Shown here piece by piece: positions 1-64,000 of a stretch of DNA of 64,000 nt. The notes beneath the pieces are model-generated. The model was given only the letters and a program-made list of their open reading frames with translations. It was not told the origin of the DNA and did not search any database. Made by a program: the position numbers and the translations under genes. Numbering within the stretch: the first letter of the stretch is position 1; each line of letters starts with the position of its first letter. This DNA is from Eledone cirrhosa (lineage: Eukaryota), in contig OZ024746.1 of NCBI GenBank assembly GCA_964016885.1, positions 682,001 to 746,000 of the forward strand. Direction: 5' to 3'.

Positions 1-24
1 ATATGCTATTTTCAAAAATACAGT

Positions 25-135
25 GACTGATCAGCCTGATTTGCATACTAGCAGACTGGTTGATCAGTCAGGTCTGCATATTAGCAGATCCACTGATCAG
101 CCAGATTTGCATATCAGCAGACTGGCCAGTCAGTT
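25..135. repeat. Degenerate ~33-bp tandem repeat (~3 copies)
   Basis: Recurring tgatcag..g.t.tgcata..agcaga unit. Confidence 0.5.
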
Positions 136-460
136 TCCTGTATACAAGCGATAAATGGCCGGCTTTGCCAAATTCAAATAAAAAAGAAAATTTCACTCTA
201 CTTCACACCATAAAACAGATATACACCACTCTGAGGAGCCTCCTGGCTTGTCACAGACTTTAAACCCCCACTTGGTAAGTGAATCAGGTTTGGAATGTTG
301 TCAATGAAACTCAATTAACAGGAGTTGTGACTGGTAGATAGTATCAGAAATAGAAACATTTTCTTGGTCCAATTTTACCTCACTTGCTCTGGAATCTTTT
401 TGGTCAATTTCATTAATCTATGTTTTCCTTTGATAAATAAAATAAAAAGTTTCTACATAC

Positions 461-615
461 CTTATCAAAACAATTAAAACCTCCATGAAGACAGTTTGGT
501 GGACTGTTTACATCTAACTTGTATGTGATTCCATCAATCGTAAACTTCCCATTTGCAATTCTGCCAGCCACTCTACCGATTACTCCGCCAATGTATAGAT
601 TCTGATCTTCATACC
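461..615 (-). CDS. GALM: Galactose mutarotase (aldose 1-epimerase), internal coding exon
   Basis: Manual translation: (G)YEDQNLYIGGVIGRVAGRIANGKFTIDGITYKLDVNSPPNCLHGGFNCFDK, matching the mutarotase GRVAxRIAxGxF...LHGG...FDK motifs. Acceptor ctctgctag and donor AAG|gtatgt. 155 nt, starts in phase 1, compatible with the upstream exon. Confidence 0.93.
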
Positions 616-783
616 CTAGCAGAGCAATGGAAAATCACAATGATGATAAAAACCATTTGTTAAATATGATTCTTTTACTTTCAACCATCCAGTTTAACAG
701 TTCCTATTTAGGTATCTAACAGGTTTTATCTCTTTTTATATCAAAATCCCTGAAACTACCCCTGGTTCTATGATACTAAACGA

Positions 784-1535
784 TTATCCTTTTCATGAGC
801 ACATTTCTAATGAAATACATTCTATTTCAATTAATTAATGAAGAATTTTAAGGGTTTTACTAAAATTATTAATTATTTCACTACTAACATAGTAACTTAA
901 TGTAAGGTTCTTATATAAAATTATGTTGGAAGATTTTAATTTAAATTGGAAACCTTTAAAATGGGAGGTTTTATTTCATAGAACCAGAGCTGGTTTTGGC
1001 TGGGTTGGTAACTAAAGGGTTAAAATAGGAGGTTTTATTTCATAGAACCAGAGCTGGTTTTGGTCAGCTTGGTAACTAAAGGGTTAAAATGGTTGGTTTT
1101 ATTTCATAGAACCAGAGCTGGTTTTGGTCAGCTTGGTAACTAAAGGGTTAAAATGGTTGGTTTTATTTCATAGAACCAGAGCTGGTTTTGGCTGGGTTGG
1201 TAACTAAAGGGTTAAAATAGGAGGTTTTATTTCATAGAACCAGAGCTGGTTTTGGTCAGCTTGGTAACTAAAGGGTTAAAATGGTTGGTTTTATTTCATA
1301 GAACCAGAGCTGGTTTTGGTCAGCTTGGTAACTAAAGGGTTAAAATGGTTGGTTTTATTTCATAGAACCAGAGCTGGTTTTGGCTGGGTTGGTAACTAAA
1401 GGGTTAAAATGGTTGGTTTTATTTCATAGAACCAGAGCTGGTTTTGGTCAGCTTGGTAACTAAAGGGTTAAAATGGTTGGTTTTATTTCATAGAACCAGA
1501 GCTAGTTTTGGCTGGGTTGGTAACTAAAGAGTTAA
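784..1535 (+). mobile_element. piggyBac-like MITE with its right terminus amplified as ~9 x 64-bp tandem units
   Basis: Decayed left end (ttatccttttcatg...atttctaatgaaatac), AT-rich body, then 64-bp units ending TGGTAACTAAAGGG-TTAA. The reverse complement TTAA-CCCTTTAGTTACCA matches the left-end TTAA-CCCTTTCATTACCA seen in other copies. Confidence 0.75.
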
Positions 1536-1550
1536 AAAATCCCCAATGTT

Positions 1551-1832
1551 TATCAATGCTGCATGCTATCAATGCTGCATGCTATCAATGCTGCATGCTA
1601 TCAATGCTGCATGCTATCAATGCTGCATGCTATCAATGCTGCATGCTATCAATGCTGCATGCTATCAATGCTGCATGCTATCAATGCTGCATGCTATCAA
1701 TGCTGCATGCTATCAATGCTGCATGCTATCAATGCTGCATGCTATCAATGCTGCATGCTATCAATGCTGCATGCTATCAATGCTGCATGCTATCAATGCT
1801 GCATGCTATCAATGCTGCATGCTATCAATGCT
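1551..1832. repeat. Near-perfect 16-bp minisatellite (tatcaatgctgcatgc) x ~17.5
   Basis: Direct inspection. It explains the three overlapping MLSMLHAINAACYQCC ORFs. Confidence 0.95.
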
Positions 1833-2847
1833 CCAGAATTATATTTAAAAAATATAATTCTAGAAACTTCTGCAAATGATAGAAAATACTTTAAGACAGG
1901 ATGACTATAAAAATCAACTTTATGATATGTGTATGTACCTGTAATTTCTGGTGTTGTAGGGGCGGTGTACAGCATTCATTGCCCACCCCATCTCTAAGTC
2001 AGAACACAGCAGATTTCTTCCAGAGAAGAGAGAGTGATAGAGAAGTAAGAAAGAGATATAGAGGAAGAAATCACCCCAGTAGTTGACTGGTACTGTTTTT
2101 ATTGACCTCAAAATGATAAATAAGCAGAAAAGAGAAATATGTAAATCCCACCACCATCACCACCACCACGAAAAAATAATAAATAAAAAAATAAAAAAAG
2201 AGAAGAATGTGCCATTTCTGAAAATATTGTTTATTTATTTTAATAAGCAATAACATTCATAACATTTGAAAAGCTGAGTAGTTTTGAAATAAGTTCAAGT
2301 CAGAACATGAGGGACTCAATACTGGAGAAAGAAAGAATGCCTCCCCATCCCCACCATCTTACCCCCATCAAACACACAGAAATATTTTAAAAGTTGTATT
2401 TCTGAAAACAATAAAATCCTAATATATGGAGTTAAAACTATTTTTCTTTCCTTTCTCAAGTCATTACTAACTTGTCAACACTATAATTTCATATTTCTTT
2501 AAAACATTTATTCTCTTGAAACAATAAAAAAACGTTGCTTTATATATAATTCTACATAATTATTTCCAAGAGTAGTTATTTTTAGAACTACATATTAACA
2601 AAATAATCCCCCCCCCCCCCAAAAAAAAAACAACCAAACAAAAAATATATATTTAAAATGTGTACAGCTAATCTAATTTCTAAAAATGAAATACTTATCA
2701 CTATCACAAAATTAATTATCATTATTTATAAAGATAAGCAATTTGTTTAAGGACAAAGTTACTGAAATGTTCAGTCATTGGACTCTTAAAACAATGTAAT
2801 ATATGCAAGAAAGCAAGAAAATCTTCCAAATCTCGCTAATGACGGCA

Positions 2848-3122
2848 TTCTTTTATTCTTTTACTGGTTTCAGTCATTAAACTGTGGCTATCCTGGGGTT
2901 CCTTAAAATATTATCAATAAGGTATCAAGCAGAGTGTCAATATTATAAAGGAGACAGTTTTAAATGTACATCGTCTGTTTATTATATAATATATAGAGGA
3001 TGTACATTTAAAACAGTCTATCTTCTTATATATATATCAACCCAAGACTATATACAGTAGTGGCCCAAGATGCCATACAGTAGGACTAAACCTGAAGATA
3101 TGTGCTTACAAAGTGAAGAACT
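2848..3122 (-). mobile_element. Decayed tRNA-derived SINE, interrupted by a short hairpin and by the CR1 fragment (head resumes ~3621-3640)
   Basis: SINE-like tail (cttttactggtttcagtcattaaactgtggc) and head remnants (ccaagatgccatacagtaggactaaacc...; ttaaccacacagc) lie on either side of the CR1 piece. Confidence 0.45.
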
Positions 3123-3124
3123 TA

Positions 3125-3622
3125 TTACCCTCCATCAGGCATTTACCATACTCTGAAGGCCTTGCTTCCCTGGGCATGGATACATTGAAGCTCTGACGTC
3201 TGGCAACTGACTTGGTAAAGACCCACAAAATTATTAACCATCTTGCCAACAACAACCTCAAGTACCTTTTTGATTTCCATGTCTAACACACGTGGGCATG
3301 CCCACAAAGTCAGAAAACAGCACAGTTCCCATGACTTTCGGAAACATTTTTTTCATGCTCAGAGTTGCTGAAGCATGGAACAAACTACCTGCATTGGTTG
3401 TTAGCTGTTGAGACACTGCATCCTTTAAAACCTCCATGCTTCCTGAGATTCGCCAACACTACACCTAATGTTCCCCCTCCATACATACGCACACATGTAT
3501 ATCATGACTCATACACTATTCACTTCCCTGACATTTGTATATTTTTCTATGTACTATACATGCACCTTTGATGAGTTGTAGTGCACCTGAGCACTGTACA
3601 CAATAATTTAATTATTATTATT
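3125..3622 (+). mobile_element. 5'-truncated CR1-clade LINE 3' end
   Basis: Decayed translation PSIRHLPYSExLASLGMDTLKLxRLATDL...TRGHAHKVRKQHSSHDFRKHFF.LRVAEAWNKLP...SFK, typical of the CR1/L2 ORF2 C-terminus. Ends in an (ATT)n tail. Confidence 0.8.
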
Positions 3623-3751
3623 AACCACACAGCTGTGTCAGTATCTAAACATTAACTCCATTATGTGTGGACTTTGTTAATATTTTATTTTCTACATAAA
3701 ACTAAACTTGTCACTTTCCATTAATCCATTTGTGACAATATTTCTTATGAA

Positions 3752-4215
3752 ATCATCATCATCGTTTAACGTCCATCTTCCATGCTAGCATGTATCATGG
3801 GTTAGATGGGTTTGTCCCACTTGAGGTGAGATTGGTCGGGTGACCGTGTCTCGCTCATATAGAGCTGTATCTGGCAGGTTTTCTATGGCTGGATGCCCTT
3901 CCTGACACCAACCACATTTACAGGACTGGGAGCCTTTTTACTGTGTCTCCTACACAACCACTCTACAGTGTGGACTGGGTGCTTTTTATCGTGACACTTA
4001 CATGACCTCTTTACTGCGTAGACTGGATGTTCTGTGGTACCAACAAAACTTTACAGAGAAAGGGTGGAGTGGACGGAAATGGGAGGATGGAGTAGGAGGT
4101 GTGGGTTGGGGTGTATATTGGGTTAAGAGGTGCCTACTGACTGTAGGTTTAAGTTTGTATGCAAAGGAAGGCCGGTCTTCTGTATTACTGCATAGGGCCA
4201 AAGATCTCGATCCAT
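3752..4215 (-). mobile_element. RTE LINE 3' UTR fragment (same family as 46670-47612)
   Basis: (CAT)n tail plus cgtttaacgtcc...catgctagcatg...ggatgcccttcc...accaacacatttaca. Colinear with 46670-47080. Confidence 0.75.
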
Positions 4216-4304
4216 AATATATTGGTCAAATATTGGTCAGTTAATATAGTTGGGGGGTAAAATAATTAACATTATTAACGTTGTGTTGGTATTTAGAACA
4301 TATC

Positions 4305-4388
4305 ACTCCACCTCCACCAACAACCACCACCACCACCGCCACCGCCGCCGCCGCCGCCACCACCACCACCACCACCAGTAGCAGCAGC
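4305..4388. repeat. (CCA)n/(CCG)n/(GCA)n microsatellite
   Basis: Direct inspection. No flanking splice or ORF support. Confidence 0.8.
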
Positions 4389-5048
4389 TCTGGTTCTATG
4401 AAATAAAACCACCTCTTTTAACCCTTTAGTTACCAACCTGACTAAAACCAGCTCTGGTTCTATGAAATAAAACCTCCCATTTTAACCCTTTAGTTATCAA
4501 CACCACCACCACCAGCTCTGGTTCTATGAAATAAAACCACCCATTTTAACCCTTTAGTTACCAACCCATCCCAAACCAGCCCTGGTTCTATGAAATAAAA
4601 TCTCCCATTTTAACCCTTTAGTTACCAACCTGGCCAAAACCAGCTCTGGTTCTATGAAATAAAACCTCCCATTTTAACCCTTTAGTTACCAACCTAGCCA
4701 GAACCAGCTCTGGTTCTATGAAATAAAACCTCCCATTTAACCCTTTAGTTACCAACCCAGTCAAAACCAGCTCTGGTTCTATGAAATAAAACCTCCCATT
4801 TAACCCTTTAGTTACCAACCCAGCCAAAACCAGCTCTGGTTCTATGAAATAAAACCTCCCATTTTAAAGGTTTTATAATTTAAATTAAAATCTTCCAACA
4901 TAATTTTATATAAGAACCTCACATTAAGTTACTACCTTAGTAATGAAATAATTAATAAATTTAGTAAATCCCTCAAAATTAGTAATTAATTAATTAAAAT
5001 AGAGTGATGATGATGATGTATTTCCTTAGGTGGTGATGAAAGGGTTAA
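4386..5048 (-). mobile_element. piggyBac-like MITE, inverted relative to 784-1535, right terminus amplified ~7.5 x 63-64 bp
   Basis: Reverse complement of 784-1535, including the unique body (aaattaaaatcttccaacataattttatataagaacc). Ends tggtgatgaaaggg-ttaa at 5031-5048. Confidence 0.8.
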
Positions 5049-5519
5049 TAACTTGTATTCTTCTATAATAGTCTCTACTTCATAGAATTTGCTAAGTATA
5101 TAAAGAAGCCATTTAAACTCACTGTCATCATCTCTTTTATCATTGTATCAGTGTCTCACTTATTCGACATTAAACGTTTCATTCAAACTTTTCTCAACTT
5201 TTATCCCCTCACAAAAATCTCTTGGGGTCAAGTCAAAAGAAATTATATTTTTAGACATCTAACACATAAAAGTAAACATCTTATTTTATAATGTTACAAC
5301 TCTCCAAAGGCCAACAGACGACCAGTTTCTCTCTCTCCAGCATATAAAATTAAAACCATCTTGAAACTGTTAATGAAAGTAGTTTTAGTTAGATTATCAA
5401 AATAGAAGTAACAATCTAAGACGTATTATTTCTGGCTCCAAGGAGGTTCCAGTTATATTTTTTCTAAATCAAATTAAAAAAAGATCAATATTGAAAGGAT
5501 TTCACTTATCAACAATATT

Positions 5520-5670
5520 CTGGAGGTTAACCCTGAGCAAGATGGTTGAATAACATTCCTGAACTTGGCTAGTCTCACTTGGGGATCCAGCTGGATCAGT
5601 TGGAGACGGTTGCTTCTGACGGGACCCATTGGAAGGAGTTTTTGAGGACTCTGCCCACACGACATTCTTA
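5520..5670 (+). mobile_element. RTE (Expander/Rex3-like) 3' end fragment
   Basis: Homologous to 6520-6670 (reverse complement) and 9990-10118: ggggatccagctggatcagttggagacggttgcttctgac. Confidence 0.7.
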
Positions 5671-6154
5671 AGATCAAGGAGGAGGAGGGAGAATAAGAAG
5701 AAAAAAGAAAAAAAGAGGAGGAAGGATGTTCCAAGACACTCTTCCTAGAGTTTTTTTCCAGTCATTCTATCCAATCCAAAGAGATTTCTCAAGATGGCTC
5801 GAAAAAAGTAGGACAAAAATATTATTTCTATTGACAGAGTTAAATAAAAACAAGGAACCACAAGAAATAAATGTTGTTTTTATAGTTTTTGATTTGTGTC
5901 TTTTTTTTTTTTTTTTTTTTTCATAATTTACTAATTAATCATTGAAAGAAAGGAGAGAAATGTGAGAAAGAGAGAAACAGACATTTTGTAGGATTGAACA
6001 AATATAGTTTTTATTCTACATTTTCTCACAATATAACTTTACATAGTCTCAGCAATAATTAAATTTTAAACAAATATTTCATATTCCTTATGTTCATTTC
6101 AACTCTTTTTTCTACATTTTCTTGTTGTTTTGTGTATGTTTTATATCACCACTG

Positions 6155-6340
6155 ACAGGGAGGGGAGAGGTAGAGGGAGGCGAGGGGACACTAGGCTAGA
6201 GAGAGGGGGAGGGATGTAGGGTGGAGAGGGAGAGGGAGGCAAAGGGGCGTCTAGAGAAAGGGAGATGGGGGAGGGATAGAGAAGGTGGGGGCAAGGGGAG
6301 CTGGAGAGAGGGAGGGAGAGATGGAGAGGGAGAGATATGA
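6155..6340. repeat. Polypurine (GA-rich) low-complexity tract
   Basis: Direct inspection. Confidence 0.7.
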
Positions 6341-6519
6341 AAATATGGAAGGAATATAATTTAAAATATATTACATAAAAAAACATTCAAAAGACATTTT
6401 CATTTTGTCCCCCTGCCACTTGAACTACTGAAGTAAATGAAGACAAACAAAACAAAAATTAAATACTTCCCATGTAGAAACGCAGAGAAGAGATTTATCT
6501 TCGTCTTCTTTACCAACTT

Positions 6520-7125
6520 ATTCCTGAGAGAGCTGTGGAGGCAGAGCCCTCAAACACTCCTTCCAGCTGGTCCTGTCAGAAGCAACCGTCTCCAACTGAT
6601 CCAGCTGGATCCCCAAGTGAGATCAGCCGAGCTCATAGATGTTATCCAACCATCCTGCTCGGGGTCCACCCCTGGGTCTCCTGCCAGTTGGTTTTGCCCG
6701 TAAAATCTGTCCAGCGTTTCTTTCCTGAGAAATTCTAACCACATGTCCATAGTATCAGAGCTGTGATCTCTCAATTAGGAGAAGTAGTGGCTCTACCTGG
6801 AGTGGCGCTCTGATCTCTGAGCTATGCACTTTATGAAGTAACATTGCTTCAAAGACCCTTCGGAGGAACCCCATTTCAGCTGCTTGTATTCGTGATCATA
6901 TTCTTTTGGTCATTACCCAAAATTCATGACCATAGGTAAGGGTTGGCATAAATACTGAATTGAAGATAGCGAGTTTGGTTTGGACACCTACCTCCCTTCT
7001 TCTGATTACTGAATGCTGAAGCTGGCACATTACTGCACCAGCTCCTGCAATTCTTGCACTTAATTCAGCCTCCTGCCTTCCATCACTCGTGGACAGCCCT
7101 GAGATACTTGAACTTCTCTGTATTG
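6520..7125 (-). mobile_element. RTE-clade (Expander/Rex3-like) LINE ORF2 C-terminal fragment, decayed
   Basis: Frameshifted translation SDGRQEAELSARIAGAGAVM...TKLAIFNSVFMPTLTYGHEFWVMTKRIxSRIQAAEMGFLRRV...IERSQLRYYGHVVRI...GRRPRG. Confidence 0.8.
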
Positions 7126-7214
7126 TTAAATAAATGTTTCAATTATATATCTAAAATGTATGAATCTGATTAGAAAACTTTTACAAGTGAAAATATTTAA
7201 GCACGGAACTGCAG

Positions 7215-7592
7215 AGGAAGATCGAAACAGTGGAGATGCTACAGAAGAATCCTGGCAATCTCCTACACAGAACACTTCATGAATGAGGAGGTCTGCAAAA
7301 TAATCACCCAACACATGAGCTACTTTGAAGATCTGTTGGAGAGGAGGAAGCTGGGGTGGTATGGGAGATGTGACAAGATCGGACGGACTCCCTAAGACAA
7401 TTCTCCAAGGAACAGTGTGGGAGAATGAGAAGGTGGAACAGAGGGAATGGTGGACAGACAACATAGCTGGGTGGATAGGACACAACCCAAGCACTCACCC
7501 ATGACCACCAGAGATGAGGGCAGTTGGTGCAGCATTCAACACTGCAGTGTCCCAACGACCCTGAAAACGGTTAAGGGACCATGATGATGATT
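7215..7592 (+). mobile_element. RTE-clade LINE 3' end (another family), decayed
   Basis: CYRRILAISYTEHFMNEEV...RRKLGWYG...LPKTILQGTV...WWTDNIAGW across frameshifts. (GAT)n tail. Confidence 0.7.
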
Positions 7593-7729
7593 TATGTCTT
7601 TTAAGTAAATTACCAGCAAAGTACCCCAATACTTCTGAAGGTTTTATCATGTGAGAAAACATATCAACCTGAACCACATATACAACAAAAATACATCCAC
7701 TGTTTTAAGGGTATTTGTCCCACGAAATT

Positions 7730-7830
7730 AGGTTTAGCTTTACAAACTCCATAACAAGCTTTCATACTCATCATGGGGTCATTTTTGAAGCAATATATCC
7801 CAGCCATTCTTGTTGCTAACCTTTTTGATC
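7730..7830. repeat. Dispersed repeat also present at ~51005-51110
   Basis: Shared tttcatactcatcat.gggtc.tttt..aagcaat...aacctttt. Confidence 0.5.
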
Positions 7831-7860
7831 CTCTCTATAGTGGATCCACACATAAACTAG

Positions 7861-8165
7861 TACTCTCGTGTCTCAAATAATGCACCCCTCCCCCCCTGCT
7901 TATTAAATTTTACTAATCTAACTCCAGCAAAATTTTATTTTAAGTGGTAGCATTCCTGTGACTGTGACAATTTTCTTTAGACATTAAAAAACATTATTCA
8001 TGACAAAAACCTACTTTACTAGAAATCCCATACGTTATAAAATAAATAGGAAAGGTTAGTGTCTCAATATGTAAACTAAACGACTAATTCTGGTTTCTTA
8101 AAAAATATCAACGGAGACAAGCTAGAAAAATTACTGATCACCACGTTATTTGGGACCTGATAGTA
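7861..8165. mobile_element. TA-flanked MITE (Tc1/mariner-type ends), copy 1
   Basis: TIRs tactctcgtgtctcaaataa ... ttatttgggacctgatagta. Body matches 50140-50488. Confidence 0.75.
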
Positions 8166-8883
8166 GGTGGCACAGTGGAGTAGGTGAGTGTCAGAGAGAG
8201 GAGAATGTCTGGTCTGGAGTCAATCCTTATATCTTCATAATCACCGTTCTTAGTTTACTCCTGCTAGGAGATCAGTTATTTATCACTCTGTAATAGAACA
8301 CAGCTGGCTAGAATTACACTTCAACAACAATACCAGCAACATCAAAGTTGTCTTTTAATCAATAATGCATTTCTTTTTTTTACATTTAGAAAAATATTCC
8401 AGTACAGATTGACTGATACCCCCCCCCCCCCCCACACACACACACCCCACCCACACACAACCACACCCTCTCCCACCTGATAATGGCAAACAAATTTTAA
8501 TGGTGAAGTGAGAAATCAATAATGGTTTAGTAGTTATAGATTACATCTATAAGATAGAAGGATCAAATACATAAATCATTTAGTTTTTTTTTGTTTAATA
8601 AATCAACATCAGTCACACATTTTAACAACTGATTTAAGATAAAGTGAAATCCTTTCAAGTAAAGAGACTGATCCAAAGATCAGAAGATAAGCCATAAAAG
8701 AAAACATGTTTTAATTGAAAATTAAAACCTTGAATATTTATTAGATAGAAAAACAAAACTGATGACAAAAGATAAAATAATTTGTTGATGTCAAAGGAGA
8801 AAAATAAATATATATATAGTAAGAATTATATAAACATGGTTATTGATTACTTGTCAAAAAAAAATGAAATATTTTCAATTTAC

Positions 8884-9017
8884 CTTTAACATTTTCAAAG
8901 CCAAACACAATATCTTTCATGACACCATTTTTATCAGGAACTATAATTTTTGAGATGATGGCACCAAATGTCAATATTTCAACTTGAGCAGATCCAGAAG
9001 CATTCTTTAAGATTATT
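8884..9017 (-). CDS. GALM: Galactose mutarotase, upstream coding exon (not the first exon)
   Basis: IILKNASGSAQVEILTFGAIISKIIVPDKNGVMKDIVFGFENVK(G) fits the GALM N-terminal GA...PDxxG...DIVxGF motif. Polypyrimidine acceptor ttttcttttag and donor AAAG|gtaaat. The terminal G joins GG at 615-614 to make Gly. Confidence 0.92.
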
Positions 9018-9133
9018 CTAAAAGAAAAAGAAAACAATATCATATATGTGATGTTAATATCTACAAGGTTTGATTTTTATTACATTTAAATCAGATAGAA
9101 ATACATATATATAATCAATTAATTCATCAATAT

Positions 9134-9545
9134 CATCATCATCACCATTTAACATCCATTTTACCACGCTAGCATGGGTTAGACAAGTTGTTCTGTTGTG
9201 AGAAATGCTGAGTCAGGAGACCATGTTTTGCTCATACAGAACTGATTTGGGCTTGGGTTCTACAGCTGGATGCTCTTCCTAACACCAACCATATATATAA
9301 TGAGTACTGGGTGCTTTTTGTCATGACACCTACACAACCACTAAAAACCTTATAAATATTATACATAACAAAGTGAAAAAAAACAGTCACACACACCACA
9401 AGGGTTTACCTCTACTGAGGCTTCACTGTGGTTTCCTGGCACTTCTTCACCCAGCCATCATATATCCATACTAACACAACCACAACAATGATATCCATAC
9501 AGACCAAGTAGTGACATGACCAGCCAAACCTACATTCGCAATCAT
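9134..9545 (-). mobile_element. RTE 3' UTR plus decayed coding remnant
   Basis: (CAT)n tail, gctagcatgggtt...ggatgctcttcctaacaccaacca, and a minus-strand GWVKKC-like remnant near 9440-9460. Confidence 0.55.
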
Positions 9546-9779
9546 TTACCAGTCCGTCTGTGTATGCACATACATATGTGCATGTGTATAGTAGTTCATG
9601 CTGGGAATTTCAAGCCCAGAGTAAGGTGCAGCAGATAAGTTACATGCAGCTTTTCACACCTGTTATTTGAGGAAAAAAATAGTAACTTATCAATTAGATA
9701 TTATGTTTTATTCTGCTAATTAGTGCATAAGAAAAGGATAAAATAAACATAATTTGAACAGGATTAAGGAACATGATCA

Positions 9780-10118
9780 TGATACAAGTTGCCGAAATGG
9801 GGTTCCTCTGAAGGGTCTTTGAAGTAATGTTACTTGATAGAGTACGTAGCTCAGAGATCAGAGAGTCACTCCAGGTAGAGCCACTACTTTTCTGAATTGA
9901 GTGATCACAGCTCCGATATTCTGAGCATGTGGATAGAATGTCTCAAGAGAGAATTGCTGGACAGATTTTACAGGTAAACCCAAGCAAAAAGAGATCCAGT
10001 GGTAGACCCAAGCAAGATGGTTGGAAACATCCATGAGCTTGGCTGGTCTTGCTTGGGGATCCATCCAGATCAGTTGGAGACGATTGCATCTGACAGGTCC
10101 CACTGGAAGGAGTGTTTT
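9780..10118 (+). mobile_element. RTE (Expander/Rex3-like) 3' fragment abutting the 51-bp satellite
   Basis: IQVAEMGFLxRVFEVMLLDRVRSSEIRE..., homologous to 6550-6900 (reverse complement). Confidence 0.75.
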
Positions 10119-13100
10119 AGATGGAAATAATATCTGTTATATTAGCAGAGAACAATGGAAGGATATTTGAGACAGAAATAATATCTCGTATATTAGGAGA
10201 GAACTGTGGAAGGATATTCGAGACAGAAATAATATCTGTTATATTAGGAGAGAACTATGGAAGGATATTTGAGACAGAAATAATATCTGTTATATTAGGA
10301 GAGAACTGTGGAAGGGTATTTGAGACAGAAATAATATCTTTTATATTAGGAGAGAACTGTGGAAGGGTATTTGAGACAGAAATAATATCTGTTATATTAG
10401 GAGAGAATAATGGAAGGATATTTGAGACAGAAATTATATCTGTTATATTAGGAGAGAACAATGGAAGGATATTTGAGACAGAAATAATATCTGTTATATT
10501 AGCAGAGAACTGTGGAAGGATATTTGAGACAGAAATAATATCTGTTATATTAGGAGAGAATAATGGAAGGATATTTGAGACAGAAATAATATCTGTTATA
10601 TTAGGAGAGAACTGTGGAAGGATATTTGAGACAGAAATAATATCTGTTATGTTAGGAGAGAACTGTGGAAGGATATTTGAGACAGAAATAATATCTGTTA
10701 TATTAGGAGAGAACAATGGAAGGATATTTGAGACAGAAATAATATCTGTTATATTAGCAGAGAACTGTGGAAGGATATTTGAGACAGAAATAATATCTGT
10801 TATATTAGGAGAGAATAATGGAAGGATATTTGAGACAGAAATAATATCTGTTATATTAGCAGAGAACTGTGGAAGGATATTTGAGACAGAAATAATATCT
10901 CTTATATTAGGAGAGAACAATGGAAGGATATTTGAGACAGAAATAATATCTGTTATATTAGCAGAGAACTGTGGAAGGATATTTGAGACAGAAATAATAT
11001 CTGTTATATTAGGAGAGAATAATGGAAGGATATTTGAGACAGAAATAATATCTGTTATATTAGGAGAGAACTGTGGAAGGATATTTGAGACAGAAATAAT
11101 ATCTGTTATGTTAGGAGAGAACTGTGGAAGGATATTTGAGACAGAAATAATATCTGTTATGTTAGGAGAGAACTGTGGAAGGATATTTGAGACAGAAATA
11201 ATATCTGTTATGTTAGGAGAGAACTGTGGAAGGATATTTGAGACAGAAATAATATCTGTTATATTAGGAGAGAACTGTGGAAGGATATTTGAGACAGAAA
11301 TAATATCTGTTATATTAGGAGAGAACTGTGGAAGGATATTTGAGACAGAAATAATATCTGTTATGTTAGGAGAGAACTGTGGAAGGATATTTGAGACAGA
11401 AATAATATCTGTTATGTTAGGAGAGAACTGTGGAAGGGTATTTGAGACAGAAATAATATCTGTTATATTAGGAGAGAATAATGGAAGGGTATTTGAGACA
11501 GAAATAATATCTGTTATATTAGGAGAGAATAATGGAAGGATATTTGAGACAGAAATAATATCTGTTATATTAGGAGAGAACTGTGGAAGGGTATTTGAGA
11601 CAGAAATAATATCTGTTATATTAGCAGAGAACTGTGGAAGGATATTTGAGACAGAAATAATATCTGTTATATTAGGAGAGAACTGTGGAAGGATATTTGA
11701 GACAGAAATAATATCTGTTATATTAGGAGAGAACAGTGGAAGGATATTTGAGACAGAAATAATATCTGTTATATTAGGAGAGAACAATGGAAGGATATTT
11801 GAGACAGAAATAATATCTGTTATATTATAATATATATTTATATTATAATATATTTGAGACAGAAATAAGAGAACTGTGGAAGGATATTTGAGACAGAAAT
11901 AATAGCTGTTATATTATAATATATATTTATATTATAATATATTTGAGACAGAAATAAGAGAACAATGGAAGGATATTTGAGACAGAAATAACATCTGTTA
12001 TATTAGGAGAGAATAATGGAAGGATATTTGTGACAGAAATAATATCTCTTATATTAGGAGAGAACTGTGGAAGGATATTTGAGACAGAAATAATATCTGT
12101 TATATTAGGAGAGAATAATGGAAGGATATTTGAGACAGAAATAATATCTCTTATATTAGGAGAGAACTGTGGAAGGATATTTGAGACAGAAATAATATCT
12201 GTTATATTAGGAGAGAACAATGGAAGGATATTTGAGACAGAAATAATATCTGTTATATTAGGAGAGAACAATGGAAGGATATTTGAGACAGAAATAATAT
12301 CTGTTATATTAGGAGAGAACTGTGGAAGGGTATTTGAGACAGAAATAATATCTGTTATATTAGGAGAGAACAATGGAAGGATATTTGAGACAGAAATAAT
12401 ATCTGTTATATTAGGAGAGAACAATGGAAGGATATTTGAGACAGAAATAATATCTGTTATATTAGGAGAGAACTGTGGAAGGATATTTGAGACAGAAATA
12501 ATATCTGTTATATTAGGAGAGAACTGTGGAAGGGTATTTGAGACAGAAATAATATCTCTTATATTAGGAGATAACAATGGAAGGATATTTGAGACAGAAA
12601 TAATATCTGTTATATTACGAGAGAACAATGGAAGGATATTTGAGACAGAAATAATATCTGTTATATTAGGAGAGAACAATGGAAGGATATTTGAGACAGA
12701 AATAATATCTGTTATATTAGGAGAGAACTTTGGAAGGATATTTGAGACAGAAATAATATCTGTTATATTAGGAGAGAACTGTGGAAGGGTATTTGAGACA
12801 GAAATAATATCTGTTATATTAGGAGAGAACAATGGAAGGATATTTGAGACAGAAATAATATCTGTTATATTAGGAGAGAACTGTGGAAGGATATTTGAGA
12901 CAGAAATAATATCTGTTATATTAGGAGAGAACAATGGAAGGATATTTGAGACAGAAATAATATCTGTTACATTAGGAGAGAACTGTGGAAGGATATTTGA
13001 GACAGAAATAATATCTGTTATATTAGGAGAGAACTGTGGAAGGATATTTGAGACAGAAATAACATCTGTTATATTAGGAGAGAACTGTGGAAGGGTATTT

Positions 13101-16100
13101 GACACAGAAATAATAGCTGTTATATTAGGAGAGAACAATAGAAGGATATTTGAGACAGAAATAATATCTGTTATATTAGGAGAGAATAATGGAAGGATAT
13201 TTGAGACAGAAATAATATCTGTTATATTAGGAGAGAACAATCGAAGGATATTTGAGACAGAAATAATATCTGTTATATTAGGAGAGAACAATGGAAGGAT
13301 ATTTGAGACAGAAATAATATCTGTTATATTAGGAGAGAACTGTGGAAGGATATTTGAGACAGAAATAACATCTGTTATATTAGGAGAGAACAATGGAAGG
13401 ATATTTGAGACAGAAATAATATCTGTTATATTAGGAGAGAACAATGGAAGGATATTTGAGACAGAAATAATATCTGTTATATTAGGAGAGAACTGTGGAA
13501 GGATATTTGAGACAGAAATAACATCTGTTATATTAGGAGAGAACTGTGGAAGGGTATTTGACACAGAAATAATAGCTGTTATATTAGGAGAGAACAATAG
13601 AAGGATATTTGAGACAGAAATAATATCTGTTATATTAGGAGAGAATAATGGAAGGATATTTGAGACAGAAATAATATCTGTTATATTAGGAGAGAACTGT
13701 GGAAGGATATTTGAGACAGAAATAATATCTCTTATATTAGGAGAGAACTGTGGAAGGATATTTGAGACAGAAATAATAGCTGTTATATTAGGAGAGAACA
13801 ATAGAAGGATATTTGAGACAGAAATAATATCTGTTATATTAGGAGAGAACAATAGAAGGATATTTGAGACAGAAATAATAGCTGTTATATTAGGAGAGAA
13901 CAATAGAAGGATATTTGAGACAGAAATAATATCTGTTATATTAGGAGAGAACTGTGGAAGGATATTTGACACAGAAATAATAGCTGTTATATTAGGAGAG
14001 AACAATAGAAGGATATTTGAGACAGAAATAATATCTGTTATATTAGGAGAGAATAATGGAAGGATATTTGAGACAGAAATAATATCTCTTATATTAGGAG
14101 AGAACTGTGGAAGGATATTTGAGACAGAAATAATATCTCTTATATTAGGAGAGAACTGTGGAAGGATATTTGAGACAGAAATAATATCTCTTATATTAGG
14201 AGAGAACTGTGGAAGGGTATTTGACACAGAAATAATAGCTGTTATATTAGGAGAGAACAATAGAAGGATATTTGAGACAGAAATAATATCTGTTATATTA
14301 GGAGAGAATAATGGAAGGATATTTGAGACAGAAATAATATCTGTTATATTAGGAGAGAACAGTGGAAGGATATTTGAGGCAGAAATAATATCTGTTATAT
14401 TAGGAGAGAACTGTGGAAGGATATTTGAGACAGAAATAATATCTGTTATATTAGGAGAGAATAATGAAAGGATATTTGAGACAGAAATAATATCTGTTAT
14501 ATTAGGAGAGAACTGTGGAAGGATATTTGAGACAGAAATAATATCTGTTATATTAGGAGAGAACTGTGGAAGGATATTTGAGACAGAAATAATATCTGTT
14601 ATATTAGGAGAGAACTGTGGAAGGGTATTTGAGACAGAAATAATATCTGTTATATTAGGAGAGAACTGTGGAAGGGTATTTGAGACAGAAATAATATCTG
14701 TTATATTAGGAGAGAACAATGGAAGGATATTTGAGACAGAAATAATATCTGTTATATTAGGAGAGAACAATGGAAGGATATTTGAGACAGAAATAATATC
14801 TGTTATATTAGGACAGAATAATGGAAGGATATTTGAGACAGAAATAATATCTGTTATATTAGGAGAGAACAATGGAAGGATATTTGAGACAGAAATAATA
14901 TCTGTTATATTAGGAGAGAACAATGGAAGGATATTTGAGACAGAAATAATATCTGTTATATTAGGAGAGAACTGTGGAAGGATATTTGAGACAGAAATAA
15001 TATCTCTTATATTAGGAGAGAACAGTGGAAGGATATTTGAGACAGAAATAATATCTGTTATGTTAGGAGAGAATAATGGAAGGATATTTGAGACAGAAAT
15101 AATATCTGTTATATTAGGAGAGAATAATGGAAGGATATTTGAGACAGAAATAATATCTGTTATATTAGGAGAGAACTGTGGAAGGGTATTTGAGACAGAA
15201 ATAATATCTGTTATATTAGGAGAGAATAATGGAAGGGTATTTGAGACAGAAATAATATCTGTTATATTAGGAGAGAACAATGGAAGGGTATTTGAGACAG
15301 AAATAATATCTGTTATATTAGCAGAGAACAATGGAAGGATATTTGAGACAGAAATAATATCTGTTATATTAGGAGAGAACTGTGGAAGGATATTTGAGAC
15401 AGAAATAATATCTGTTATATTAGGAGAGAATAATGGAAGGATATTTGAGACAGAAATAATATCTCTTATATTAGGAGAGAACTGTGGAAGGATATTTGAG
15501 ACAGAAATAATATCTGTTATATTAGGAGAGGACAATGGAAGGGTATTTGAGACAGAAATAATATCTGTTATATTAGGAGAGAACAATGGAAGGATATTTG
15601 AGACAGAAATAATATCTCTTATATTAGGAGAGAACTGTGGAAGGATATTTGAGACAGAAATAATATCTGTTATATTAGGAGAGAACAATGGAAGGATATT
15701 TGAGACAGAAATAATATCTCTTATATTAGGAGAGAACTGTGGAAGGATATTTGAGACAGAAATAATATCTGTTATATTAGGAGAGGACAATGGAAGGGTA
15801 TTTGAGACAGAAATAATATCTGTTATATTAGGAGAGAACTGTGGAAGGATATTTGAGACAGAAATAATATCTGTTATATTAGAAGAGAACAATGGAAGGA
15901 TATTTGAGACAGAAATAATATCTGTTATATTAGCAGAGAACAATGGAAGGATATTTGAGACAGAAATAATATCTGTTATATTAGGAGAGAACTGTGGAAG
16001 GGTATTTGAGACAGAAATAATATCTGTTATATTAGGAGAGAATAATGGAAGGGTATTTGAGACAGAAATAATATCTGTTATATTAGGAGAGAACTGTGGA

Positions 16101-19100
16101 AGGATATTTGTGACAGAAATAATATCTCTTATATTAGGAGAGAACTGTGGAAGGATATTTGAGACAGAAATAATATCTGTTATATTAGGAGAGAACTGTG
16201 GAAGGATATTTGTGACAGAAATAATAGCTGTTATATTAGGAGAGAACTGTGGAAGGATATTTGTGACAGAAATAATATCTGTTATATTAGGAGAGAACAA
16301 TGGAAGGATATTTGTGACAGAAATAATAGCTGTTATATTAGGAGAGAACAATGGAAGGATATTTGTGACAGAAATAATAGCTGTTATATTAGGAGAGAAC
16401 TGTGGAAGGGTATTTGAGACAGAAATAATATCTGTTATATTAGGAGAACTGTGGAAGGATATTTGAGACAGAAATAATATCTGTTATATTAGGAGAGAAC
16501 TGTGGAAGGATATTTGTGACAGAAATAATAGCTGTTATATTAGGAGAGAACTGTGGAAGGATATTTGTGACAGAAATAATATCTCTTATATTAGGAGAGA
16601 ACTGTGGAAGGATATTTGAGACAGAAATAATATCTGTTATATTAGGAGAACTGTGGAAGGATATTTGAGACAGAAATAATAGCTGTTATATTAGGAGAGA
16701 ACTGTGGAAGGATATTTGAGACAGAAATAATATCTGTTATAATTAGGAGAGAACTGTGGAAGGATATTTGAGACAGAAATAATATCTGTTATATTAGGAG
16801 AGAACTGTGGAAGGGTATTTGAGACAGAAATAATATCTGTTATATTAGGAGAGAACTGTGGAAGGATATTTGAGACAGAAATAATATCTGTTATATTAGG
16901 AGAGAACAATGGAAGGATATTTGAGACAGAAATAATATCTGTTATATTAGGAGAGAACAATGGAAGGATATTTGAGACAGAAATAATATCTGTTATATTA
17001 GGAGAGAACTGTGGAAGGATATTTGAGACAGAAATAATATCTGTTATATTAGGAGAGAACAATGGAAGGATATTTGTGACAGAAATAATATCTGTTATAT
17101 TAGGAGAGAACAATGGAAGGATATTTGTGACAGAAATAATAGCTGTTATATTAGGAGAGAACTGTGGAAGGATATTTGTGACAGAAATAATATCTCTTAT
17201 ATTAGGAGAGAACTGTGGAAGGATATTTGAGACAGAAATAATATCTGTTATATTAGGAGAACTGTGGAAGGATATTTGAGACAGAAATAATAGCTGTTAT
17301 ATTAGGAGAGAACTGTGGAAGGATATTTGAGACAGAAATAATATCTGTTATATTAGGAGAGAACTGTGGAAGGATATTTGAGACAGAAATAATATCTGTT
17401 ATATTAGGAGAGAACTGTGGAAGGGTATTTGAGACAGAAATAATATCTGTTATATTAGGAGAGAACTGTGGAAGGATATTTGAGACAGAAATAATATCTG
17501 TTATATTAGGAGAGAACAATGGAAGGATATTTGAGACAGAAATAATATCTGTTATATTAGGAGAGAACAATGGAAGGATATTTGAGACAGAAATAATATC
17601 TGTTATATTAGGAGAGAATAATGGAAGGATATTTGAGGCAGAAATAATATCTGTTATATTAGGAGAGAACAGTGGAAGGATATTTGAGACAGAAATAATA
17701 TCTGTTATATTAGGAGAGAACTGTGGAAGGGTATTTGAGACAGAAATAATATCTGTTATATTAAGAGAGAACAATGGAAGGATATTTGAGACAGAAATAA
17801 TATCTGTTATATTAGGAGAGAACAATGGAAGGATATTTGAGACAGAAATAATATCTGTTATATTAGGAGAGAACAATGGAAGGATATTTGAGACAGAAAT
17901 AATATCTGTTATATTAGGAGAGAACTGTGGAAGGATATTTGAGACAGAAATAATATCTGTTATATTAGGAGAGAACAATGGAAGGATATTTGAGACAGAA
18001 ATAATATCTGTTATATTAGGAGAGAACTGTGGAAGGATATTTGAGACAGAAATAATATGTTATATTAGGAGAGAACTGTGGAAGGGTATTTGAGACAGAA
18101 ATAATATCTGTTATATTAGGAGAGAACTGTGGAAGGATATTTGAGACAGAAATAATATCTGTTATATTAGGAGAGAACAATGGAAGGATATTTGAGACAG
18201 AAATAATATCTGTTATATTAAGAGAGAACAATGGAAGGATATTTGAGACAGAAATAATATCTGTTATATTAGGAGAGAACTGTGGAAGGATATTTGAGAC
18301 AGAAATAATATCTGTTATATTAGGAGAGAATAATGGAAGGATATTTGAGACAGAAATAATATCTGTTATATTAGGAGAGAACAATGGAAGGATATTTGAG
18401 ACAGAAATAATATCTGTTATATTAGGAGAGAACTGTGGAAGGATATTTGAGACAGAAATAATATCTGTTATATTAGGAGAGAATAATGGAAGGATATTTG
18501 AGACAGAAATAATATCTGTTATATTAGGAGAGAACTGTGGAAGGGTATTTGAGACAGAAATAATATCTGTTATATTAGGAGAGAATAATGGAAGGATATT
18601 TGAGACAGAAATAATATCTGTTATATTAGGAGAGAACAATGGAAGGATATTTGAGACAGAAATAATATCTGTTATATTAGGAGAGAACTGTGGAAGGGTA
18701 TTTGAGACAGAAATAACATCTGTTATATTAGGAGAGAATAATGGAAGGATATTTGAGACAGAAATAATATCTGTTATATTAGGAGAGAACTGTGGAAGGA
18801 TATTTGAGACAGAAATAATATCTGTTATATTAGGAGAACTGTGGAAGGGTATTTGAGACAGAAATAATATCTGTTATATTAGGAGAGAACTGTGGAAGGA
18901 TATTTGAGACAGAAATAATATCTGTTATATTAGGAGAGAACAATGGAAGGGTATTTGAGACAGAAATAATATCTGTTATATTAGGAGAGAATAATGGAAG
19001 GATATTTGAGACAGAAATAATATCTGTTATATTAGGAGAGAACTGTGGAAGGATATTTGAGACAGAAATAATATCTGTTATATTAGGAGAGAACTGTGGA

Positions 19101-22100
19101 AGGATATTTGAGACAGAAATAATATCTGTTATATTAGGAGAGAACTGTGGAAGGATATTTGAGACAGAAATAATATCTGTTATATTAGGAGAACTGTGGA
19201 AGGATATTTGAGACAGAAATAATAGCTGTTATATTAGGAGAGAACTGTGGAAGGATATTTGAGACAGAAATAATATCTGTTATATTAGGAGAGAACTGTG
19301 GAAGGATATTTGAGACAGAAATAATATCTGTTATATTAGGAGAGAATAATGGAAGGATATTTGAGACAGAAATAATATCTGTTATATTAGCAGAGAACTG
19401 TGGAAGGATATTTGAGACAGAAATAATATCTGTTATATTAGGAGAGAACTGTGGAAGGATATTTGAGGCAGAAATAATATCTGTTATATTAGGAGAGAAT
19501 AATGGAAGGATATTTGAGACAGAAATAATATCTGTTATATTAGGAGAGAACTGTGGAAGGATATTTGAGACAGAAATAATATCTCTTATATTAGGAGAGA
19601 ACTGTGGAAGGATATTTGAGACAGAAATAATATCTGTTATATTAGGAGAGAACAGTGGAAGGATATTTGAGACAGAAATAATATCTGTTATATTAGGAGA
19701 GAACTGTGGAAGGATATTTGAGACAGAAATAATATCTGTTATATTAGGAGAGAACTGTGGAAGGGTATTTGAGACAGAAATAATATCTGTTATATTAGGA
19801 GAGAACAATGGAAGGATATTTGAGACAGAAATAATATCTGTTATATTAGGAGAGAACAATGGAAGGATATTTGAGACAGAAATAATATCTGTTATATTAG
19901 GAGAGAACTGTGGAAGGATATTTGAGACAGAAATAATATCTGTTACATTAGGAGAGAACTGTGGAAGGATATTTGAGACAGAAATAATATCTGTTATATT
20001 AGGAGAGAACAATGGAAGGATATTTGAGACAGAAATAATATCTGTTATATTAGGAGAGAATAATGGAAGGATATTTGAGACAGAAATAATATCTGTTATA
20101 TTAGGAGAGAACTGTGGAAGGATATTTGAGACAGAAATAATATCTGTTATATTAGGAGAGAACTATGGAAGGATATTTGAGACAGAAATAATATCTGTTA
20201 TATTAGGAGAGAACTGTGGAAGGATATTTGAGACAGAAATAATATCTGTTATATTAGGAGAGAACTATGGAAGGATATTTGAGACAGAAATAATATCTGT
20301 TATATTAGGAGAGAACTGTGGAAGGATATTTGAGACAGAAATAATATCTGTTATATTAGGAGAGAACTGTGGAAGGATATTTGAGACAGAAATAATATCT
20401 GTTATATTAGGAGAGAACTGTGGAAGGATATTTGAGACAGAAATAATATCTGTTATATTAGGAGAGAACTGTGGAAGGATATTCGAGACAGAAATAATAT
20501 CTGTTATATTAGGAGAGAACTATGGAAGGATATTTGAGACAGAAATAATATGTTATATTAGGAGAGAACTGTGGAAGGATATTTGAGACAGAAATAATAT
20601 CTGTTACATTAGGAGAGAACAATGGAAGGATATTTGAGACAGAAATAATATGTTATATTAGGAGAGAACTATGGAAGGATATTTGAGACAGAAATAATAT
20701 GTTATATTAGGAGAGAACTGTGGAAGGATATTTGAGACAGAAATAATATGTTATATTAGGAGAGAACTGTGGAAGGATATTTGAGACAGAAATAATATGT
20801 TATATTAGGAGAGAACTGTGGAAGGATATTTGAGACAGAAATAATATGTTATATTAGGAGAGAACTGTGGAAGGATATTTGAGACAGAAATAACATCTGT
20901 TATATTAGGAGAGAATAATGGAAGGATATTTGAGACAGAAATAATATCTGTTATATTAGGAGAGAACAATGGAAGGATATTTGAGACAGAAATAATATCT
21001 CGTATATTAGGAGAGAACTGTGGAAGGATATTCGAGACAGAAATAATATCTGTTATATTAGGAGAGAACTATGGAAGGATATTTGAGACAGAAATAATAT
21101 CTCGTATATTAGGAGAGAACTGTGGAAGGATATTTGAGACAGAAATAATATGTTATATTAGCAGAGAACTGTGGAAGGATATTTGAGACAGAAATAATAT
21201 CTGTTATATTAGGAGAGAATAATGGAAGGATATTTGAGACAGAAATAATATCTGTTATATTAGGAGAGAACTGTGGAAGGATATTTGAGACAGAAATAAT
21301 ATCTCTTATATTAGGAGAGAACTGTGGAAGGATATTTGAGACAGAAATAATATCTGTTATATTAGGAGAGAACAGTGGAAGGATATTTGAGACAGAAATA
21401 ATATCTGTTATATTAGGAGAGAACTGTGGAAGGATATTTGAGACAGAAATAATATCTGTTATATTAGGAGAGAACTGTGGAAGGGTATTTGAGACAGAAA
21501 TAATATCTGTTATATTAGGAGAGAACAATGGAAGGATATTTGAGACAGAAATAATATCTGTTATATTAGGAGAGAACAATGGAAGGATATTTGAGACAGA
21601 AATAATATCTGTTATATTAGGAGAGAACTGTGGAAGGATATTTGAGACAGAAATAATATCTGTTACATTAGGAGAGAACTGTGGAAGGATATTTGAGACA
21701 GAAATAATATCTGTTATATTAGGAGAGAACAATGGAAGGATATTTGAGACAGAAATAATATCTGTTATATTAGGAGAGAATAATGGAAGGATATTTGAGA
21801 CAGAAATAATATCTGTTATATTAGGAGAGAACTGTGGAAGGGTATTTGAGACAGAAATAATATCTCTTATATTAGGAGAGAATAATAGAAGGATATTTGA
21901 GACAGAAATAATATCTGTTATATTAGGAGAGAACAATGGAAGGATATTTGAGACAGAAATAATATCTGTTATATTAGGAGAGAACTGTGGAAGGGTATTT
22001 GAGACAGAAATAATATCTCTTATATTAGGAGAGAATAATAGAAGGATATTTGAGACAGAAATAATATCTGTTATATTAGGAGAGAATAATGGAAGGGTAT

Positions 22101-25100
22101 TTGAGACAGAAATAATATCTCTTATATTAGGAGAGAACAATGGAAGGATATTTGAGACAGAAATAATATCTGTTATATTAGGAGAGAACTGTGGAAGGGT
22201 ATTTGAGACAGAAATAATAGCTGTTATATTAGGAGAGAATAATAGAAGGATATTTGAGACAGAAATAATATCTGTTATATTAGGAGAGAACTGTGGAAGG
22301 ATATTTGAGGCAGAAATAATATCTGTTATATTAGGAGAGAACTGTGGAAGGATATTTGAGACAGAAATAATATCTGTTATATTAGGAGAGAACTGTGGAA
22401 GGGTATTTGAGACAGAAATAATATCTGTTATATTAGGAGAGAACTGTGGAAGGATATTTGAGACAGAAATAATATGTTATATTAGGAGAGAACTGTGGAA
22501 GGATATTTGAGACAGAAATAATATCTCGTATATTAGGAGAGAACTGTGGAAGGATATTCGAGACAGAAATAATATCTGTTATATTAGGAGAGAACTATGG
22601 AAGGATATTTGAGACAGAAATAATATCTCGTATATTAGGAGAGAACTGTGGAAGGATATTTGAGACAGAAATAATATCTGTTATATTAGGAGAGAACTGT
22701 GGAAGGATATTTGAGACAGAAATAATATCTGTTACATTAGGAGAGAACAATGGAAGGATATTTGAGACAGAAATAATATGTTATATTAGGAGAGAACTAT
22801 GGAAGGATATTTGAGACAGAAATAATATGTTATATTAGGAGAGAACTGTGGAAGGATATTTGAGACAGAAATAATATCTGTTATATTAGGAGAGAACTAT
22901 GGAAGGATATTTGAGACAGAAATAATATGTTATATTAGGAGAGAACTGTGGAAGGGTATTTGAGACAGAAATAATATGTTATATTAGGAGAGAACTGTGG
23001 AAGGATATTTGAGACAGAAATAACATCTGTTATATTAGGAGAGAACTGTGGAAGGATATTTGAGACAGAAATAATATCTGTTATATTAGGAGAGAACTAT
23101 GGAAGGATATTTGAGACAGAAATAATATCTGTTATATTAGGAGAGAACTATGGAAGGATATTTGAGACAGAAATAATATGTTATATTAGGAGAGAACTGT
23201 GGAAGGATATTTGAGACAGAAATAATATGTTATATTAGGAGAGAACTGTGGAAGGATATTTGAGACAGAAATAACATCTGTTATATTAGGAGAGAACAAT
23301 GGAAGGATATTTGAGACAGAAATAATATCTGTTATATTAGGAGAGAACTGTGGAAGGATATTTGAGACAGAAATAATATCTGTTATATTAGGAGAGAACT
23401 GTGGAAGGATATTTGAGACAGAAATAATATCTGTTACATTAGGAGAGAACTGTGGAAGGATATTTGAGACAGAAATAATATGTTATATTAGGAGAGAACT
23501 GTGGAAGGATATTTGAGACAGAAATAATATGTTATATTAGGAGAGAACTGTGGAAGGATATTTGAGACAGAAATAATATGTTATATTAGGAGAGAACTGT
23601 GGAAGGATATTTGAGACAGAAATAACATCTGTTATATTAGGAGAGAATAATGGAAGGATATTTGAGACAGAAATAATATCTGTTATATTAGGAGAGAACA
23701 ATGGAAGGATATTTGAGACAGAAATAATATCTCGTATATTAGGAGAGAACTGTGGAAGGATATTCGAGACAGAAATAATATCTGTTATATTAGGAGAGAA
23801 CTGTGGAAGGATATTTGAGACAGAAATAATATCTGTTACATTAGGAGAGAACAATGGAAGGATATTTGAGACAGAAATAATATGTTATATTAGGAGAGAA
23901 CTATGGAAGGATATTTGAGACAGAAATAATATGTTATATTAGGAGAGAACTGTGGAAGGATATTTGAGACAGAAATAATATCTGTTATATTAGGAGAGAA
24001 CTATGGAAGGATATTTGAGACAGAAATAATATGTTATATTAGGAGAGAACTGTGGAAGGGTATTTGAGACAGAAATAATATGTTATATTAGGAGAGAACT
24101 GTGGAAGGATATTTGAGACAGAAATAATATGTTATATTAGGAGAGAACTGTGGAAGGATATTTGAGACAGAAATAATATGTTATATTAGGAGAGAACTGT
24201 GGAAGGATATTTGAGACAGAAATAACATCTGTTATATTAGGAGAGAATAATGGAAGGATATTTGAGACAGAAATAATATCTCGTATATTAGGAGAGAACT
24301 GTGGAAGGATATTCGAGACAGAAATAATATCTGTTATATTAGGAGAGAACTGTGGAAGGATATTTGAGACAGAAATAATATGTTATATTAGGAGAGAACT
24401 GTGGAAGGATATTTGAGACAGAAATAATATGTTATATTAGGAGAGAACAATGGAAGGATATTTGAGACAGAAATAATATGTTATATTAGGAGAGAACAAT
24501 GGAAGGATATTTGAGACAGAAATAATATGTTATATTAGGAGAGAACTGTGGAAGGATATTTGAGACAGAAATAATATGTTATATTAGGAGAGAACTGTGG
24601 AAGGATATTCGAGACAGAAATAATATCTGTTATATTAGGAGAGAACTGTGGAAGGATATTCGAGACAGAAATAATATCTGTTATATTAGGAGAGAACTGT
24701 GGAAGGGTATTTGAGACAGAAATAATATCTGTTATATTAGGAGAGAATAATGGAAGGGTATTTGAGACAGAAATAATCTCTGTTATATTAGGAGAGAACA
24801 ATGGAAGGGTATTTGAGACAGAAATAATATCTGTTATATTAGGAGAGAATAATGGAAGGGTATTTGAGACAGAAATAATATCTGTTATATTAGGAGAGAA
24901 CTGTGGAAGGGTATTTGAGACAGAAATAATATCTGTTATATTAGGAGAGAACAATGGAAGGATATTTGAGACAGAAATAATATGTTATATTAGGAGAGAA
25001 CTGTGGAAGGATATTCGAGACAGAAATAATATCTGTTATATTAGGAGAGAACTGTGGAAGGATATTTGAGACAGAAATAATATCTGTTATATTAGGAGAG

Positions 25101-28100
25101 AACTGTGGAAGGATATTTGAGACAGAAATAATATCTGTTATATTAGGAGAGAACTGTGGAAGGATATTTGAGACAGAAATAATAGCTGTTATATTAGGAG
25201 AGAACAATGGAAGGGTATTTGAGACAGAAATAATATCTCGTATATTAGGAGAGAACTGTGGAAGGATATTCGAGACAGAAATAATATCTGTTATATTAGG
25301 AGAGAACTGTGGAAGGGTATTTGAGACAGAAATAATATCTGTTATATTAGGAGAGAATAATGGAAGGGTATTTGAGACAGAAATAATCTCTGTTATATTA
25401 GGAGAGAACAATGGAAGGGTATTTGAGACAGAAATAATATCTGTTATATTAGGAGAGAACTGTGGAAGGATATTTGAGACAGAAATAATATCTGTTATAT
25501 TAGGAGAGAACTGTGGAAGGATATTTGAGACAGAAATAATATCTGTTATATTAGGAGAGAACAATGGAAGGATATTTGAGACAGAAATAATATCTGTTAT
25601 ATTAGGAGAGAACAATGGAAGGATATTTGAGACAGAAATAATATCTGTTATATTAGGAGAGAACTGTGGAAGGGTATTTGAGACAGAAATAATATCTGTT
25701 ATATTAGGAGAGAACAATGGAAGGGTATTTGAGACAGAAATAATATCTGTTATATTAGGAGAGAACTGTGGAAGGATATTTGAGACAGAAATAATATCTG
25801 TTATATTAGGAGAGAACTGTGGAAGGGTATTTGAGACAGAAATAATATCTGTTATATTAGGAGAGAACAATGGAAGGATATTTGAGACAGAAATAATATC
25901 TGTTATATTAGGAGAGAACTGTGGAAGGGTATTTGAGACAGAAATAATATCTGTTATATTAGGAGAGAACTGTGGAAGGGTATTTGAGACAGAAATAATA
26001 TCTGTTATATTAGGAGAGAACTGTGGAAGGATATTTGAGACAGAAATAATATCTGTTATATTAGGAGAGAACTGTGGAAGGATATTTGAGACAGAAATAA
26101 TATCTGTTATATTAGGAGAGAACTGTGGAAGGATATTTGAGACAGAAATAATATCTGTTATATTAGGAGAGAACAATGGAAGGGTATTTGAGACAGAAAT
26201 AATATCTGTTATATTAGGAGAGAACTGTGGAAGGGTATTTGAGACAGAAATAATATCTGTTATATTAGGAGAGAATAATGGAAGGGTATTTGAGACAGAA
26301 ATAATATCTGTTATATTAGGAGAGAACTGTGGAAGGATATTTGAGACAGAAATAATATCTGTTATATTAGGAGAGAACTGTGGAAGGATATTTGAGACAG
26401 AAATAATATCTGTTATATTAGGAGAGAACAATGGAAGGGTATTTGAGACAGAAATAATATCTGTTATATTAGGAGAGAACTGTGGAAGGATATTTGAGAC
26501 AGAAATAATATCTGTTATATTAGGAGAGAACAATGGAAGGGTATTTGAGACAGAAATAATATCTGTTATATTAGGAGAGAACAATGGAAGGGTATTTGAG
26601 ACAGAAATAATATCTGTTATATTAGGAGAGAACTGTGGAAGGATATTTGAGACAGAAATAATATCTGTTATATTAGGAGAGAACTGTGGAAGGGTATTTG
26701 AGACAGAAATAATATCTGTTATATTAGGAGAGAACTGTGGAAGGATATTTGAGACAGAAATAATATCTGTTATATTAGGAGAGAACAATGGAAGGATATT
26801 TGAGACAGAAATAATATCTGTTATGTTAGGAGAGAACTGTGGAAGGGTATTTGAGACAGAAATAATATCTGTTATATTAGGAGAGAACTGTGGAAGGATA
26901 TTTGAGACAGAAATAATATCTGTTATATTAGGAGAGAACAATGGAAGGATATTTGAGACAGAAATAATATCTGTTATGTTAGGAGAGAACTGTGGAAGGG
27001 TATTTGAGACAGAAATAATATCTGTTATGTTAGGAGAGAACTGTGGAAGGGTATTTGAGACAGAAATAATATCTGTTATATTAGGAGAGAACTGTGGAAG
27101 GATATTTGAGACAGAAATAATATCTGTTATGTTAGGAGAGAACTGTGGAAGGGTATTTGAGACAGAAATAATATCTGTTATATTAGGAGAGAATAATGGA
27201 AGGGTATTTGAGACAGAAATAATATCTGTTATATTAGGAGAGAACTGTGGAAGGGTATTTGAGACAGAAATAATATCTGTTATATTAGGAGAGAATAATG
27301 GAAGGGTATTTGAGACAGAAATAATATCTGTTATATTAGGAGAGAACAATGGAAGGATATTTGAGACAGAAATAATATCTGTTATATTAGGAGAGAATAA
27401 TGGAAGGGTATTTGAGACAGAAATAATATCTGTTATATTAGGAGAGAACAATGGAAGGATATTTGAGACAGAAATAATATCTGTTATATTAGGAGAGAAT
27501 AATGGAAGGGTATTTGAGACAGAAATAATATCTGTTATATTAGGAGAGAATAATGGAAGGATATTTGAGACAGAAATAATATCTGTTATATTAGGAGAGA
27601 ATAATGGAAGGGTATTTGAGACAGAAATAATATCTGTTATATTAGGAGAGAACAATGGAAGGATATTTGAGACAGAAATAATATCTGTTATATTAGGAGA
27701 GAATAATGGAAGGGTATTTGAGACAGAAATAATATCTGTTATATTAGGAGAGAACTGTAGAAGGATATTTGAGACAGAAATAATATCTGTTATATTAGGA
27801 GAGAACTGTGGAAGGGTATTTGAGACAGAAATAATATCTGTTATATTAGCAGAGAACTGTGGAAGGATATTTGAGACAGAAATAATATCTGTTATATTAG
27901 GAGAGAATAATGGAAGGATATTTGAGACAGAAATAATATCTGTTATATTAGGAGAGAACTGTGGAAGGATATTTGAGACAGAAATAATATCTGTTATATT
28001 AGGAGAGAACTGTGGAAGGATATTTGAGACAGAAATAATATCTCTTATATTAGGAGAGAACAGTGGAAGGATATTTGAGACAGAAATAATATCTGTTATA

Positions 28101-30927
28101 TTAGGAGAGAATAATGGAAGGATATTTGAGACAGAAATAATATCTGTTATATTAGCAGAGAACTGTGGAAGGGTATTTGAGACAGAAATAATATCTGTTA
28201 TATTAGGAGATAACAATGCAAGGATATTTGAGACAGAAATAATATCTGTTATATTAGGAGAGAACAATGGAAGGATATTTGAGACAGAAATAATATCTGT
28301 TATATTAGGAGGGAACTGTGGAAGGATATTTGAGACAGAAATAATATCTATTATATTAGCAGAGAACTGTGGAAGGATATTTGAGACAGAAATAATAGCT
28401 GTTACATTAGGAGAGAACTGTGGAAGGATATTTGAGACAGAAATAACATCTGTTATATTAGGAGAGAACTGTGGAAGGATATTTGAGACAGAAATAATAT
28501 CTGTTATATTAAGAGAGAATAATGGAAGGGTATTTGAGACAGAAATAATATCTGTTATATTAGGAGCGAACTGTGGAAGGGTATTTGAGACAGAAATAAT
28601 ATCTGTTATATTAGGAGAGAACTGTGGAAGGATATTTGAGACAGAAATAATATCTGTTATATTAGGAGAGAACAATGGAAGGGTATTTGAGACAGAAATA
28701 ATATCTGTTATATTAGGAGAGAACAATGGAAGGATATTTGAGACAGAAATAATATCTGTTATATTAGGAGAGAACTGTGGAAGGGTATTTGAGACAGAAA
28801 TAATAGCTGTTATATTAGGAGAGAACTGTGGAAGGATATTTGAGACAGAAATAATATCTGTTATATTAGGAGAGAACAATGGAAGGGTATTTGAGACAGA
28901 AATAATATCTGTTATATTAGGAGAGAATAATGGAAGGGTATTTGAGACAGAAATAATATCTGTTATATTAGGAGCGAACTGTGGAAGGGTATTTGAGACA
29001 GAAATAATATCTCTTATATTAGGAGAGAACTGTGGAAGGGTATTTGAGACAGAAATAATATCTGTTATATTAGGAGAGAACTGTGGAAGGGTATTTGAGA
29101 CAGAAATAATATCTGTTATATTAAGAGAGAACTGTGGAAGGGTATTTGAGACAGAAATAATATCTGTTATATTAGGAGAGAACTGTGGAAGGGTATTTGA
29201 GACAGAAATAATATCTGTTATATTAGGAGAGAACTGTGGAAGGGTATTTGAGACAGAAATAATATCTGTTATATTAGGAGAGAACTGTGGAAGGGTATTT
29301 GAGACAGAAATAATATCTGTTATATTAGGAGAGAACTGTGGAAGGGTATTTGAGACAGAAATAATATCTGTTATATTAGGAGAGAACTGTGGAAGGGTAT
29401 TTGAGACAGAAATAATATCTGTTATATTAAGAGAGAACTGTGGAAGGGTATTTGAGACAAAAATAATATCTGTTATATTAGGAGAGAACTGTGGAAGGAT
29501 ATTTGAGACAGAAATAATATCTCTTATATTAGGAGAGAACTGTGGAAGGGTATTTGAGACAGAAATAATATCTGTTATATTAGGAGAGAACTGTGGAAGG
29601 GTATTTGAGACAGAAATAATATCTGTTATATTAAGAGAGAACTGTGGAAGGGTATTTGAGACAGAAATAATATCTGTTATATTAAGAGAGAACTGTGGAA
29701 GGGTATTTGAGACAGAAATAATATCTGTTATATTAAGAGAGAACTGTGGAAGGGTATTTGAGACAGAAATAATATCTGTTATATTAAGAGAGAACTGTGG
29801 AAGGGTATTTGAGACAGAAATAATATCTGTTATATTAGGAGAGAATAATGGAAGGGTATTTGAGACAGAAATAATATCTGTTATATTAGGAGCGAACTGT
29901 GGAAGGGTATTTGAGACAGAAATAATATCTGTTATATTAGGAGAGAATAATGGAAGGGTATTTGAGACAGAAATAATATCTGTTATATTAGGAGAGAACA
30001 ATGGAAGGATATTTGAGACAGAAATAATATCTGTTATATTAGGAGCGAACTGTGGAAGGGTATTTGAGACAGAAATAATATCTGTTATATTAGGAGAGAA
30101 TAATGGAAGGGTATTTGAGACAGAAATAATATCTGTTATATTAGGAGAGAACAATGGAAGGATATTTGAGACAGAAATAATATCTGTTATATTAGGAGAG
30201 AACAATGGAAGGGTATTTGAGACAGAAATAATATCTGTTATATTAGGAGAGAACAATGGAAGGGTATTTGAGACAGAAATAATATCTGTTATATTAGGAG
30301 CGAACTGTGGAAGGGTATTTGAGACAGAAATAATATCTGTTATATTAGGAGAGAATAATGGAAGGGTATTTGAGACAGAAATAATATCTGTTATATTAGG
30401 AGAGAACAATGGAAGGATATTTGAGACAGAAATAATATCTGTTATATTAGGAGCGAACTGTGGAAGGGTATTTGAGACAGAAATAATATCTGTTATATTA
30501 GGAGAGAATAATGGAAGGGTATTTGAGACAGAAATAATATCTGTTATATTAGGAGAGAACAATGGAAGGATATTTGAGACAGAAATAATATCTGTTATAT
30601 TAGGAGAGAACAATGGAAGGGTATTTGAGACAGAAATAATATCTGTTATATTAGGAGAGAACAATGGAAGGATATTTGAGACAGAAATAATATCTGTTAT
30701 ATTAGGAGAGAACAATGGAAGGATATTTGAGACAGAAATAATATCTGTTATATTAGGAGAGAACTGTGGAAGGATATTTGAGACAGAAATAATATCTGTT
30801 ATATTAGGAGAGAACTGTGGAAGGATATTTGAGACAGAAATAATATCTGTTATATTAGCAGAGAACTGTGGAAGGATATTTGAGACAGAAATAATATCTG
30901 TTATATTAGAACCCGTGGAAGGATATT
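10104..30927. repeat. Satellite 1: 51-bp unit (ggaaggatatttgagacagaaataatatctgttatattaggagagaactgt), ~20.8 kb, roughly 400 copies
   Basis: Direct inspection. 17-aa periodicity of the ORFs on both strands; 49-bp deletion variants occur locally. Confidence 0.98.
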
Positions 30928-31459
30928 CTCCATTGTACACGCCATGAAGATCCACCATACGAAAAAAGTCTTTGCAAGGACATTGTCAAATGAAGAGCAG
31001 CGCATTGCTCCAGCATATAAGACATTGGAAAAGCAAGGTCAGGAGTTAAACCACAGTGCAAAACGACATCCATGCTGTTAATCAATTCGTGCAGGCTCTT
31101 GACACCAGGTACAGTAAGCTTAACTTGGCAACTGCAAGTGCCAAAGAGGTGTGGGAGATGCTAGATAGGAATGTGTTCATAGGAGCAGCCTGGATCACAA
31201 ACTAGCTACTTACTACTTAGGAAACAGTTGACCTAATATTTAAAATTTTACAACCATCTTGATAGAAGGGAAAGCAAACAAAATACTCCCTTAAATTAAA
31301 CTCTATATACATTACTAATTATGAATATTTGTCTAAAGTTCCAAGATTGAAATTAATAGTTTAATTACAATATGATTACAGGAAATTGCAGGAAATATGG
31401 AGAAATTCTAAAATAAATTAGAATCACGAAAAAAAAAAGATTAGTTTGTTTCATTCATT

Positions 31460-31650
31460 TAGTACCAGAGTGCCTGAAATGGCGCTTGGTTTTGTAAAAT
31501 AAAACTATCTTAGATAAAATTTTTATTTCAACATAATTTTATGTAAGAACCTGTGTTAAATTATGCTCCAAACACCAGTTTAATGATATTACTAAAACAC
31601 TCCAAATTCTTGATTATTTCCAAAAAAATCATAGGCAGCGTCATTAGTTA
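31460..31650 (-). mobile_element. Decayed relative of the piggyBac-like MITE
   Basis: aaataaaact...caacataattttatgtaagaacc...tatgctccaaacaccag matches 4850-4930 and the reverse complement of 45320-45370 and 45515-45535. Confidence 0.55.
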
Positions 31651-31653
31651 GAA

Positions 31654-32030
31654 TCATCATCTTCATCACTGTTCATCACCTATACTTATTTTTCTTGCTT
31701 GCATGGGTTTGATGGGTTCTCATGTTATGAGGCTAAACAGGACAGGTGACCACATCATGTACCTCTGTTTTTCGCTTGGTAATCTTCCTAACACCAATTA
31801 TATTACATGTGCTGGGTGCTTTTTTGTCATGGCACCAGTACGACCACATTACAGGGTGGACTGGGAGCTTTTTTGTTATGACATCAACATGGCCACCTTG
31901 CAGAGTGGACTGGGTGCTTTTTTTGTTATGGCACCAGCATGACCACCTTACAAGGTGGACTGGGTGTTTTTTTTGTTATGGCACCAGTATGACCATCTTG
32001 CAGTGTGGTTGGGTGCTTTTTGTTGTGGTA
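31654..32030 (-). mobile_element. RTE 3' UTR fragment with an internal ~50-55-bp tandem expansion (~4 copies)
   Basis: (CAT)n tail and gcttgcatgggttt, then repeated tgggtgctttttt.gttatggcaccagcatgaccac...gtggac. Confidence 0.65.
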
Positions 32031-32940
32031 ACAAAAACATCAAGTTACTTTATCATGGTAAATTATAAATGGTAAAATATTAAAAGCAGCCAGATTATAT
32101 ATCTTCAAGGTTGAGATATTGTGATAAATATGGAGATTTGTGTTTTTGTTTCTGAAACATGTCACATGTTTTTAATAAAAAAAACAGTATGTGTTTATAA
32201 ACAGTATAGAAAATGTGAATGTAGAAGAGTACCACACCCTGAATATATGCATCAGATACATAATTGCTCAGTTCCTGTGATGTCATATTCTACCATGTAG
32301 GGACAATAGAACAAATTTAATTCTGTGTTGCAAAAAACAAAAAGGGAAAAATAGTGGTCATTCCATGAGAATATCTTGGTCAGCCTTTTCCAGCAGACCC
32401 TCATATCTATGTCAACTGCCTGGTTGCCCAGAAATATAATAGAGACTGATTGAAATACTTTCCTATACAAAATAGATTCCATGTCTATTATTCTGAAACA
32501 ATTAGTTTTATTATATGAATGAAAGTTAATACATCTTTAATAAGCAACAAAAGCATTAATATTGTGTTTAGCTTTGTAAAGCAGCTATTTACTAAATATG
32601 ACAGAATAAATGAGGTTAATCTTCCATAAATATCTCTATCACTATGTGTTTGTTATGTTCAAATTGCAGGGTCTCTAAATTAGTGTTTCACTCAGGCTTG
32701 GTTTCTTGAATCTGTGAGCAACAGTCATTGCAGAAATACAGTAGACATTTTTGGACTCCAACTGTTGTCATGACACCTCAGGGTTTAGAAGTCCTTATAG
32801 GAGTCCTGCTGCTGTGATGCCACCTCAGCTCTGGTCCCTTCCAACTCCACAGGTCATGACAACTCGGTGCCAGCCACTTTCCTAGACATGTTGCTCTCAA
32901 CAATATTGTTAAACATGGTTTCAATGCAGTTAGTTTCCAA

Positions 32941-33110
32941 TCACTGCAGGAACTTCTGGGGTTAGACTGAGGGGGTCACTGCAGGAACTTCTGGGGTTAG
33001 ACTGAGGGGGTCACTGTAGGAGCTTCTGGGGTTAGACTGAGGGGGTCACTGTAGGAACTTCTGGGGTTAGACTGAGGGGGTCACTGCAGGAGCTTCTGGG
33101 GTTAGACTGA
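32941..33110. repeat. 35-bp minisatellite x ~5
   Basis: tcactgcaggaacttctggggttagactgaggggg repeats. Confidence 0.9.
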
Positions 33111-33195
33111 AAAAAACAGTAAAAACCCCAGATGACATTACAATCTTCCTGTTCTGAGGCAGAAAATTAGACATGTTGGAAGTCTTTTAAATGGG

Positions 33196-33372
33196 ATCAT
33201 CATCATCATCATTTCATTTTACGTCCGCTTTTTCCCTGCTTGCAAGGGTGGGATGGAAACTGATTTTGGCTTTATTTCTACAGCTGGATGCCCTTCCTAA
33301 CACCAACCTCCTTTACAGTGAGTGCTGGGTGCTTTTTTGCCGTGGCACCTCCACGACCACTTTGCAGTGGGA
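33196..33372 (-). mobile_element. RTE 3' UTR fragment
   Basis: (CAT)n, ttttacgtccgc, ggatgcccttcctaacaccaacc motifs. Confidence 0.65.
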
Positions 33373-33384
33373 TGATAGGGATCC

Positions 33385-33540
33385 CAGTCCCTATCATCTC
33401 ATTTCTACAGCTGAGTAAACTGGAGCAATGTGAAATAAAGTGTCTTGCTCAAGGAAACAACACATCACCCAGTCTGAGAATTGAACTCACAACGTTTCAA
33501 TTGCAAGGCCAATGCTCTAACCACTAAGCCATGTGCCTCC
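33385..33540 (-). mobile_element. tRNA-derived SINE 5' part
   Basis: Minus strand: A box TGGCTTAGTGG, B box GAGTTCAATTC, then ccttgagcaagacactt...ttgctccagtttactcagctg. Confidence 0.75.
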
Positions 33541-33811
33541 ATTGGGATGTTTTCACCAATTCCTCAGATATAGAAAGTAATTTTAAATGAATTATTTCAT
33601 CCTCATCAGGTTTCATCTATTCTCAGCAGCTTAGATATCATGGATCATTCTAATGCTATGGATGTAGACATGGTGTAGTTCCAATCCTTTCCATGGTGAT
33701 CACATAAGGAGGGAAGGTGAATCAGGGAACCCTTCAGACCACATATTGTCTAAAGGATTCATGGTGAGGGTGAAATGCTATTTAACTTATAACCTTCACC
33801 TTTGGTTGTAA

Positions 33812-34425
33812 CCCAAGAAGGATAAATACCCCCAGAGAAAGGTAAACACCCCAGAGAAAGGTGAACACCCCCAGAGAAAGTTAAACACCCCAGAGAAAGG
33901 TAAACACCCTCAGAGAAAGGTGAACACCCCCAGAGAAAGTTAAACACCCCCAGAGAAAGTTAAATATCCCAGAGAAAGGTAAATATCCCAGAGGAAGGTA
34001 AACACCAGAGGAGGGTAAACACCCAGAGAAAGGTAAACACCCCCAGAGAAAGGTAAATATCCCAGAGAAAGGTAAACACCCTAGAGAAAGGTAAATATCC
34101 CAGAGAAAGGTAAACATCCCAGAGAAAGGTAAATATCCCAGAGGAAGGTAAACACCAGAGGAGGGTAAACACCCAGAGAAAGGTAAACACCCCCAGAGAA
34201 AGGTAAATATCCCAGAGAAAGGTAAACACCCTAGAGAAAGGTAAATATCCCAAAGAAAGGTAAACACTCCAGAGAAAGGTAAACACCTCCAGAGAAAGGT
34301 AAACATCCCAGAGAAAGGTAAATACCCTCAGAGAAAGGTAAACATCCAAGAGAAAGGTAAACACCCCAGAGAAAGGTAAATATCCCAGAGAAAGGTGAAC
34401 ATCCACGAGAAAGGTAAATATCAGA
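33812..34425. repeat. ~19-21-bp minisatellite (cccagagaaaggtaaacac variants), ~30 copies
   Basis: Direct inspection. An internal ~120-bp block is duplicated. Confidence 0.9.
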
Positions 34426-34584
34426 GAGGATGTAAAAATATAGAAAAATTAAAAAGGAAGGAATGCAAACAACTACAACAACTATAATAACAATTTCTTA
34501 TTTTGGCACATAACTAAGAAATTTGGAGATGGGTGTCATCATCATCCTCATCATGGGTGTAGTCAATTTAATTAACTCCAACAA

Positions 34585-34942
34585 ATTCAAAGAAACCAGA
34601 TTGACAGAAAACTGTGAGCAAAATGAAAACAAAAAAGAACCAACATAAATTGTGAAAAACAAGAAATTGGAAACTGACTCCAGAATGTCAGCAAGATAAA
34701 CCCTTATATGGTCAATACCTGAGAAGGCTCAATAGAGAGGAAGTAGACAAGACACAAAACTTGCTATGAAGTCAAGACTGGATGATTTCTAATTGCAGCA
34801 CAAGACCAAATCCTCTCCCACTCTCCAGAAAAAACCAGAAGTACATAGTAACTGCAGAATATGTGGAGATGGGAAAGAAACACCCCATCATCTCTGGCTG
34901 CCCAGTCTTGTCCAAAAAAGAATATATCCACAGACATGATTG
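34585..34942 (+). mobile_element. RLE-type (R4/NeSL-like) non-LTR retrotransposon, decayed C-terminal region, part left of satellite 2
   Basis: QDKPLYGQYLRRLNREEVDK...FLIAAQDQ...CRICGDGKET-(H)IISGCPVLSKKEYIHRHD, i.e. the CCHC zinc knuckle and RHD motif of restriction-like-endonuclease retrotransposons. Contains stops and frameshifts. Confidence 0.82.
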
Positions 34943-37900
34943 AACAGGGAGTACATACACTGGAAGTTATGCCAACACTACAAAATACTAACAGGGAGTA
35001 CATACACTGGAAGTTATGCCAACACTACAAAATATTAACAGGGAGTACATACACTGGAAGTTATGCCAACACTACAAAATACTAACAGGGAGTACATACA
35101 CTGGAAGTTATGCCAACACTACAAAATATTAACAGGGAGTACGTACACTGGAGGTTATGCCAATACTACAAAATACTAACATACATACACTGGAAGTTAT
35201 ACCAACACTACAAAATACTAACATACACACACTGGAAGTTATGCCAACACTACAAAATACTAACAGGGAATACATACACTGGAAGTTATACAAACACTAC
35301 AAAACACTAACAGGGAATACATACACTGGAAGTTATACCAACACTACAAAATACTAACATACAGACACTGGAAGTTATACCAACACTACAAAATACTAAC
35401 ATACAGACACTGGAAGTTATGCCAACACTACAAAATACTAACATACAGACACTGGAAGTTATGCTAACACTACAAAACACTAACAGAGAATACATACACT
35501 GGAAGTTATACCAACACTACAAAATACTAACATACATACACTGAAAGTTATGCCAACACTACAAAACACTAACAGGGAATACATACACTGAAAGTTATAC
35601 CAACACTACAAAATACTAACAGGGAATACATACACTGGAAGTTATACCAACACTACAAAATACTAACAGGGAGTACATACACTGGAAGTTATACCAACAC
35701 AACAAAATACTAACATACATACACTGGAAGTTATGCCAACACTACAAAATACTAACATACATACACTGGAAGTTATGCCAACACTACAAAATACTAACAT
35801 ACATACACTGGAAGTTATGCCAACAATACAAAACACTAACAGGGAGTACATACACTGGAAGTTATGCCAACACTACAAAATACTAACATACATACACTGG
35901 AAGTTATGCCAACACTACAAAATACTAACATACATACACTGGAAGTTATGCCAACACTACAAAATACTAACATACAGACACTGGAAGTTATGCCAACACT
36001 ACAAAATACTAACAGGGAGTACATACACTGGAAGTTATGCCAACACTACAAAATACTAACATACATACACTGGAAGTTATACCAACACTACAAAATACTA
36101 ACATACATACACTGGAAGTTATGCCAACACTACAAAATACTAACAGGGAGTACATACACTGGAAGTTATGCCAACACTACAAAATACTAACAGGGAATAC
36201 ATACACTGAAAGTTATGCCAACACTACAAAGTACTAACATACATACACTGGAAGTTATGCCAACACTACAAAATACTAACAGGGAGTACATACACTGGAA
36301 GTTATGCCAACACTACAAAACACAAACATACATACACTGGAAGTTATGCCAACACTACAAAATACTAACATACACACACTGGAAGTTATGCCAACACTAC
36401 AAAATACTAACAGGGAGTACATACACTGGAAGTTATGCCAACACTACAAAATACTAACATACATACACTGGAAGTTATGCCAACACTACAAAATACTAAC
36501 AGGGAGTACATACACTGGAAGTTATGCCAACACTACAAAATACTAACAGGGAGTACATACACTGGAAGTTATGCCAACACTACAAAATACTAACATACAT
36601 ACACTGGAAGTTATGCCAACACTACAAAATACTAACATACATACACTGGAAGTTATGCCAACACTACAAAATACTAACATACATACACTGGAAGTTATGC
36701 CAACACTACAAAATACTAACAGGGAGTACATACACTGGAAGTTATGCCAACACTACAAAATACTAACAGGGAGTACATACACTGGAAGTTATGCCAACAC
36801 TACAAAATACTAACATACATACACTGGAAGTTATGCCAACACTACAAAATACTAACATACATACACTGGAAGTTATGCCAACACTACAAAATACTAACAG
36901 GGAGTACATACACTGGAAGTTATGCCAACACTACAAAATACTAACATACATACACTGGAAGTTATGCCAACACTACAAAATACTAACATACAGACACTGG
37001 AAGTTATGCCAACACTCCAAAATACTAACATAGATACACTGGAAGTTATGCCAACACTACAAAATACTAACATACATACACTGGAAGTTATACCAACACT
37101 ACAAAATACTAACATACACACACTGGAAGTTATGCCAACACTACAAAATACTAACAGGGAATACATACACTGGAAGTTATACCAACACTACAAAACACTA
37201 ACAGGGAATACATACACTGGAAGTTATACCAACACTACAAAATACTAACATACAGACACTGGAAGTTATACCAACACTACAAAATACTAACATACAGACA
37301 CTGGAAGTTATGCCAACACTACAAAATACTAACATATAGACACTGGAAGTTATGCTAACACTACAAAACACTAACAGAGAATACATACACTGGAAGTTAT
37401 ACCAACACTACAAAATACTAACATACATACACTGAAAGTTATGCCAACACTACAAAATACTAACATACATACACTGGAAGTTATGCCAACACTACAAAAC
37501 ACTAACAGGGAATACATACACTGAAAGTTATACCAACACTACAAAATACTAACAGGGAATACATACACTGGAAGTTATACCAACACTACAAAATACTAAC
37601 AGGGAGTACATACACTGGAAGTTATACCAACACTACAAAATACTAACATACATACACTGGAAGTTATGCCAACACTACAAAATACTAACATACATACACT
37701 GGAAGTTATGCCAACACTACAAAATTCTAACATACATACACTGGAAGTTATGCCAACACTACAAAACACTAACAGGGAGTACATACACTGGAAGTTATGC
37801 CAACACTACAAAATACTAACATACATACACTGGAAGTTATGCCAACACTACAAAATACTAACATACATACACTGGAAGTTATGCCAACACTACAAAATAC

Positions 37901-40900
37901 TAACATACAGATACTGGAAGTTATGCCAACACTACAAAATACTAACAGGGAGTACATACACTGGAAGTTATGCCAACACTACAAAATACTAACATACATA
38001 CACTGGAAGTTATACCAACACTACAAAATACTAACATACATACACTGGAAGTTATGCCAACACTACAAAATACTAACAGGGAGTACATACACTGGAAGTT
38101 ATGCCAACACTACAAAATACTAACAGGGAATACATACACTGAAAGTTATGCCAACACTACAAAATACTAACATACATACACTGGAAGTTATGCCAACACT
38201 ACAAAACACAAACATACATACACTGGAAGTTATGCCAACACTACAAAATACTAACATACACACACTGGAAGTTATGCCAACACTACAAAATACTAACAGG
38301 GAGTACATACACTGGAAGTTATGCCAACACTACAAAATACTAACATACATACACTGGAAGTTATGCCAACACTACAAAATACTAACATACATACACTGGA
38401 AGTTATGCCAACACTACAAAACACTAACAGGGAGTACATACACTGGAAGTTATGCCAACACTACAAAATACTAACAGGGAGTACATACACTGGAAGTTAT
38501 GCCAACACTACAAAATACTAACATACACACACTGGAAGTTATGCCAACACTACAAAATACTAACAGGGAGTACATACACTGGAAGTTATGCCAACACTAC
38601 AAAATACTAACATACATACACTGGAAGTTATGCCAACACTACAAAATACTAACAGGGAGTACATACACTGGAAGTTATGCCAACACTACAAAATACTAAC
38701 ATACATACACTGGAAGTTATGCCAACACTACAAAATACTAACATACATACACTGGAAGTTATGCCAACACTACAAAACACTAACAGGGAGTACATACACT
38801 GGAAGTTATGCCAACACTACAAAATACTAACATACATACACTGGAAGTTATGCCAACACTACAAAATACTAACATACATACACTGGAAGTTATGCCAACA
38901 CTACAAAATACTAACATACAGACACTGGAAGTTATGCCAACACTACAAAATACTAACATACATACACTGGAAGTTATACCAACACTACAAAATACTAACA
39001 TACAGACACTGGAAGTTATGCCAACACTACAAAATACTAACAGGGAGTACATACACTGGAAGTTATGCCAACACTACAAAATAATAACATACATACACTG
39101 GAAGTTATGCCAACACTACAAAATACTAACATACATACACTGGAAGTTATGCCAACACTACAAAATACTAACAGGGAGTACATACACTGGAAGTTATGCC
39201 AACACTACAAAATACTAACAGGGAATACATACACTGAAAGTTATGCCAACACTACAAAATACTAACAGGGAATACATACACTGGAAGTTATGCCAACACT
39301 ACAAAATACTAACATACATACACTGGAAGTTATGCCAACACTACAAAATACTAACAGGGAATACATACACTGGAAGTTATGCCAACACTACAAAATACTA
39401 ACAGGGAATACATACACTGGAAGTTATGCCAACACTACAAAATACTAACAGGGAATACATACACTGGAAGTTATGCCAACACTACAAAATACTAACAGGG
39501 AATACATACACTGGAAGTTATGCCAACACTACAAAATACTAACAGGGAATACATACACTGGAAGTTATACCAACACTACAAAATACTAACAGGGAATACA
39601 TACACTGGAAGTTATGCCAACACTACAAAATACTAACAGGGAATACATACACTGGAAGTTATGCCAACACTACAAAATACTAACAGGGAATACATACACT
39701 GGAAGTTATGCCAACACTACAAAATACTAACAGGGAATACATACACTGGAAGTTATACCAACACTACAAAATACTAACAGGGAATACATACACTGGAAGT
39801 TATGCCAACACTACAAAATACTAACAGCAAATACATACACTGGAAGTTATGCCAACACTACAAAATACTAACAGGGAATACATACACTGGAAGTTATACC
39901 AACGCTACAAAATACTAACAGGGAATACATACACTGGAAGTTATGCCAACGCTACAAAATACTAACAGGGAATACATACACTGGAAGTTATGCCAACACT
40001 ACAAAATACTAACAGGGAATACATACACTGGAAGTTATGCCAACACTACAAAATACTAACAGGGAATACATACACTGGAAGTTATACCAACACTACAAAA
40101 TACTAAAAGGGAATACATACACTGGAAGTTATGCCAACACTACAAAATACTAACAGCAAATACATACACTGGAAGTTATGCCAGCACTACAAAATACTAA
40201 CAGGGAATACATACACTGGAAGTTATACCAACACTACAAAATACTAACAGGGAATACATACACTGGAAGTTATACCAACACTACAAAATACTAACAGCGA
40301 ATACATACACTGGAAGTTATGCCAACACTACAAAATACTAACAGGGAATACATACACTGGAAGTTATGCCAACACTACAAAATACTAACAGGGAATACAT
40401 ACACTGGAAGTTATGCCAACACTACAAAATACTAACAGGGAATATATACACTGGAAGTTATGCCAACACTACAAAATACTAACAGCGAATACATACACTG
40501 GAAGTTATGCCAACACTACAAAATACTAACAGGGAATACATACACTGGAAGTTATGCCAACACTAGAAAATACTAACAGGGAATACATACACTGGAAGTT
40601 ATGCCAACACTACAAAATACTAACAGGGAATACATACACTGGAAGTTATACCAACACTACAAAATACTAACAGCGAATACATACACTGGAAGTTATACCA
40701 ACACTACAAAATACTAACAGCGAATACATACACTGGAAGTTATGCCAACACTACAAAATACTAACAGGGAATACATACACTGGAAGATATGCCAACACTA
40801 CAAAATACTAACAGGGAATACATACACTGGAAGTTATGCCAACACTACAAAATACTAACAGGGAATACATACACTGGAAGTTATACCAACACTACAAAAT

Positions 40901-42083
40901 ACTAACAGGGAATACATACACTGGAAGTTATACCAACACTACAAAATACTAACAGGGAGTACATACACTGGAAGTTATACCAACACTACAAAATACTAAC
41001 AGGGAATACATACACTGGAAGTTATGCCAACACTACAAAATACTAACAGGGAATACATACACTGGAAGTTATACCAACACTACAAAATACTAACAGGGAG
41101 TACATACACTGGAAGTTATACCAACACTACAAAATACTAACAGGGAGTACATACACTGGAAGTTATACCAACACTACAAAATACTAACAGGGAATACATA
41201 CACTGGAAGTTATGCCAACACTACAAAATACTAACAGGGAATACATACACTGAAAGTTATACCAACACTACAAAATACTAACAGGGAGTACATACACTGG
41301 AAGTTATACCAACACTACAAAATACTAACAGGGAGTACATACACTGGAAGTTATACCAACACTACAAAATACTAACAGGGAATACATACACTGGAAGTTA
41401 TGCCAACACTACAAAATACTAACAGGGAGTACATACACTGGAAGTTATACCAACACTACAAAATACTAACAGGGAGTACATACACTGGAAGTTATACCAA
41501 CACTACAAAATACTAACAGGGAGTACATACACTGGAAGTTATACCAACACTACAAAATACTAACAGGGAGTACATACACTGGAAGTTATACCAACACTAC
41601 AAAATACTAACAGGGAATACATACACTGGAAGTTATGCCAACACTACAAAATACTAACAGGGAGTACATACACTGGAAGTTATACCAACACTACAAAATA
41701 CTAACAGGGAGTACATACACTGGAAGTTATACCAACACTACAAAATACTAACAGCGAATACATACACTGGAAGTTATGCCAACACTACAAAATACTAACA
41801 GGGAGTACATACACTGGAAGTTATACCAACACTACAAAATACTAACAGGGAGTACATACACTGGAAGTTATACCAACACTACAAAATACTAAAAGGGAGT
41901 ACATACACTGGAAGTTATACCAACACTACAAAATACTAACAGGGAGTACATACACTGGAAGTTATACCAACACTACAAAATACTAACAGGGAGTACATAC
42001 ACTGGAAGTTATACCAACACTACAAAATACTAACAGCGAATACATACACTGGAAGTTATGCCAACACTACAAAATACTAACAG
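34943..42083. repeat. Satellite 2: 47-bp unit (aacagggagtacatacactggaagttatgccaacactacaaaatact) mixed with a 42-bp deletion variant, ~7.1 kb
   Basis: Direct inspection. The unit translates as YIHWKLCQHYKILT, the retrotransposon segment following RHD. Confidence 0.97.
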
Positions 42084-42125
42084 AAAAAAGATGGTGGAGA
42101 CACACACCAGAAATGTGACCAAAGT
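42084..42125 (+). mobile_element. Continuation of the RLE retrotransposon right of satellite 2
   Basis: In frame with the last unit: ...HYKILT-EKRWWRHTPE, matching the W(Y/W)xHxPE motif that follows IHWxLC in this family. Confidence 0.75.
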
Positions 42126-42179
42126 AATCTAGTGGAAACTGTGTGAGAAGTGGAGATTTTATGAAGCAGACAATTGGTG

Positions 42180-42400
42180 TGACTCTGAGTTATGCACTCT
42201 ATTGAGTAATGTTACTCCAAAGACCCTTCAGAGGAACCCCATTTCAGCTGCTTGTATTCGTAATCATATTCTTTCAGTCATTACCTAAGATTCATGACTT
42301 TGGCAGGATGAAAAACAAAATTGACCCCAGCAGGATTTGAACTCAGAAGCCATAATGAAATACTAGCAAAGCCTCTTCCCAACACTCTAACTCTTACAAA
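42180..42400 (-). mobile_element. RTE fragment (42180-42300) followed by a SINE remnant (42303-42395)
   Basis: First part is near-identical to 6812-6930. Second part reads aggatgaaaa...ttgaccccagcaggatttgaactcagaa. Confidence 0.6.
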
Positions 42401-42464
42401 ACATGTCATACTTAATAGCTCAACTAACATGTAGAGATGTACATGTACAATATATGACAGTATC

Positions 42465-42612
42465 ATATCTTACTACAATATATACTTGAATATAAGCTGA
42501 CCCTATCATATATTACTACAATATATACCATATATATTTGAATATAAGCTGACCCCTATCATATATTATTACAATATATACCATATATACTTGAATGTAA
42601 GATGACCCCTAT
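42465..42612. repeat. Short ~45-55-bp tandem repeat x ~3
   Basis: tactacaatatatac...ttgaatataagctgaccc repeated. Confidence 0.7.
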
Positions 42613-43776
42613 TTTATGTCTAAAAAAATTGACAAAATTCCAAACCCTGTGTATAAGCCAAGACAGTTAATTAACACAATGTTTAGATGGTGCTGTTTTT
42701 AAATTCTCATGTCTGGAGAAATATATTGATGTAGTTTTAATATTTTGATATTTAAAATGTTTTAAGCGTTGTTTAGAATATAGTTTGTTTCACAACTCCA
42801 TTATGTAATGATTTTTTCATTTTCATCTTAGCTGGAGAAAGAATATGATATTCAAACTAAGAACCTGAGTCCCAAACCTGATTCATTGTGGTAGAAGATT
42901 TGTTATTACCTTATTATCACATTAATAAAACAATATGTTGTTGATTAAATCTCTAAATGTCTGAGATTCACCATCATTTAGTGCCTGTTAGTATGGGTTG
43001 GATTGGTTGTCACAGACCAAGTCAGTACATAATAGGAGCTATTGTCCTCCCAGACTGTCTGGGGGCCACATTTTGCTTACATAAGTTCTGGTTTTGGCAT
43101 GACTTCTACAGGTTGGATGTCCTTCCTATTACCAACTACTTTACAGAGTGTACTGAGTGCAAATTATTATAGAATAACCCTTTCCTTGTACTCTTTAATA
43201 TTTCAATAGTTGATATTTAAGACGAGTTCTTTAACAACACATCTGTTAGTGACCATAGTTTACAGCTTAGTTAAGATGTTAACATATATATATTGGAATA
43301 GTTCCCTGCCATCTTTTTCCATTAATGAATAAAGCTGAAAACTTTTAGATAAAGATGGTATGACATTTATGATATAAATATATTTTCTGAAGTCATTAGT
43401 AAGATAAAAAGCTACTATTAGTAGAAAGAGCTACTATTAGTAGCAAGAAATCTAGGTCACATCAGATCACTACTCAGTATATAGTGTGTTTGTCTTTTGA
43501 TTTATTTCCAATAAAAAGCTAAATTAATTTTATGTCTGTGGAGGAGGAGAAAGGGTTCTGGATATAATATCTTCCAAATGCAGCAGAGAAGTATCATTTA
43601 TTCCCAGTATCAGTAACAATCAATACAGATGTCTCTAGAAGTAATTCTCATTCATCTTTTTGCTATAATTAACTCTAAATAGAATGGATAATAAAAACAC
43701 TGAGCTGAGCTGAGATTTTCACTTGAAAACCATTGATTTATTATTTGTCCTTATACAACTTTGCAATAATTAACTT

Positions 43777-44120
43777 TACTCTCAGGTCCCAAATAATAGA
43801 AGGGGATTGGAATAAGTGTGTGTGTGTGGGGGGATCAGTAATTTGTCTAGGTTGTCTCTGTTGATTTATTTAAAAAACCCAGAATTAGTTGTTTAGTTTA
43901 CATATTGAGACCCTAACCCATCCTATTTATTTTATAACGTGGCATTTCTAGTAATGTACTTTTTTTGTCATGTATGTTTTTTAATGTCTAAAGAAAATTG
44001 CCACAGGAATGCTACTACTTAAAATAAAACTTCGCCAGAGATAGATTAACAAAATTGAATAAGTGGGGGTGAGGGGTGGAATAAGAGCAAGGGTGAGTGG
44101 GTGGGGGAATCTGAGAAATG
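43777..44120. mobile_element. TA-flanked MITE, copy 2 (inverted relative to copies 1 and 3; far end decayed)
   Basis: Starts tactctcaggtcccaaataata. Body is the reverse complement of 50200-50470. Confidence 0.7.
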
Positions 44121-44289
44121 TATAATTTGTCTTTATATAACTTGTGTTTAAAAAAAACAAAAACAGGGAGGTAGATGTAAAGGCCAAACTTGTTATCTTC
44201 TATTCAGTATTTGTAGCAACCCTTAGTCATGAAATTTGGGTAATGACCGAAAGAATATGATTGTGGATACAAGTGGCCAAAATGGATTC

Positions 44290-44455
44290 CTCCAATGTCC
44301 TTCTATTGCTGATACCATCTACCGGTTGCAACTCCTGGCAGAAAGAGCAATATGAAGTAAAGTGTCTTGTTGAAGAACATAACGTATCGCCCAGTCTGGG
44401 AATCAAACCCATAACCTCCTGAGTGCACATCCAATTTTCTAACCACTAAGCCACA

Positions 44456-44458
<3 letters not shown>
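44290..44458 (-). mobile_element. tRNA-derived SINE 5' part
   Basis: Minus strand: tggcttagtggttagaaa...gggtttgattcccagactgggcga...tgttcttcaacaagacacttta. Confidence 0.65.
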
Positions 44459-44501
<43 letters not shown>

Positions 44502-44614
44502 AGGAATGGGGGGACACACATGTGCAGTGGTATTGAAGTAATAATGTTTAGAATGACTATTGGGAGGCGGGAGTTGTGTGAAGATATGACAATCCCCTAG
44601 TATTGGTGATCTAT

Positions 44615-44893
44615 ATGATAAACGCACCCAGTACACTCTGTAAAGTGGTTGGTGATAGGAAGGGCATCCAACCATAGAAATCTTGCCAAACAAAAGAGTC
44701 GCAAGGAATTTCAGTTGAGTCAAAGACATGACAACCTCCCCCTGTGCAGCATCGACTGTATATAAAGCGAGACACATATCCCTGGCCTGCGTGATCAGTA
44801 GCCACCACTTCAGTACTGACCTGGTCTATGTAGACCCATCCAACCCATGCTAGCATGGAAAGTGAACGTTAAGACCACAATGATGATGATGAT
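44615..44893 (+). mobile_element. RTE 3' UTR fragment, plus orientation
   Basis: gcacccagtacactctgtaaagtggttgg..taggaagggcatcca...aacccatgctagcatggaaagtgaacgttaa and a (GAT)n tail. Confidence 0.7.
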
Positions 44894-45159
44894 ACGCACA
44901 CATATCATTGTTTTTCAACCTCCTTCCAATGAGTTATGTGTGTGTGTGTGTACTATCAACTAGCTATTTACTATTGCCATGACAACCATTAAATATTTAC
45001 TGTCATTTCTTAATATCAGAGTAAATGGTTTCATGAATGACCCATTCATGTCATCACTGTAAACACCTAAACAAACTAATCAATATCCCAGTAGTTCAGA
45101 GATTAATTACTAAAGATTTCTCTATACTTATGTCAATATAAAGGAGTTGGATTACAATG

Positions 45160-45572
45160 TTAACCCCCTTACCATATTTCTAATGAAACACACTGCTCAT
45201 AATTTACTTATTATTAAGTTGCCATTTAGAGCATAACAAAGCCCTTATATAAAATTATGATGAAAGGTCTTTAAATAAATATAAACATGTTAACCCTCTC
45301 CTTACCAAATTTCATATTATTAAGCTGGTGTTTGGAGCATAACATAACAAAGGTTCTTTCATAAAGTTATGATGGAAGGTTTTTAGATAAATATAATTAA
45401 CCTTTTCATTACCATATTTCTAATGAAACAGACTGCCTATAATTTTCAATTAATTTTGAAAATCCCAAAGAATTTTAGAGATATTTAGTAATAATATAAC
45501 TAACCTTTTCAACATTAAGCTGGTGTTTGGAGCGTAACTTAAGAAAGGGCAAGTTGGTTTCAAAAGGGTTCA
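45160..45572 (+). mobile_element. Three decayed head-to-tail restarts of the piggyBac-like MITE left end
   Basis: TTAA-CC...TTACCA.ATTTC restarts at 45160, 45290 and 45397, each followed by MITE body sequence. Confidence 0.65.
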
Positions 45573-45636
45573 GGTAAGAGAAAGGGGCATCACTAGAACA
45601 CAAGACTTTTTATACAAGAAGTCGACATCTACTCAA

Positions 45637-45820
45637 CACCATCATCATCTTCATTTTATGTCCATTTTCTTGCTGGCATGGGTTGGACAGATTATCATAG
45701 CTTGAGGTAGGTGGTCATCACCTGCTTATATGAACTATTTTCCATATGGTTTCTACAGTTGGAAGCCCTTCACAGTGCCAACCACTTTACAGAGTGTACT
45801 GGATGCATTTTATTGCAGTA
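45637..45820 (-). mobile_element. RTE 3' UTR fragment
   Basis: (CAT)n, gctggcatgggttggac, caaccactttacagagtgtactgg. Another copy lies at ~42968-43160. Confidence 0.6.
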
Positions 45821-45929
45821 CTTGCTCTCCAGAGCTCAATCATGTCCTCAGCAGGGCTAAAGGGGTCATCTCAAACCCTATTTCTGTTCACAGCTCTAAA
45901 TATATTTTTTGTCGGTTAGTAAAAAATGT

Positions 45930-46160
45930 GGAGGAGGTGCATGGCCTTGTAGTTAGGATGTTGGGCTTATGATTGTTATGTCGTGGGTTTGAATCCTGGG
46001 TTGTGTTCTTCAGCAAAACATTTCATTTCACTTTGCTCCAATATAATCAGCTGAGTACCAGCAATAGCTGGGGGGTTAACCCAGCAATCAACTGGTGTTG
46101 TGTCCAGGGAGGTGTCTTGTACTCTCAGTCGCTTCATGCCGTGAAACCGGGATAAGAACC
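45930..46160 (+). mobile_element. tRNA-derived SINE with conserved central domain
   Basis: A box tggccttgtag, B box ggtttgaatcc, then ttcttcagcaaaacatttc...ggggttaaccc...gtccaggg...tactctcagtcgcttcatgc..gaaaccgggataag. Confidence 0.7.
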
Positions 46161-46669
46161 AGCTTGAGAGAGACTTTAGACAATAAAAAACACTCAATAT
46201 CTAAGATATATTGAAGGGAGAGTTGTGGCCTTTATGCAATTCCCAAGGGCAACTATGTAAAAAATCACTTTTAATTGGAAGGAAATTGGTTAAAAAATAT
46301 TATTAGAGGAATCTTATAAAGGAATCTAAACCCAAAATATTTGAAATTTTATGTTAAGAAAATATTGTGATAAATTGGTAACAATGTTTATACAGAACAC
46401 TTCTAACCCCATGTAGAAATATTTAATATATTTACAGAGGTTTATTGTGAAAATATTCCAAAAAAGATAACATATGGTATTTTATTGAGAAATATATATT
46501 TCTAAAAATAATCATCAAAATCTAAGGAATATTGTTCTTTACAATATAAAGCAGAGTTGGATTATATGGTAGAGAATTAGCTTTCTATCTATATTTGTGA
46601 AGTTAATAATCCACAAGAGTTTACTTTGTTTTACATCCCTCCAACAACAATAAATACTAGTTATATATA

Positions 46670-47612
46670 TCATCATCATCAACGTTTAACGTCCGTGTTC
46701 CACGCTTGCATGGGTTTGGACGGGGGTAGTCCCACTTGAGGCAAGGGTGATTGTCTTGCTCGCATAGGACTGTCTGGCAGGTTTTCTACAGTTGGATGCC
46801 CTTCCTAACACCAACCACATTTACAGTGTGGGTCTGGGAGGTTTTTACCGTGTTGCCTACACGGCCACATTACAGCGTGGACTGTGTGTTTTTTTGTCGT
46901 GACACCTACACGATCTCATTTGTTTCGGCCTGGATGGCGCGGCACCAACATAACTTTACATAGAACGGGGTGGTGTGGATGGGGTGGGGGTGGTGGCGGG
47001 ACGGGGTGTATTTTGTTAGAGATGCCTACTGGCAAGGCGGGTCTTCTCTGTTACTGAGTACCGCCAAAGGTCTCGGTCCAGTGACATTGTCTTGGAGAGG
47101 TGTAAGTGTGTGAGGTCGGAGTTTATCAGCTCATCCCAGGTTTTTCTAGGTCTGCCTATTCCGTGGCTACCGTCTATCTTTATTGCCCTGCACTTTGTTA
47201 TACAGCTATCGACTTTCATGCGCATCACGTGTCCATACCAACGCAGCCTTCTCTCGAGTAAACAACATCTGATCCCTCTTATCTCTAATTTTTTTCTTAG
47301 TTCGTTTATGCTTTGCCGTTCACGTATATTACTGTTACACATCCAGCGGAGCATGCAAGCTTCGTTCCTCTCTAGTCTGCGTATATCCTCTGCACACAAT
47401 GCCCAGGTCTCACTACCATGCAACATTGCTGTTCGTATGCAGGCATCGTACAACCTGCCTTTCATTTTTAGGGAGAACCCTTTAGCAGCTAATAGTGGTA
47501 TAAGCTCTCTGAACTTTTTCCAACCAGTTCTGACTCTAGCTACAGTACTTTCAGAGCACCCTCCCCCACTGCTGATTTTATCGCCCAGGTAACTGAAGCT
47601 GTCCACTATTTC
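46670..47612 (-). mobile_element. 5'-truncated RTE-clade LINE: intact C-terminal reading frame (47016-47606) plus 3' UTR and (GAT)n tail
   Basis: FSYLGD.ISSGGGC...ARVRTGWKKFREL.PLL...KGRLYDAC.R..MLHGSETW...RRLRWYGHVMRM...GRPRKTW...DRDLWR are RTE post-RT motifs. No stops over 196 aa suggests a fairly young insertion. Confidence 0.9.
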
Positions 47613-47615
47613 TAT

Positions 47616-47655
<40 letters not shown>

Positions 47656-47843
47656 AGATAAATCTACCAAAATATACGGTAATGTCCAATCCGTATGAAG
47701 AACTCAATGTAATCCAAATATCATGAAAAGAGAAGATGTATTCAAAAATTTTTTCGATGAAAATCACAGGAAAACAGAGTCAAGATAAATTAATAAAAAT
47801 AACGAATAAAAACAAAGAAACAGTTCCTTATATTAAAAAATTC

Positions 47844-47976
47844 ATCATTTTACAATCGTTTCTAGGATATATATGTGTGTGTTGGTATGTATATCCTATA
47901 GATCTATGTAAAAATTTTACAAATATCAGAGGGAATATACATACCTACACATATATATGCTGTCTTCAGAAATAAT
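47844..47976 (-). ncRNA. Predicted type I hammerhead ribozyme (inverted arm copy)
   Basis: Same fold on the minus strand: attattt CUGAAGA ... GAAAC gatt GUA aaatgat. Confidence 0.7.
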
Positions 47977-48552
47977 TGTTTCTACTTTAGGCACAAGGCC
48001 AGCAATTACCCAGAAATAATGATATTTGTTTATTGAAAAAAACCAACAAAGATTTAATATAATAGGTCCGTTTGGGAACAGGCTTTGAATTGACCTATAG
48101 AAAAGTAGTAAGTGGTCAAGTTGATAGAATAGTAGTAGTAGAAATTTAATTTAGGGGTAGAGGAATGCAGACTTCAGTTTTGAATGGAAAGAATATTTTG
48201 AATGAAAAGATTACTTTGGGGATGAAAAGAGGTCAAGCTGGTGAAAGGTACACGAAAATTTGATGTTATTAAAGAATAATGCTAATGTTAAAATCGAAGG
48301 AGAATAAAATTTTACGATAAATGTGTTAGTGAGAAATACCAATCTTATTTAAAACATAAAGAATTTAGATCTATAAAAAAAAAATTAAATTAATTTAATT
48401 GATAGGTATACTTATAGGGATAAATTTATATTAATTCATATAGATATGATAAATAAGAGTTAGATGTTATTAAAGAATGTTGTTAAAAACAAAGGAAAAA
48501 AATTTGGGGGGGGGGGGGGGATAAATGTATTAGTGAGAAATAACAAACTTAT

Positions 48553-48879
48553 TCATATATAGGAACTACTTCTAACCAATTTAAAGTAAGATTTAATACC
48601 CACAAACACAGTTTTAAAAATGCCGCATTAGCTAATACAACATCCTTGGCTGAAATAATTAATAATTATAGAAAAAAGAATATCGATTATAACCTGACCT
48701 GGAGTGTGCTCAAAAGGGCCACCCCTTATCAAAATGACAGATATGAGTGTAGATTATGTTCCCAGGAACTTTTTTAAATAATGAAATCTAAGGATATCCT
48801 ACTAAATAAGCGACAAGAATTAATTATATCGTGCAATCATAGAATTAGAAAAACTTTCAAATATTATAAACCTAATTAA
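48553..48879 (+). pseudogene. Penelope-type GIY-YIG endonuclease C-terminal fragment
   Basis: SYIGTTSNQFKVRFNTHKHSFKN...TSLAEII...LTWSVLKRATPY...CRLCSQELF*IMK...LLNKRQELIISCNHR carries YIG, FKxRxxxHxxSF, CxLC and LLNKRxEL..C.H motifs of PLE endonucleases. One in-frame stop at 48775-48777. Confidence 0.85.
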
Positions 48880-49614
48880 TATACACTTATATTTTACAAA
48901 TTATTATAATTATTTTTTTAAAATTTAGTTAACCTATAATTAGTATTTTATTACTGAGAACTGCATAATTTTATTTCCCTTTTACAGCTATCTTTTCCTA
49001 AAATTAATACCAATAAGTATACATATAAACTATTTTAATTTCCTGTTATGAATCTTAATTCCTTGTAATCTATATAAGTTTGTTATTTCTCACTAATACA
49101 TTTATCCCCCAAAAAAATGTTTTCCTTTGTTTTTAACAACATTCTTTAATAACATCTAACTCTTATTTATCATATCTATATGAATTAATATAAATTTATC
49201 CCTATAAGTATACCTATCAATTAAATTAATTTAATTTCTTTTTATAGATCTAAATTCCTTATGTTTTTAATAAGATTGGTATTTCTCACTAACACATTTA
49301 TCGTAAAATTTTATTCTCCTTCGATTTTAACATTAGCATTATTCTTTAATAACATCAAATTTTCGTGTACCTTTCACCAGCTTGACCTCTTTTCATCCCC
49401 AAAGTAATCTTTTCATTCAAAATATTCTTTCCATTCAAAACTGAAGTCTGCATTCCTCTACCCCTAAATTAAATTTCTACTACTACTTTTCTATTGGTCA
49501 ATTCAAAACCTGTTCCCAAACGGACCTATTATATTAAATCTTTGTTGGTTTTTTTCAATAAACAAATATCATTATTTCTGGGTAATTACTGGCCTTGTGC
49601 CTAAAGTAGAAACA

Positions 49615-49747
49615 ATTATTTCTGAAGACAGCATATATATGTGTAGGTATGTATATTCCCTCTGATATTTGTAAAATTTTTACATAGATCTATAGGATAT
49701 ACATACCAACACACACATATATATCCTAGAAACAATCGTAAAATGAT
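49615..49747 (+). ncRNA. Predicted type I hammerhead ribozyme (PLE pseudo-LTR, sense copy)
   Basis: Stem I attattt/aaatgat, core CUGAAGA (49622-49628), ~100-nt self-complementary stem II region, GAAAC (49729-49733), 4-nt loop, GUA cleavage triplet (49738-49740). Confidence 0.7.
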
Positions 49748-50139
49748 GAACTTTTTAATATAAGGAACTGTTTATTTGTTTTAATTCATTATTTTTATTA
49801 ATTTATATATATATATATTAATTTATTAAAATAACAGATTAAAGTTTAAGCTAGGAATCGCTGCTTTTACCCTTAACGGGATCTTCTGAAACTATTATTA
49901 TTATATATTATATATATATATATATATATCTTGCCTCTGTTTTCCTGGGATTTTCATCGAATATTTTTGAATGCATCTTCTCTTTTCATGATATTTGGAT
50001 TACATTGAGTTCTTCATACGGATTGGACACTACCGTATATTTTGGTAGATTTATCTACATATATATATATATATATAGGGAGAGAGAGAGAAAGAGAGGG
50101 AGAGATATTCATTGATACTATAATATATACCGCTCCTTA

Positions 50140-50488
50140 TACTCTCAGGTCTCAAATACCTCCCCTTCTCGCTTACTAATTTTTCAAATGTTTTCCACCA
50201 CCCCACCACTCTTCTATCTATGGCAACATTTTATTTTAAGTAGCAGCATTCCTGCAACAATTAATTTTCTTTAGACATTAAAAAACATTATACATGACAA
50301 AAAAAGTACATTAGAAATCCCATATGTTATAAAATAAATAGGATGGGTTGGGGCGTCAATATGTAAACTAAACAACTAATTCTGTTTTTTTTTTTAAATC
50401 AACGGAGACAACCTAGAAAAATTACCAATTTTCCACCCCAGCCCCCACTTATTCCACCCCAACCCCTATTATTTGGGACCTGAGAGTA
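50140..50488. mobile_element. TA-flanked MITE, copy 3
   Basis: TIRs tactctcaggtctcaaata ... tatttgggacctgagagta. Confidence 0.8.
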
Positions 50489-50577
50489 AATAAAGGAGAG
50501 TAAGTATTATAACTATTATTTTTCTTAATACAAAAATACATAATTATACATTGTTACATTGGTGTGGAGTTGTCAGC

Positions 50578-50875
50578 TTTATATACATAATTATATACCT
50601 GTAGGTTAGGAGAGAGTTTGGTTTATATACATAATTATATACCTGTAGGTTAGGAGAGAGTTTGGTTTATATACATAATTATATACCTGTAGGTTAGGAG
50701 AGAGTTTGGTTTATATACATAATTATATACCTGTAGGTTAGGAGAGAGTTTGGTTTATATACATAATTATATACCTGTAGGTTAGGAGAGAGTTTGGTTT
50801 ATATACATAATTATATACCTGTAGGTTAGGAGAGAGTTTGGTTTATATACATAATTATATACCTGTAGGTTAGGA
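50578..50875. repeat. Perfect 44-bp minisatellite x ~6.7
   Basis: atatacataattatatacctgtaggttaggagagagtttggttt repeats. Confidence 0.95.
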
Positions 50876-51450
50876 GGGGGAAGGCTATCAGTTTTAAATA
50901 TTTGTAAAATAATTTCTCTAAGATGTTGAATATTAATAAAAATATATATTAAAACTAGAGCAACACAACACAAGCATTTTAAAGCCATATCACTTGTTAA
51001 AGCAGGGATTAGCCTTGTGGGTCCTTATGAGAGGTTTCATACTCATCATAGGGTCCTTTTTAAAGCAATGATTTACAGTTGAATGCCCTTCCTGGCATCA
51101 ACCTTTTTAGTCATTTCTTTCAACATGCAGAAATACAGTGAATTTATTCTTAACCAGATACACACAGAAATAAACTGGATACTCGCAGAGAAAAAGATAA
51201 AAACTAAAATGATGATGATGATGTACTTAAATGAAGTCATTGTAAGCAAATTTCAAAGCCAAATATACCAAAATAAATGAATTTACTGATAAATAATATA
51301 GGCGTTACCATTAATGTAAACAATTCCATTCTCTAAACTGATAAAAATTTTAAATGGCGGTTGTTGTTTATACATAATGTATTAAAAAAACATGATGCTG
51401 AAAGTGGAAGATTATCTTGGCAAATAATAGAGCTAGAAAGAATACAACAT

Positions 51451-54400
51451 TTAACCCTTTCATTACCATATTTCTAATGAAAGACACTGTGTATGTCATT
51501 AACCCTTTCATTACCATATTTCTAATGAAAGACACTGTCTATGTCATTAACCCTTTCATTACCATATTTCTAATGAAAGACACTGTCTATGTCATTAACC
51601 CTTTAATTACCATATTTCTAATGAAAGACACTGCCTATGTCATTAACCCTTTCATTTCCATATATCTAATGAAAGACACTGTCTATGTCATTAACCCTTT
51701 CATTACCATATTTCTAATGAAAGACAGTCTATGTCATTAAACCTTTCATTACCATATTTCTAATGAAATACACTGTCTATGTCTTTAACCCTTTCATTAC
51801 CATATTTCTAATGAAAGACACTGTCTATGTCATTAACCCTTTCATTACCATCTTTCTAATGAAAGACACTGTCTATGTCATTAACCCTTTCATTACCATA
51901 TTTCTAATGAAAGACACTGTCTATGTCATTAACCCTTTCATTACCATATTTCTAATGAAAGACAGTCTATATCATTAAACCTTTCATTACCATATTTCTA
52001 ATGAAAGACACTGTCTATGTCATTAACCCTTTCATTACCATATTTCTAATGAAAGACACTGTCTATGTCATTAACCCTTTCATTACCATATATCTAATGA
52101 AAGACACTGTCTATGTCATTAACCCTTTCATTACCATATTTCTAATGAAAACAGTCTATATCATTAACCCTTTCATTACCATATTTCTAATGAAAGACAC
52201 TGTCTATGTCATTAACCCTTTCATTACCATATTTCTAATGAAAGACACTGTCTATGTCATTAACCCTTTAATTACCATATTTCTAATGAAAGACACTGCC
52301 TATGTCATTAACCCTTTCATTACCATATATCTAATGAAAGACACTGCCTATGTCATTAACCCTTTCATTACCATATTTCTAATGAAAGACAGTCTATATC
52401 ATTAAACCTTTCATTACCATATTTCTAATGAAAGACAGTCTATGTCATTAAACCTTTCATTACCATATTTCTAATGAAATACACTGTCTATGTCTTTAAC
52501 CCTTTCATTACCATATTTCTAATGAAAGACACTGTCTATGTCATTAACCCTTTCATTACCATATTTCTAATGAAAGACACTGTCTATGTCTTTAACCCTT
52601 TTATTACCATATTTCTAATGAAAGACACTGTCTATGTCATTAACCCTTTCATTACCATATTTCTAATGAAAGACACTGTCTATGTCATTAACCCTTTCAT
52701 TACCATATTTCTAATGAAAGACACTGTCTATGTCATTAACCCTTTAATTACCATATTTCTAATGAAAGACACTGCCTATGTCATTAACCCTTTCATTACC
52801 ATATTTCTAATGAAAGACAGTCTATGTCATTAAACCTTTCATTACCATATTTCGAATGAAATACACTGTCTATGTCTTTAACCCTTTCATTACCATATTT
52901 CTAATGAAAGACACTGTCTATGTCATTAACCCTTTCATTACCATATTTCTAATGAAAGACACTGTCTATGTCATTAACCCTTTCATTACCATATTTCTAA
53001 TGAAAGACACTGTCTATGTCATTAACCCTTTCATTACCATATTTCTAATGAAAGACAGTCTATATCATTAAACCTTTCATTACCATATTTCTAATGAAAG
53101 ACACTGTCTATGTCATTAACCCTTTCATTACCATATTTCTAATGAAAGACACTGTCTATGTCATTAACCCTTTCATTACCATATTTCTAATGAAAGACAC
53201 TGTCTATGTCATTAACCCTTTCATTACCATATTTCTAATGAAAGACACTGTCTATGTCATTAACCCTTTCATTACCATATTTCTAATGAAAGACACTGTC
53301 TATGTCATTAACCCTTTCATTACCATATTTCTAATGAAAGACACTGTCTATGTCATTAACCCTTTCATTACCATGTTTCTAATGAAAGACACTATGTCTT
53401 TAACCCTTTCATTGCCATATTTCTAATGAAAGACAGACTATGTCATTAACCCTTTCATCACCATATTTCTAATGAAAGACACTGTCTATGTCATTAACCC
53501 TTTCATTACCGTATTTTTAAGGAAATACACTGTCTATGTCTTTAATCCTTTCATTACCATATTTCTAATGAAAGACAGTCTATGTCATTAAACCTTTCAT
53601 TACCATGTTTCTAATGAAAGACACTATGTCTTTAACCCTTTCATTGCCATATTTCTAATGAAAGACAGTCTATGTCATTAACCCTTTCATCACCATATTT
53701 CTAATGAAAGACACTGTCTATGTCATTAACCCTTTCATTACCGTATTTCTAAGGAAATACACTGTCTATGTCTTTAACCCTTTCATTACCATATTTCTAA
53801 TGAAAGACAGTCTATGTCATTAAACCTTTCATTACCATATTTCTAATGAAAGACAGTCTATGTCATTAAACCTTTCATTACCATATTTCTAATGAAAGAC
53901 ACTATCTATATCATTAACCCTTTCATTACCATATTTCTAATGAAAGACACTGTCTATGTCATTAACCCTTTCATTACCATATTTCTAATGAAAGACACTG
54001 TCTATGTCATTAACCCTTTCATTACCATATTTCTAATGAAAGACACTGTCTATGTCATTAACCCTTTCATTACCATGTTTCTAATGAAAGACACTATGTC
54101 TTTAACCCTTTCATTGCCATATTTCTAATGAAAGACAGTCTATGTCATTAACCCTTTCATCACCATATTTCTAATGAAAGACACTGTCTATGTCATTAAC
54201 CCTTTCATTACCGTATTTTTAAGGAAATACACTGTCTATGTCTTTAATCCTTTCATTACCATGTTTCTAATGAAAGACAGTCTATGTCATTAAACCTTTC
54301 ATTACCATGTTTCTAATGAAAGACACTATGTCATTAACCCTTTCATCACCATATTTCTAATGAAAGACACTGTCTATGTCATTAACACTTTCATTAAGAT

Positions 54401-57400
54401 GTTTCTAATGAAAGACACTGTCTATGTCATTAACCCTTTCATTACCATATTTCTAATGAAAGACACTATGTGTATAAACCTTTCATTACCATATTTCTAA
54501 TGAAAGACAGTCTATGTCATTAACCCTTTCATTACCATATTTCTAATGAAAGACACTGTCTATGTCTTTAACCCTTTTATTACCATATTTCTAATGAAAG
54601 ACACTGCCTATGTCATTAACCCTTTCATTACCATATTTCTAATGAAAGACACTGCCTATGTCATTAACCCTTTCATTACCATATTTCTAATGAAAGACAC
54701 TGTCTATGTCTTTAACCCTTTTATTACCATATTTCTAATGAAAGACACTGTCTATGTCATTAACCCTTTCATTACCATATTTCTAATGAAAGACACTATG
54801 TCATTAGCCCTTGCATTACCATATTTCTAATGAAAGACAGTCTATGACATTAAACCTTTCATTACCATATTTCTAATGAAAGACAGTCTATGTCATTAAA
54901 CCTTTCATTACCATGTTTCTAATGAAAGACACTGTCTATGTCATTAGCCCTTTCATTACCATATTTCTAATGAAAGACACTGTCTATGTCATTAACCCTT
55001 TCATTACCATATTTCTAATGAAATACACTGTCTATGTCTTTAATCCTTTCATTACCATATTTCTAATGAAAGACACTATGTCTTTAACCCTTTCATTACC
55101 ATATTTCTAATGAAAGACAGTCTATGTCATTAAACCTTTCATTACCATATTTCTAATGAAAGACACTATCTATATCATTAACCCTTTCATTACCATATTT
55201 CCAATGAAAGACACTGTCTATGTCTTTAACCCTTTCAATACCATATTTCTAATGAAAGACACTGTCTATGTCATTAACCCTTTCATTAAGATGTTTCTAA
55301 TGAAAGACACTGTCTATGTCATTAACCCTTTCATTACCATATTTCTAATGAAAGACACTATGTGTATAAACCTTTCATTACCATATTTCTAATGAAAGAC
55401 AGTCTATGTCATTAACCCTTTCATTACCATATTTCTAATGAAAGACACTGTCTATGTCATTAGCCCTTTCATTACCATATTTCTAATGAAAGACACTGTC
55501 TATGTCATTAGCCCTTTCAATACCACATTTCTAATGAAAGACACTGTCTATGTCATTAATCCTTTCATTACCATATTTCTAATGAAAGACACTGTCTATG
55601 TCTTTAACCCTTTTATTACCATATTTCTAATGAAAGATACTATGTCATTAACTTTTTCATTACCATATTTCTAATGAAAGACAGTCTATGTCATTAAACC
55701 TTTCATTACCATATTTCTAATGAAAGACAGTCTATGTCATTAAACCTTTCATTACCATGTTTCTAATGAAAGACACTGTCTATGTCATTAGCCCTTTCAT
55801 TACCATATTTCTAATGAAAGACACTGTCTATGTCATTAACCCTTTCATTACCATATTTCTAATGAAAGACACTGTCTATGTCTTTAATCCTTTCATTACC
55901 ATATTTCTAATGAAAGACACTCTCTATGTCATTAATCCTTTCATTACCATATTTCTAATGAAAGACACTGTCTATGTCTTTAACCCTTTTATTACTATAT
56001 TTCTAATGAAAGACACTGCCTATGTCATTAGCCCTTTCATTACCATATTTCTAATGAAAGACACTATGTCATTAACCCTTTCTTTACCATATTTCTAATG
56101 AAAGACAGTCTATGTCATTAAACCTTTCATTACCATGTTTCTAATGAAAGACACTGTCTATGTCATTAACCCTTTCATTAAGATGTTTCTAATGAAAGAC
56201 ACTGTCTATGTCATTAACCCTTTCATTACCATATTTCTAATGAAAGACACTATGTGTATAAACCTTTCATTACCATATTTCTAATGAAAGACAGTCTATG
56301 TCATTAACCCTTTCATTACCATATTTCTAATGAAAGACACTGTCTATGTCTTTAACCCTTTTATTACCATATTTCTAATGAAAGACACTGCCTATGTCAT
56401 TAACCCTTTCATTACCATATTTCTAATGAAAGACACTGCCTATGTCATTAACCCTTTCATTACCATATTTCTAATGAAAGACACTGTCTATGTCTTTAAC
56501 CCTTTTATTACCATATTTCTAATGAAAGACACTGTCTATGTCATTAACCCTTTCATTACCATATTTCTAATGAAAGACACTATGTCATTAGCCCTTGCAT
56601 TACCATATTTCTAATGAAAGACAGTCTATGACATTAAACCTTTCATTACCATATTTCTAATGAAAGACAGTCTATGTCATTAAACCTTTCATTACCATGT
56701 TTCTAATGAAAGACACTGTCTATGTCATTAGCCCTTTCATTACCATATTTCTAATGAAAGACACTGTCTATGTCATTAACCCTTTCATTACCATATTTCT
56801 AATGAAATACACTGTCTATGTCTTTAATCCTTTCATTACCATATTTCTAATGAAAGACACTATGTCTTTAACCCTTTCATTACCATATTTCTAATGAAAG
56901 ACACTATCTATATCATTAACCCTTTCATTACCATATTTCTAATGAAAGACACTGTCTATGTCATTAACTGTTTCATTACCATATTTCTAATGAAAGACAC
57001 TGTCTATGTCATTAACCCTTTCATTAACATATTTCTAATGAAAGACACTATGTGTATAAACCTTTCATTACCATATTTCTAATGAAAGACAGTCTATGTC
57101 TTTAACCCTTTTATTACCATATTTCTAATGAAAGACACTGCCTATGTCATTAACCCTTTCATTACCATATTTCTAATGAAAGACACTGCCTATGTCATTA
57201 GCCCTTTCATTCCCATATTTCTAATGAAAGACACTATGTCATTAACTTTTTCATTACCATATTTCTAATGAAAGACAGTCTATGTCATTAAACATTTCAT
57301 TACCATATTTCTAATGAAAGACAGTCTATGTCATTAAACCTTTCATTAAGATGTTTCTAATGAAAGACACTGTCTATGTCATTAGCCCTTTCATTACCAT

Positions 57401-60400
57401 ATTTCTAATGAAAGACACTGTCTATGTCATAAACCCTTTCATTACCATAGTTCTAATGAAAGACACTGTCTATGTCATTAGCCCTTTCATTACCATATTT
57501 CTAATGAAAGACACTGTCTATGTCTTTAATCCTTTCATTACCATATTTCTAATGAAAGACACTGTCTATGTCATTAATCCTTTCATTACCATATTTCTAA
57601 TGAAAGACACTGTCTATGTTTTTAACCTTTTTATTACTATATTTCTAATGAAAGACACTGCCTATATCATTAGCCCTTTCATTACCATATTTCTAATGAA
57701 AGACACTATGTCATTAACCCTTTCTTTACCATATTTCTAATGAAAGACAGTCTATGTCATTAAACCTTTCATTACCATGTTTCTAATGAAAGACACTGTC
57801 TATGTCATTAACCCTTTCATTAAGATGTTTCTAATGAAAGACACTGTCTATGTCATTAACCCTTTCATTACCATATTTCTAATGAAAGACACTATGTGTA
57901 TAAACCTTTCATTACCATATTTCTAATGAAAGACAGTCTATGTCATTAACCCTTTCATTACCATATTTCTAATGAAAGACACTGTCTATGTCTTTAACCC
58001 TTTTATTACCATATTTCTAATGAAAGACACTGCCTATGTCATTAACCCTTTCATTACCATATTTCTAATGAAAGACACTGCCTATGTCATTAACCCTTTC
58101 ATTACCATATTTCTAATGAAAGACACTGTCTATGTCTTTAACCCTTTTATTACCATATTTCTAATGAAAGACACTGTCTATGTCATTAACCCTTTCATTA
58201 CCATATTTCTAATGAAAGACACTATGTCATTAGCCCTTGCATTACCATATTTCTAATGAAAGACAGTCTATGACATTAAACCTTTCATTACCATATTTCT
58301 AATGAAAGATAGTCTATGTCATTAAACCTTTCATTACCATGTTTCTAATGAAAGACACTGTCTATGTCATTAGCCCTTTCATTACCATATTTCTAATGAA
58401 AGACACTGTCTATGTCATTAACCCTTTCATTACCATATTTCTAATGAAATACACTGTCTATGTCTTTAATCCTTTCATTACCATATTTCTAATGAAAGAC
58501 ACTATGTCTTTAACCCTTTCATTACCATATTTCTAATGAAAGACAGTCTATGTCATTAAACCTTTCATTACCATATTTCTACTGAAAGACACTATCTATA
58601 TCATTAACCCTTTCATTACCATATTTCCAATGAAAGACACTGTCTATGTCTTTAACCCTTTCAATACCATATTTCTAATGAAAGACACTGTCTATGTCAT
58701 TAACCCTTTCATTACCATATTTCTAATGAAAGACACTGTCTATGTCTTTAACCCTTTTATTACCATATTTCTAATGAAAGACACTGTCTATGTCATTAGC
58801 CCTTTCATTACCATATTTCTAATGAAAGACACTGTCTATGTCATTAGCCCTTTCAATACCATATTTCTAATGAAAGACACTGTCTATGTCATTAACCCTT
58901 TCAATACCATATTTCTAATGAAAGACACTGTCTATGTCTTTAACCCTTTTATTACCATATTTCTAATGAAAGACACTGTCTATGTCATTAGCCCTTTCAT
59001 TATCATATTTCTAATGAAAGACACTATGTCATTAACCCTTTCATTACCATATTTCTAATGAAAGACACTGCCTATGTAATTAACCCTTTCATCACCATAT
59101 TTCTAATGAAAGACACTGTCTATGTCATTAACCCTTTCATTAACATATTTCTAATGAAAGACACTATGTGTATAAACCTTTCATTACCATATTTCTAATG
59201 AAAGACAGTCTATGTCTTTAACCCTTTTATTACCATATTTCTAATGAAAGACACTGCCTATGTCATTAACCCTTTCATTACCATATTTCTAATGAAAGAC
59301 ACTGCCTATGTCATTAGCCCTTTCATTCCCATATTTCTAATGAAAGACACTATGTCATTAACTTTTTCATTACCATATTTCTAATGAAAGACAGTCTATG
59401 TCATTAAACATTTCATTACCATATTTCTAATGAAAGACAGTCTATGTCATTAAACCTTTCATTAAGATGTTTCTAATGAAAGACACTGTCTATGTCATTA
59501 GCCCTTTCATTACCATATTTCTAATGAAAGACACTGTCTATGTCATAAACCCTTTCATTACCATATTTCTAATGAAAGACACTGTCTATGTTATTAGCCC
59601 TTTCATTACCATATTTCTAATGAAAGACACTGTCTATGTCTTTAATCCTTTCATTACCATATTTCTAATGAAAGACACTGTCTATGTCATTAATCCTTTC
59701 ATTACCATATTTCTAATGAAAGACACTGTCTATGTTTTTAACCCTTTTATTACTATATTTCTAATGAAAGACACTGCCTATATCATTAGCCCTTTCATTA
59801 CCATATTTCTAATGAAAGACACTATGTCATTAACCCTTTCTTTACCATATTTCTAATGAAAGACAGTCTATGTCATTAAACCTTTCATTACCATGTTTCT
59901 AATGAAAGACACTATGTCTTTAACCCTTTCATTACCATATTTCCAATGAAAGACACTGTCTATGTCTTTAACCCTTTCATTACCATATTTCTAATGAAAG
60001 ACACTACCTATGTCATTAACCTTTGCATTACCTTATTTCTAATGAAAGACACTGCCTATGTCATTAACCCTTTCATCACCATATTTCTACTGAAAGACAC
60101 TGTCTATGTCTTTAAATCTTTCATTACCATATTTCTAATGAAAGACACTGTCTATGTCATTAGCCCTTTCATTACCATATTTCTAATGAAAGACACTGTC
60201 TATGTCATTAACCCTTTCATTACCATATTTCTAATGAAAGACACTGTCTATGTCATAAACCCTTTCATTACCATATTTCTAATGAAAGACAGTCTATGTG
60301 TATAAACCTTTCATTACCATATTTCTAATGAAAGACACTGTCTATGTCTTTAACCCTTTTATTACCATATTTCTAATGAAAGACACTGTCTATGTCATTA

Positions 60401-63400
60401 ACCCTTTCATTACCATATTTCTAATGAAAGACACTATGTCATTAGCCCTTGCATTACCATATTTCTAATGAAAGACAGTCTATGATATTAAACCTTTCAT
60501 TACCATATTTCTAATGAAAGACAGTCTATGTCATTAAACCTTTCATTACCATGTTTCTAATGAAAGACACTGTCTATGTCATTAGCCCTTTCATTACCAT
60601 ATTTCTAATGAAAGACACTGTCTATGTCATTAACCCTTTCATTACCATATTTCTAATGAAATACACTGTCTATGTCTTTAACCCTTTCATTACCATATTT
60701 CTAATGAAAGACAGTCTATGTCATTAAACCTTTCATTACCATATTTCTAATGAAAGACACTATCTATATTATTTTTATATTTTGTTATTGCCTCCTCCTT
60801 ATTGAGGACGCCTTTTTGTGTAAACTCCCCCCTTTGTACTTGTCCCACTTTTGATGCCCCAGTGGCAAATAAAAGAAATATATCTATATCATTAACCCTT
60901 TCATTACCATATTTCCAATGAAAGACACTGTCTATGTCTTTAACCCTTTCAATACCATATTTCTAATGAAAGACACTGTCTATGTCATTAACCCTTTCAT
61001 TACCATATTTCTAATGAAAGACACTGTCTATGTCTTTAACCCTTTTATTACCATATTTCTAATGAAAGACACTGTCTATGTCATTAGCCCTTTCATTACC
61101 ATATTTCTAATGAAAGACACTGTCTATGTCATTAGCCCTTTCAATACCATATTTCTAATGAAAGACACTGTCTATGTCATTAACCCTTTAAATACCATAT
61201 TTCTAATGAAAGACACTGTCTATGTCATTAGCCCTTTCATTATCATATTTCTAATGAAAGACACTATGTCATTAACCCTTTCATTACCATATTTCTAATG
61301 AAAGACACTGCCTATGTAATTAACCCTTTCATCACCATATTTCTAATGAAAGACACTGTCTATGTCATTAACTGTTTCATTACCATATTTCTAATGAAAG
61401 ACACTGTCTATGTCATTAACCCTTTCATTAACATATTTCTAATGAAAGACACTATGTGTATAAACCTTTCATTACCATATTTCTAATGAAAGACACTGCC
61501 TATGTAATTAACCCTTTCATCACCATATTTCTAATGAAAGACACTGTCTATGTCATTAACTGTTTCATTACCATATTTCTAATGAAAGACACTGTCTATG
61601 TCATTAACCCTTTCATTAACATATTTCTAATGAAAGACACTATGTGTATAAACCTTTCATTACCATATTTCTAATGAAAGACAGTCTATGTCTTTAACCC
61701 TTTTATTACCATATTTCTAATGAAAGACACTGCCTATGTCATTAACCCTTTCATTACCATATTTCTAATGAAAGACACTGCCTATGTCATTAGCCCTTTC
61801 ATTCCCATATTTCTAATGAAAGACACTATGTCATTAACTTTTTCATTACCATATTTCTAATGAAAGACAGTCTATGTCATTAAACATTTCATTACCATAT
61901 TTCTAATGAAAGACAGTCTATGTCATTAAACCTTTCATTAAGATGTTTCTAATGAAAGACACTGTCTATGTCATTAGCCCTTTCATTACCATATTTCTAA
62001 TGAAAGACACTGTCTATGTCATAAACCCTTTCATTACCATATTTCTAATGAAAGACACTGTCTATGTCATTAGCCCTTTCATTACCATATTTCTAATGAA
62101 AGACACTGTCTATGTCTTTAATCCTTTCATTACCATATTTCTAATGAAAGACACTGTCTATGTCATTAATCCTTTCATTACCATATTTCTAATGAAAGAC
62201 ACTGTCTATGTTTTTAACCCTTTTATTACTATATTTCTAATGAAAGACACTGCCTATATCATTAGCCCTTTCATTACCATATTTCTAATGAAAGACACTA
62301 TGTCATTAACCCTTTCTTTACCATATTTCTAATGAAAGACAGTCTATGTCATTAAACCTTTCATTACCATGTTTCTAATGAAAGACACTATGTCTTTAAC
62401 CCTTTCATTACCATATTTCCAATGAAAGACACTGTCTATGTCTTTAACCCTTTCATTACCATATTTCTAATGAAAGACACTACCTATGTCATTAACCTTT
62501 GCATTACCTTATTTCTAATGAAAGACACTGCCTATGTCATTAACCCTTTCATCACCATATTTCTACTGAAAGACACTGTCTATGTCTTTAAATCTTTCAT
62601 TACCATATTTCTAATGAAAGACACTGTCTATGTCATTAGCCCTTTCATTACCATATTTCTAATGAAAGACACTGTCTATGTCATTAACCCTTTCATTACC
62701 ATATTTCTAATGAAAGACACTGTCTATGTCATAAACCCTTTCATTACCATATTTCTAATGAAAGACAGTCTATGTGTATAAACCTTTCATTACCATATTT
62801 CTAATGAAAGACACTGTCTATGTCTTTAACCCTTTTATTACCATATTTCTAATGAAAGACACTGTCTATGTCATTAACCCTTTCATTACCATATTTCTAA
62901 TGAAAGACACTATGTCATTAGCCCTTGCATTACCATATTTCTAATGAAAGACAGTCTATGATATTAAACCTTTCATTACCATATTTCTAATGAAAGACAG
63001 TCTATGTCATTAAACCTTTCATTACCATGTTTCTAATGAAAGACACTGTCTATGTCATTAGCCCTTTCATTACCATATTTCTAATGAAAGACACTCTCTA
63101 TGTCATTAACCCTTTCATTACCATATTTCTAATGAAATACACTGTCTATATCTTTAACCCTTTCATTACCATATTTCTAATGAAAGACAGTCTATGTCAT
63201 TAAACCTTTCATTACCATATTTCTAATGAAAGACACTATCTATATCATTAACCCTTTCATTACCATATTTCCAATGAAAGACACTGTCTATGTCTTTAAC
63301 CCTTTCAATACCATATTTCTAATGAAAGACACTGTCTATGTCATTAACCCTTTCATTACCATATTTCTAATGAAAGACACTGTCTATGTCTTTAACCCTT

Positions 63401-64000
63401 TTATTACCATATTTCTAATGAAAGACACTGTCTATGTCATTAGCCCTTTCATTACCATATTTCTAATGAAAGACACTGTCTATGTCATTAGCCCTTTCAA
63501 TACCATATTTCTAATGAAAGACACTGTCTATGTCATTAACCCTTTAAATACCATATTTCTAATGAAAGACACTGTCTATGTCTTTAACCCTTTTATTACC
63601 ATATTTCTAATGAAAGACACTGTCTATGTCATTAGCCCTTTCATTATCATATTTCTAATGAAAGACACTATGTCATTAACCCTTTCATTACCATATTTCT
63701 AATGAAAGACACTGCCTATGTAATTAACCCTTTCATCACCATATTTCTAATGAAAGACACTGTCTATGTCATTAACTGTTTCATTACCATATTTCTAATG
63801 AAAGACACTGTCTATGTCATTAACCCTTTCATTAACATATTTCTAATGAAAGACACTATGTGTATAAACCTTTCATTACCATATTTCTAATGAAAGACAC
63901 TGCCTATGTAATTAACCCTTTCATCACCATATTTCTAATGAAAGACACTGTCTATGTCATTAACTGTTTCATTACCATATTTCTAATGAAAGACACTGTC
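51451..64000. repeat. Satellite 3: 48-bp unit (ttaaccctttcattaccatatttctaatgaaagacactgtctatgtca) with 46- and 44-bp variants, >12.5 kb, runs off the window
   Basis: Direct inspection. The unit equals the left terminus of the piggyBac-like MITE (compare 45397-45440 and the reverse complement of 5015-5048). Confidence 0.97.
60770..60880 (+). mobile_element. 111-bp retroposed insert within satellite 3
   Basis: Unique sequence flanked by a direct repeat tatctatat (60761-60769 and 60881-60889), with AATAAA and an A-rich end at its 3' side. Confidence 0.75.

What the first reader, a model, noticed from the sequence alone, without database searches (positions are those of the whole stretch)
49615..49747. 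Twin hammerhead ribozymes with a very long stem II, one on each strand
Seen: the full hammerhead core (CUGAAGA...GAAAC-N4-GUA) with a 7-bp stem I occurs at 49615-49747(+) and 47844-47976(-). Stem II spans ~100 nt (atatatatgtgtaggtatgtatat pairs with atatacataccaacacacacatatatat). Known: PLE pseudo-LTRs carry minimal type I hammerheads, usually with a short stem II. Inference: transcription in either direction meets a potential self-cleavage site, and the minus-strand copy would be sense to GALM if its intron extends here. Caveat: the pair closing stem II (C.A) is non-canonical, so activity may be reduced or lost.
Basis: partly seen in the sequence, partly recalled or inferred. Interest (0 to 1): 0.72.

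Follow-up and report, generated by a model that had tools for sequence, protein, structure and literature searches.

The report
Long-stemmed hammerhead of Hydra-clade Penelope elements
The two motifs are mirror-image ends of one broken jumping gene that sits, likely, in an intron of a sugar-metabolism gene; thousands of relatives in this genome share its hammerhead self-cutting RNA motif with an unusually long, conserved second stem, but these two copies are predicted to pair with each other and so would likely not cut.

Summary
Observation confirmed. Both motifs are arms of one ~770-bp inverted repeat around an endonuclease remnant: a 5'-truncated Penelope-like retrotransposon (Hydra clade by motifs) with the usual inverted copy. 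The ~100-nt stem II and the C·A closing pair are not decay. They are family-wide (5,327 genome matches with a long stem, 105 with a short one, controls 1 and 2). They persist in sister families with compensatory changes in stems I and II and a U3-A8 core swap (1,015 matches). Published Hydra-clade hammerheads have 12-26-nt stem II domains, and Rfam misses this one. Both window copies carry a change in the palindromic helix III needed for dimer cleavage. Read-through in either direction is predicted to pair the hammerhead with the other arm, so 'a cut site in either direction' is unlikely, although the minus copy is probably sense to GALM intron 1. Of 90 copies, 24 begin at the 5' strand of stem I and 1 at the cut site: the hammerhead likely starts the element RNA, and templates were mostly uncut. 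Cleavage is untested. The scan noted long-stem PLE hammerheads before on other DNA. New variant of a known kind.

The parts
47635..48552 (-). Inverted, 5'-truncated copy of the element's 3' UTR/pseudo-LTR, with hammerhead and tail to about +195 from the cut site; ends in (TA)n
47844..47976 (-). Hammerhead copy 2; helix III AC-GAUU-GU; predicted cut 3' of 47851; probably sense to GALM intron 1
48546..48879 (+). [quoted passage not shown]
   Evidence: the related family in L061 hits Pfam GIY-YIG weakly (E=5e-4, below cut-off)
48880..49806 (+). 3' UTR/pseudo-LTR of the direct copy, ending at the family's +63 end site
49615..49747 (+). Hammerhead copy 1 (type I): stem I 49615-21/49741-47, core 49622-28, GAAA 49729-32, helix III AC-AAUC-GU, predicted cut after 49740
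49629..49728 (+). 100-nt stem II domain: C·A, 2 bp, C·C, then three helices separated by internal loops and an apical hairpin
49663..49690 (+). Apical sub-element (UGAUA...UGUA / UACAUAGAUC), nearly invariant in sequence across sister families A, B and C
49807..49923 (.). (TA)n runs plus a 74-bp piece of another repeat that interrupt the plus arm between the +63 site and its tail
49924..50077 (+). Tail (about +64 to +195 from the cut site; 5' UTR sequence in full-length elements), followed by (TA)n

Best explanation
The two motifs are the arms of one inverted-repeat insertion left by a Penelope-like retrotransposon, likely of the Hydra clade, whose pseudo-LTR carries a type I hammerhead with a conserved ~100-nt stem II; the family motif is predicted to cut only as a dimer or with protein help, and these two copies would likely be silenced by pairing with each other. 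Shown: the element anatomy, the family-wide long stem, covariation across sister families, and the pile-up of copy 5' ends at stem I. Inferred: transcription starts at the 5' strand of stem I, so the hammerhead is the first ~130 nt of the element RNA; reverse transcription starts at two internal sites (+63, +195) on mostly uncut RNA; cleavage is slow or conditional and needs helix III pairing between two motifs; the long stem II is kept as a folded module whose invariant apical part is likely a protein-binding or internal-promoter element.
For: Inverted repeat around an EN remnant, ends in (TA)n; this layout is described as common for PLEs (PMC8557442). Near-full-length copy L072: hammerhead, ATG ~320 nt after the cut site, RT with DKT and YRDD, CxCX5C linker, EN, second hammerhead ~3.9 kb later. 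5,327 long vs 105 short matches, controls 1 and 2. Core-anchored pairs 5-11 of stem II stay paired in the majority of each of six subfamilies, with A-U/G-C/U-A exchanges; stem I covaries; the true register pairs 88-100% and beats all six shifted registers in every subfamily. The sister family has U3-A8 with variable position 7 (1,015 matches, control 0), a swap reported as active and natural (PMC3088659; PMC4209133). Helix III is a palindrome: self-duplex -10.0 kcal/mol intact, -5.8 minus copy, none for the plus copy. Fold-back captures 131-133 of 133 bases. 5' ends: 24 of the 44 copies ending within 200 nt lie at -133..-120 (binomial P~1e-17; ~1e-13 counting inverted pairs once), 1 at +1; 3' ends: 54 of 90 at +50..64, 31 of 90 at +190..197. 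In the anole PLE, RT starts at two internal sites on uncut RNA and the hammerhead cuts only with protein (PMC11167929).
Against: No cleavage or RNA data. G10.1-C11.1, called highly conserved in PLE hammerheads (PMC4209133), is absent. In family A the AT-repeat arms also pair when shifted by 2 (86%), so the covariation argument rests on families B and C and on stem I. The regex preselected the stem II base. RNAalifold on a MAFFT alignment recovered only stem I and the apical part, because the lower helices were misaligned between families. Folding z-scores are weaker in B and C (-0.9 to -5.5). The 5'-end pile-up is weaker in the sister family: 5 of 30 at stem I or core, 1 at the cut, about 5 inside stem II (by eye). 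Clade assignment is by motifs only, with no tree; the motif reads RWS rather than RWK, and the unit is ~3.9 kb against 'generally <3 kb'. MFE folding ignores co-transcriptional kinetics.
Confidence: 0.75

Rival explanations
1. The hammerhead is catalytically dead in this lineage; the region is kept for another job (promoter, RT or protein binding) and merely retains the core.
For: Non-canonical 10.1/11.1 pair; only 1 of 90 copies begins at the cut site; cleavage is dispensable for insertion in vitro in another PLE; apical element conserved in sequence with almost no compensatory change.
Against: The C3-G8 to U3-A8 double change with free position 7 and covarying stem I are what selection on the catalytic fold gives. 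Mismatched closing pairs occur in listed PLE hammerheads: U·U in 14 of 26 Hydra rows and C·A in PLE-X1_cBra; U·U is reported to support cleavage.
Confidence: 0.15
2. The long stem II is a retained spliceosomal intron: a donor GT lies ~18 nt into stem II in families A, B and C, and the acceptor is either UACAUAG (42-49 nt) or the YAG that includes G12 (84-91 nt), which would explain the conserved A11.1; splicing would switch the ribozyme off.
For: Donor-like GTATGT/GTAAGT/GTAGGT and YAG in the three families; Penelope has an intron in its promoter region (PMC2377424) that abuts its hammerhead.
Against: 0 of the 100 listed (of 105) short-stem genomic copies has either precise junction, although many have other deletions (weak, since PLEs keep introns). 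Long-stem families D and E have no AG at G12. C·A also closes stem II in unrelated hammerheads. The helices covary as a structure.
Confidence: 0.1
3. One reading: the two copies act as bidirectional cut sites, the minus one in the GALM pre-mRNA.
For: The minus copy has an intact core and is probably inside GALM intron 1 in sense; its helix III can still self-pair at -5.8 kcal/mol, and plus with minus pairs at -8.2.
Against: The complementary arm is transcribed first in both directions and captures the motif; no second same-strand motif in the insertion to dimerise with; the layout is a routine by-product of insertion (many such pairs).
Confidence: 0.07

Closest known systems
Hydra clade of C-terminal EN+ Penelope-like elements and their hammerheads (Craig et al. 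2021, PMC8557442; section 11, passages, supplement files S1-S2 and excerpts of S4 read), e.g. Hydra-1_Obim
   Same: DKT, CxCX5C, CxxC and CxH around the EN E/N, RW motif, (TA)n insertion, inverted 5'-truncated copy, type I hammerhead near the 3' end with short helix III; mismatched stem II closing pairs are common there.
   Different: Listed Hydra stem II domains are 12-26 nt (26 rows; longest PLE row ~54 nt, a plant PLE-X flagged as deviating) against 99-116 nt here; closing pair C·A followed by 2 bp and C·C; unit ~3.9 kb; tail ~132 nt rather than 30-40.
[quoted passage not shown]
   Same: In pLTRs, palindromic helix III/loop 3, predicted dimer activity, U3-A8 variant, pairs on opposite strands.
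   Different: Helix II there is 6-8 bp with one extra base and a conserved G10.1-C11.1 pair; here a four-tier ~100-nt domain without that pair.
PAc (Poseidon of Anolis) hammerhead and internal RT start (PMC11167929; main text read)
   Same: Two discrete 3' end sites downstream of the hammerhead, AT-rich targets, uncut RNA as the apparent template.
   Different: In PAc the ORF starts in stem II; here the ATG is ~320 nt after the cut site. Different clade. Activity shown there, not here.

Membership tests
Type I hammerhead ribozyme | Core C3-U4-G5-A6-N7-G8-A9 and G12-A13-A14 | tested here: met
   Both copies; 75-81 of 77-81 per position in 81 unselected family copies
Type I hammerhead ribozyme | A15.1-U16.1 pair and NUH cut triplet | tested here: met
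   AC...GU then A17 (GUA) in both copies
Type I hammerhead ribozyme | Stem I joins the 5' and 3' ends | tested here: met
   7 bp here; both-side changes at 4 of 7 pairs across families
Type I hammerhead ribozyme | Stem II closed by G10.1-C11.1 (usual, not universal) | tested here: not met
   C·A; mismatched closings have precedent
Type I hammerhead ribozyme | Stem I-stem II tertiary contact | not tested
   No loop 1/loop 2 contact was modelled
Type I hammerhead ribozyme | Self-cleavage after N17 | not testable with these tools
   No raw RNA reads available; needs an in vitro assay
Type I hammerhead ribozyme | Match to an Rfam hammerhead model | tested here: not met
   0 of 40 matches at E<=10
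PLE min-HHR (Cervera 2014) | Located in the pLTR of a PLE | tested here: met
   ~740 nt after the EN end in the window; both ends of L072
PLE min-HHR (Cervera 2014) | Palindromic helix III/loop 3 | tested here: met
   Family: GAUC in 64 of 69; broken by one change in each window copy
PLE min-HHR (Cervera 2014) | Helix II of 6-8 bp with one extra base before G10.1-C11.1 | tested here: not met
   99-116-nt domain, C·A
Hydra-clade PLE | DKG changed to DKT | tested here: met
   HSDKTGN in L072 (criterion)
Hydra-clade PLE | CxCX5C linker; CxxC and CxH around EN E and N | tested here: met
   CNCRNKANC, CRLC, CNH
Hydra-clade PLE | N-terminal RWK motif | tested here: inconclusive
   RVRWS in L072: RW kept, K not
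Hydra-clade PLE | Insertion into (TA)n | tested here: met
   Both window ends; most of 90 sampled 3' ends
Hydra-clade PLE | Generally under 3 kb | tested here: not met
   Hammerhead-to-hammerhead unit ~3.9 kb in L072, ~4.1 kb in sister family L132
Hydra-clade PLE | Phylogenetic placement of RT | not tested

The most novel reading that the evidence does not exclude
A lineage of Hydra-clade retrotransposons has evolved a distinct hammerhead subclass (C·A/2-bp/C·C junction, ~100-nt stem II with an invariant apical motif) that forms the very 5' end of the element RNA; the apical motif binds the element's own protein or drives the internal promoter and so gates cleavage. Standard searches miss it, so thousands of ribozyme copies per genome are uncounted.
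Probability: 0.3. Interest if true: 0.65.

Novelty: new variant of a known kind. Interest (0 to 1): 0.4.

Why it matters
What PLE hammerheads do is still open (stated in PMC8557442; cleavage was dispensable in vitro in PMC11167929). This lineage gives natural variants to test: an active-type core swap, a conserved non-canonical junction and a large stem II, in over 6,000 pattern matches that Rfam does not flag. The copy ends suggest the ribozyme sits at the transcript start and is usually uncut when copied, which points to a regulatory or late role rather than release of the template. The particular locus in the window is ordinary.

Tried and rejected
Rfam scan: no hammerhead; weak miRNA hits come from the AT/GT hairpin. 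RNA evidence: no RNA holder listed; laying four runs of unknown kind (contigs only) on L072 gave no GT-AG joint and no end pile-up, and cannot address splicing, cleavage or expression. The small share of organism B (4 contig records) is no evidence of distribution. Stem II as a recent microsatellite or MITE insertion into a short stem: rejected, because short-stem members of this family are scattered internal deletions and the long form is shared by families whose EN domains are ~61-70% identical. Decay as the source of C·A: rejected. Cut-site footprint in genomic copies (lead from an earlier scan note): not found, 1 of 90 and 1 of 30. Initiator/DPE-like promoter spacing: fitted one family only by eye, dropped. 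Pfam found no RT family in the ORF pieces; 625 homologues were found, unnamed or 'hypothetical' among the 120 listed, all 120 with YRDD and 109 with CxCX5C. The 20-residue candidate GALM exon 1 gave 0 PDB hits. Lunse et al. 2017 on PLE hammerhead dimers could not be read; I know it only through PMC6765202 passages. Literature searches for a long PLE stem II or cephalopod hammerheads listed no paper that, by title, abstract start or the parts read, describes it; that paper, the supplementary figures of PMC4209133 and non-open papers were not seen and could.

Full report
Observation. On the plus strand, 49615-49621 pairs with 49741-49747, the core CUGAAGA is at 49622-49628, GAAAC at 49729-49733, and the predicted cut is after 49740. 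The 100 nt between the core strands fold into one long interrupted hairpin, -33.4 kcal/mol, z = -5.9, with 0 of 200 shuffles as stable. The minus copy at 47844-47976 differs at 3 of 161 positions. Rfam reports no hammerhead among 40 matches at E<=10.

What it belongs to. The copies are arms of a 768-bp, 93%-identical inverted repeat. Between them, 48546-48879 encodes the C-terminal part of a GIY-YIG-type endonuclease with one stop, and both outer ends run into (TA)n. All 150 scored genome matches to this peptide were 92-100% identical. L072 holds a near-full-length element: pseudo-LTR with hammerhead, an ATG about 320 nt after the cut site, a frameshifted RT with DKT and YRDD, a CxCX5C linker, the endonuclease, and a second hammerhead about 3.9 kb after the first. 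These motifs and the (TA)n target match the Hydra clade as defined in PMC8557442 section 11, except RWS for RWK and a longer unit; no tree was built. An inverted 5'-truncated copy next to the main one is described there as common. So the 'twin' layout is a routine by-product of one insertion.

The long stem is a lineage trait. CTGAWGA followed by GAAACGATCGTA at 71-140 nt has 5,327 matches (control 1); at 8-70 nt it has 105 (control 2). The 100 listed long matches are, by my eye count, 74 family A (the window's), 4 A3, 8 B, 8 C (caught through an inner look-alike of the core), 4 D and 2 E. Family C has the core UUGANAA, that is U3-A8 with a free position 7: 1,015 matches, control 0. This swap is reported as active and natural (PMC3088659 passages) and occurs in schistosome PLEs (PMC4209133). 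The EN domains of B and C are about 70% and 61% identical to A.

Covariation. Anchored on the core, 100 distinct sequences from six subfamilies share C·A (U-A in A3), two pairs, a C·C or C·U mismatch, and then a helix whose pairs 5-11 exchange among A-U, G-C, U-A and G·U while the majority in each subfamily stays paired; stem I covaries too. The true register pairs 88-100% and is best in every subfamily, though the AT repeats of family A also pair when shifted by two. That set was preselected by a regex on the stem base, so I checked unselected copies: A11.1 in 81 of 81 and C10.1 in 75 of 79 family-A copies (9 of 90 dropped for lacking 80% of the motif), and A11.1 in 25 of 25 family-C copies that keep that side (by eye; 5 of 30 lack it). 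An apical sub-element is nearly invariant in sequence, with little compensatory change. RNAalifold on the MAFFT alignment did not recover the lower helices, which were misaligned between families. Families D (G-C closing, 95 nt) and E (102 nt) and several 47-83-nt motifs in other loci show that long stem II is not limited to this junction type; those were not tied to an ORF.

Comparison. The 26 Hydra-clade rows of File S2 in PMC8557442 have stem II domains of 12-26 nt; 14 close with U·U, and one plant PLE closes with C·A; the longest PLE row is about 54 nt and flagged as deviating. Cervera and De la Pena describe 6-8-bp helices II with a conserved G-C pair, palindromic helix III, no monomer cleavage for the motif they tested and low dimer activity. 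My searches found no description of a ~100-nt stem II in PLE hammerheads, but Lunse et al. 2017 and the supplementary figures of PMC4209133 were not seen. I read part 1 of 5 of bioRxiv 2026.07.22.740005; it did not bear on stem length.

Are these two copies active? The family helix III is the palindrome AC-GAUC-GU, which self-pairs at -10.0 kcal/mol. The plus copy has lost self-pairing, the minus copy keeps -5.8, and plus with minus gives -8.2. A transcript crossing the insertion in either direction makes the antisense arm first; MFE folding pairs 131 and 133 of 133 hammerhead bases with that arm. GALM exons lie on the minus strand at 461-616 and about 8880-9017. A candidate first exon 31 kb past the window's end has a donor whose phase fits the next acceptor, but it is too short to confirm by search. 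The minus copy is therefore probably in GALM intron 1 in sense, but as part of a long hairpin (inference).

Where copies begin and end. I took the first 90 of 4,266 matches to an anchor 14 nt after the cut site. 46 extend more than 200 nt upstream. Of the other 44, 24 begin at -133 to -120, the 5' strand of stem I (about 3 expected; P about 1e-17, 1e-13 if four inverted pairs count once), most joined to (TA)n or an inverted copy; 1 begins at +1. A structure-induced RT stop would be expected on the 3' side of stem II, so a template end, likely the transcription start, fits better (inference). 3' ends fall at +50..64 in 54 of 90 and +190..197 in 31 of 90. This resembles the anole element, where RT starts at two internal sites on uncut RNA and the hammerhead cuts only with protein, and Penelope's internal promoter downstream of its start site (PMC2377424 abstract and discussion). 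In family C the pattern is weaker: 5 of 30 at stem I or core, 1 at the cut (by eye). No RNA data could be obtained.

Verdict. A real, conserved, long-stemmed variant of the PLE type I hammerhead, in an ordinary dead insertion. Earlier scan notes describe the same kind of motif on other DNA; they are unchecked and not counted as support. The organism was not determined. Cleavage and the role of the stem are untested. New variant of a known kind; interest 0.4.

Noticed in passing
window 461-616 and ~8880-9017 (-); L161 1224-1282 (-): GALM exons; the candidate first exon implies an intron 1 of about 86 kb filled with tandem repeats.
   Followed up: partly
window 47016-47592 (-): C-terminal fragment of a non-LTR (RTE-like, label recalled) reverse transcriptase ORF directly left of the insertion; a longer copy lies in L061 8313-9900.
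   Followed up: no
window 10121-30985, 35000-39200, 40000-42200, 51340-64000: Large minisatellite arrays (51-nt unit with long open frames on both strands, 47-nt and 48-nt units among them).
   Followed up: no
window 49821-49894: 74-bp repeat flanked by (TA)n, found next to family copies in L062, L065-L068 and L071, sometimes as inverted pairs; probably the end of another (TA)n-targeting element.
   Followed up: partly
window 43775-44045 / 50213-50490 / 7927-8134: A further dispersed repeat (~280 bp, 83% identical), in inverted orientation on either side of the insertion.
   Followed up: no
L133-L135, L141 (family D); L136, L137 (family E): Other hammerheads with 95-102-nt stem II; D closes with canonical G-C and appears branched. 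No EN domain found within the 3.5-kb loci.
   Followed up: partly
rows, e.g. G000:C18:20325121-20325328 and C24:17778759-17778997: A short-stem (20-nt, U·U-closed) hammerhead family with the same helix III, occurring as close inverted pairs.
   Followed up: no
window 49573-49624 and many loci: The stretch just upstream of stem I is a hot spot for duplications and insertions among copies (10-bp direct repeat in the window; an ~80-bp insert in L061).
   Followed up: no
L061 430-2991 (-): 854-residue open frame of another Hydra-like PLE family with a weak Pfam GIY-YIG hit.
   Followed up: partly

What the first reader, a model, noticed from the sequence alone, without database searches (positions are those of the whole stretch)
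51451..64000. Satellite made of hundreds of tandem transposon ends (TTAA + TIR) of a piggyBac-like MITE
Seen: most 48-bp units begin TTAA-CCCTTTCATTACCATATTTCTAATGAAA, the same left end as dispersed MITE copies (45397; reverse complement at 5015-5048; decayed at 784). The opposite end of the same MITE (TGGTAACTAAAGGG-TTAA) is independently amplified as 64-bp arrays at 961-1535 and 4386-4864. Known: TTAA target sites with CCC-initiated TIRs are piggyBac hallmarks. Inference: this family's termini recurrently seed tandem arrays, giving dense clusters of potential transposase or domesticated-PGBD binding/cleavage sites. They could act as decoys, as fragile sites, or as products of end-directed break repair.
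Basis: partly seen in the sequence, partly recalled or inferred. Interest (0 to 1): 0.75.

Follow-up and report, generated by a model that had tools for sequence, protein, structure and literature searches.

The report
Satellite born from piggyBac transposon end
This 22-kb block is 476 tandem copies of one end of an old piggyBac mini-transposon plus its TTAA site, and the same 48-base unit sits on many copies of that transposon across the genome, so it likely arose once, when one copy jumped into another, and likely grew later by ordinary unequal recombination, with no sign that it serves as a transposase decoy.

Summary
The array has 476 units of 44-48 bp (22.5 kb) and ends in a decayed MITE body. 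Each unit is TTAA, 41 terminal bases of an old piggyBac MITE (subfamily S2), and TCA. An autonomous piggyBac with the same 14-bp TIR exists in the genome; this end is its 3' end. The family's TTAA duplications and empty sites are confirmed.

The arrays are not separately seeded: 12 of 13 chosen without regard to the junction share one junction (21,182 exact hits genome-wide). Copies often insert into one another's internal TTAA (6 of 59), which makes doubled ends and is the likely seed. The shortest arrays are as old as solo copies. Long arrays look younger than the bodies they sit on, so exchange between arrays, or copying onto old ends, is likely. TTAA+TIR is not preferentially conserved and no intact cognate transposase was seen, so decoy or fragile-site roles are unsupported. 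The 64-bp arrays belong to a younger sister subfamily.

This is a clean new variant of transposon-derived satellite DNA. The scan noted the same satellite earlier on other DNA of this genome.

The parts
51451..64000 (+). 48-bp satellite array (48/46/44-bp variants); unit = TTAA + terminal 41 bp of MITE subfamily S2 (3' end of the piggyBac, with the 14-bp TIR) + TCA. Continues to about window-equivalent 73995 and ends in a decayed S2 body
   Evidence: 476 units, 264 in the window; 56 consecutive units repeat identically at a lag of 72 units
60766..60885 (+). About 120-bp unrelated insertion in one unit, with an A-rich end and a short TATCTATAT-like repeat on both sides; likely a truncated retroelement
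   Evidence: 91.5% match over 118 bp in L256; 75-84% partial matches in 4 random loci
784..1023 (+). Full-length S1 MITE (240 bp), decayed TTAA at its start; a reversed fragment of another family copy lies directly upstream (about 740-783)
956..1537 (+). 64-bp array of that MITE's other (5') end; unit runs from the internal TTAA at S1 position 173 to the terminal TTAA
4385..5048 (-). Second S1 MITE in opposite orientation with its own 64-bp array (4385-4867); body 92.8% identical to the first over 208 bp, different flanks
45160..45572 (+). Three S2-type pieces head to tail (starts at about 45160, 45290, 45397), each following piece starting at the TTAA site of the previous one; only the last has its far end

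Best explanation
The array is a satellite whose 48-bp unit is the TTAA plus the 3' end of an old piggyBac MITE; the unit likely arose once, when one copy inserted into the internal TTAA of another, likely travelled to many sites as part of the MITE while the family was mobile, and likely grew in place by unequal exchange. Steps: (1) shown: the unit is the MITE end, the family is piggyBac, and arrays across chromosomes share one junction. (2) Shown at other loci, inferred for this unit: same-orientation insertion into an internal TTAA leaves a short end-piece in front of a complete end, and that piece can then be duplicated locally (L231). (3) Inferred: such doubled-end composites were mobilised by their outer end, giving short arrays as old as solo copies. 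(4) Shown: recent multi-kb block duplication inside this array; inferred: unequal crossing-over or gap repair drives growth. (5) Inferred: long arrays stay close to one sequence because they exchange with each other, or because mutated units are copied less often. No transposase is needed after step 3.
For: Autonomous family B (8 loci, about 2.6 kb, PF13843) has TIR CCCTTTCGTTACCA; its 3' end continues like the unit and has a TTAA at position 53 preceded by TTTCAA. Of 13 arrays not chosen by the junction (12 from the 32-mer search plus this one), 12 end their units in CTATG+TC(A/T); the 13th carries a 49-bp variant that also forms large arrays on C2. That junction followed by MITE body has 0 hits. 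6 of 59 copies chosen by a body marker have a same-strand family piece ending at or near an internal TTAA directly upstream, against about 1% expected (p=3e-5); where both pieces are of one subfamily they share few mutations, so they are separate copies. In L231 the two 113-bp host pieces share 7 of 8-10 mutations with each other and 0-1 with the inserted copy. L230 has a doubled end, TTAA at both outer ends and no host remainder. Arrays of 2-5 units differ from the master by 9.5% (16 loci), solo copies by 8.6% (27 copies) at the same unselected positions. Lag-72 identity is 17.9% against a median of 1.4%, with 56 identical units in a row. The junction is abundant in one other organism's run and nearly absent from three runs rich in the MITE end.
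Against: The unit's last bases match the ancestral sequence before the internal TTAA only with two small deletions, and no copy with that exact inner sequence was found, so the founding insertion is not shown; flank capture by microhomology would also fit. Long arrays are closer to the master (3.9-4.5%, 23 stretches, not all independent) than their own bodies (12% from consensus, 20% pairwise) and than solo ends; rho = -0.50, p=3e-4, n=47. Neutral local growth from old composites does not predict this, so step 5 is needed. In 7 of 10 short or medium loci chosen for the TG form of the TIR CpG site, the body-joined unit is TG; in five of the seven other units are CA. L103 and L236 carry S2-type units on bodies with the older internal-TTAA variant. 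Some short arrays have no MITE body at all (L100, L311, L376). All of these fit copying of units onto existing ends. Array-bearing bodies show no shared diagnostic change against solo copies (best p=0.03 of 61 tests).
Confidence: 0.55

Rival explanations
1. Recolonisation: the satellite arose once, but its units are copied from existing arrays onto old solo MITE ends by homology-directed or microhomology-mediated repair, using the 45 bp the unit shares with the end. Not exclusive of the best explanation; it would replace steps 3 and 5.
For: Master-like long arrays on old independent bodies; CA units outside a TG body-joined unit; S2-type units on older-type bodies (L103, L236); body-less fragments, including the C2-type 49-bp variant on C1 (L100); a few young-looking short arrays (L304, L376, L347).
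Against: The shortest arrays are on average as old as solo copies. No S1 body carries the units: 0 of 19 stretches read from the 40 hits of a junction+S1-type-end pattern, all of them S2 arrays with a point change or with no body in view; S1 ends match the unit less well, so this test is weak. New insertions into the TTAA of a short array followed by re-mobilisation would also give mixed bodies and a CG/TG inner unit.
Confidence: 0.27
2. Recurrent seeding: transposase breaks at the MITE end generate a new tandem at each locus independently.
For: Independent terminal tandems of other lengths exist at both ends. The 64-bp TTAA-to-TTAA duplication occurs at 19 loci in the first 100 of 273 hits, its bearers do not cluster on a tree (10 changes, shuffled mean 10.7; star-like tree, low power), and units often share the host's private mutations.
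Against: For the 48-bp unit one junction that the parent lacks is shared by 12 of 13 arrays. 0 of 30 body-chosen S2 copies and 0 of 29 body-chosen S1 copies carry the 48- or 64-bp tandem. The region makes arrays from many unrelated sequences.
Confidence: 0.1
3. The array is kept as a decoy or binding platform for a piggyBac transposase or a domesticated PGBD protein, or acts today as a transposase-fragile site.
For: Tens of thousands of near-intact ends; long arrays are unexpectedly close to the master sequence; a young intact piggyBac family A and a 597-aa PF13843 frame with no TIR pair in the fetched flanks (L036) exist in the genome.
Against: In this array positions 1-18 vary 5.5% against 1.0% for 19-32, and only 133 of 474 units keep TTAA plus the consensus 14-bp TIR. 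Over 22 long-array stretches there is no difference (4.6% vs 3.9%, p=0.29). The consensus TIR carries the CpG-decayed CA form, not the autonomous CG. Family A shares 8 of 14 TIR bases and 54% protein identity with family B. All ends face one way and are of one type; for T. ni piggyBac an RE/RE pair excises but does not integrate (PMC7351741, passage).
Confidence: 0.06

Closest known systems
TE dimers from double insertion expanding to satellite (McGurk and Barbash; bioRxiv 10.1101/158386, search listing; mechanism read in review PMC12628747 section 4, part 1 of 2)
   Same: Insertion-site preference puts one copy next to or into another during active transposition, and the tandem then expands.
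   Different: There the unit is a whole element joined at the shared target site; here it is a 48-bp end-piece, likely cut off at an internal TTAA.
Xstir/Xmix of Xenopus (Hikosaka and Kawahara; seen only through review PMC12628747) and miDNA4 (Scalvenzi and Pollet; same review)
   Same: MITE, tandem array and MITE+array composite coexist; arrays of variable length ride on MITE copies.
   Different: Their repeats come from internal MITE sequence; here the unit includes the target-site TTAA and the tip of the TIR. Xmix as a T2/Kolobok-type element is recalled and from an unchecked note, not tested.
Tetris TIR-220 satellite of Drosophila virilis (PMC4079207, abstract and outline only)
   Same: A non-autonomous DNA transposon's terminal region supplied the monomer of kb-size arrays.
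   Different: TIR-220 are pre-existing internal tandem repeats of long foldback TIRs; here the parent has short TIRs and no tandem repeat, and the monomer has a new junction.
Rsp-like satellite spreading into 1.688 clusters (PMC7403614, abstract and one discussion section)
   Same: Model for the recolonisation rival: a satellite spreads by repair into abundant dispersed homologous sites.
   Different: There the target is another satellite; here it would be the parent transposon's own end. Not shown here.
piggyBac superfamily, T. ni piggyBac (PMC7351741, passages)
   Same: TTAA target duplication, CCC/GGG ends, asymmetric ends, PF13843 transposase in the autonomous partner.
   Different: The element here is a non-coding MITE of an apparently extinct family; the satellite holds only one end type.

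Membership tests
piggyBac non-autonomous element (parent MITE) | TTAA at both ends | tested here: met
   26 of 44 full-length S1 copies keep exact TTAA at both ends; unrelated flanks
piggyBac non-autonomous element (parent MITE) | Empty sites with a single TTAA | tested here: met
   Joined flanks of L026 and L232 align across a single TTAA with uninterrupted copies of other repeats; L016, L029, L213, L221 align across the joint less cleanly; 7 of 44 joins had any spanning hit, one of them an array artefact (L004)
piggyBac non-autonomous element (parent MITE) | TIRs starting CCC and shared with a transposase-coding piggyBac | tested here: met
   8 of 30 PF13843 loci fetched have the 14-bp TIR and both subterminal sequences
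piggyBac non-autonomous element (parent MITE) | Short, non-coding, high copy | tested here: met
   240 and about 263 bp; 2763 candidates for S1; 34 fragments in 600 kb of evenly spaced sample, 0.6% of bases
piggyBac non-autonomous element (parent MITE) | Mobilisation and precise excision by the partner transposase | not testable with these tools
   needs a transposition assay
Satellite/minisatellite DNA | Long head-to-tail arrays at several loci with higher-order duplication | tested here: met
   476 units here; arrays on C1, C2, C3, C4, C8, C15 and others; lag-72 block
Satellite/minisatellite DNA | Heterochromatic or centromeric chromatin | not testable with these tools
   many long arrays lie near contig ends, chromatin unknown
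Double-insertion TE tandems (McGurk and Barbash type) | Unit is the whole element joined at a shared target site | tested here: not met
   unit is 48 of about 263 bp
Double-insertion TE tandems (McGurk and Barbash type) | Seed made by insertion-site preference | tested here: inconclusive
   self-insertion at internal TTAA is common but the founding event of this unit was not found
Xstir/miDNA4-type MITE satellite | MITE + array composites coexist with solo MITEs and long arrays | tested here: met
Xstir/miDNA4-type MITE satellite | Monomer from internal MITE sequence | tested here: not met
   monomer starts at the TTAA and TIR tip
Rsp-like recolonising satellite | Young units inserted into older homologous sites | tested here: inconclusive
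   true of long arrays, not of the shortest on average; no units on S1 ends
Transposase decoy array | Binding/cleavage site conserved above the rest of the unit | tested here: not met
Transposase decoy array | A live cognate protein | tested here: inconclusive
   0 of 8 family-B copies seen have a full-length frame; only 116 of 1116 candidates were scored and 30 loci fetched

The most novel reading that the evidence does not exclude
A satellite made from a transposon's own end keeps spreading without transposase by being copied back onto thousands of dead copies of its parent, which act as landing pads; self-insertion at internal TTAA sites is a general way for piggyBac MITEs to mint such end-satellites.
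Probability: 0.27. Interest if true: 0.68.

Novelty: new variant of a known kind. Interest (0 to 1): 0.42.

Why it matters
How a dispersed transposon turns into satellite DNA is usually inferred from end products. Here the stages coexist in one genome: solo MITE, self-insertion at an internal TTAA, local duplication of the end-piece, short composites, and arrays of tens of kb, with a CpG site and a unique junction as markers and a sister organism that shares the junction. That makes composite dispersal versus recolonisation directly testable. It does not point to a new functional system.

Tried and rejected
DNA search with the satellite itself returned nothing because common words are skipped; uninformative. 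A parent subfamily carrying the junction inside its body: 0 hits. Tree of 36 S1 bodies to test one origin of the 64-bp arrays: star-like, no power. My first reading of L100 as an independent flank capture was dropped when the same 49-bp junction turned up in large C2 arrays. The 120-bp insertion as a trace of exchange with the C1 array locus L256: the match is in the opposite orientation and both end at the same A-rich tail, so two insertions of one retroelement family are likelier. Hairpin selection: two units fold into 8-9-bp stems (z = -3.9), but the left stem is no more conserved than the loop. Enrichment of arrays at family ends: none of 50 minisatellite arrays in 600 kb of evenly spaced sample comes from this MITE apart from two short chance-level hits; 9 other array units of the neighbourhood do not match it. 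No RNA holder listed. Runs X6, X7, X13, X16 held 1-27 contigs each, trace level, and were not counted. Rows dropped: L216 (same locus as L215); L271 from the solo-end average and 3 of 30 solo copies without a findable end; L296 and L310 (no 40-56-bp unit called); units broken by indels. Literature searches for a piggyBac-end satellite or a cephalopod report listed none; only listings were read, the library lacks most subscription papers and Repbase, and no supplements were seen, so absence from print is not shown.
Full report
What is there. The window lies at G000:C6:682001-746000 in a 3.0-Gb genome; its repeats look like an octopod's (recalled, and so labelled in unchecked earlier notes; no call establishes it). 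TRF confirms the 48-bp array from 51451 and the two 64-bp arrays. With neighbouring DNA the array has 476 units (328 of 48 bp, 80 of 46, 65 of 44), spans 22.5 kb, has one 120-bp interruption and ends in a short decayed MITE body. The quoted 32-mer is the consensus; 74 of 264 window units have it exactly. The neighbourhood is full of unrelated arrays, and 9 of their units do not match this family.

The parent element. A 240-bp copy from the window finds 2763 candidates. Two subfamilies emerge: S1 (240 bp, about 6% from consensus) and S2 (about 263 bp, 13%). 26 of 44 full-length S1 copies keep TTAA at both ends, and removing the element restores other repeats across a single TTAA (L026, L232). 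A PF13843 search gave two autonomous families among the 30 loci fetched. Family A (TIR CCCTTTAGCRTTCA) has near-identical copies with intact 561-aa frames. Family B (8 loci, 89-95% alike, none with a full-length frame) has TIR CCCTTTCGTTACCA; its 3' end continues like the satellite unit and its 5' end like the 64-bp arrays. So the MITE is a non-autonomous piggyBac of family B, the unit is S2 positions 1-45 plus TCA, and the 64-bp arrays are on S1.

One junction, many loci. The 32-mer has 20,721 exact matches (control 0). The first 100 fall in 56 loci on C1, 11 of them tandem; 1 of 14 single-hit loci that I read was also an array. Of these 12 arrays plus the window's, none chosen by the junction, 12 end their units in CTATG+TC(A/T); the other has a 49-bp variant that also builds large arrays near the end of C2. 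The junction has 21,182 exact hits; followed by MITE body it has none. 0 of 30 S2 copies chosen by a body marker carry units, so arrays are a rare lineage. If a quarter to a half of units match exactly (116 of 475 do here), the family is roughly 2-4 Mb; this is an estimate. The junction is abundant in one other organism's run (X3) and nearly absent from three runs with thousands of contigs of the MITE end (X8, X10, X11), which show the older form with an internal TTAA; one 49-base contig in X11 crosses it but is too short to count. The satellite is therefore lineage-restricted and younger than the family.

How the seed likely formed. Family members insert into each other's internal TTAA. 6 of 59 body-chosen copies have a same-strand family piece directly upstream, against about 1% expected from the family's 0.6% share of DNA. 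The pieces are mostly separate copies. L102 and L335 keep the host remainder; L230 lacks it and has TTAA at both outer ends. L231 shows the next step: two 113-bp host pieces that share 7 mutations, in front of a different complete copy. The window has such a stack at 45160-45572. The autonomous 3' end and older MITE copies have a TTAA near position 50 preceded by TTTCAA; the unit's end matches this with two small deletions. The 64-bp unit runs exactly from S1's internal TTAA to its terminal TTAA. Self-insertion is thus the best-supported seed, but for the 48-bp unit it is inferred.

How it spread and grew. At positions not used for selection, arrays of 2-5 units differ from the master by 9.5% (16 loci), of 6-9 by 6.3% (8), of 10-20 by 3.9% (9), longer ones by 4.5% (14), and solo copies by 8.6% (27); rho = -0.50, p=3e-4 (several long stretches belong to one C2 cluster). 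The seeds are therefore about as old as the S2 burst, which fits dispersal as a doubled-end composite. Long arrays sit on bodies that are 12% from consensus and 20% apart, yet 19 of 23 have a consensus identical to the master at those positions. Independent neutral growth cannot easily give that, so exchange among arrays, a bias against copying mutated units, or copying onto old ends is needed. For the last: the TG form of the TIR CpG site has only 93 junction hits although solo copies are CA 12, TG 7, CG 3 of 30, and it sits in the body-joined unit in 7 of 10 short or medium loci; two arrays sit on older-type bodies; some have no body. Against it: the shortest arrays are old on average, and no S1 body carries units in 19 stretches read. 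Growth inside this array is recent and block-wise: 56 consecutive units repeat identically 72 units later.

Function. TTAA+TIR varies more than the next 14 bases in this array (5.5% vs 1.0%; 133 of 474 units intact) and equally across 22 long-array stretches (p=0.29). The consensus TIR is the decayed CA form. Family A shares 8 of 14 TIR bases and 54% protein identity with B. A decoy or fragile-site role is not supported, though binding was not tested and an intact B copy is not excluded (116 of 1116 candidates scored).

Comparison. Satellites from TE parts, including terminal inverted repeats, are established (PMC12628747, passages and section 4 part 1). Nearest are double-insertion tandems, Xstir/miDNA4 composites, Tetris TIR-220 (abstract) and, for the rival, Rsp-like spread (abstract and one section). 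What differs is a monomer made of target site plus TIR tip, a likely self-insertion seed, and visible intermediates. Five searches listed no piggyBac-end satellite, a weak negative. Earlier unchecked notes of this scan describe the same satellite elsewhere in this genome; they are not independent support. Verdict: real, new variant of a known kind, interest 0.42.

Noticed in passing
L037-L045, L047, L048, L052, L057, L059, L061 (e.g. G000:C1:205014261-205018313): Young piggyBac family A, about 2575 bp, copies 97-100% alike, several with intact frames of about 560 aa; possibly recently active.
   Followed up: partly
L036 (G000:C2:234415673-234416746): Best PF13843 hit, 597-aa open frame, no close relative among 30 loci and no TIR pair in the fetched flanks; candidate domesticated PGBD gene.
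   Followed up: partly
L035:2878-3747 (just upstream of the window): A third array from the MITE's 5' end, alternating 36/41-bp units without the TTAA; an independent junction. The S1 copy is nested in an S2 copy.
   Followed up: partly
window 60766-60885; L256:2223-2340: Short retroelement-like insertion with a target-site repeat inside the array; a 91.5% relative sits in the MITE body next to a C1 array.
   Followed up: partly
window 47640-48560 and 49080-50060: Large inverted duplication of about 1 kb seen in the raw sequence (near-palindromic block around 48800).
   Followed up: no
window 10104-30909 and 34943-42083; L032:2338-8857: Unrelated long minisatellites (51 bp x about 400, 47 bp x 158, 43 bp x 150); this chromosome end amplifies many sequences.
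   Followed up: partly
L215, L228, L229: S1 copies with the same internal 144-bp duplication at two different insertion sites; either a transposed variant or a recurrent slip. L228 and L229 share flanks.
   Followed up: partly
G000:C2:410.0-413.5 Mb (L299-L302, L314, L315): Cluster of arrays of a 49-bp variant of the same satellite; hits span over 110 kb at 412.08-412.20 Mb.
   Followed up: partly
L098, L345, L334: Arrays with an inverted block of units, i.e. local strand switches inside the arrays.
   Followed up: no
L116, L120, L136, L163: 4 of 60 evenly spaced 10-kb stretches are entirely satellite (27, 79, 26, 35 bp), none from this MITE.
   Followed up: no
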